Part shown: positions 1 to 14,725 of the stretch, one piece after another
Position numbering within the stretch: the stretch's first letter is position 1
How the letters are laid out: each line of letters begins with the position of its first letter
Notes under the pieces: model-generated
Databases searched by the model: none
Seen by the model: only the letters and a program-made list of their open reading frames with translations
Told to the model about the DNA's origin: nothing
Virus genome (UHGV): UHGV-1738303
DNA from: a virus
DNA length: 14,725 nt
Strand: one strand, 5' to 3'
Translations under genes and position numbers: made by a program

Positions 1-420
1 CACTTTGGTTTTGTCTACCTAGTGTACTGCAAAAAGACTGGACAGTACTATTTGGGTAAGAAACAGCTTAACAGTGTGACCAAAAGAAAAGTTGCTGGGA
101 AGACTCGGAAGAAGGTAGTCACTAAGGAAAGTGATTGGATGACTTATGAGACTTCTTCCGAGTATATTAAAAAAGATATTGAGAGCTTTGGAAAAGAATT
201 TTTTGACTTTTACATTATTCAGACCTACTACACAAAAGGTGGCCTAGTCTATGGTGAAGCAAACCTTCAACATAAATTCGATGTAATGACAAAAAGGATT
301 GAATCGAAGCTCAGACTCTTCTACAATGCCAATATTGCAGCAATTAAGTTTATTACTAAAGAAACTTATGAAGATGCTGAAAAAAGAATCCATAAGGTAA
401 TGAAAGCAAATTGTGCTTGA
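1..420 (+). CDS. Hypothetical protein, 5' end probably outside the window; possible degenerate GIY-YIG-like N-terminus
   Basis: Frame 1 is open from base 1 to the TGA at 418-420; the GTG at 22 is the only in-window start candidate. The first residues GFVYLVYCKKTGQYYLGKK resemble the GIY...YIG spacing of GIY-YIG nucleases, but the downstream Arg/His/Glu catalytic residues are not recognisable. Confidence 0.45.
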   Translation, partial: HFGFVYLVYCKKTGQYYLGKKQLNSVTKRKVAGKTRKKVVTKESDWMTYETSSEYIKKDIESFGKEFFDFYIIQTYYTKGGLVYGEANLQHKFDVMTKRIESKLRLFYNANIAAIKFITKETYEDAEKRIHKVMKANCA

Positions 421-441
421 TAACTATTGAGAGAGAATAAA

Positions 442-690
442 ATGTTTAACAAAAGCAAAGCTGTGAGTCATGTAGCAAAAGTTGACAGTAAGATTGAAGA
501 ACTTGAGCGCATTCTTGCAAATGCTAGAGAATCAATAATTAAAGAAGTTGAAGCTGTTGAATCACAAATGCAGCACCTAATGCTTAAACGCCAAGAGCTA
601 CGTGAGCATCTAGAATATATTGAAACACGAGAGCTAAAGGTTAACAGATATTTTAAGGAGTCCAAATGTTTAACTCAAGAGAATCAGTAA
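442..690 (+). CDS. Hypothetical small protein, predicted coiled coil
   Basis: ATG at 442 preceded by the purine-rich TGAGAGAGA motif 6 nt upstream; the ORF track TTG at 427 is rejected as start. Translation is rich in E/K/R/L with heptad-like periodicity (IEELERILANARESIIKEVEAVESQMQHLMLKRQELREHLEYIETRELK). Confidence 0.5.
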   Translation: MFNKSKAVSHVAKVDSKIEELERILANARESIIKEVEAVESQMQHLMLKRQELREHLEYIETRELKVNRYFKESKCLTQENQ

Positions 691-1421
691 AAAACTGGAA
701 TCTTCGTTGTGGAAACACTCAAAAACAACCTTACAGTAATGAGTATTGGGAATCTTTGAAATCTCAATCTCTGTGTATGCTTGAAGAAGCAAAAGAGCTT
801 GTAAAAGCAATTGAAGAGAAAGACCCCATTGAGACACTGGATGCTCAGGCAGATTTGCAATATGTTCTTGACGGTTTGATTTACCTGTCACAACATGACC
901 ATAACGGTGCTATGAAAGCTGTTTGCCATAATAATGACCTGAAATACACAGATGACTATGAAGAGGCTTTAAAACGTCTTGCAGACATTGAAAAGCGTAC
1001 TGGTCAAGAGTGTATTATCAGAATGTCAGTAGTTGATGGTAAAGAGTGGTATGCGATTGTCCGTGCAGCCGATGGGAAGATTATGAAGCAATCAAATCTC
1101 CCTAAAGTACAGCTTGGTGAATACATTGTAGAGCTTGAAAGCCAAGAACTTTTTGTGGTAGTATCTGAGACATGCGTTATCTGCAAAGGTATTGTAGGTA
1201 GCTTAAAGGATTTGGGTGTAGATGGTTTTGTAGAAGTTAATCCAATTACCTCTAAAGCAGATAAAGACTTCTGTAAAGAGAATGGACTATGGATTGCAGA
1301 TATTGTCTACTATGATGGTGAGCAGTTCCATGTAACCTCATACCCGAAACTGAATTATGATGCTAATAACCTGAAGTGCTGGTTAAAAGGGGTTGGTTAT
1401 AATGGATTCACAGAACATTAA
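666..1421 (+). CDS. Hypothetical protein with possible N-terminal MazG-like all-alpha NTP pyrophosphohydrolase motif
   Basis: Strong SD AAGGAG at 655-660, 5 nt before the ATG at 666; 251 codons. Segment LEEAKELVKAIEEKDPIETLDAQADLQYVLDGLIY matches the EExxE ... ExxxDxLxxVL pattern of MazG/dCTPase-type pyrophosphatases; the C-terminal half is unassigned. Confidence 0.6.
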   Translation: MFNSRESVKNWNLRCGNTQKQPYSNEYWESLKSQSLCMLEEAKELVKAIEEKDPIETLDAQADLQYVLDGLIYLSQHDHNGAMKAVCHNNDLKYTDDYEEALKRLADIEKRTGQECIIRMSVVDGKEWYAIVRAADGKIMKQSNLPKVQLGEYIVELESQELFVVVSETCVICKGIVGSLKDLGVDGFVEVNPITSKADKDFCKENGLWIADIVYYDGEQFHVTSYPKLNYDANNLKCWLKGVGYNGFTEH

Positions 1422-1725
1422 TAAAGAGGGTGTGGCTCAGAAGAGCCACTTCTCAAACTACAATATTTCTATGACGGTGTTTATGAATGACCCGTTACTT
1501 GAAAAGTATGGTGAGACTCCAGATACACTTCTGGACAATGAACAAGTTTTAAAAGCAGTCCTGTACAAATATGGGATTGATATTGAGAAAGAATATTCCT
1601 TTGAAATCTGCCAACACAGGAATACTTTCGGTAAAGTTGTGATGGCTCCACTCTTTATGGGTGTAGAAAGGACTGACTATAGTTGGTTATATCTAAAAAG
1701 AAACTTGGAGAAATACCGTGTCTAA
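1402..1725 (+). CDS. Hypothetical protein
   Basis: ORF in frame 1; ATG at 1402 preferred over 1393 because of the purine-rich AAAGGGG about 10 nt upstream and less overlap with the previous gene. Confidence 0.45.
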   Translation: MDSQNINKEGVAQKSHFSNYNISMTVFMNDPLLEKYGETPDTLLDNEQVLKAVLYKYGIDIEKEYSFEICQHRNTFGKVVMAPLFMGVERTDYSWLYLKRNLEKYRV

Positions 1726-2056
1726 AGCAAAAAAGCTATCTTATGATGATATTGTCTCAGGTGCTAAGTTAGGCGTTGACAGCCTCGGACAAGATGTTAA
1801 GCACGGGGACACAGTTATGTACTGTGATGACCGAAGAGGTAGAAGTGCAATCTTGTTTGGAAGAATTGTTTGCAAGATGCGAGGCAATTACGTTGTTGCA
1901 GACATGGATGTGAACGTTACACAAAAACTTGAAACACTTATGGATGATAATACATCATCATGGTTCTCCCTGAATTGTATGCACACTTCTTCAGTCACAA
2001 AAGTAAGTGATAAGTTTTACGATATGTGGCAGAATGAGCAAATTTTCAAGATTTAA
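1718..2056 (+). CDS. Hypothetical protein
   Basis: 112-codon ORF; GTG start at 1718 with GGAGAAA upstream (alternative ATG at 1748); followed immediately by a terminator hairpin. Confidence 0.45.
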   Translation: MSKAKKLSYDDIVSGAKLGVDSLGQDVKHGDTVMYCDDRRGRSAILFGRIVCKMRGNYVVADMDVNVTQKLETLMDDNTSSWFSLNCMHTSSVTKVSDKFYDMWQNEQIFKI

Positions 2057-2060
2057 ACTA

Positions 2061-2085
2061 GGGAGCCTCTTCGGAGGCTCTTTTC
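2061..2085 (+). terminator. Intrinsic terminator-like hairpin (UUCG tetraloop) upstream of nrdA
   Basis: GGAGCCTC (2062-2069) / ttcg loop / GAGGCTC (2074-2080), followed by TTTTC; lies between the stop at 2056 and the nrdA RBS. Confidence 0.6.
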
Positions 2086-2102
2086 ATCTGTAGGATTCAA
2101 AA

Positions 2103-4337
2103 ATGATTAAGACAATTAAAAAATCAAACGGTACAGTAGTAAGCTTTGACCCAGAAAGACTGAATAAGTGGGCATCATGGGCAGATAAACGTGGAATTAT
2201 CTGGTCAGAAGTCACTATGGAAGCTATGAAACGTGTCTATGAGGGTTGCACTACAAAAGAGATGCACCAAGCCATGATTGATGTTTGTGTTGATAAACAA
2301 ACTCAAGAGTACTCAGATATGGCTGGACGACTGCTTTTGGGTATTATCTACAAAGAAGCCTTTGGAGGCTTTACTAAGGTTCCTACGCTGATTACCTTCG
2401 TTAAAAATATGGAGAGAGCAGGACTTTGGGAGAAGATGGACTATTCACAGGAAGAGCTTGAATATCTGCAAGGTTACATCGTACACTCAAAAGATATCTC
2501 TTACGGCTATGCAGTATTGAAACAGTTTAGGGACAAGTATGGTATCCGTGATATTAAAACGGGAAGACTTTTTGAGTCACCACAATTTATGTTTATGGGT
2601 ATGGCTATGAAAGCCTTTGAGAAGCAACCAAAGCACCGTAGACTGCAAGATGTTATCAAGCTGTACACTTACCTATCTGACCTGAAGATTAACGCTCCTA
2701 CGCCTTATTTAAACGGTTTGAGGGCAACTAAATCAGGTTATGCGTCATGCTGCTTGATTAAGGCAAACGATACCGCTGAATCACTTGGTATTGCTGCAAA
2801 GGTTGCTTATGATATGACTACAAAGCAAGCTGGTATTGGGATGCTGATGGAAACTCGCACCATTGGTGATGGTATCCGTCAAAATACTATTGAGCATATG
2901 GGTAAACTGCCTTATTACAAGCTTGTACGTTCATCTGTAGAGGCAAACAAACAAAAGAGCCGTGGTGGTTCAGCTAACAACTTCTACACTGCTCTAGACC
3001 CGCAGATTGAAGATTTACTGCGTTTGAAGCACCCTACAACGGTTCCTTCGAAACGTATTAATGAGATGGACTACTCCTTTGGTACAAATGATTATTTCTG
3101 GCAGTGTGTTCAGTATGATACAGATTGGTTGCTATTCTCTTACAAAGATGCACCAAAACTCTATGACATGTTCTACACAGCATCTGCTGATGAGTTTGCT
3201 ATGGCAGTTGGTCACGCAGTACATTCAGGAGTTAAGCACAGACGAGTCAAGGCTCGTGAAATTGCTAAGCTGTTTATTCAACAGCGTTATGCTACAGGTC
3301 GTGTGTATCCATTCTTCACTAACAACGCAAACACACATACACCATTTAAAGAACCATTGAAGATGTCAAATCTTTGTATGGAAATTGTGTTGCCAGTGTA
3401 TGGTTTTGAGAAAGAGACAGACCTTTACAGAGACGATGCTGTGAAAGAGGATGGTGAGGTGGCTCTTTGCTTCCTAGCTAGTTTGGTTGCAGGGAGAATT
3501 TCAGAAGATGAATACGCTGACGTTGCTTATTATGCTCTTGCAATGGTTGACTCCGTTATTGACCTTATGGATTATCCGTATCCGTCGATGCGTAACCATG
3601 TTCAGAAGCGTCGTTCTGTTGGGATTGGCCTTACAAATGTGGCTCATTACCTTGCGAAGAACTACGTGAACTACTCTTCACGAGCAGGTAAAACGAAGCT
3701 TCATGAACTTGCAGAGATGCACTCTTACTATCTACATGAAGCCTCTCTGAGACTTGCTAAAGAGCGTGGAGTTCCAGAGTACATGAAGTTCACTAAGTAT
3801 CCTGAAGGCTGGGTTCCTCCAAAGACAGCCAACAAGAAGATTGATGAGAAGCATGATGCAAAACTACGATATGATTGGGATGACTTAGCACAACGTATCA
3901 AAGAAAATGGTGGAATCCGAAACTCTGTATTAGAAGCTTACATGCCTAATGAGAGTTCTTCACTAGCAACTAATACGACAAATGGCTTGTACCCAATTCG
4001 TGACTTTATTTTAACTAAAAAGTCTGCAACTGGTAACGTGTTGTTTATTGTTCCAGATTATGAAGAGTTGAAGTATGTATATGAAATTGCTTGGGGTATT
4101 GACACCTTTGACCTGATTGATTGTTATGCAATTGTTCAAAAGTTCACTGGTCAAGCTATCTCTTCAGATTTCTATGTTGACTACGCAAAAGCTAAGAAGG
4201 TATCATTGGCTCAAGCTTTGAAGTACATGATTTATGCCAACTCGGTAGGTATGAAAACCATGTACTACCTTAACAGTCGCATTGGTGTAGGTAAATCTGC
4301 ACTGCAAGATGCTTATTGCGAGGGCTGCGGTGTTTAG
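2103..4337 (+). CDS. nrdA: Ribonucleoside-diphosphate reductase large (alpha) subunit, class Ia
   Basis: 744 aa; N-terminal ATP-cone-like segment (IKTIKKSNGTVVSFDPERLNKWASW), active-site NLCMEIVLP (Cys-x-Glu), C-terminal redox-shuttle cysteines YCEGCGV; length and motif order typical of NrdA/NrdE. RBS AGGA 7 nt upstream. Confidence 0.93.
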   Translation: MIKTIKKSNGTVVSFDPERLNKWASWADKRGIIWSEVTMEAMKRVYEGCTTKEMHQAMIDVCVDKQTQEYSDMAGRLLLGIIYKEAFGGFTKVPTLITFVKNMERAGLWEKMDYSQEELEYLQGYIVHSKDISYGYAVLKQFRDKYGIRDIKTGRLFESPQFMFMGMAMKAFEKQPKHRRLQDVIKLYTYLSDLKINAPTPYLNGLRATKSGYASCCLIKANDTAESLGIAAKVAYDMTTKQAGIGMLMETRTIGDGIRQNTIEHMGKLPYYKLVRSSVEANKQKSRGGSANNFYTALDPQIEDLLRLKHPTTVPSKRINEMDYSFGTNDYFWQCVQYDTDWLLFSYKDAPKLYDMFYTASADEFAMAVGHAVHSGVKHRRVKAREIAKLFIQQRYATGRVYPFFTNNANTHTPFKEPLKMSNLCMEIVLPVYGFEKETDLYRDDAVKEDGEVALCFLASLVAGRISEDEYADVAYYALAMVDSVIDLMDYPYPSMRNHVQKRRSVGIGLTNVAHYLAKNYVNYSSRAGKTKLHELAEMHSYYLHEASLRLAKERGVPEYMKFTKYPEGWVPPKTANKKIDEKHDAKLRYDWDDLAQRIKENGGIRNSVLEAYMPNESSSLATNTTNGLYPIRDFILTKKSATGNVLFIVPDYEELKYVYEIAWGIDTFDLIDCYAIVQKFTGQAISSDFYVDYAKAKKVSLAQALKYMIYANSVGMKTMYYLNSRIGVGKSALQDAYCEGCGV

Positions 4338-4350
4338 TTTTAACAACTAT

Positions 4351-4370
4351 GAGGGTCGTAAAAGACCCTC
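4351..4370 (+). other. Perfect 7-bp inverted repeat (RNA hairpin) without U-tract, between nrdA stop and next ORF
   Basis: GAGGGTC (4351-4357) / gtaaaa / GACCCTC (4364-4370); followed by TAAAAATAAC rather than a T-run, so more likely an RNA processing or stability element than a terminator. Confidence 0.4.
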
Positions 4371-4392
4371 TAAAAATAACTTTGGAGAGAGT

Positions 4393-4650
4393 ATGAAGGA
4401 CTTAATAGCAAATCATGAGTGGCCAATTTATCTGCTCTACAAACCTCGGAAAACGTTGTACTATGTGAGCAGCACAGGTATCATGATAAAGCAGAATAAT
4501 GACTTATGGGTCACTGGAGCCTCTTACATCTCTACAGCAGATGGTAAAATCTATGCAAGACCTTATGAGATGTTTAACAAAGAAAATTGGGAAGTTTTAG
4601 ACAGAAAACAAGCCTTAGAAATGATAAAGAAAGGAGAAATCACGCTATGA
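4393..4650 (+). CDS. Hypothetical small protein between nrdA and nrdB
   Basis: ATG at 4393 with GGAGAGAG immediately upstream; the track ORF from 4309 is rejected because it overlaps the nrdA 3' end and the hairpin. 85 aa. Its stop overlaps the nrdB start (ATGA at 4647-4650). Confidence 0.5.
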   Translation: MKDLIANHEWPIYLLYKPRKTLYYVSSTGIMIKQNNDLWVTGASYISTADGKIYARPYEMFNKENWEVLDRKQALEMIKKGEITL

Positions 4651-5720
4651 TTAACCAGCACCCAATCTTTTTAGGTGGTGAGAGAAAAACTTTTGACTCA
4701 CTTAATAAGCACTACCCAAAAATCTTTGAGCTTTATAAACAACAAAAAGCACAAGATTGGTCAGAAGATGAGTTCCCTTTTGAACAATCACGTCTTGATT
4801 TTGAGAGTGTTCCAGCATCTATGTCAGGTGTAATGCTTGAGATTCTTAAGTGGCAGTGGGAAGCAGATACTCAAGTTGCTAAGAGCTTGGCATTTGCCTT
4901 TGCACCATTTATCTCTGATGACATCTATGCAACTGCAATTATGAAGCAGTCTGAGATTGAGAACCTTCATGCTTTGACTTACTCAGAGATTGTGAGGCAA
5001 TGTATTAAAAACCCTGAAACAATCTTAGATGAGATTAACCAGAATGTTGCTGTGCAAGACCGATTAAAAACTGTGAATCGTGTTCTTGAAGAATTACTGG
5101 ATGAAGGGATAAACTACCGACTGAGTTATGTCCGTGATTCACTTCTGGACAAAGACCCTTTACACTTCCATAAAGTGATTCTGAAAGGTCTATTTGCAGT
5201 GACTGCACTGGAAGGTATATCTTTTATGGCATCCTTTGCATGTACTTTTGCACTTGATGCTCAAGATAAATTTCAGGGTATTGCTCAAGCGGTACAGAAA
5301 ATTATGCTTGACGAAATCCTTCACACTAAAATTGATATTGAAGTTTTAAAAGAAACTTTAAGAGATGATGAGTGGCAGAAAGCTTTTCAACAAGTTCTTC
5401 CAGAGATTAAAGTAATCTTAGATGAAGTAGTTGAAAGTGAAGAGAAATGGTCGTATTATATCTTCTCCGAAGGACGTGCTGTAGTTGGCTTAAATACAAA
5501 GCTTCTTCATGAGTGGGTTTACTATAATGCTGCACCACTGTATGATATGTTTGGCATTCCCAGAGATTTTGTAGCTCCTAAAGAACCACCTTTGAAGTAC
5601 ATGATTAAGAAGATGGAAATTGATAAAGAGCAGAATGCTAATCAGGAGCAACAGAACGGTGCGTACCTATTGAATACTGTTGTAGATGATTTGAATAGTG
5701 GATTTTTAGAGGTTCCTTAA
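4647..5720 (+). CDS. nrdB: Ribonucleoside-diphosphate reductase small (beta) subunit, class Ia
   Basis: ATG at 4647 with AAGGAG 10 nt upstream (track start 4587 rejected). 357 aa; diiron/tyrosyl-radical signature SEIENLHALTYSE (Glu, His at +3, Tyr at +7) plus further acidic/His ligand positions in the ferritin-like fold. Confidence 0.92.
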   Translation: MINQHPIFLGGERKTFDSLNKHYPKIFELYKQQKAQDWSEDEFPFEQSRLDFESVPASMSGVMLEILKWQWEADTQVAKSLAFAFAPFISDDIYATAIMKQSEIENLHALTYSEIVRQCIKNPETILDEINQNVAVQDRLKTVNRVLEELLDEGINYRLSYVRDSLLDKDPLHFHKVILKGLFAVTALEGISFMASFACTFALDAQDKFQGIAQAVQKIMLDEILHTKIDIEVLKETLRDDEWQKAFQQVLPEIKVILDEVVESEEKWSYYIFSEGRAVVGLNTKLLHEWVYYNAAPLYDMFGIPRDFVAPKEPPLKYMIKKMEIDKEQNANQEQQNGAYLLNTVVDDLNSGFLEVP

Positions 5721-5962
5721 TGACTTATGTAATTTACTCCAAAACTGGATGCCCTCAGTGTGAGACTGCAAAGAATTTTGCAAAAGCTCGTGGTATTGAC
5801 CATGTTGTGAGAATGTTAGGGCAGGATTATGAACTGTCAGACCTGATGGATATTGCACAGATGCCAGTTCGTCAGATGCCATTCATCATGAAGACTGATG
5901 GTCAAAATCTAAAACCTGTTGGGACGCTACAGAATTTTATGGCAGAGGTGAATAATGCTTAA
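5720..5962 (+). CDS. Glutaredoxin-like redoxin (NrdC/NrdH-type) for the RNR
   Basis: 80 aa; N-terminal beta-strand followed by the CPQC active site (VIYSKTGCPQCETAK), thioredoxin-fold size; start overlaps the nrdB stop (TAATG). Confidence 0.8.
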   Translation: MTYVIYSKTGCPQCETAKNFAKARGIDHVVRMLGQDYELSDLMDIAQMPVRQMPFIMKTDGQNLKPVGTLQNFMAEVNNA

Positions 5963-6161
5963 ACGCCTTTGGGAAGGTTTGGTTGTTGATGCACCAGCCA
6001 TTGTGATTGGTATGCTTGTTGTTAACCTATTTACTGATTTTGAACAAGGTTCATTGTTTGGAGCCATGCTATTATGGGTTATCTTTGAAATATTAGAGAT
6101 ACAGCTAGGCATAACTGAAAAACTAAGAGAAATCTTTGCGAAGTTTTCTAAAAAGATTTAA
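5955..6161 (+). CDS. Hypothetical small membrane protein
   Basis: 68 aa with two hydrophobic segments (VVDAPAIVIGMLVVNLF, LFGAMLLWVIFEILEI); GAGGTG 5 nt upstream of the ATG; overlaps the redoxin stop by 8 nt. Confidence 0.45.
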   Translation: MLKRLWEGLVVDAPAIVIGMLVVNLFTDFEQGSLFGAMLLWVIFEILEIQLGITEKLREIFAKFSKKI

Positions 6162-6168
6162 AATGAAA

Positions 6169-6191
6169 GGGTCTCTTCGGAGACCTTTTTA
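6169..6191 (+). terminator. Intrinsic terminator hairpin (UUCG tetraloop) upstream of nrdD
   Basis: GGTCTC (6170-6175) / ttcg / GAGACC (6180-6185), followed by TTTTT (6186-6190). Confidence 0.65.
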
Positions 6192-6209
6192 GCATGTAAA
6201 GGGGCAATA

Positions 6210-8354
6210 ATGAACAAAGTACAGATTATTAAAAAGAATGGCTCACTTGAAGAACCTGATATCAAAAAAGTTTTAGCAGCAGTCACAAAGTCAGCTAACA
6301 GAGTTGGTTATAAAGAGCTTCCACCAGATGTTACTCAAGCTCTTGAGTCAGCATTCATGAGGATTTTGGTAAAGTCCACTAAGCAGAATAATTTGCTTAT
6401 CTCGGTAAATGATATTCACAGTATTGTTGAAGGTGCTTTGGCAGAAGTTAATCACGAGATTTATGAGTCTTACTCAACATACAGAAATTACCGTAAAGAG
6501 GTTGCTCAAAATTGGGATGAACTCTACCAGAAGACTAAAGATACACTCTTCTTAGGTGACCGTGAAAATGCTAACTTTGACAGCAGTTTAATTTCTACGA
6601 AAGGTTCAATTATCCGTGGTTACCTGACTAAAGAAATCTTTAAACAGTACCATTTAACACCAGAGGAACTTGAAGCCATTGAAAAAGGATTTATCTATAT
6701 CCATGATTTAAGAGACCTAATTTTTGGTGGTATCAACTGTTGCCTGTTTGACATTGGTAAAGTCCTGAAAGGTGGCTTTGAAATGTCTGGCATCGAATAT
6801 TGTGAACCAAAGTCTGTACTGTCGGCCTTACAGGTTATAGGTGACGTAGTTCTTTCAGCAACTGCACAGCAATTTGGTGGTTTTACTTTAGCAGAGATTG
6901 ATAAGGTACTTGTGCCGTATGCTAAGAAGTCTCTACGCTATCATGCTGAGAAAGCAGCATCTTATGGTATTCCTAAAGAACATTACCACAATTATGTCAT
7001 GGAGCAGCTACAGATTGAACTGACTCAAGGTTTCCAGTCACTTGAAATGAAACTAAACACTGTACCTTGTAGCCGTGGGGATTTTGCATTCACAACTTTG
7101 ACATTCGGGCTACTTGACTCAGATATGTCCAATGAAGATAACCGACTGCAATATATGATTGCAAGTACTCTCCTAGATGTTCGTATGAATGGACAAGGTA
7201 AGAGCAAGAAACCTGTTGTATTCCCTAAACTGGTTTATATTTATGACCAGAAGAGACATAATGAGAATATCTGTCAAGGCCACCTGTACAGTAAAGCTAT
7301 AGAGTGTTGCTCTAAAGCGATGTATCCAGATTTCTTAAGTGTATCTGGTCATGGTGCTGTAGCAGAGGCTTTTGAGCGTTCTGGCAAGGTTATTTCGCCG
7401 ATGGGTTGCCGAGCGTTCTTATCTCCGTATCTTAACGAGAATGGGGAAGAGTTCTACGTTGGTCGTGCTAACATTGGTGCTGTATCTTTGAACTTACCAA
7501 TGATTTACCAGTATTCTAAAGAGAATGGTTTAGATTTCTGGAAAGAGCTTGATAAGTACCTAGAGATGATTCGCAGTTTCCACAAGAAACGCTACGAAAT
7601 GATTGCTAATATGCCAGCAAGTTCTAACCCTCTTGCATTCACACAAGGTGGTCTGTACAAAGGGACTAAGAAACCTACTGACAAGGTTGGTTGGGATATC
7701 GTGAAGTCCTTCACAGCTTCTTTTGGGGTTACTGCTCTTGATGAACTGTCTGTTCTTGCTGAAGGTAAACGACTTCATGAAGTTGGAAGATATAGTTTTG
7801 CATACGATGTTCTGGAATACATCAACATGAAAACTGAAGAGTTTAAGAACGAAGATGGCTTCTTGTATGCGGTATATGGCACTCCAGCAGAATCACTTTG
7901 TGGAACTCAGTTAAAACAGTTCAGAGATATGTTTGGCGTTATTAAAGGTGTCTCTGACAAGGAATACTTTACAAACAGTTTCCATATGAATGTTGCAGCA
8001 GACATCTCACCATTTGAGAAGCAGGACTTAGAAGAGCCATTCTTCCATATCTGTAGAGGTGGCAGAATCCAGTATGTAAGGGTAGCTAACCCAGAAAACT
8101 TAACAGCACTTAAAAGTTGTATTACCAGAGGGATGTTGAAGGGTTTTTATCAGGGACTTAACTTTGACTTAGCAATCTGTGAACATTGTGGTAACAGACC
8201 AAAGGCTGATGTTGAAGAATGTGAGGTTTGCCATTCACATGATATCTCTGTGATTAACAGGGTGTGCGGGTATCTTGGGTGGACCAAGATTAAAGGTGAA
8301 TCCCGAATGAACGATGCAAAAATCGCTGAGATTCGTGATAGAGTCTCTATGTAA
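6210..8354 (+). CDS. nrdD: Anaerobic ribonucleoside-triphosphate reductase, class III
   Basis: 714 aa; N-terminal ATP-cone-like KVQIIKKNGSLEEPDIKKV; C-terminal Zn-ribbon cysteines CEHCGNRPKADVEECEVCHSH followed by the glycyl-radical motif RVCGYLGW. Continuous reading frame, no intron. Confidence 0.93.
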   Translation: MNKVQIIKKNGSLEEPDIKKVLAAVTKSANRVGYKELPPDVTQALESAFMRILVKSTKQNNLLISVNDIHSIVEGALAEVNHEIYESYSTYRNYRKEVAQNWDELYQKTKDTLFLGDRENANFDSSLISTKGSIIRGYLTKEIFKQYHLTPEELEAIEKGFIYIHDLRDLIFGGINCCLFDIGKVLKGGFEMSGIEYCEPKSVLSALQVIGDVVLSATAQQFGGFTLAEIDKVLVPYAKKSLRYHAEKAASYGIPKEHYHNYVMEQLQIELTQGFQSLEMKLNTVPCSRGDFAFTTLTFGLLDSDMSNEDNRLQYMIASTLLDVRMNGQGKSKKPVVFPKLVYIYDQKRHNENICQGHLYSKAIECCSKAMYPDFLSVSGHGAVAEAFERSGKVISPMGCRAFLSPYLNENGEEFYVGRANIGAVSLNLPMIYQYSKENGLDFWKELDKYLEMIRSFHKKRYEMIANMPASSNPLAFTQGGLYKGTKKPTDKVGWDIVKSFTASFGVTALDELSVLAEGKRLHEVGRYSFAYDVLEYINMKTEEFKNEDGFLYAVYGTPAESLCGTQLKQFRDMFGVIKGVSDKEYFTNSFHMNVAADISPFEKQDLEEPFFHICRGGRIQYVRVANPENLTALKSCITRGMLKGFYQGLNFDLAICEHCGNRPKADVEECEVCHSHDISVINRVCGYLGWTKIKGESRMNDAKIAEIRDRVSM

Positions 8355-8362
8355 AACTTGAC

Positions 8363-8402
8363 AAGGTGATGTGGGTCTTGATAGGCTTACATCACCTTTT
8401 TT
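8363..8402 (+). terminator. Intrinsic terminator hairpin after nrdD
   Basis: 10-bp stem AAGGTGATGT (8363-8372) / ACATCACCTT (8389-8398) with a 16-nt loop, followed by a T6 run. Confidence 0.6.
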
Positions 8403-8416
8403 ATTGGATGTTAGAT

Positions 8417-8530
8417 ATGGCAGAGAGTATTATTGGGTTGTTCATAGGTTCTGTCTTACTAGGGTTCTTTTTAGGACTCTCTTATTGTGAATTGAAAGGT
8501 AAGTTAAAATGTTTAAGATATCAAAAGCGT
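8417..8530 (+). CDS. Possible very small hydrophobic peptide (37 aa)
   Basis: ATG at 8417; translation MAESIIGLFIGSVLLGFFLGLSYCELKGKLKCLRYQKR is a single TM-like segment with a basic tail. Below the ORF-track size cutoff, no clear SD, overlaps the next ORF in another frame. Confidence 0.2.
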
Positions 8531-8709
8531 TGATATACATACTCCATATTCTAGTCTTCTTCTTTGGGGTTAGTGTTATGGTATGGGGTTTTTCAGACCC
8601 ACAATGGGGTTTCTCATATCATGGTCAGATGGATTTATGGTCATGCTTCAAGCCATTTTTAGGGTTAGTCATAGCATTCAGTGCATTGCCAACTAAGGTG
8701 AAATTATGA
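8509..8709 (+). CDS. Hypothetical small membrane protein
   Basis: 66 aa with two hydrophobic stretches (ALIYILHILVFFFGVSVMVWGF, FLGLVIAFSAL); GAAAGG upstream; its stop overlaps the next start (ATGA). Confidence 0.4.
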   Translation: MFKISKALIYILHILVFFFGVSVMVWGFSDPQWGFSYHGQMDLWSCFKPFLGLVIAFSALPTKVKL

Positions 8710-9101
8710 TTAAGTTGAACAAAAAACAGTTAGAGTGGATTAAAGATTATGCCTCAGAGTGTGGCTCTTGCGAAAAGAATCACGTAAGATATTCAACATT
8801 CCATACGACCTTCACATTGTACATCAGCGACAACGTTCTAAGTGATTCTGTAGAAGATGGTGTAGCATTGCCTAATGAATTGCTTGACAAATTAGCTGTA
8901 GTCACTGGAACTTGGTCTGAAGAAGACGGTCATGAACTATCTAACGATGTTGTTTTCTACAGTCTTGAAAATATTATGAATCCAGAGTACATTATGCTAA
9001 TGACTTGCGCACAAGATTGTGTACCATTACAAAACTTCATTAAAGAACACTGTGAAGAATTTATTACTAAACAGGTTCCTTGTCAGGTGGTGTTTGAATG
9101 A
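8706..9101 (+). CDS. Hypothetical protein, Cys-containing
   Basis: 131 aa; CGSCEKNH and later CAQDC / HCEE / PCQ residues could form a metal site; ATGA overlap at both ends indicates translational coupling. Confidence 0.5.
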   Translation: MIKLNKKQLEWIKDYASECGSCEKNHVRYSTFHTTFTLYISDNVLSDSVEDGVALPNELLDKLAVVTGTWSEEDGHELSNDVVFYSLENIMNPEYIMLMTCAQDCVPLQNFIKEHCEEFITKQVPCQVVFE

Positions 9102-9397
9102 GTAAAACAATTCGAAGAAAAGGTTTAAAGAACGTTCATGGACTCTATGAGTGGAGAAATGAGGTACGTAACAGAGAAAATGCTTCAGATGTCTACTTCC
9201 ATTCTGATATGATGTCCAGAAAAGGTGGCTCTTATGACTTTACAAGTCAACCTTGTAGGGAGATTAAGAAGGCTACTAAACGTCTTACAAGAACACAAAT
9301 CAGGCAGCTTTCTAAGACATCCTTCTTAGATGAAGACTTTGACATTGATAGCAAGTCTCCAAAGAAAGCTGCTAAGAACACTTATATGTATTGGTGA
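9098..9397 (+). CDS. Hypothetical protein, basic
   Basis: 99 aa, Lys/Arg-rich; start overlaps the previous stop (ATGA). Confidence 0.5.
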   Translation: MSKTIRRKGLKNVHGLYEWRNEVRNRENASDVYFHSDMMSRKGGSYDFTSQPCREIKKATKRLTRTQIRQLSKTSFLDEDFDIDSKSPKKAAKNTYMYW

Positions 9398-9406
9398 GGT
9401 AACTAG

Positions 9407-9892
9407 ATGAATTACATGGAGATTCGACCATTTGACACAGCTAATGGTGAAGGGGTTCGTGTAAGCCTCTTCGTAGCTGGTTGTAAGCATCACTGTGAAG
9501 GTTGTTTTAACAGGGAGTCTTGGAAGTTTAATGCTGGTAAAGAGTTCACTTATGCAAACCTTTATGGCATCATTAAGTTAATGGATGATAATGCCATCAG
9601 TGGGCTGTCAATACTTGGTGGAGAACCTCTGGATGATAGAAACATTCAAGAGGTTACCAACATATGCAAACGTATTAAAACCGTTTACCCAGAAAAATCT
9701 ATCTGGCTCTGGACAGGTTTTCAGTTACATGAAAAAATTCACCTTGATGTGATGAAATATGTTGACGTGGTGATTGATGGTAAGTATGATTCGTCTAAAC
9801 CAACAGTTAAACCATATCGTGGTTCTGATAACCAAAACCTCTGGAGAAAAGAGTACGGATGGCAAGGTGATTGTCAGTGGAGAGCAGAGTGA
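9407..9892 (+). CDS. nrdG: Anaerobic ribonucleotide reductase activating protein (radical SAM)
   Basis: 161 aa; radical-SAM cluster motif CKHHCEGC (CX3CX2C) in SLFVAGCKHHCEGCFN; glycine-rich SAM motif LGGEPL; size and order match NrdG. GGTGAGG 7 nt upstream of the ATG. Confidence 0.9.
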   Translation: MNYMEIRPFDTANGEGVRVSLFVAGCKHHCEGCFNRESWKFNAGKEFTYANLYGIIKLMDDNAISGLSILGGEPLDDRNIQEVTNICKRIKTVYPEKSIWLWTGFQLHEKIHLDVMKYVDVVIDGKYDSSKPTVKPYRGSDNQNLWRKEYGWQGDCQWRAE

Positions 9893-9988
9893 TTATTCTG
9901 GCAAATGGACTAAGGTATAACTCCAATTGGTATCACTGAAGAAGAACTTCATAAGTTCTGTATTAAACTTTAATGAGAGAGACTAAAA

Positions 9989-10255
9989 ATGGGAATTTTA
10001 GGTAATATGAAAGCTGGATTCTTGAAGGCATTGGCAAAAGCAGCAGCAATTGTTTCTATGACTGGAAAGCAGGTCGGTGTAGATGCTTCAGCGGTTGCAC
10101 AGGTTCTTACAAGCCAAATTGAACAGCAGCCTTACATCTACGTAGGGCGTGGTAAAGGTGGTAAGAAACAAGCCCACCGCCAATCTGGTGCAGCAGCTAT
10201 TAAACGAGCAGCTAAGAAAGCTCGTAACCGTAAACGTAATAAGAAGGCTAAATAA
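9989..10255 (+). CDS. Hypothetical small basic protein (amphipathic helix plus Lys/Arg-rich tail)
   Basis: 88 aa; N-terminal GFLKALAKAAAIVSM amphipathic segment and C-terminal KRAAKKARNRKRNKKAK; TGAGAGAGA motif 7 nt upstream of the ATG. Confidence 0.5.
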   Translation: MGILGNMKAGFLKALAKAAAIVSMTGKQVGVDASAVAQVLTSQIEQQPYIYVGRGKGGKKQAHRQSGAAAIKRAAKKARNRKRNKKAK

Positions 10256-10257
10256 TC

Positions 10258-10578
10258 ATGAGCAAAGTTTATAACACTCGTAAATTACAGATTTTCTTAC
10301 TGTGCCAGTTTATGGCTAGAGAGCATAACTCCTACTATTGTGGTACAGGATTCATTAGTGATAATGATGGCTCATATCTCCCATTCAAAGAGGCTGTAAA
10401 ACTCTTCAATGAAGAGAAAAGCTCTGAGAAAGATATTGAAAAGGTTAAATTAACCTATAGTAAGAAAGACAAGAAGATTATCTGCCTAGATAACTTTGTG
10501 AAAGTTACCAAAGAAACTAAAGAGTTAATGGAAGAAAGTGAAATTCCATTCACAAGAATCTTGAAAGTAGCTCAGTAA
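10258..10578 (+). CDS. Hypothetical protein
   Basis: 106-codon ORF starting 2 nt after the previous stop; followed by a terminator hairpin. Confidence 0.45.
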   Translation: MSKVYNTRKLQIFLLCQFMAREHNSYYCGTGFISDNDGSYLPFKEAVKLFNEEKSSEKDIEKVKLTYSKKDKKIICLDNFVKVTKETKELMEESEIPFTRILKVAQ

Positions 10579-10590
10579 GCAGATACTATA

Positions 10591-10620
10591 AGGGAACTGT
10601 AAAGGTTCCCTTTTTATTTT
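10591..10620 (+). terminator. Intrinsic terminator hairpin
   Basis: AGGGAAC (10591-10597) / tgtaaag / GTTCCCT (10605-10611), followed by TTTTTATTTT. Confidence 0.65.
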
Positions 10621-10629
10621 GGAGATAAC

Positions 10630-11145
10630 ATGTATCTGTCAAACCTGAAACGTTCTGCTGCAATGTCAGTGTTAAGACTCAGTTTTGATGAGCGTCAAGA
10701 GTTTATAGACTCCCACAAATATGACCCTTCAAATTCTAATCACATGGTTCTTTGGAATCGTGATAACTTCCGTGAAAGAGCACTTGTCCGTTATTACCCA
10801 CACTACACAATAGATAACCTGTATGAATGGTGTGTTGTGAAGAACACCATTGCAACACTGAACAATCTTTGCAGGTATACGGGTAAGCAAACATTTACAT
10901 TAGGTCATCACAAACCTGTTACAAAAGGTGGTGAACATCACTGTGCAAACTGGTTTATCCAAACTAAAGCTGATAACCAGAAGCAAGGAGATAGCCTCCT
11001 AAGTATCCCTAAGATGACCTATGAAGAGCAAGAGAAATATATCAAAAATAATATGCCAGATGTGCTTGACAACAACTATACAGATTTGGCAATATCTCTC
11101 CTGTTGAAGTTCGAGACAGTTTATAGGGCAACTTATAATGGCTAA
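10630..11145 (+). CDS. HNH-family endonuclease (possible free-standing homing endonuclease)
   Basis: 171 aa; HNH-like core CRYTGKQTFTLGHHKPVTKGGEHHCANWFIQTKADNQKQGD (His-His pair, GG, Asn ... Asn); GGAGA 4 nt upstream of the ATG. Confidence 0.65.
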   Translation: MYLSNLKRSAAMSVLRLSFDERQEFIDSHKYDPSNSNHMVLWNRDNFRERALVRYYPHYTIDNLYEWCVVKNTIATLNNLCRYTGKQTFTLGHHKPVTKGGEHHCANWFIQTKADNQKQGDSLLSIPKMTYEEQEKYIKNNMPDVLDNNYTDLAISLLLKFETVYRATYNG

Positions 11146-11416
11146 AGAAAAGTGGGAGATTTTACCATTAGTCAGTGAAGGAGGTAATGGTTGTGAAATG
11201 TACATGATACGTGGTCATGTTCCAGAGCCAATTGCACTTGAGATGGTAAACAACTTTACAGATGGTTCTTACAAAGACTTAGGCGAACCAACTGTCAAGC
11301 AACAATGGGTTAAACCTGTACCAGACAGCACAGGTAACTGTAGTGTACTTTATCACGTTGTAGACCCTGCAAAATGCAAATCTGCAATGGCAGTAACAAA
11401 CGTAACTTTTGATTGA
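11138..11416 (+). CDS. Hypothetical protein
   Basis: 92-codon ORF overlapping the HNH stop by 8 nt; its TGA stop forms part of the TGAGAGAGA motif preceding the next gene. Confidence 0.45.
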   Translation: MAKEKWEILPLVSEGGNGCEMYMIRGHVPEPIALEMVNNFTDGSYKDLGEPTVKQQWVKPVPDSTGNCSVLYHVVDPAKCKSAMAVTNVTFD

Positions 11417-11427
11417 GAGAGAAAACT

Positions 11428-12309
11428 ATGAAAACATCTATCCGTGTTACAGTTCATTCACCAACTAAAGGAACTCATGAAGAAGAGTTTAACATCATCC
11501 AATTTCCTTCTGGTGAGATTGGTGGACACTTTTCGCCAGAGTTTGTTGATTTCACTGCTTATGCAGCATCATCCATCAACAATGTGATTATGATTGTAAA
11601 AGGTTATGATAAGGATACATTGTTTGCTGTGGCACTTGCTAAAGAAGCAATTGATGATTTAATTCCTCATGATTATGCTTTAAAGACTGTCATCTTTTAC
11701 TACTTACCAAATGCACGTTATGACCGTCACATGTTTAAAGGCGACGCAGCAGCTTTAAAGGTTTTTGCTAAACAGGTAAATGCAATGGGATTTGGTGCAG
11801 TCTGTGCAGTTGACCCTCACAGTTACGTTCCAGATAACCTGTTTAACTGCTTCCAGAGTATTCCTCAAAAGGAGATTGCAGTCCACTATGCAAATGACCC
11901 ACTGGTTGATTACTTAGTAGCCCCAGATGCAGGTGCTGCTAAGAAGGTTGCAGAGACCGCTAAAGAGGTGGATAAACCATATATCACAATGTCTAAGGTG
12001 CGTAACCTTAAGACTGGTGAAATTACTGGTATGCGAATCCTTGATGATGTTGATTTGACAGATAAAACCGTCATGATTCTGGATGATATCTGTGATGGTG
12101 GTCGAACCTTCATAGAAGCAGCTAAGCATCTTCGTGAAGCAGGTGCAAAACGTGTGGAACTCTATGTAACACATGGTATCTTCTCTAAAGATGTTGAAAA
12201 CCTTCTTGACAATGGCATTGACCACATCTACACTACAAACTCTTTAGGGGAAGCTAAAGACCGTGGCTTAACACATTATGGTCAAGTTACTGTAGCAAAC
12301 CTTGATTGA
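11428..12309 (+). CDS. Ribose-phosphate pyrophosphokinase (Prs) family protein, divergent; candidate ADP-ribose pyrophosphokinase (Adps-like) of an NAD+ reconstitution pathway
   Basis: 293 aa from the ATG at 11428 (track TTG at 11413 rejected). Prs-family blocks: YLPNARYDR (cf. PYFGYARQDR), VDPHS (cf. VDLHA), VAPDAGAAKKVAETAK, VMILDDICDGGRTFIEAAKHLREAGAKRVELYVTHGIFS (cf. [38 protein letters not shown]). The ribose-5-phosphate loop reads DGGRT rather than canonical DTGGT, and the GFFD motif is missing. Confidence 0.85.
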   Translation: MKTSIRVTVHSPTKGTHEEEFNIIQFPSGEIGGHFSPEFVDFTAYAASSINNVIMIVKGYDKDTLFAVALAKEAIDDLIPHDYALKTVIFYYLPNARYDRHMFKGDAAALKVFAKQVNAMGFGAVCAVDPHSYVPDNLFNCFQSIPQKEIAVHYANDPLVDYLVAPDAGAAKKVAETAKEVDKPYITMSKVRNLKTGEITGMRILDDVDLTDKTVMILDDICDGGRTFIEAAKHLREAGAKRVELYVTHGIFSKDVENLLDNGIDHIYTTNSLGEAKDRGLTHYGQVTVANLD

Positions 12310-12318
12310 AACTTTATA

Positions 12319-12339
12319 GGGGCTTAAAAGCCCCATTTT
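12319..12339 (+). terminator. Hairpin (weak intrinsic terminator) between the Prs-like and NAMPT-like genes
   Basis: GGGGCT (12319-12324) / taaa / AGCCCC (12329-12334), followed by ATTTT. Confidence 0.5.
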
Positions 12340-12354
12340 GAGAGAGATTAAAAG

Positions 12355-14136
12355 ATGACTAAATCACTTTATGCAGTACCAGCAGGTTTAAATGCAGATG
12401 CTTACAAATCTGGTCATGTTTACCAGTATCCTAGCGCAACAGAGTACTTGATGTTCAATCTGACACCACGTAGCGACAAATGGTTTAACAGCCCCTTAGC
12501 AATTGACGGTGTAGTAGCTTTTGGTATTCAACGTTTTGTTAAAGATTACTTGATAGACCACTGGAATGCCACTTTCTTTGAACGTGATAAAAAAGAAGCA
12601 ATTGACGAAATCTTAGAAGTCATGAATGGTGTTCTGGGTAAAGATGCTATAGGTCGAGAGCATTGGGAAGCACTTCACGACTTAGGCTATCTACCAGTTG
12701 AAGTATACGCTGTAGAAGAAGGCACAGTTGTCCCTATGCGTGTTCCGATGATTGTTTTCCAGAACACTGTTTCAGGTTTCCATTGGGTAGCAGGTTATCT
12801 GGAAGATGCTTTCTCTGCTGAGATTTGGAAGGCTTGTACCATTGCAACTATTGCATTGCACTACAAACGTATCTGTAAGAAGTGGGCTGACCTTACTTGT
12901 GACAACGACTTGCATTTACCTTATCAGTGCCATGACTTTGCTATGCGTGGTATGTCCGGCTTTACTGATGACGCATTTAACGCTGTAGGCCACTTAACCA
13001 GCTTTAAAGGAACTGATAGCTTTCCTGCTGTGTATACGGCTAAACGAATCTATGGACAGTCCTACCCAATCTCTGATATTGGTAGCTCTGTACCAGCCAC
13101 TGAGCACTCTGTAATGTGTGCAAACATTGCTTGGGAAGGTGGTAATGAGTTGATTGAAGAAGAAAGACGCTTTAAAGGTGAGTTACAAACCTTCCGTCGT
13201 TTCTTAACAGAAACTTACCCAACGGGTATTGCAAGTATTGTTTCAGATACTTATAACTTCTGGAGAACTGTGTCAGAAATCTTACCAGCACTCCGTAAAG
13301 AAATTATGGAACGTGACGGTAAGCTGGTAATTCGCCCTGACTCTGGAGACCCTGTACATATTGTCACAGGTTACAAAGCAATCCACTTAGAGTGTGCTAA
13401 AAAGGCTTATTACGAGCACCTAAGCAAGCTAGAGGCAAGTGATACAATGCTGAACTCTGTCCTGAACATGAAGCTTGAAAACATTAACTATGGTATTGCT
13501 GGATGGCTACTGTCAGAAGGCTACGAAATGGTTGTTGACAGAGAAGACTTTGAAGTTGCTGATACGGTGATGTTGAAGAATGCTTATATGGTTGGTTCTG
13601 CAAACGTTGTAACACGTCCTGTAGCTGAGATTGATGGGGCTATTAAGACACTGTATAACATCTTTGGAGGAACTATCAACTCTAAAGGTTTTAAAGTACT
13701 GGATGAGCATATCGGGCTTATTTATGGCGACTCTATCACGTTGGAACGTGCAAACGAAATACTGAAGCGTTTGTATGAAATGGGTTTTGCAAGCTCTAAC
13801 GTAGTGTTTGGTGTAGGTTCTTACACTTACCAGTACATGACTCGTGACACCTTTGCATTTGCTGTCAAAGCAACTCTTGCAAGCATTGGTGGTAAAGAGA
13901 TTATGCTTGCAAAAGACCCTAAAACAGATAGTGGTGTTAAGAAGTCTGCTTTTGGTGGTGTAGCACCTATGTGGGATGGTGAAAATCTGAAAGCTGTAGA
14001 TGGCTATGGGTTCCAGAGCTTTGCAGATGCACTTGAACACCCAGCTTGTGCTTTGCGTCTAGTCTTTAGCGACTCTGAGCAGTTCGGTTACACAACTCTT
14101 GGTGATATTCGAAATAATATTGACAAGCAGCTTTAA
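12355..14136 (+). CDS. Nicotinamide phosphoribosyltransferase (NAMPT/NadV) family protein, long form; candidate nicotinamide ADP-ribose transferase (Namat-like)
   Basis: 593 aa; NAMPT blocks LNADAYKSGH (cf. LATDSYKVTH), HDFAMRG (cf. HDFGYRG), SFKGTDS (cf. NFKGTDT), VPATEHS (cf. VPAAEHS), IVSDTYN (cf. VVSDSYD), VIRPDSGDP (cf. IIRPDSGNP), LIYGDSI, FGVGS. About 100 extra residues relative to typical 470-495 aa NAMPTs, apparently inserted between the RPDSGDP and GD motifs. Confidence 0.88.
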   Translation: MTKSLYAVPAGLNADAYKSGHVYQYPSATEYLMFNLTPRSDKWFNSPLAIDGVVAFGIQRFVKDYLIDHWNATFFERDKKEAIDEILEVMNGVLGKDAIGREHWEALHDLGYLPVEVYAVEEGTVVPMRVPMIVFQNTVSGFHWVAGYLEDAFSAEIWKACTIATIALHYKRICKKWADLTCDNDLHLPYQCHDFAMRGMSGFTDDAFNAVGHLTSFKGTDSFPAVYTAKRIYGQSYPISDIGSSVPATEHSVMCANIAWEGGNELIEEERRFKGELQTFRRFLTETYPTGIASIVSDTYNFWRTVSEILPALRKEIMERDGKLVIRPDSGDPVHIVTGYKAIHLECAKKAYYEHLSKLEASDTMLNSVLNMKLENINYGIAGWLLSEGYEMVVDREDFEVADTVMLKNAYMVGSANVVTRPVAEIDGAIKTLYNIFGGTINSKGFKVLDEHIGLIYGDSITLERANEILKRLYEMGFASSNVVFGVGSYTYQYMTRDTFAFAVKATLASIGGKEIMLAKDPKTDSGVKKSAFGGVAPMWDGENLKAVDGYGFQSFADALEHPACALRLVFSDSEQFGYTTLGDIRNNIDKQL

Positions 14137-14150
14137 AAGTATATGATAAG

Positions 14151-14175
14151 AGGCTCCTACGGGAGCCTTTTTAAT
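14151..14175 (+). terminator. Intrinsic terminator hairpin after the NAMPT-like gene
   Basis: GAGGCTCC (14151-14158) / tacg / GGAGCCT (14163-14169), followed by TTTTT; the stem is the arm-swapped relative of the hairpin at 2062-2080. Confidence 0.65.
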
Positions 14176-14190
14176 TTCTGGAGAAAACTA

Positions 14191-14725
14191 TGAAAATCAA
14201 AGAGATGAACATTAACGTTGTCCTAGAAGAACGTTGGGAAAACATTAAGAAACCTGAAAATGGTCATAAATTCCTTAACAAAATTTTAGTAGCAGCTAAA
14301 GAAGAACTAACGGGTAAGGTTGCAGCAGCAATCACAATAAAGGTTTGTGTAAAGGGTCTTTCAGACAATCACCAATTTGCACTTGACGAGTTTAAAGAAA
14401 GGGCAGTTATTCGTGAACTGTCATGTAACGCAGTAGATGCTCAGAAAGAAGCTGGAAAAGAGAACATCCCATTCCATGTGCATTTACCTACTCGTTTTGA
14501 GCCTTACTTTGAAGTTCGTGATTTTGGAACTGGATTAACTCATGACAAAGTTATGAGCTTGTACCTAAACTACGGGGCTTCTACAAAGAATGACTCCAAT
14601 GACTACATTGGTGCAATGGGTATCGGCTCAAAGTCACCATTTGCAATTGCTCAGTCATTCACAGTATCTAGCTATGTTGATGGTGTTGTTAATAAGTACT
14701 CTGTTTACCTTGAGAATGGTATCCC
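14191..14725 (+). CDS. rIIA: rIIA-like protein, N-terminal GHKL/Bergerat ATPase-like domain (3' end beyond the window)
   Basis: GGAGAAA 5 nt upstream of the ATG at 14191; frame open to the window end. Motifs IRELSCNAVDAQ, FEVRDFGTGL and DYIGAMGIGSKSPF match the N-box and G-boxes as I recall them in the T4 rIIA N-terminal domain (recalled, not aligned). Confidence 0.75.

Follow-up and report, generated by a model that had tools for sequence, protein, structure and literature searches.

ORF171 is a single-copy, vertically inherited and fixed gene of Felix O1-like phages and is not mobile, and the protein that it encodes is a divergent, newly recognised HNH-superfamily member, as we conclude by remote homology only from sequence profiles and a structure model. 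The gene lies in a 14,725-nt stretch of phage DNA that was analysed as a whole (hereafter the window; Table 1), where the original prediction had read it as a possible marker of homing or lateral exchange. Taking all lines of evidence together, we consider it probable that ORF171 is a vertically inherited, non-mobile accessory gene of the HNH superfamily that has been retained as a counter-defence factor.

Table 1. Features of the ORF171 region, in window coordinates
Feature	Position	Strand	Description
Sigma-70-like promoter hexamers (putative)	10561..10589	+	TTGAAA, 17 nt, TACTAT; end exactly at the start of the hairpin stem
Intrinsic terminator (predicted)	10590..10619	+	Hairpin with 9-bp stem at 10590-10612, then T-run
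Shine-Dalgarno GGAG	10621..10624	+	5 nt 5' of the ORF171 ATG; invariant in the alignment with relatives
ORF171	10630..11145	+	171 aa, divergent HNH-superfamily protein, phrog_3500; start ATG at 10630, stop TAA at 11143-11145
Beta-beta-alpha-metal core (predicted)	10894..10986	+	Residues 89-119; from family alignments, AF2 model and hhalign
orf92	11138..11416	+	92 aa, phrog_4726, function unknown; start overlaps the ORF171 stop by 8 nt
prs-like gene	11428..12309	+	Pfam and NCBIfam matches; orthologue of NARP1 adps (Bas63 gene 79, bas63_0079), by synteny
Empty site of Felix01p237-type gene	12308..12339	.	Between prs and nampt; holds a small hairpin, GGGGCTTAAAAGCCCC
nampt-like gene	12355..14136	+	Orthologue of NARP1 namat (Bas63 gene 80)
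Second promoter-like site and terminator (putative)	14120..14171	+	TTGACA, 16 nt, TATGAT, abutting hairpin 14148-14171

Genomic setting and inheritance of ORF171

Bases 9900-12400 of the window are 100% identical to Felixounavirus LF82P1, and nearly all of the 256 matching phage records are Felix O1-like phages of Escherichia, Salmonella, Shigella and Citrobacter. The source of the window is an Ounavirinae phage (Felix O1-like, Felixounavirus) and not a T4-like one. The window opens with a SegE-like gene fragment, followed by small ORFs, nrdA, nrdB, grx, nrdD, further small ORFs and nrdG, so that the RNR block had been correctly placed upstream of the ORF; after nrdG come orf88, orf106, ORF171, orf92 and the prs-like and nampt-like genes. 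The ORF was also said to lie just upstream of Prs/NAMPT, which is nearly so: the 92-aa orf92 intervenes. Conservation of orf92 is restricted to Felixounavirus, Suspvirus and Mooglevirus, and we rejected it as a conserved partner of ORF171 because it is missing in the Erwinia, Hafnia, Stephanstirmvirinae and T4-like contexts. Orthologues of ORF171 are named ORF125 or Felix01p229 in Felix O1, gp77 in Bas63 and agp073 in SUSP1. ORF171 is a genuine coding gene, since its dN/dS is 0.09-0.14 (measured against Felix O1, SUSP1, Maleficent and phiWec172) and the Felix O1 orthologue ORF125 has been detected by RT-PCR.

By tblastn the ORF171 protein was found in 429 phage records, in exactly one place in each. 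At the DNA level at least 80% of its length is covered in 241 records, compared with 252 for prs, and about 241 of the 252 close relatives carry the gene. Gene order (nrdG ... ORF171 ... prs ... nampt) does not change between Felix O1, SUSP1 (Suspvirus), Maleficent (Mooglevirus), Roscha1 (Kolesnikvirus), a Hafnia phage, Bas63 and a metagenomic relative; the position of ORF171 is constant in five Ounavirinae lineages (Felixounavirus, Suspvirus, Mooglevirus, Kolesnikvirus and the Hafnia phage) at 31-95% amino-acid identity. Such conservation at the same position is the outcome of a synteny comparison that the original prediction had itself named as contrary evidence, and a reading of this single-copy, syntenic gene, present in nearly all relatives, as a marker of homing or lateral exchange is not supported. 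Identity of ORF171 to its Ounavirinae relatives (95, 77, 78, 44 and 33%) exceeds that of the adjoining small ORFs and parallels that of prs (82, 76, 77, 40 and 38%) and nampt (97, 75, 75, 46 and 49%). Furthermore, dS of ORF171 matches that of prs (for example 1.18 versus 1.11 for SUSP1). In phiWec172 dS is 0.45 in ORF171 versus 0.11 in the flanks, which suggests recombination nearby. In the Stephanstirmvirinae a homologue of 38-42% identity occupies a different, equally fixed site, immediately upstream of a UvrD-type helicase or one gene further up, a linkage not found in the Ounavirinae.

We examined seven records of genomes that have no intact ORF171: five with a methylase replacement, one with a repeat-bounded deletion and one with a 2.2-kb deletion. 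A DNA methylase gene occupies the ORF171 region in S19cd, GEP101 and three SP/SEP phages; in S19cd it substitutes window positions 10744-11311, and in SP4 only the first 114 nt of ORF171 are left. S19cd was rejected as an ancestral empty site because the inserted methylase gene is flanked by remnants of both ORFs, 38 codons from the start of ORF171 and the final third of orf92. GE_vB_7A (a record marked UNVERIFIED) was rejected as well: its junction is a deletion between two CTGCAATG repeats, that is, by microhomology. FO1a lacks window positions 10951-13116. The search for an empty site thus turned up no ancestral one, and the rare absences of ORF171 are secondary events, either deletion or methylase replacement.

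Mobile endonucleases do occur in this region, as had been predicted, and they are other genes than ORF171: Felix01p237, a nrdD intron endonuclease in Bas63 and the SegE-like gene at the left end of the window. Felix01p237 takes up 504 bp of the prs-nampt interval in Felix O1, SUSP1 and phiWec172 and is absent from the window. Like ORF171 it is a small ORF of the HNH superfamily at a Felix O1-like locus, but it matches Pfam HNH_3 at 8.7e-20 (with a weak, below-cutoff match to the AP2 DNA-binding domain), belongs to phrog_99 and is found at 6,426 places in 3,824 phage records from many families, while at 80% identity or more it is present in only about 61 felixounavirus records. This mobile gene is therefore multi-copy, sporadic in felixounaviruses and detectable with Pfam, and ORF171 is its opposite on every count.

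Assignment of the ORF171 protein to the HNH superfamily

Standard searches gave little indication of a fold. A Pfam scan of ORF171 returned no HNH model at E <= 1, and the NCBIfam scan picked up only the HNH region of IscB, and that faintly (0.035). In a PHROG search the protein fell into phrog_3500, labelled 'unknown function' (5e-93), with weak matches to HNH families (2.3e-6) and to endonuclease VII (0.021). A profile search of PDB sequences yielded only spurious protein A repeat matches, and PADLOC reported nothing for ORF171 or the neighbouring genes. No GIY-YIG family was matched in the Pfam, PHROG and NCBIfam scans, and the structure matches were to HNH domains instead. Of the DNA-binding modules NUMOD, AP2, IENR and HTH, none was found in ORF171 as a Pfam domain.

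A profile built from 28 family members was then more informative. When searched against 1.84 billion representative proteins it matched only 21 representative clusters, and its weakest significant matches were proteins that pass Pfam HNH at about 1e-11. Comparison of the ORF171 family with Pfam-HNH proteins by hhalign gave a probability of 98.2%, a value that is not fully independent since the comparison proteins were taken from the profile's own weak matches, and aligned H93, N107 and N116 with the canonical residues. These three positions are invariant across the 28 family sequences, while homologues with as little as 31% identity all retain G92, H93, P96, G100, G101, H103, N107, W108 and N116; position 115 is D or E and is nearly or fully invariant among the 28 sequences. 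The pattern fits the H...N...N form of the HNH motif. CxxC zinc sites are absent.

AlphaFold2 (AF2), run with the family alignment, predicted one compact domain (mean pLDDT 91.8, pTM 0.88), with strands 89-93 and 108-112 and helix 113-119 (block-mean pLDDT 90-94) enveloped by family-specific helices. In a Foldseek search of the PDB, HNH domains ranked first (Cas9, Gme HNH nickase and McrA), with weak E-values of at least 0.28; in the viral library BFVD the top matches were family members, followed by phage HNH endonucleases (Aeh1, 3e-3). Nearly all of the best matches in both libraries were HNH domains, again at weak E-values. With the HNH domains of Cas9 and IscB, the Gme HNH nickase and McrA, the ORF171 model would share the core of beta-hairpin and helix, the His...Asn...Asn motif, the GG turn and the Pro after the His.

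One position sets the family apart. The residue preceding the catalytic His, which is Asp, His or Glu in HNH enzymes, is Gly (G92) in ORF171 and invariantly so in the Ounavirinae and Stephanstirmvirinae, so that the D-H or H-H metal ligand of the superfamily is replaced here; the distant T4-like relatives retain D/E-H at the position of G92-H93. Judged from the conserved residues catalytic competence is plausible, but it is not assured because of this invariant Gly. The earlier description of the gene as an HNH nuclease therefore holds for remote superfamily membership only (hhalign, Foldseek and AF2), with no Pfam HNH match and an atypical G92. We picture ORF171 as a compact one-domain protein with neither zinc cysteines nor a separate DNA-binding module, in which H93 would act as the general base and N116, with D115 or H103, as the metal ligand.

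A putative transcription unit shared with NARP1

As originally described, the ORF is free-standing and has a terminator-RBS unit of its own, formed by the predicted hairpin with its T-run and the GGAG element (Table 1). The hairpin terminator is identical in sequence to terminator t124 of Felix O1 (PMC3185647). Erwinia phage Roscha1 has a hairpin with another stem sequence at the equivalent spot upstream of ORF171, and this difference in the stem argues for a real structure. The promoter-like site that abuts the hairpin has 9 of 12 consensus matches, which is not above chance alone; both hexamers and the distance between them are conserved in Felix O1, SUSP1, Maleficent and Roscha1 (TTGCAA, 17 nt, TAGTAT), and the site may serve as a promoter. 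If so, transcripts would begin in the 5' arm of the hairpin and would thereby escape termination.

Between the upstream hairpin and the one that follows the second promoter-like site are ORF171, orf92, adps and namat, with ORF171 as the first cistron. The arrangement suggests that the four genes form one co-transcribed unit; the case for co-transcription with NARP1 consists of consensus scans and gene overlaps. By RT-PCR, ORFs 124-130 of Felix O1, ORF125 among them, reach their maximum expression at 25 min. ORF171 would thus head a middle-expressed unit that is bracketed by two terminators and that comprises ORF171, orf92, adps and namat.

The prs/nampt pair corresponds to the NAD+-reconstitution operon NARP1 (adps, namat), which was found as genes 79-80 of Bas63 (bioRxiv 10.1101/2024.02.11.579819). 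Bas63, a BASEL phage, is a felixounavirus. The proposal that the NAD module is an acquired moron does not apply to recent times: the module is conserved across the Ounavirinae subfamily and is the very NARP1 operon first described in a felixounavirus. In all Ounavirinae examined adps and namat lie within two genes of the ORF171 family member, which is not the case in the Stephanstirmvirinae. Distant relatives of ORF171 are found 1.2-1.8 kb downstream of a NAMPT gene in the T4-like Nanhuvirus (LPCS28) and in a metagenomic contig, and in one Klebsiella phage of the Stephanstirmvirinae NadR and PnuC are located about 3.4-5 kb upstream of the homologue; most Stephanstirmvirinae have no NAD gene near it, and prs is about 22 kb off. 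NARP1 operons are known to recruit extra enzymes (the Macro-domain protein Adpp and the RyR-domain protein RyDEP) that widen the counter-defence range, and for this reason a functional link between ORF171 and NAD reconstitution is conceivable, though as a lead it is weak. What ORF171 has in common with those accessory genes is a place within or beside an adps-namat operon. The accessory proteins bind ADPR derivatives, whereas ORF171 has the fold of a nucleic-acid nuclease, and a Pfam scan found no Macro or RyR domain in it.

Retron Ec67 and the likely role of ORF171

The gene bas63_0077 (516 bp in record MZ501086 of Bas63) lies two genes upstream of adps. Its product gp77 (Escherichia phage JohannRWettstein) is the orthologue of ORF171, of equal length and position and in the same gene order, with 153 of 171 residues identical (89%) over the full length. 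The gene numbers of the PhageMaP preprint agree with the MZ501086 locus tags (g79/g80 are NARP1 and g84/g85 are rIIA/B). According to that preprint, deletion of gp77 in Bas63 lowers the EOP 10-fold on a host with retron Ec67 and complementation restores it; the authors label gp77 GIY-YIG, from BLASTp descriptions, and propose that it cleaves msDNA (bioRxiv 10.1101/2024.10.10.617714). This anti-retron effect is small and is reported in a single preprint for the orthologue in Bas63; to the window phage it would extend by orthology. Like the phenotype, the expression timing and the dispensability of the gene are drawn from the literature on orthologues.

SUSP1 agp073 and its neighbours were scored 'Not Fit' in a transcriptome-wide CRISPRi-ART knock-down (PMC11879866 supplements). 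This score agrees with the natural deletions and with a gene that is dispensable on defence-poor or laboratory hosts. SUSP1 and SUSP2, both carriers of ORF171, release intact plasmid DNA (PMC5241400), and bulk degradation of host DNA by ORF171 is unlikely for that reason. Degradation of host DNA for nucleotide synthesis was accordingly rejected as the main reading, on the grounds of the intact SUSP1/SUSP2 plasmids and the neutral knock-down.

In the retron itself (Eco2, or Ec67) msDNA cages a TOPRIM nuclease, and decay of the msDNA, begun by T4-type DenB, activates tRNA cleavage (PMC12916289). The proposal that gp77 destroys msDNA is in tension with this mechanism, in which msDNA decay is the activating event. 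Most Felixounavirus proved insensitive to Eco2 in that study, whereas the Stephanstirmvirinae were sensitive (PMC12916289); the latter are restricted despite their 38-42% homologue of ORF171, which counts against a counter-Eco2 role. A nearer parallel is the unrelated T5 nuclease Rad, which lowers retron ncRNA and msDNA and neutralises Ec67, apparently through loss of the ncRNA/msDNA. T5-family Rad, a small phage protein that neutralises Ec67 among other retrons, can be likened to ORF171 as a functional analogue, by function only: it is described as TOPRIM/primase-like rather than HNH, and many different retrons are open to its action. Felixounaviruses are not covered by the data of the HIDEN-SEQ preprint.

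Under the explanation that we favour, selection would keep ORF171 as a counter-defence factor, dispensable on laboratory hosts. As to its activity, we infer that ORF171 would either cleave, in a metal-dependent manner, or tightly bind a nucleic-acid component of the retron pathway; candidate substrates are the msr-msd ncRNA precursor, an RNA-DNA hybrid or the msDNA. A bolder version, to which we give rather little credence, makes the ORF171 family (phrog_3500) a hitherto unrecognised, non-mobile HNH branch that is co-transcribed with NARP1 in a small anti-defence operon and that neutralises Eco2/Ec67 outside the msDNA-decay model, or else processes NAD or ADPR products. On the first route the protein might act ahead of assembly of the complex, by cutting the msr-msd ncRNA or the RNA-DNA junction, or it might shield msDNA; on the second it might supply NARP1 by processing a nucleic-acid product linked to NAD or ADPR.

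Among the rival explanations, the one that survives best, though still unlikely, is that ORF171 is a general nuclease of DNA metabolism (structure-specific or repair), perhaps a domesticated homing endonuclease, whose effect on Ec67 is indirect and runs via phage DNA intermediates. The position of the Stephanstirmvirinae homologue beside or near a UvrD-type helicase, in a replication and nucleotide region, would fit such a role, as would the weak PHROG match to endonuclease VII and the placement of the family among nrd genes in all lineages; since Eco2 senses DNA-degrading activities (PMC12916289), changed DNA processing could modulate its triggering. However, ORF171 is dispensable by knock-down and in natural deletions, unlike typical resolvases, the plasmid DNA left intact by SUSP1 and SUSP2 (PMC5241400) speaks against bulk degradation, and the helicase linkage does not extend to the Ounavirinae.

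We regard it as improbable that ORF171 has the HNH fold but no catalytic activity and works through binding, with shielding of msDNA or sequestration of a trigger as examples. Such a protein could explain why, where the metal-ligand Asp would stand, the Ounavirinae and Stephanstirmvirinae invariably have Gly while distant T4-like members keep D/E-H, and shielding of msDNA fits the Eco2 model in which its decay activates the effector (PMC12916289). Against this, H93, H103, N107, (D/E)115 and N116 are invariant or nearly so in 28 sequences, an active-site-like pattern under selection.

Quite improbable too is an accessory role in NAD+ reconstitution, with ORF171 as an HNH-like phosphodiesterase that makes the NARP1 substrate from an NAD-derived or ADP-ribose-linked product, by comparison with Adpp and RyDEP. 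This idea draws on the place of ORF171 as first cistron of the adps/namat unit in all Ounavirinae examined, on the nearby NAMPT genes of the Nanhuvirus and metagenomic homologues and the NadR and PnuC of the Klebsiella phage, and on the known recruitment of extra enzymes by NARP1 operons. Yet ORF171 has no ADPR-binding domain and HNH enzymes act on nucleic acids, most Stephanstirmvirinae homologues are not near NAD genes, and the linkage may merely be a clustering of auxiliary genes. Moreover, in the Bas63 screen SIR2-HerA, Ec86 and hhe were countered by g79 and g80, and gp77 was named only for Ec67 (bioRxiv 10.1101/2024.10.10.617714).

Finally, it is most improbable that ORF171 is an active free-standing homing endonuclease that spreads through cleavage of ORF-less alleles and whose presence points to recent lateral exchange or gain of the NAD module: it is a free-standing ORF of the HNH superfamily in a region that hosts mobile endonucleases in relatives, its orthologue bears the label 'putative HNH homing endonuclease' in some GenBank records and the phiWec172 dS is raised as described, but the gene is near-universal, syntenic across genera and single-copy, its family is limited to a few phage lineages, purifying selection on it is strong and equal to that on the neighbouring enzymes, its predicted single compact domain comes with no NUMOD, AP2 or IENR module, and every observed absence is secondary. 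A homing endonuclease marking lateral exchange is thus unsupported, and would be ordinary anyway.

Retention as a counter-defence factor thus remains the reading that we prefer, and what had already been reported is the modest anti-retron phenotype of the orthologue gp77. Hundreds of therapeutic and diagnostic phages of the Felix O1 type carry the gene, and the analysis corrects its annotation, which should read HNH-like and neither 'hypothetical' nor GIY-YIG. It also brings to light that the anti-Ec67 mechanism proposed for gp77 conflicts with the published account of how Eco2 is activated. For the biology of these phages, ORF171 is a core gene under selection that is yet dispensable in the laboratory, and it would be the first gene of the unit from which their NARP1 NAD+-reconstitution genes are transcribed.

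Probable allele exchange and distant relatives of ORF171

When we compared phage phiWec172 with the window, its allele of ORF171, which encodes a divergent HNH-superfamily protein, stood at a dS of 0.45, as against 0.11 for the flanking orf92 and prs; orf106, the ORF just upstream, was identical at 100% of its amino acids. As read from the sequences, this pattern indicates that the ORF171 allele was probably swapped through recombination at the gene.

Distant members of the ORF171 family were seen in L017, one of the sequences compared, and in Cronobacter phage LPCS28. Both retain the D-H and lie in T4-like (Nanhuvirus-type) genomes with a NAMPT gene 1.2–1.8 kb upstream, and in L017 an NMNAT/Nudix gene is found ~6 kb upstream as well.

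Coordinates of features in the window and in the sequences compared with it
Feature	Window	Relative
SegE-like gene, 3' portion	1-420	
MazG/PRA-PH-like protein gene	666-1421	
nrdD insertion point (Bas63, S19cd)	7407-7411	
orf106	10258-10578	
Composite signal, first	10561-10612	
Composite signal, second	14120-14171	
Empty site of Felix01p237	12308-12339	
ORF171 allele, phiWec172		L007 2217-2732
ORF171-family member, L017		L017 6001-6558
ORF171-family member, LPCS28		L022 6980-7483
Methylase cassette, S19cd	10744-11311	L006 4109-4986
Deletion site, GE_vB_7A	10658-10665 and 11382-11389	L011 1529-1536
Missing segment, FO1a (L012)	10951-13116	
ORF splitting nrdD, L014		L014 10351-12456

Composite signals and neighbouring genes

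Two composite signals combine sigma-70-like -35/-10 hexamers with an intrinsic terminator, and in both the hexamers stop exactly at the first base of the terminator stem. RNA initiated at these predicted sites would lack the 5' arm of the stem and could continue past the terminator. Conservation of the first signal reaches Erwinia phages.

The orf106 product is a DUF7390 protein (2e-15). In a Hafnia phage its homologue lies downstream of the ORF171 homologue, whereas in the window it lies upstream; the Hafnia gene is annotated 'putative HNH endonuclease', for which domain scans give no support. Elsewhere in the window, a gene encodes a protein of 251 aa that begins with a MazG/PRA-PH-like pyrophosphohydrolase domain at its N terminus (PF01503, 1e-5); the protein is kept in the felixounavirus Bas63 as bas63_0059.

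Mobile and putative mobile endonucleases around the nrd and NAD genes

The window opens within a SegE-like GIY-YIG endonuclease gene (PF19835, 7.5e-21; homologue bas63_0057), truncated by the left edge; lying upstream of the nrd block, it is plausibly a real homing endonuclease. While nrdD is uninterrupted in the window, that of Bas63 carries a 745-bp insertion encoding bas63_0068, annotated 'putative homing endonuclease'. Since Bas63 nrdD is annotated as joined, this insertion is probably an intron. A 319-bp insertion occupies the identical point in Salmonella phage S19cd. An ORF whose product has an I-HmuI/NUMOD-like domain interrupts the nrdD gene of L014, a contig resembling Stephanstirmvirinae; this is a further mobile endonuclease within an nrd gene.

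The prs-nampt spacer of the window, which contains a small hairpin (GGGGCTTAAAAGCCCC), is an empty site of the mobile HNH_3+AP2 endonuclease gene Felix01p237, which fills 504 bp there in Felix O1, SUSP1 and phiWec172.

Replacement and loss of ORF171

A CcrM/BabI-like adenine methylase is present in five felixounavirus records; in one of these, S19cd, we mapped the replacement, its cassette standing in for most of ORF171 and orf92 codons 1-58. The methylase copy in GEP101 is 98% identical, and SP4 keeps just the first 114 nt of ORF171. In Salmonella phage GE_vB_7A (record flagged UNVERIFIED), a ~716-bp deletion between two CTGCAATG repeats takes out ORF171 and orf92, leaving a 20-codon in-frame fusion. 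Finally, Salmonella phage FO1a, a Felix O1 variant, is missing a stretch that runs from the ORF171 3' end through orf92, prs and the HNH_3 gene into the 5' part of nadV, so the phage can propagate without the module as a whole.

Follow-up and report, generated by a model that had tools for sequence, protein, structure and literature searches.

A Prs-like and NAMPT-like gene pair of a Felixounavirus as a probable ortholog of the NARP1 operon of phage Bas63

Introduction

What would a phage gain from two adjacent genes that read as a ribose-phosphate pyrophosphokinase (Prs) and a nicotinamide phosphoribosyltransferase (NAMPT)? Such a pair lies in a stretch of 14,725 nucleotides of the virus genome UHGV-1738303, which is referred to here as the window. 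A first-pass annotation, made without database searches, had proposed that the pair is a cassette of the NARP1 type, in which an enzyme called Adps and a second one called Namat rebuild NAD+ from the products of NAD+-cleaving immune effectors. NARP1 is an already known system, first described in 2024 and followed since by structural work, and the cassette adds no new biology to it. Conversion of ADP-ribose and ATP to ADPR-PP and on to NAD+ has been shown for the enzymes of SPbetaL1, ICP1, DyoEdafos and P. foliorum. The question is whether the genes of the window belong with these enzymes or with those whose names they carry.

Locus and transcription unit

The window derives from a Felixounavirus. 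Over the cassette region it shares 100% identity with LF82P1, the closest complete genome (n = 259 records match), and across the cassette the DNA of phage wV8 is 96.5% identical to the window. The features of the locus are as follows.

10590-10620, + strand: upstream intrinsic terminator; 9 pairs in the stem-loop (10590-10612), then a T-run (terminator scan)
10630-11145, + strand: ORF171, 171 aa, putative; phrog_3500 (E = 5e-93); ortholog of bas63_0077
11138-11416, + strand: ORF92, 92 aa; phrog_4726; 8-nt overlap with ORF171; ortholog of bas63_0078
11428-12309, + strand: adps (Prs-like ORF), putative ADP-ribose pyrophosphokinase, 293 aa; ATG at 11428, stop at 12307-12309; ortholog of bas63_0079
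12319-12340, + strand: adps/namat intergenic hairpin, GGGGCU-UAAA-AGCCCC (12319-12334) followed by AUUUUG; z = -2.65
12355-14136, + strand: namat (NAMPT-like ORF), putative nicotinamide ADP-ribose transferase, 593 aa; ATG at 12355, stop at 14134-14136; ortholog of bas63_0080
14148-14178, + strand: downstream intrinsic terminator; 10 pairs in the stem-loop (14148-14171), then a T-run (terminator scan)

The two co-oriented genes lie at exactly the coordinates given for them in the first-pass annotation, on the same strand and 45 nt apart, an arrangement that is alike in Bas63. The mechanical start of the Prs-like ORF is an in-frame TTG at 11413. The ATG at 11428, equipped with a GAGAG ribosome-binding site and in agreement with the annotation of Bas63, is the start of adps. 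Both hairpins that had been described as bracketing the gene pair are real, with RNA folds of -14.3 kcal/mol (z = -2.97) upstream and -16.6 kcal/mol (z = -4.10) downstream, but the bracketed unit comprises four genes, ORF171, ORF92, adps and namat, instead of two. The upstream pair is tightly packed, and 11 nt separate the end of ORF92 from the start of adps.

ORF171, for which no Pfam match was found, shows a weak resemblance to HNH endonucleases (phrog_2214, E = 2.3e-6), and its more distant homologs sit in phages without visible linkage to NARP1. Matches of ORF92 in a tblastn search came from Felixounavirus-type genomes only (231 records). The hairpin between adps and namat is also conserved in Bas63, apart from a single change within the loop; it was not called in the terminator scan, its T-run consists of just 4 T, and it could act as a weak attenuator or contribute to RNA stability. 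In some relatives an HNH homing-endonuclease gene occupies this intergenic position.

The Prs-like protein

Matches in PHROG, Pfam and NCBIfam indicate that neither member of the pair is a chance ORF. The Prs-like protein is assigned to phrog_619 ('ribose-phosphate pyrophosphokinase', E = 1.6e-96), and its Pfam and NCBIfam matches agree. Among the NCBIfam Prs models, however, it passes only the broad subfamily model TIGR01251 (122.3 vs a cut-off of 113) and stays below every equivalog cut-off, the best being NF002095 with 104.5 vs 296 bits. It is 78% identical to the product of Bas63 gene 79, identical in 291 of 293 positions (99.3%) to the wV8 Adps of the supplementary table of Osterman et al., and 32-33% identical to the biochemically characterised Adps proteins of ICP1 and SPbetaL1 vs 25% to E. 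coli Prs. Based on these pairwise identities and profile scores the protein is placed in the phage Adps clade rather than among bona fide Prs enzymes. Residue mapping pointed to the following features.

11428-11900, + strand: divergent allele segment, Adps N-terminal domain; distinct from the tested Bas63 allele
11995-11997, + strand: Adps K190, catalytic lysine; equivalent to SPbetaL1 K162 and ICP1 K185
12082-12111, + strand: Adps PP (donor) loop D219-F228, DDICDGGRTF; same in Bas63

The equivalents of K190 are essential in both reference enzymes, as documented by the inactive K162A mutant of SPbetaL1 and by mutation of K185 in ICP1 (PMC13586617). Within the PP loop, DDICDG corresponds to ICP1 residues 212-217 and F228 to the adenine lid F221; D219, D220, D223 and F228 are conserved. 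A remodelled PP loop together with the adenine lid has been reported as kept across Adps homologs. Positions 218-220 and 223 (ICP1) differ in the window, and in the comparison of three reference sequences SPbetaL1 differs there too. The adenine contacts F18 and R87 of ICP1 are conserved as F26 and R97, but E. coli Prs has both as well, and F92 is replaced by M102 in the window and in Bas63 and is absent in SPbetaL1. The equivalents of these three contacts do not set Adps apart from Prs.

The similarity to Bas63 is unevenly distributed along adps. DNA identity is 62-69% over positions 11412-11771 vs 90-97% in the flanks, and at the protein level residues 1-146 are 67% identical and residues 181-293, the C-terminal catalytic domain, 96%. 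Felixounaviruses carry two deeply diverged classes of N-domain alleles with a breakpoint at the gene start. Between the classes synonymous sites are saturated (pS 0.70-0.76), and within the window-type class dN/dS ranges from 0 to 0.19 (about 0.1). The N-domain allele is under strong purifying selection; compared with Bas63, the allele of the window is older and has been recombined. With 155 of 254 records the window-type allele is the majority form. Hence the majority Adps allele of Felixounavirus differs from the one that was tested, a point which goes beyond the literature that we reached. As far as could be found, that literature holds no experimental work on the window-type allele class, the wV8-type entries being catalogue listings.

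The NAMPT-like protein

The second protein of the pair (phrog_448, 'nicotinamide phosphoribosyl transferase', E = 3.6e-202) is identical to the product of Bas63 gene 80 in 584 of 593 positions (98%). Identity amounts to 47% with the crystallised SPbetaL1 Namat (PDB 9w5w/9w5x; E = 5e-128) and to 30% with the KVP40-type Nampt of VH7D. Thus, when both proteins of the cassette were compared with characterised Adps/Namat and with Prs/Nampt, they proved closer to Adps/Namat. Four features of Namat stand out.

12469-12504, + strand: selectivity-clamp loop (SCL), R39-A50, including K42-W43
13105-13107, + strand: H251, equivalent of the catalytic histidine; corresponds to SPbetaL1 H245, invariant alignment column
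13390-13635, + strand: insertion of ~80 residues (aa ~346-427) relative to SPbetaL1 Namat, ICP1 Namat and KVP40-type Nampt; it splits the PDB alignment in two
13816-13848, + strand: selectivity-clamp helix (SCH), G488-D498, GSYTYQYMTRD; fits the published consensus

In the SCL, the stacking residue of Namat proteins is either an Arg at the third position or follows a Lys or Tyr, Bas63 being of the Lys type (PMC12774641); the window has the same S40-D41-K42-W43 as Bas63. The consensus of the SCH is GS-X-Phi1-X-Phi2-X-Phi3-TRD with X being aromatic (PMC12774641). By contrast, VH7D Nampt reads GGGLLQQLDRD at this site and is devoid of the adenine clamp. The role of the catalytic histidine in Nampt and Namat has been described (PMC12774641). 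The catalytic core is fully conserved, its residues being D15, Y17, F195, R198, D221, H251, R327, D329, R497 and D498, with D13, Y15, F189, R192, D215, H245, R306, D308, R399 and D400 of SPbetaL1 as the reference. The ~80-residue insertion is common to the window and Bas63.

Search for an NMN adenylyltransferase

A phage-borne salvage route via NMN would call for an NMN adenylyltransferase (NMNAT), and the first-pass annotation had seen none in the window. This was borne out by Pfam scans, which revealed neither a PF01467-type NMNAT nor a Nudix or NadR-like domain in the window ORFs. A genome-wide scan led to the same result: among 41 non-structural ORFs of LF82P1 with at least 120 aa, no PF01467, Nudix or NadR-like domain was found at E < 4.4e-4 in the best 25 of 35 Pfam families, the other ten all having E > 4.4e-4. 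Likewise, the annotation of Bas63 contains no NMNAT, Nudix or NadR-like gene.

An unlinked Macro-domain gene

A gene at 63721-64503 of the LF82P1 record, which starts ~7.5 kb 3' of the namat stop and outside the window, encodes a conserved protein of 261 aa whose N-terminal Macro domain has a homolog in Adpp, the tested phosphatase of ADPR-1''-phosphate. Its Bas63 counterpart is bas63_0095, annotated as 'putative phosphatase'. Pfam and PHROG gave no Macro match in the two ORFs upstream or in the ORF downstream of the cassette. A NARP1-AP operon at the locus itself was considered and rejected, as the Macro homolog sits at this distance rather than within or beside the operon.

Discussion

Genus, gene order, identities, clamp motifs, the purifying selection on the differing N-domain allele of Adps and the lack of a detected NMNAT bear out the view that the pair is an Adps-Namat cassette of the NARP1 type. 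We estimate a probability of roughly 0.93 that it is NARP1 and the ortholog, in a sister Felixounavirus, of the founding operon of Bas63. Whether this particular variant had been characterised was left open in the first-pass annotation; it now appears as an ortholog of the founding example. In the window itself, this assignment is based on orthology, synteny, and conserved catalytic and specificity residues.

In the founding phage, deletion of genes 79-80 made Bas63 sensitive to SIR2-HerA and NAD+ no longer recovered, ADPR-PP (m/z 720.010) was observed only with the combination of wild-type Bas63 and the defence system, and the rescue was independent of host pncC or nadR (Osterman et al. 2024). 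By analogy, we propose that a bacterial NADase effector of the SIR2, TIR or SEFIR type would split NAD+ into ADP-ribose and nicotinamide, that Adps (11428-12309) would, at the expense of ATP, attach a pyrophosphate group to the terminal ribose of ADP-ribose and so form ADPR-PP, and that Namat (12355-14136) would join ADPR-PP and nicotinamide directly to NAD+, with neither an NMN intermediate nor an adenylyltransferase being involved. The proteins of the window, including the differing N-domain allele of Adps, presumably carry out these reactions. A point against this is that the N-terminal domain, which takes part in binding the adenine of ADP-ribose in ICP1 Adps, shares just 67% identity with the tested protein of Bas63.

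The names given to the two proteins by Pfam, NCBIfam and PHROG, Prs and NAMPT/NAPRT, suggest a more conventional salvage in which PRPP comes from the Prs-like enzyme and NMN from the NAMPT-like one, with host NadR/NadD/PncC-linked routes completing NAD+ in a NARP2-like or host-dependent manner. NF006629 above its cut-off and the passing of TIGR01251 at the subfamily level are in line with such a route. Moreover, Namat shows some PRPP-dependent NMN synthesis in vitro, about half the human Nampt level (PMC12774641), because of which it may have a minor conventional activity. As the main function, however, this is very unlikely given the adenine-clamp motifs of Namat that are missing in KVP40-type Nampt, the score of the Prs-like protein far under the Prs equivalog cut-offs, the genome scan of LF82P1, and the finding by Osterman et al. 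that no phage encodes NARP1 and NARP2 together. Hardly credible is the idea that the Prs-like enzyme raises PRPP for phage DNA replication and has a NAMPT-like neighbour that is incidental to the ribonucleotide-reductase region. The cassette does lie directly 3' of nrdA, nrdB, grx, nrdD and nrdG, but a Namat neighbour accompanies 97% of the genes of the Adps clade (Osterman et al.), the SPbetaL1 and ICP1 orthologs turn over ADP-ribose, which is not the canonical substrate, and the pair is kept across ~250 Felixounavirus genomes even where a homing endonuclease gene intervenes.

A variation on NARP1 itself is that the window-type N-domain of Adps takes another acceptor or a wider range of acceptors, such as a modified ADP-ribose, and thereby fits other host NADases. 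The two deeply diverged allele classes with their breakpoint at the gene start would be compatible with this model, and so would the ICP1 Adps structure, in which the N-terminal domain adds contacts to the adenine of ADP-ribose (PMC13586617). Arguing against it, the mapped contact residues F26, R97, M102 and H131 are the same in both alleles, the divergence is old with a dN/dS of about 0.1, which does not point to recent positive selection, nothing in the biochemistry hints at other substrates, and ADPR-1''-phosphate is reportedly not a substrate of Adps. We therefore consider a shift of the input improbable and favour NARP1 with ADP-ribose as the substrate.

The unlinked Macro-domain gene could widen the NARP1 pathway to aRES, which goes beyond the literature that we reached. 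The published screen for NARP1-AP covered the two genes next to NARP1 operons only and lists no Felixounavirus (bioRxiv 10.64898/2026.01.28.702374). It is tempting, if rather speculative, to assume from the domain homology that Felixounaviruses, including the phage of the window and Bas63, run the three-enzyme NARP1-AP with the third enzyme provided in trans. If the Macro protein indeed removes the phosphate from ADPR-1''-P, its product would supply the cassette, and these phages would also overcome aRES-type defence.

In the present case NARP1 was recognisable from a reading of the sequence alone, and the call was correct. In ~250 public Felixounavirus genomes the pair is labelled 'ribose-phosphate pyrophosphokinase' and 'nicotinamide/nicotinate phosphoribosyltransferase', and the current NCBIfam models would perpetuate the Prs and phosphoribosyltransferase labels. 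Many of these phages are candidates for therapeutic use or for the biocontrol of E. coli, Salmonella and Shigella. By analogy with the characterised systems, the cassette would signify resistance to a wide range of defences that deplete NAD+, among them SIR2-HerA, Thoeris, DSR and SEFIR.

Comparison with known systems

The closest characterised system is that of Bas63 (Escherichia phage JohannRWettstein, MZ501086.1; bas63_0079/0080; Osterman et al. 2024), which belongs to the same genus. Both phages share the gene order nrdA, genes 79 and 80, rIIA, with upstream ORFs (0077/0078) that are alike and with the NARP1 pair located between small ORFs proximal to nrdG and the rII genes. Their Namat proteins have both insertions and the SCL plus SCH clamp in common. 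They differ in that, between namat and rIIA, a single truncated fusion ORF of the window stands in place of three small genes (0081-0083) of Bas63, and in that nrdD of Bas63 has an intron with a homing endonuclease, which nrdD of the window lacks. At the start of rIIA, an in-frame deletion of 441 bp is present in the window. The Namat of wV8 is labelled 'Adps-associated' in the supplementary tables of Osterman et al.

SPbetaL1 (genes 190, Adps, and 191, Namat), for which purified enzymes and Namat crystal structures are available (PMC12774641), has the same two-gene order, its Adps being 32% and its Namat 47% identical. The two Namat proteins agree throughout the catalytic core and in the type of SCH motif (GSFTYQYNTRD vs GSYTYQYMTRD in the window), whereas in the SCL Arg40 of SPbetaL1 stacks on the adenine in place of the K42-W43 arrangement, and the insertions of ~80 and ~15 aa are missing from the SPbetaL1 protein. 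The Adps of Vibrio phage ICP1 (structures in PMC13586617) is 33% identical; the acceptor residues R87, H121, D161, D212 and D213, the DDICDG loop and the lid F221 are kept in the window, while F92 corresponds to M102, F223 to E230, and AAS at loop positions 218-220 to GRT.

Like NARP1, NARP2 (a KVP40-type Nampt plus a bifunctional Nmnat/Nudix enzyme) counters NAD+ depletion with a Nampt-fold enzyme acting on nicotinamide. It starts from PRPP, however, and NARP1 from ADP-ribose, and its Nampt (VH7D) lacks the adenine clamp present in the window Namat, to which it is 30% identical. NARP1-AP of Vibrio phage Gary (Adps, the Macro-domain protein Adpp, and Namat; bioRxiv 10.64898/2026.01.28.702374) has its Macro gene in or near the operon, whereas the Macro gene of Felixounavirus is unlinked and encodes an additional ~100 C-terminal residues; the core of Adps and Namat is common to this system and the window.

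Cassette genes and transcription unit

The two co-oriented genes that a first-pass annotation had placed at 11428-14136 are indeed found over this span. The product of the first one (293 amino acids) matches phrog_619 ('ribose-phosphate pyrophosphokinase', E = 1.6e-96) as well as the Pfam families Pribosyltran and Pribosyl_synth, and that of the second one (593 amino acids) matches phrog_448 ('nicotinamide phosphoribosyl transferase', E = 3.6e-202), the Pfam families NAPRTase and NAMPT_N, and NCBIfam model NF006629. We refer to them as adps and namat. It had further been proposed that terminator hairpins bracket the pair. Both hairpins are good intrinsic terminators, but the unit which they delimit consists of four genes and not of the cassette pair alone because two additional, tightly packed open reading frames, ORF171 and ORF92, are located between the upstream terminator and adps.

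Features of the adps-namat transcription unit (window coordinates)
10590-10612, upstream intrinsic terminator, followed by a T-run (fold z = -2.97)
10630-11145, ORF171 (171 amino acids)
11138-11416, ORF92 (92 amino acids)
11428-12309, adps
12319-12340, conserved hairpin within the adps-namat spacer (12310-12354), 6-bp GC stem followed by AUUUUG
12355-14136, namat
14148-14171, downstream intrinsic terminator, followed by a T-run (fold z = -4.10)

In phages PMBT20, ESCO50, and VpaE1_ev108 a gene for an HNH homing endonuclease is inserted between adps and namat (spacer entries L015:1391-1473 and L017:1391-1473), and thus the pair tolerates splitting. ORF171 belongs to phrog_3500 and displays weak HNH-like similarity, and ORF92 belongs to phrog_4726. 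Both were considered as possible accessories of NARP1, the pathway in which Adps and Namat rebuild NAD+ from ADP-ribose and nicotinamide. Given that ORF92 is confined to Felixounavirus-type genomes and that no NARP1 linkage was seen for distant homologs of ORF171, we do not claim a functional link for either of them. An accessory of the RyDEP type (RyR domain) was rejected as no flanking ORF had a Pfam match of that kind. Neither Rfam nor a tRNA scan gave a match in the window, and the number of promoter-like matches (16 versus 10.8 +/- 3.4 expected) was not significant, so that no promoter is claimed.

Genomic context

The window belongs to Felixounavirus. Its identity to the closest complete genome, LF82P1 (OZ035762.1), is 100% over positions 10637-14401 only and 98.75% over positions 1-14401, which indicates that it derives from a close relative and not from the LF82P1 record itself. 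The cassette region is matched by 259 phage records, mostly of phages infecting E. coli, Salmonella, and Shigella, wV8 and FelixO1 among them. The setting in nucleotide metabolism noticed in the first-pass annotation is borne out by nrdA, nrdB, grx, nrdD, and nrdG, which are located upstream of the cassette (assigned by synteny with Escherichia phage JohannRWettstein, hereafter Bas63, and in the case of NrdG by Pfam). Two further ORFs precede nrdA:

22-420, SegE-like GIY-YIG endonuclease ORF (E = 7.5e-21)
666-1421, 251-amino-acid ORF with a pyrophosphohydrolase domain of the MazG/PRA-PH type (E = 1e-5)

In Bas63, an insertion of approximately 745 bp with a homing endonuclease (at window position 7407-7411) interrupts nrdD, which is annotated as a joined CDS, whereas nrdD of the window (6210-8354) is continuous. 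Near window position 9911, Bas63 has about 157 bp more than the window.

Downstream of the cassette (14190-14725) the window lacks 441 bp which LF82P1, the two LF82P3 records, and all other relatives among the matches listed contain. At the deletion junction (14391-14401) there is an 11-bp repeat, TTTAAAGAAAG. Through the deletion, the initial 71 codons of a 111-amino-acid ORF (homolog of bas63_0082) are joined in frame to rIIA devoid of approximately 43 codons at its start, and a 58-amino-acid ORF is lost, the Bas63 counterpart of which (0083) carries the annotation 'putative membrane protein'. The deletion could be that of a natural rII-region mutant, be confined to a sub-population, or be an artefact of assembly.

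Predicted substrate specificity of Namat and Adps

Namat is distinguished from Nampt by a selectivity clamp which consists of a helix (SCH) with the motif GS-X-Phi1-X-Phi2-X-Phi3-TRD, where X is aromatic, and of a loop (SCL) that provides the adenine-stacking residue (PMC12774641). The Namat protein of the window carries GSYTYQYMTRD at the SCH position (residues 488-498) and K42-W43 in the SCL, the latter being identical in Bas63. By contrast, the KVP40-type Nampt of phage VH7D has GGGLLQQLDRD at the SCH position and a shorter loop. In the alignment all catalytic-core residues of Namat are conserved in the window protein. Compared with the crystallised Namat of phage SPbetaL1, Namat of phage ICP1, and the KVP40-type Nampt, it contains two insertions, both of which are shared with Bas63 and gave no domain match:

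13126-13170 (approximate), insertion of about 15 amino acids (residues ~258-272)
13390-13635, insertion of about 80 amino acids (residues ~346-427)

The coverage of tblastn matches suggests that many Namat proteins of phages infecting Gram-negative bacteria also span the inserted region.

For Adps, the mutational and structural data (SPbetaL1 K162A; ICP1 structures, PMC13586617) point to a catalytic lysine, the acceptor residues R87, H121, D161, D212, and D213, and a PP donor loop that is remodelled and has a Phe lid as key elements. Their counterparts in the window protein are K190, R97, H131, D167, D219, D220, the loop DDICDGGRTF, and F228, all of which are identical in Bas63. The ICP1 contacts F92 and F223 are conserved neither in the window protein nor in SPbetaL1, and the positions of ICP1 F18 and R87 are occupied by the same residues in E. 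coli Prs; thus, Adps cannot be told from Prs at any of these positions. A sequence search of the PDB with the Adps homolog was likewise not discriminating, its best matches being archaeal and human PRPS in a set of structures without Adps. Window Adps shares 32-33% of its residues with characterised Adps enzymes versus 25% with E. coli Prs, and it scores far under the cut-offs of all NCBIfam Prs equivalog models.

The alternative to NARP1 is that the two enzymes serve a conventional route via NMN. No NMN adenylyltransferase was found in the Pfam scan of the window ORFs, in agreement with the first-pass annotation, nor does the annotation of Bas63 list one. The genome-wide search suggested in the first-pass annotation was run on LF82P1, of whose 76 non-nested ORFs of at least 120 amino acids 41 were left once genes that were structural or had an obvious function were removed. 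Among the matches listed for these (Pfam, best 25 of 35 families), down to E = 4.4e-4, there was no NMNAT of the cytidylyltransferase type and no Nudix or NadR-type domain. VH7D gp156 and gp158, candidate NatV seeds, contain no Pfam domains, and the Pfam scan of the LF82P1 ORFs was used in their place. Taken together with the delta-pncC delta-nadR result for Bas63, the failure to find an NMN adenylyltransferase in the ORFs scanned makes the conventional route very unlikely and leaves NARP1 as the preferred reading.

Allelic divergence of the Adps N-terminal domain

DNA identity between the window and Bas63 drops to 62-69% over positions 11412-11771, beginning at the adps start codon, and is 90-97% on either side. 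Accordingly, the two Adps proteins are 67% identical over residues 1-146 and 96% identical over residues 181-293. The N-terminal domain of Adps (window 11428-11900) occurs in felixounaviruses as at least two alleles that have diverged deeply, with a recombination boundary at the start codon. The window type (at least 90% identity), which wV8 and FelixO1 share, occurs in 155 of 254 related records versus 98 of 254 in the 60-80% band, to which Bas63 was assigned by its DNA identity to the window; hence, the phage that was tested carries a minority allele. Within the window-type class, dN/dS (Nei-Gojobori) is similar for the N-terminal (0-0.19) and the C-terminal domain (0.05-0.18). Between the classes, saturation is reached at synonymous sites (pS 0.70-0.76), and dN is about 0.23 (same method). 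Both allele classes are under purifying selection, and the divergent allele represents an old lineage swapped by recombination rather than decay or a recent arms-race sweep. The window-type allele probably has the same function as that of Bas63, as judged from sequence.

An unlinked Macro-domain gene

Outside the window, LF82P1 encodes a Macro-domain protein which has an ortholog in Bas63 and is also encoded in an Erwinia Kolesnikvirus:

LF82P1 63721-64503 (L009:14721-15503), 261-amino-acid protein with N-terminal PF01661 (E = 1e-7)
Bas63 L010:3379-4164, bas63_0095, the ortholog

This protein is of interest with respect to Adpp, a phosphatase converting ADPR-1''-phosphate, the product of aRES defence, to ADP-ribose that feeds NARP1 (NARP1-AP; bioRxiv 10.64898/2026.01.28.702374). 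It shares 27% identity with the Adpp that was tested, from Vibrio phage Gary (E = 2e-13), and 31% with that of Pseudomonas phage EM (E = 1e-22), the gene for which adjoins namat. It has invariant motif positions in common with Adpp, conservation of catalytic residues being judged from invariant alignment columns only. Differences are a C-terminal extension of about 100 amino acids and the lack of linkage to adps-namat. The published screen was confined to two genes around NARP1, and Felixounavirus is not among its entries (bioRxiv 10.64898/2026.01.28.702374). We found no mention of aRES tests on BASEL or Felixounavirus phages. The Macro family is also present in T4-like phages, T4 included. 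Since T4 is not known to possess NARP1, the association of the family with NARP1 is not specific. That this genome type runs an unlinked NARP1-AP, with the Macro gene apart from the operon, is conceivable but rather doubtful.

Proposed function and relation to the NARP1 system of Bas63

Following the literature on the orthologs, a host NADase would split NAD+ into ADP-ribose and nicotinamide during infection by the window phage. Adps would then move the beta-gamma pyrophosphate of ATP onto the terminal ribose of ADP-ribose, yielding ADPR-PP and AMP, and Namat would join ADPR-PP with nicotinamide to NAD+. NARP1 is known to overcome SIR2-HerA, type I Thoeris, DSR1, DSR2, and SEFIR (10.1101/2024.02.11.579819) and, in reconstituted assays, also Kongming and DSR2/TTP (PMC12774641, PMC13586617). 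In about 250 public records the cassette genes are named Prs and NadV/NAPRT. Model NF006629 ('nicotinate phosphoribosyltransferase'; 469 bits, cut-off 405) would, along with TIGR01251, reproduce the Prs/NAPRT names, which means that the NARP1 function is systematically mis-annotated.

In vivo work on NARP1 was done in the BASEL phage Bas63 (MZ501086.1), where deletion of genes 79-80 lowered plating on SIR2-HerA approximately 20-fold and abolished NAD+ recovery, and where ADPR-PP (m/z 720.010) was seen only with the wild-type phage plus the defence system (10.1101/2024.02.11.579819). The rescue was independent of the host genes pncC and nadR. Bas63 is a Felixounavirus too, and its gene order is that of the window. 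Window Namat is identical to the product of gene 80 at 584 of 593 positions (98%), and window Adps to that of gene 79 at 230 of 293 (78%). Along with the clamp motifs of Namat and the lack of a detectable NMNAT in the ORFs scanned, this orthology argues for the NARP1-type Adps and Namat that the first-pass annotation had suspected. The wV8 proteins are already catalogued as Adps and 'Adps-associated' Namat in supplementary tables (10.1101/2024.02.11.579819), and window Adps differs from the tabulated wV8 Adps at only 2 of 293 positions. As its allele class is catalogued and the founding NARP1 example is a same-genus ortholog, we count the cassette as already known, the variant being characterised at the level of an ortholog pair with 98% and 78% identity.

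Follow-up and report, generated by a model that had tools for sequence, protein, structure and literature searches.

NAD+ reconstitution pathway 1 (NARP1) is made of two phage proteins, Adps and Namat, and its founding example is the gene pair 79-80 of bacteriophage Bas63 (Osterman et al., bioRxiv 10.1101/2024.02.11.579819). Deletion of bas63_0079/0080 renders Bas63 sensitive to SIR2-HerA, the efficiency of plating falling ~20-fold, and the protection of this phage is independent of the host genes pncC and nadR (bioRxiv 10.1101/2024.02.11.579819). In the same study the Bas63 Adps purified poorly; the SPbetaL1 enzyme produced ADPR-PP from ADPR and ATP, and gave no product with the substrate of Prs. 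A Namat gene was located nearby in 97% of the members of the Adps clade (Osterman et al., bioRxiv 10.1101/2024.02.11.579819). Inactive mutants have been described in two of these enzymes, K162A in SPbetaL1 (bioRxiv 10.1101/2024.02.11.579819) and K185A in ICP1 (PMC13586617). Namat, for its part, retains nicotinamide-PRPP chemistry in vitro (PMC12774641).

A 2026 structural study described ICP1 Adps as a PRPS-like hexamer (PMC13586617). ADPR occupies the groove that takes up ATP and ribose-5-phosphate (R5P) in PRPS, where it is contacted by F18 of the neighbouring subunit, R87, F92, H121, D161, D212 and D213, and the ATP donor is gripped by the PP loop (C215-S220), the K185 hairpin, F221 and F223. 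The allosteric sites of PRPS are degenerate in this enzyme, and the C-terminal alpha11-alpha12 module is gone (PMC13586617).

The window analysed here, that is, the whole stretch of 14,725 nucleotides from virus genome UHGV-1738303, carries its major genes on the plus strand, namely nrdA, nrdB, a glutaredoxin-like ORF, nrdD, nrdG, several small ORFs, a Prs-like gene and, 45 nt further downstream, a Nampt-like gene (Table 1). Positions 11000-14300 are 100% identical to Felixounavirus LF82P1 (OZ035762.1), a phage whose name points to isolation on E. coli LF82. Between nrdA and namat the window has the same gene order as Bas63 (MZ501086.1), and lengths of 516, 279, 882 and 1782 nt recur in the genes of both. 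The closest described system is the Adps of Bas63 (JohannRWettstein, bas63_0079, QXV81770.1), a phage of the same genus, which occupies the same position in the order nrdAB-nrdDG-adps-namat, also has 293 residues and carries the same loop, DDICDGGRT. The C-terminal domains of the two Adps proteins are 95% identical, and their Namat partners (bas63_0080 in Bas63) 98%; the two phages differ in the N-terminal domain of Adps (aa 1-175), only 67% identical, and in nrdD, which has an intron with a homing endonuclease in Bas63 and none in the window. Namat is 43-50% identical to that of ICP1.

Table 1. Positions in the window of the adps-namat pair and of features within and around it.
Feature	Position	Strand	Basis
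adps, ADP-ribose pyrophosphate synthetase (Prs-like), 293 aa	11428..12309	+	homology, PHROG, Pfam, model
Adps N-terminal domain, aa 1-175, old recombinant allele relative to Bas63	11428..11952	+	nucleotide identity, dS
DPHSYVPDNLFN, aa 129-140: conserved His131, and NLFN replacing Prs GFFD	11812..11847	+	alignments
Lys190 codon, catalytic lysine equivalent to ICP1 K185 / SPbetaL1 K162	11995..11997	+	alignment mapping
Loop DDICDGGRT, aa 219-227; counterpart of the ICP1 Adps PP loop and of the Prs loop for the R5P 5-phosphate	12082..12108	+	alignment
Intergenic hairpin GGGGCT-TAAA-AGCCCC, adps/namat spacer	12312..12331	+	seen directly in sequence
namat, nicotinamide ADP-ribose transferase (Nampt-like), 593 aa	12355..14136	+	PHROG 448 at 3.6e-202; 98% identical to Bas63 Namat
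Terminator-like hairpin, transcription-unit end	14148..14171	+	10-bp stem then T-run, 12 nt past namat stop; consensus match only

We consider it very probable that the Prs-like gene is a phage Adps which, together with Namat, would rebuild NAD+ from the fragments left by NAD-destroying defences. An Adps of this kind has already been described, from the very phage genus in which the enzyme was discovered, and the feature is therefore a known one. The gene resembles the described Adps in its sequence, synteny, conserved residues and fold, and by homology it would share their chemistry and their anti-defence role.

The product of adps matches PHROG 619 at 1.6e-96 and the Pfam families Pribosyltran and Pribosyl_synth. 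It is 78% identical to Bas63 Adps and 23% to E. coli Prs; the enzymes that provided the in vitro and structural data are 30% (SPbetaL1) and 33-37% (ICP1) identical to it. The published table of Adps proteins (Table S1) contains 63 entries with the exact N-terminal 21-mer of the window protein, those displayed being flagged as Namat-associated, and the entry for wV8, as read from the printed sequence, matches the window protein at all but two residues. By identity, by this published clade table and by loop type, the protein is placed in the phage-specific Adps clade, apart from cellular Prs. The ATG at 11428 is preceded by a Shine-Dalgarno-like GAGAGAG run, as is the ATG of namat, and agrees with the annotation of the 882-nt Bas63 gene; the mechanical ORF start, TTG 11413, is probably not the real start of adps.

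The feature that had drawn attention to this gene in the earlier note was a loop reading DDICDGGRT where E. coli Prs has DDMIDTGGT, and three independent alignments bear this out with no shift of register. In a HMMER comparison with solved PRPS structures, the loop aligns gap-free with DDIISTGGT of Sulfolobus and Thermoplasma and with DDMADTCGT of the human enzyme. In a MAFFT alignment of E. coli Prs with six tested or published Adps, it lies opposite DDMIDTGGT (220-228), the corresponding loop of ICP1 being DDICDGAAS, and in an alignment of 152 sequences the register is unchanged. None of these alignments brings back a canonical DTGGT-equivalent, the outcome that would have refuted the observation. 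The same MAFFT alignment puts GFFD of E. coli (137-140) opposite NLFN (137-140), so that the reported lack of GFFD holds true; the site, however, is in the middle of the protein near the domain boundary, and not in the N-terminal region where it had been placed. The absence of GFFD is not by itself a pointer to a new substrate, since the aligned segment of the Sulfolobus PRPS also lacks it.

Canonical class I Prs enzymes bind the 5-phosphate of R5P with a D-T-x-G-T loop, and have a GFFD segment and a C-terminal module; the window protein has DGGRT and NLFN instead, and the module is gone. The comparison with E. coli Prs (b1207) shows the same balance of likeness and difference. Both proteins have the same fold, conserve R97/D99/R100, H131, D167, K190 and D219/D220, and would share ATP pyrophosphoryl-transfer chemistry, but DTGGT stands against DGGRT, GFFD against NLFN, and the E. 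coli protein is about 20 residues longer at its C-terminus. The acceptor of Prs is ribose-5-phosphate, whereas that of Adps orthologs, according to the literature, is ADP-ribose, and their allosteric sites are degenerate.

When 1.84 billion representative proteins were searched exhaustively with HMMER, 379 matched at E values up to 1e-30, and the best 150, a sample unbiased with respect to the motif, were analyzed. All 150 have an Adps-type loop, and exactly DDICDGGRT was found in 78 of them, so that the loop turns out to be the norm of the family and nothing peculiar to this phage. For a consensus conserved across a large family, chance is not at issue. Position 224, equivalent to T225 of Prs, is Gly in 145 of 149 representatives and Thr in none (0/149); position 226 is Arg in 88 of these 149, Gly in 28 and Ala in 21. 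GFFD was present in 0/149, the usual equivalents being ALIN, ALLN and ALID, while H131 is invariant and Lys190 is kept in all 149. Adps of phages with Gram-positive hosts have the loop DDLSS[FY]GGT instead. To this version belongs SPbetaL1 Adps (WIT26982.1), whose loop reads DDLSSFGGT. The DD pair, the His and the catalytic lysine (K162, the counterpart of K190) are common to this enzyme and the window protein, and neither loop contains the Prs Thr. When 80 phage loci were selected by the loop pattern itself, a scan that tests the link between loop and Namat and not the frequency of the loop, a Namat homolog in the same orientation lay downstream in 77 of them; the three remaining loci are truncated 1.2-1.5 kb past the gene.

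GenBank labels the pair "ribose-phosphate pyrophosphokinase" and "nicotinamide phosphoribosyltransferase", implying NMN salvage, and the gene could accordingly be read as a genuine, unregulated PRPP synthetase, whose PRPP would serve a phage nicotinamide phosphoribosyltransferase in NMN synthesis. The fold is that of PRPS; the catalytic Lys, the DD pair and the His are conserved; the score against TIGR01251, the broad subfamily model for ribose-phosphate diphosphokinase, passes its cut-off (122 against 113 bits); in sequence, the nearest enzymes of solved structure are PRPP synthetases of archaea, among which that of Sulfolobus has no GFFD in the aligned segment; Namat keeps nicotinamide-PRPP chemistry in vitro (PMC12774641); and the GenBank names point the same way. 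The same protein, however, falls far below the cut-off of all NCBIfam Prs equivalog models (NF002095, 104.5 against 296 bits; NF003428, 54.9 against 536 bits), the Thr of DTGGT is missing throughout the 149 representatives, and the SPbetaL1 enzyme formed ADPR-PP from ADPR and nothing from the Prs substrate (bioRxiv 10.1101/2024.02.11.579819). Furthermore, NMN is not the product, because Bas63 overcomes SIR2-HerA in a host with a double deletion of pncC and nadR. Together, these data make a PRPP synthetase feeding NMN synthesis extremely improbable.

The Adps reading can be followed at the level of individual residues. The search for a solved Adps structure returned none among the PDB sequences or in the Foldseek library searched, and residues were mapped from the published text on the ICP1 structures and our own alignment. 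The functional residues of ICP1 are identical in the window protein at F26, R97, H131, D167, K190, D219, D220, D223 and F228, and two contacts with adenine in ICP1 are changed, F92 to M102 and F223 to E230. ICP1 Adps further resembles the window protein in its two-domain PRPS-like architecture, in the Namat gene directly downstream, in the framework DDICDG..[ST]F and in the loss of the alpha11-alpha12 module; it differs in the loop, DGAAS against DGGRT, and in the two adenine contacts just mentioned.

An AlphaFold2 model of the window Adps was obtained with a pLDDT of 95.4 and a pTM of 0.91, and its best Foldseek matches are PRPS enzymes, at a TM of about 0.75 and about 20% identity. In this model the loop connects the strand 214-222 with the helix 226-237, and there is no helix of at least 4 residues after residue 260 and no C-terminal helical module. 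In agreement with this, the alignment has a gap opposite the E. coli Prs segment MLAEAIRRISNEESIS, and the tail after H249 has 45 residues against 66. Without the allosteric sites and the C-terminal filament module of Prs, the enzyme probably escapes regulation of the Prs type. The loss of allosteric regulation by ADP and Pi, which the earlier note had offered as an alternative reading of the motif changes, likewise agrees with the degenerate allosteric sites of the ICP1 structures (PMC13586617).

In the proposed mechanism, NAD+ would first be cleaved to ADP-ribose and nicotinamide by a defence of the bacterium, for example SIR2-HerA, DSR2 or type I Thoeris, and Adps would then move the beta,gamma-pyrophosphate of ATP onto the 1'' hydroxyl of the terminal ribose of ADP-ribose, yielding ADPR-PP and AMP. 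By analogy with ICP1, ADP-ribose would lie in the interdomain groove, which in Prs is the site for ATP and ribose-5-phosphate, in contact with F26, R97, H131, D167, D219 and D220, and the DGGRT loop and the K190 hairpin would hold the ATP donor. The earlier note, which named phage Adps for comparison, had also suggested that the loop is altered in order to accommodate ADP-ribose as a bulkier acceptor. The acceptor that it named agrees with the published work on orthologs; the reason given for it does not, as the ICP1 loop holds the phosphates of the ATP donor and not the bigger acceptor.

This assignment of the loop also bears on whether the enzyme might have dual specificity and pyrophosphorylate both ADP-ribose and ribose-5-phosphate, a DGGRT-type loop perhaps still being able to grip the 5-phosphate. 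G225 and T227 of the Prs motif are kept in the loop, to which an Arg is added, the window protein belongs to an R226/E230 subtype that differs from the solved ICP1 enzyme (Ala, Phe), and Namat still uses PRPP in vitro (PMC12774641), all of which would be compatible with two acceptors. PRPP synthesis, however, has been reported for no Adps, and the SPbetaL1 enzyme, with its SFGGT loop, was negative; moreover, since the loop binds the donor ATP in the ICP1 structures, a separate ATP site for the R5P reaction would be missing. We regard dual specificity as very unlikely, and retain an Adps acting on ADP-ribose.

The main value of these results is in annotation, in view of the GenBank names quoted above; the finding itself adds no new biology. 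The pair would constitute a NARP1 counter-defence module that lets phages replicate in hosts that destroy their NAD+, and in phages intended for therapy the carriage of NARP1 would predict resistance to defences of the SIR2, DSR2 and Thoeris-I types. The motif DDICDGG[RGA]T combined with the absence of GFFD provides a simple and reliable means to discriminate Adps from Prs in phage genomes.

Four genes, the ORFs 10630-11145 and 11138-11416, adps and namat, lie between two terminator-like hairpins, one at 10590-10612 and the other at 14148-14171. The first of these ORFs (PHROG 3500, 171 aa) has a weak HNH-like match, and the second (PHROG 4726) codes for 92 aa; as both lie between the hairpin at 10590-10612 and adps, they may be co-transcribed with NARP1. 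Extended forms of NARP1 include a phosphatase gene (NARP1-AP, with the Macro-domain Adpp) or the gene of a RyR-domain glycosidase (RyDEP), neither of which is found among the four ORFs upstream of adps in the window, where no Macro or RyR Pfam domain was detected even at E values up to 10. The two nearest upstream ORFs are restricted to Ounavirinae loci. A role of these two ORFs as NARP1 accessories of the Adpp or RyDEP type was consequently rejected, given the lack of such domains and of any co-occurrence with the operon outside Ounavirinae, and for the same reasons the window appears to carry the minimal two-gene NARP1 and not the Adpp or RyDEP form.

The comparison with Bas63 revealed a further difference within adps. 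Nucleotide identity to Bas63 (L001:22747-23271) is 63-80% from the adps start codon to about 11950 and about 95% in the flanks, with sharp boundaries, a drop that corresponds to the two levels of amino-acid identity given above for the domains. The dS/dN values against Bas63 are 1.88/0.24 for the N-terminal segment, 0.40/0.026 for the C-terminal domain and 0.20/0.0065 for Namat. Recent positive selection on the N-terminal domain was considered and rejected, dN/dS being about 0.13 and dS saturated; these two values therefore indicate an old allele, borne by recombination and under purifying selection. The domain that diverges from the genetically tested Bas63 allele is the one that, by analogy with ICP1, would bind the adenosine of ADPR. 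Two old Adps alleles can be recognized in Felixounaviruses, with about 155 and 91 phage records when grouped by identity band, and other relatives combine the domains differently, including at least one further chimera, in Salmonella phage SBA-1781.

A second detail concerns positions 226 and 230 (codons at 12103-12117 of the window), which are separated by one helical turn. Glu230 accompanies Arg226 in 82 of the 88 representatives that have this Arg, and is found in 10 of the 61 that do not (Fisher p = 7e-23, not corrected for phylogeny). The window protein thus belongs to the majority R226/E230 subtype of Adps, and ICP1 Adps, the only one with a solved structure, carries Ala and Phe instead, the Phe at the position of E230 being part of a lid over the adenine of the donor (PMC13586617). 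Because ICP1 has Ala and Phe, with the Phe in the adenine lid, the R226/E230 subtype might hold the ATP donor differently. We think it unlikely that this subtype has a different hold on the donor, different kinetics or another nucleotide preference and that, separately, the N-terminal alleles are maintained by selection, for example through escape from a host factor that recognizes Adps, instead of representing neutral mosaicism. The new details, an old recombinant N-terminal allele and a coupled R226-E230 pair missing from the solved enzyme, are minor ones.

Some variation was also observed around the pair and in the genes that precede it. The adps-namat spacer of the window (12310-12354, 45 nt), which contains the intergenic hairpin, is uninterrupted. 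In some close relatives (L007:4391-4882 and L011) a 163-aa HNH-type ORF, taken on visual inspection for a homing endonuclease gene, lies between the two genes. The Namat of Felixounaviruses (593 aa) has about 84 residues more than that of ICP1 (488 aa), located at aa ~340-423 (window 13372-13623), and this insert separates two conserved halves of the NAPRTase domain; in other loci the Namat ORF ranges from about 480 to 656 aa. In Bas63, nrdD (L001:16631-19517) is annotated as two joined pieces around the homing endonuclease gene bas63_0068. The nrdD of the window (6210-8354) is one unbroken ORF of 714 aa, and blastn skips 745 nt of Bas63 at window positions 7407-7411. Finally, a 113-aa ORF (4309-4650) overlaps both the end of nrdA and the nrdB start that was called mechanically. 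In Bas63 the corresponding ORF (bas63_0063) is annotated and nrdB begins downstream of it, so that the TTG start of nrdB at 4587 is probably too far upstream.

Follow-up and report, generated by a model that had tools for sequence, protein, structure and literature searches.

The phage counter-defence NARP1 (NAD+ reconstitution pathway 1), of which Namat is the second enzyme, is recently discovered and widespread, and two enzymes stand behind what is known of it: the structural model derives from the short Namat of SpbetaL1, while the genetics derive from phage Bas63 (Escherichia phage JohannRWettstein), whose Namat carries an extra domain that makes up ~15% of its mass. In Bas63, genes 79-80 counter SIR2-HerA, and ADPR-PP is formed in the infected cells (bioRxiv 10.1101/2024.02.11.579819); the single deletion of either g79 or g80 causes a 1e4-1e6 loss of plating efficiency, which is reversed by complementation (bioRxiv 10.1101/2024.10.10.617714). 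The SpbetaL1 Namat, which has no such insert, prefers ADPR-PP and makes NAD+ (bioRxiv 10.1101/2024.02.11.579819; PMC12774641); the in vitro biochemistry of Namat comes from the short enzyme, whereas the evidence on the long form of Bas63 is in vivo (bioRxiv 10.1101/2024.02.11.579819; 10.1101/2024.10.10.617714). For the partner enzyme Adps, a crystal structure has been reported (PMC13586617).

Several structural elements of Namat have been described in PMC12774641: a phospho-histidine; a selectivity-clamp helix (SCH) with the consensus GS-X-phi-X-phi-X-phi-TRD, where aromatic residues occupy the X positions; and a selectivity-clamp loop (SCL), which provides the residue that stacks on the adenine, i.e. 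either an Arg in position 3 or whichever residue follows a Lys/Tyr, with the fourth SCL residue, W43, being proposed as the adenine stacker of the Bas63 enzyme. According to the same work, the RPDSG strand lies beside the YGDS strand within the barrel sheet, and residues D361/A362 touch the phosphate and the ribose of AMP.

Here, we have compared with these systems a locus of the virus genome UHGV-1738303, contained in a stretch of 14,725 nucleotides that we refer to as the window. Felixounaviruses are 96-99% identical to the window at the DNA level, and the window is itself that of a Felixounavirus. The plus-strand ORF at 12355-14136 translates without stops into 593 aa, and its product is 98% identical to Bas63 gp80 (protein P0007) over the entire length, insert included; the two phages belong to the same genus and share the same adps-namat pair, so that there is essentially no difference between the two proteins, the present one being that of another Felixounavirus isolate. 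The features of the locus are collected in Table 1.

Table 1. Features of the adps-namat locus; coordinates refer to the window and residue numbers to the 293-aa and 593-aa products.
Feature	Coordinates	Strand	Basis or remark
adps CDS, 293 aa from ATG 11428	11428..12309	+	Prs-like ADP-ribose pyrophosphokinase, first NARP1 enzyme
namat CDS, 593 aa + stop	12355..14136	+	nicotinamide ADP-ribose transferase, Bas63 gp80 ortholog
SCL region RSDKWFNSPLAI, aa 39-50	12469..12504	+	alignment to 9w5x
His251 codon	13105..13107	+	invariant column; equivalent of the NAMPT/Namat phospho-histidine
Second insertion site, the smaller one, aa 255-275 (CANIAWEGGNELIEEERRFKG), immediately following His251	13117..13179	+	gap relative to 9w5x
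RPDSGDP motif, aa 327-333	13333..13353	+	alignment to 9w5x, invariant columns
Main insertion, aa 340-427 (YKAIHLEC...RPVAEID)	13372..13635	+	predicted autonomous alpha/beta module
YGDS motif, aa 457-460	13723..13734	+	alignment to 9w5x; contact list from PMC12774641
SCH signature GSYTYQYMTRD, aa 488-498	13816..13848	+	published Namat consensus
Terminator-like hairpin, 10-bp stem + T run	14148..14171	+	consensus scan only; 12 nt past the namat stop

The original prediction had assigned the protein to the NAMPT family, and this assignment holds: the catalytic columns are conserved, the SpbetaL1 Namat structure 9w5x is matched at E=5e-128 (phmmer, PDB), and the AlphaFold2 model of the whole protein (pLDDT 94.2) superposes on 9w5x with a TM of 0.95 when normalised by the target and 0.78 when normalised by the query, i.e. 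the core is predicted to keep its fold. The contact residues D13, Y15, F189, R192 and D215 of SpbetaL1 correspond here to D15, Y17, F195, R198 and D221, and its residues H245, R306, D308 and G360-D361 to H251, R327, D329 and G458-D459, all of them aligned and invariant. R306 and D308 contact the ribose, while G360, D361 and A362 (here G458, D459 and S460) contact the NMN ribose as well as the phosphate and the ribose of AMP. All the ligand-contact residues that are listed for 9W5W map outside aa 340-427, and all are conserved here.

In one respect the family assignment has to be narrowed, since the reading as an ordinary, PRPP-type NAMPT/NadV does not hold: the 98% identity to Bas63 gp80 identifies the enzyme as a Namat of NARP1. 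The SCH segment, located outside the insert, fits the Namat consensus, its X positions being aromatic, and K42-W43 of the SCL align with R40-V41 of SpbetaL1. The enzyme has both this signature and an adjacent Adps, which separates it from NAMPT/NadV sensu stricto (NARP2); the latter is partnered with an NMN adenylyltransferase, and no NMN adenylyltransferase-like ORF has been found among the window ORFs scanned. Judged by its sequence, the protein is a Bas63-type Namat and would be the ADPR-PP-dependent NAD+ synthase of NARP1.

The upstream gene, for which the original prediction had proposed a Prs-like partner, is Prs-like in sequence but is an Adps rather than a Prs: it matches Pribosyltran and Pribosyl_synth in Pfam, as well as phrog_619 (E=1.6e-96). 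Its mechanically called ORF begins at TTG 11413, and an ATG follows at 11428; the homologous adps CDS of PC79-13 is annotated at 882 nt, and the motif GAGAGAG, read as a putative ribosome-binding site, precedes both this ATG and that of namat. The adps frame ends 45 nt upstream of namat, and the hairpin downstream of namat is probably the end of an adps-namat transcription unit. An Adps homolog is found near 76 of the 80 related viral loci (flanks up to 2.5 kb).

The protein had been described as about 100 aa longer than usual, with one discrete insertion between the RPDSGDP and (Y)GD motifs; both statements agree with our comparison. Relative to the 491 aa of the crystallised SpbetaL1 Namat there are 102 extra residues, 77 of which fall in a single loop between the invariant residues G339 and G428; this loop has 88 aa here, 11 aa in SpbetaL1 and 11-20 aa in every homolog of 488-502 aa (71-sequence alignment), so the extra length is not scattered over many small loops. 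The phmmer match to 9w5x is correspondingly split into two blocks (query 5-350 to chain 3-329, query 427-585 to chain 329-485). A further 15 residues are located after the catalytic His251, at a site that has 21 aa here against a baseline of 7 aa, varies between 5 and 45 aa across homologs, and is where the pLDDT falls to 82 (around aa 261-270); the remainder consists of four residues in the beta1-beta2 loop and ~2 at each of three places: the N-terminus, the C-terminal domain and the tail. While the original prediction had placed the main insert correctly between the motifs, it set the C-terminal boundary ~25 residues too far: the insert ends at about D427, and GAIKTLYNIFGGTINSKGFKVLDEH is conserved core, aligned to GLIEVLWDIFGGNVTDKGYKVLDPH of 9w5x. 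The same 593-aa protein is shared by >200 Felixounavirus-like phage records, a recurrence that excludes an assembly artefact.

The main insert is confidently predicted to be a compact, self-folding alpha/beta module: in AlphaFold2 models it has a pLDDT of 94.5 on its own and 93-97 in context, with identical secondary structure, i.e. a strand (342-344), three helices (345-358, 363-370 and 379-387), two strands (392-395 and 401-406), a helix (407-413) and a final strand (418-422). It is net acidic, with 14 D+E against 8 K+R and a pI of 4.8. Searches with the insert alone against Pfam and the PDB sequences have returned nothing usable, the only Pfam hit being DUF4528 at E=0.06, far below the cut-off, and Foldseek against BFVD has given no match below E 0.29. 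A profile of the insert, compared with 1.84 billion representative proteins, has yielded five matches: two members of Namat and three very long proteins (1880-3292 aa), one of which, P0121, is spurious, because 15 weak repeat matches add up in a highly repetitive protein. Since this library seems to contain no Felixounavirus representatives, the absence of relatives outside Namat is weakly supported. A homolog search with the insert alignment missed known members; its single result, P0125, looks like a frameshifted piece of a Namat of the Felixounavirus type.

Across 79 phage Namat loci, the spacing from RPDSG to YGD ranges from 44 to 173 residues, and unrelated families of inserts, 10-130 aa in length, occupy the G339-G428 site; on a tree of the core, the loop length jumps between neighbours. 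These alignments mark the G339-G428 loop as an insertion hot spot of phage Namats. The HMM of the present insert matches Felixounavirus-like loci only, in agreement with a lineage-specific sequence; when the Felixounavirus-type insert is compared with the "RYDKQYY" family of inserts, hhalign gives a probability of 0.8%, the likeness being confined to a 14-residue helix (LExAK...). In sister phages similar to phiSUSP1, the core is 83-87% identical and the insert only 42-49%. Within Felixounavirus and PC79-13, dN/dS is 0.015-0.13 for the insert and 0.012-0.15 for the core: within Felixounavirus, purifying selection acts on the insert, although a low dN/dS is no proof of a specific function, because any folded insert of a protein that is needed would be expected to show one.

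The explanation that we favour, with moderate confidence, is that of a Felixounavirus Namat of NARP1 that carries an accessory, non-catalytic and self-folding module, likely a buttress. Adps would convert ADP-ribose and ATP to ADPR-PP, which Namat would combine with nicotinamide to give NAD+, neutralising NAD+-depleting defences such as SIR2-HerA; catalysis would be carried out by the NAMPT-like core together with the adenine "selectivity clamp", as in the short-form SpbetaL1 Namat. The extra residues would have been added, in a lineage-specific manner, to two loops of domain B that each come after a barrel strand, and the module would sit at the edge of the catalytic face, since the RPDSG strand adjoins the YGDS strand, whose loop touches the AMP half. 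We infer that the module is accessory because the short-form Namat is fully active without it and because the loop provides no residue of the published NAD+ contacts; most likely, its role would be structural, buttressing the rim of the pocket or the dimer interface, and it would modulate stability or the access of the substrate rather than make the reaction possible.

The suggestions that the insert shapes the donor pocket or binds the partner, here Adps, are unsupported by these results, and each has points on either side. As a part of the donor site, the module would be a wall or lid that touches the ADP/adenine part or the leaving pyrophosphate, altering affinity or specificity relative to the short-form Namat; it does emerge after the RPDSG strand, adjoining the YGDS strand whose equivalents touch AMP, its positions Y340, G389-Y390-E391 and E397, aromatic or acidic for the most part, are conserved, and additional determinants outside the active site have been inferred by the authors of PMC12774641, so that elements at the periphery could have an influence. 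We nevertheless regard this role as unlikely, given that the short-form Namat strongly prefers ADPR-PP without any module, that the inserts of other phages are unrelated in sequence, with lengths of 10-130 aa, which is hard to square with a precise ligand contact, that the acidic character of the module is unfavourable for phosphate binding, and that no nucleotide-binding fold has been detected in it by Pfam and fold searches. A protein-protein surface, whether for docking the Adps hexamer and handing over ADPR-PP or for binding another lineage-specific protein of the phage or the host, seems to us quite improbable: adps and namat are adjacent and probably co-transcribed, strong conservation within the genus combined with abrupt divergence between sister lineages would fit a co-evolving interface, and the length of the Namat insert correlates weakly with that of Adps (Spearman 0.37, p=0.001, relatedness ignored), but the Adps and Namat of SpbetaL1 do not co-purify (PMC12774641), no large indel that would match the Namat insert is present in Adps, and the Adps proteins most similar to that of the window also pair with Namats that have shorter loops (12 aa in L079, 35 aa in L053 and 38 aa in L011).

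The turnover of inserts could also be read as the mark of an arms race, in which a variable module would mask or remodel the epitope through which a bacterial factor senses or inhibits Namat. One surface site is indeed hypervariable in both length and sequence across phage Namats, and two divergent insert alleles occur on similar cores, with variants of the first and second sites reassorting (P0028); yet the selection on the module within Felixounavirus is purifying rather than diversifying, the NARP1 literature examined contains no host factor that targets Namat, and comparable variable loops are frequent in enzymes that face no arms race, so that we give this reading little credence. A broader reading, which we likewise hold to be doubtful, regards the position after RPDSGDP as a cassette site for interchangeable modules that fold independently, the Felixounavirus module being a functional interface in co-evolution with a partner specific to the lineage, e.g. 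by docking the Adps hexamer, which would channel the labile ADPR-PP, or by blocking a host factor by which Namat is sensed or inhibited. The idea that the segment is the remnant of a mobile element (a mini-intein or a homing-endonuclease fragment) or an artefact of annotation or assembly draws on the homolog P0064 (843 aa), which has a genuine intein 10 residues upstream, between RPD and SGD, and on the HNH endonuclease genes that adjoin namat in some relatives. It is effectively refuted: the insert, located in a variable loop, starts with YKAIHL and ends with VAEID followed by G, i.e. its 88 aa have neither a starting Cys/Ser/Thr nor a terminal His-Asn with a nucleophile; it has no Pfam match and is predicted to fold with the core at high confidence; the frame is continuous, the length of 593 aa is kept in hundreds of genomes, and the gene is functional in Bas63. 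To our knowledge, 88 aa is also shorter than any functional mini-intein.

The enzyme itself is already known, while its lineage-specific extra domain is undescribed, drawing no comment in the published Bas63/NARP1 papers examined. Should the module influence the access of the substrate, the stability of the enzyme or the binding of a partner, what has been concluded from the short form may hold only in part for those enterobacterial phages that serve in therapy and in screens of defence systems; if it is only a tolerated decoration, the finding is an ordinary one. The cassette or interface reading, if true, would amount to a previously unrecognised layer of the NAD+ arms race. The hot-spot site also offers a permissive position for engineering Namat, e.g. 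with tags or sensors.

Compared with the present enzyme, the SpbetaL1 Namat (9W5W/9W5X; PMC12774641) has the same fold at ~38% identity, shares the catalytic residues and the SCH, and likewise has an SCL stacking residue and is paired with an Adps; it differs in its length of 491 aa, in the 11-aa loop DPEAKDELVRK that follows RPDSGDP...CG in place of the 88 aa, in having no 15-aa extension behind the catalytic His, and in an SCL that is 4 aa shorter. Human NAMPT, the NadV of Haemophilus ducreyi (9KE8) and the Nampt of NARP2 phages (e.g. KVP40) share the type II phosphoribosyltransferase fold, the head-to-tail dimer architecture, the RPDSG and GD motifs and the catalytic His, but they convert PRPP to NMN and have neither the aromatic SCH signature nor an adjacent Adps; their solved structures (targets of <=489 residues) have no insert at the G339-G428 site, and the low-identity phage matches typical of NARP2 phages are also short. 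Self-folding modules spliced into the loops that follow barrel strands of alpha/beta barrels occur elsewhere, e.g. the B/lid domain of pyruvate kinase and the CBS subdomain of IMP dehydrogenase. These two have known lid or regulatory roles and recognisable folds, whereas the Namat module has no detected relatives; by analogy, they would nevertheless share with the arrangement proposed here an insertion point in a loop of the catalytic face, adjacent termini and a barrel whose chemistry is left intact.

The enzyme encoded by the NAMPT-like ORF of the window is a Namat, and not a PRPP-type NadV, and the ORF upstream of it encodes Adps, because the product of the former shares 98% identity with the protein of JohannRWettstein (Bas63, an Escherichia phage), carries the published Namat signature GS-X-phi-X-phi-X-phi-TRD (PMC12774641) at aa 488-498, as GSYTYQYMTRD, shows the K42-W43 clamp-loop arrangement described for the Bas63 Namat (PMC12774641), and conserves all the nicotinamide, NMN and AMP contact residues listed for 9W5W. 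In the PDB, the 593-aa protein matches 9W5W/9W5X (phmmer, E=5e-128), the structures of the SpbetaL1 Namat (PMC12774641). Osterman et al. have deleted Bas63 genes 79-80, which counter SIR2-HerA, have detected ADPR-PP in infected cells, have named the enzymes Adps and Namat (NARP1), and have conducted in vitro assays on the SpbetaL1 homologs (bioRxiv 10.1101/2024.02.11.579819). In an independent knockout screen, single deletion of gene 79 or 80 caused a 1e4-1e6 loss of plating efficiency on Sir2-HerA cells, restored by complementation (bioRxiv 10.1101/2024.10.10.617714). Of the original prediction, the NAMPT family is retained, while its “Prs-like partner” is the Adps of an adps-namat pair.

Many genomes of Felixounavirus, the FelixO1-like myoviruses that infect E. 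coli and Salmonella, match the 14.7-kb window DNA at 96-99% identity. The pair belongs to a nucleotide-metabolism block: a MazG-like ORF, NrdA, NrdB, NrdD, NrdG, several small ORFs, the Prs-like ORF and the NAMPT-like ORF. The motif GAGAGAG, found before both ATG 11428 and the namat ATG, can be read as the ribosome-binding site of the two genes; a strong terminator-like hairpin is located 3' of namat. For Adps, the mechanical ORF has TTG 11413 as its start and overlaps the stop of the ORF before it (window 11413-11430); ATG 11428 is the more likely start, with the resulting length matching the annotation of phage PC79-13. In the 45 nt that separate adps from namat lies a short GC hairpin, GGGGC-TTAAAA-GCCCC followed by ATTTT (window 12319-12339), which is terminator-like, yet under the threshold of the terminator scan; it could serve transcript attenuation or stabilisation. 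In Salmonella phage BPS15Q2 (locus L082), an HNH endonuclease gene lies directly 5' of namat; in the window, ORF 10630-11145 (171 aa, phrog_3500) has a weak HNH-endonuclease match, and around it some relatives carry indels, their matches being split into 2-6 pieces.

Gene pair (window nt) and AlphaFold2-predicted elements of the insert (aa of the NAMPT-like protein)
Feature	Position	Length	Remark
NAMPT-like ORF (namat)	12355-14136	593 aa	
adps	likely start ATG 11428	293 aa	GAGAGAG before ATG
Strand	342-344		
Helix	345-358		
Helix	363-370		
Helix	379-387		
Strand	392-395		
Strand	401-406		
Helix	407-413		
Strand	418-422		

The original prediction placed about 100 extra residues between the RPDSGDP and GD motifs, and most of the excess is indeed found there: 77 of the 102 residues by which the protein exceeds the SpbetaL1 Namat occur in a single loop, 15 follow the catalytic histidine (site 2, aa 255-275), four are in the β1-β2 loop, and about six are at the termini and the C-terminal domain. 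The phmmer alignment is broken at this loop (query 5-350 pairs with chain 3-329, and query 427-585 with chain 329-485). Between the invariant residues G339 and G428, the 71-sequence alignment has 88 aa in the window protein vs 11-20 aa in all 488-502-aa homologs; the extra length is thus one discrete insertion plus a minor one, not a spread over many small loops. The proposed C-terminal boundary (...FKVLDEH), however, overshoots by about 25 residues into the conserved core.

The AlphaFold2 model from the same alignment (pLDDT 94.2, pTM 0.92) has a pLDDT of 93-97 over the insert (site 1, aa 340-427), and superposes on 9w5x with a TM of 0.95 (target-normalised) or 0.78 (query-normalised); solved NAMPT-family chains do not exceed ~490 residues. 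Since the insert predicted alone, from 23 insert sequences, gives identical secondary-structure elements (pLDDT 94.5, pTM 0.83), we regard it as a self-contained module with an internal sheet and ends that lie together, like a domain spliced into a loop. In the sheet order of the SpbetaL1 Namat, β6-β12-β11-β8-β7 (PMC12774641), the RPDSG strand (β8) adjoins the YGD strand (β11), and the AMP phosphate and ribose are contacted by residues that follow the latter, D361 and A362 (PMC12774641), which correspond to D459 and S460 of the window protein; on this topology, the insert would exit at the catalytic face of the barrel, a single loop away from the pocket entrance.

The insert alone has no match in Pfam, PDB sequences or BFVD, and its profile, searched against 1.84 billion representatives, retrieved, besides two Namat members, three very long proteins, one of which, on inspection, was a spurious repetitive match; no relatives outside Namat were found in these searches. 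Among 80 IMG/VR loci encoding relatives, a sample skewed towards relatives of the long-form query, 76 have an Adps homolog in flanks of up to 2.5 kb, the RPDSG-to-YGD spacing ranges over 44-173 residues (79 loci measurable; 53 in SpbetaL1, 130 in the window protein), and the insert HMM matches only Felixounavirus-like loci. Other lineages carry unrelated inserts, e.g. a ~90-aa family, ...TPHG...RYDKQYY... (hhalign probability 0.8%), and on a neighbour-joining tree of core columns only, loop length leaps between close neighbours (12, 90, 65, 34 and so on), with both sites expanded in one large clade that includes Ounavirinae. Within the Namat clade, the loop after RPDSG is thus a hot spot for insertions; low-identity phage matches of the NARP2 Nampt-like type and all solved NAMPTs are short. 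Local alignments to the query give 46-49% identity for enterobacterial homologs of 495-496 aa (P0065-P0118; Klebsiella, Cronobacter, Kosakonia, Erwinia and others, on contigs that reach chromosome size), which also have the Namat-type GS[YF]TYQYxTRD, together with a short 16-aa loop; this fits the NARP1-like systems of bacteria described in PMC12774641.

Within Felixounavirus and PC79-13, dN/dS is 0.015-0.13 in the insert and 0.012-0.15 in the core. Identity to phiSUSP1-like proteins is 83-87% in the core but falls to 42-49% in the insert, with synonymous differences saturated in the insert and Nei-Gojobori estimates rough at this divergence. This divergent insert on a similar core, the Felix-type insert of PC79-13, which is classified as Suspvirus, and homolog P0028, with a Felix-type site 1 and a phiSUSP1-type site 2, suggest old, exchangeable module alleles rather than steady drift. 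Divergence along the gene is also uneven in the PC79-13 locus (L081), where dS against the window namat is 0.76 over codons 1-254 and 0.09-0.39 elsewhere, which points to recombination inside namat among Ounavirinae.

As no ligand-contact residue falls inside the module, and the short enzyme of SpbetaL1, which lacks it, shows activity and selectivity for ADPR-PP (PMC12774641; bioRxiv 10.1101/2024.02.11.579819), the module appears accessory to catalysis, and is best read as a structural, rim-mounted buttress or lid, which would tune catalysis rather than enable it. Its inferred exit near the pocket entrance would also allow it to shape the pocket directly, but this is disfavoured by its net acidic character (pI 4.8) and by the unrelated inserts that occupy the same site in other phages. 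Docking of Adps is likewise disfavoured: SpbetaL1 Adps does not co-purify with its Namat (PMC12774641), similar Adps proteins are paired with short-loop Namats, and Adps has no matching indel, with only a weak length correlation, uncorrected for relatedness. An arms-race surface is a speculative role, and an origin as an intein or mobile remnant has been rejected.

In the Namat homolog P0064 (843 aa), about 310 aa are inserted inside RPD|SGD, between ...VVRPD and SGTPED, at a point corresponding to aa 329/330 of the window protein (window nt ~13339-13344). This insertion starts with Cys, ends in ...VVISGN and includes a LAGLIDADG-like block, IQADG; it has the appearance of a true intein that carries a homing endonuclease and interrupts the catalytic motif. 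Since PHROG families 16547 and 15800 cover separate halves of the window protein (aa 1-320 and 268-593), some phage genomes would appear to annotate namat as two genes, whether through a split, a frameshift or an interruption; P0125, from another assembly, is a frameshifted 54-aa piece of the insert region. A single profile, PHROG family 12872 (547 positions), is matched by window 11413-12306 and 12355-14133, Adps at positions 49-224 and the C-terminal half of Namat at 236-534, which suggests that some phages encode a Prs-like protein fused to Namat.

Although visible in the published alignment that includes the Bas63 Namat (Fig. 4A of PMC12774641), the insert is mentioned neither in that paper nor in the Osterman preprint (bioRxiv 10.1101/2024.02.11.579819) or the other literature found. 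The enzyme and its pathway are known; the insert, of modest interest, makes the window protein a variant of that enzyme specific to its lineage.
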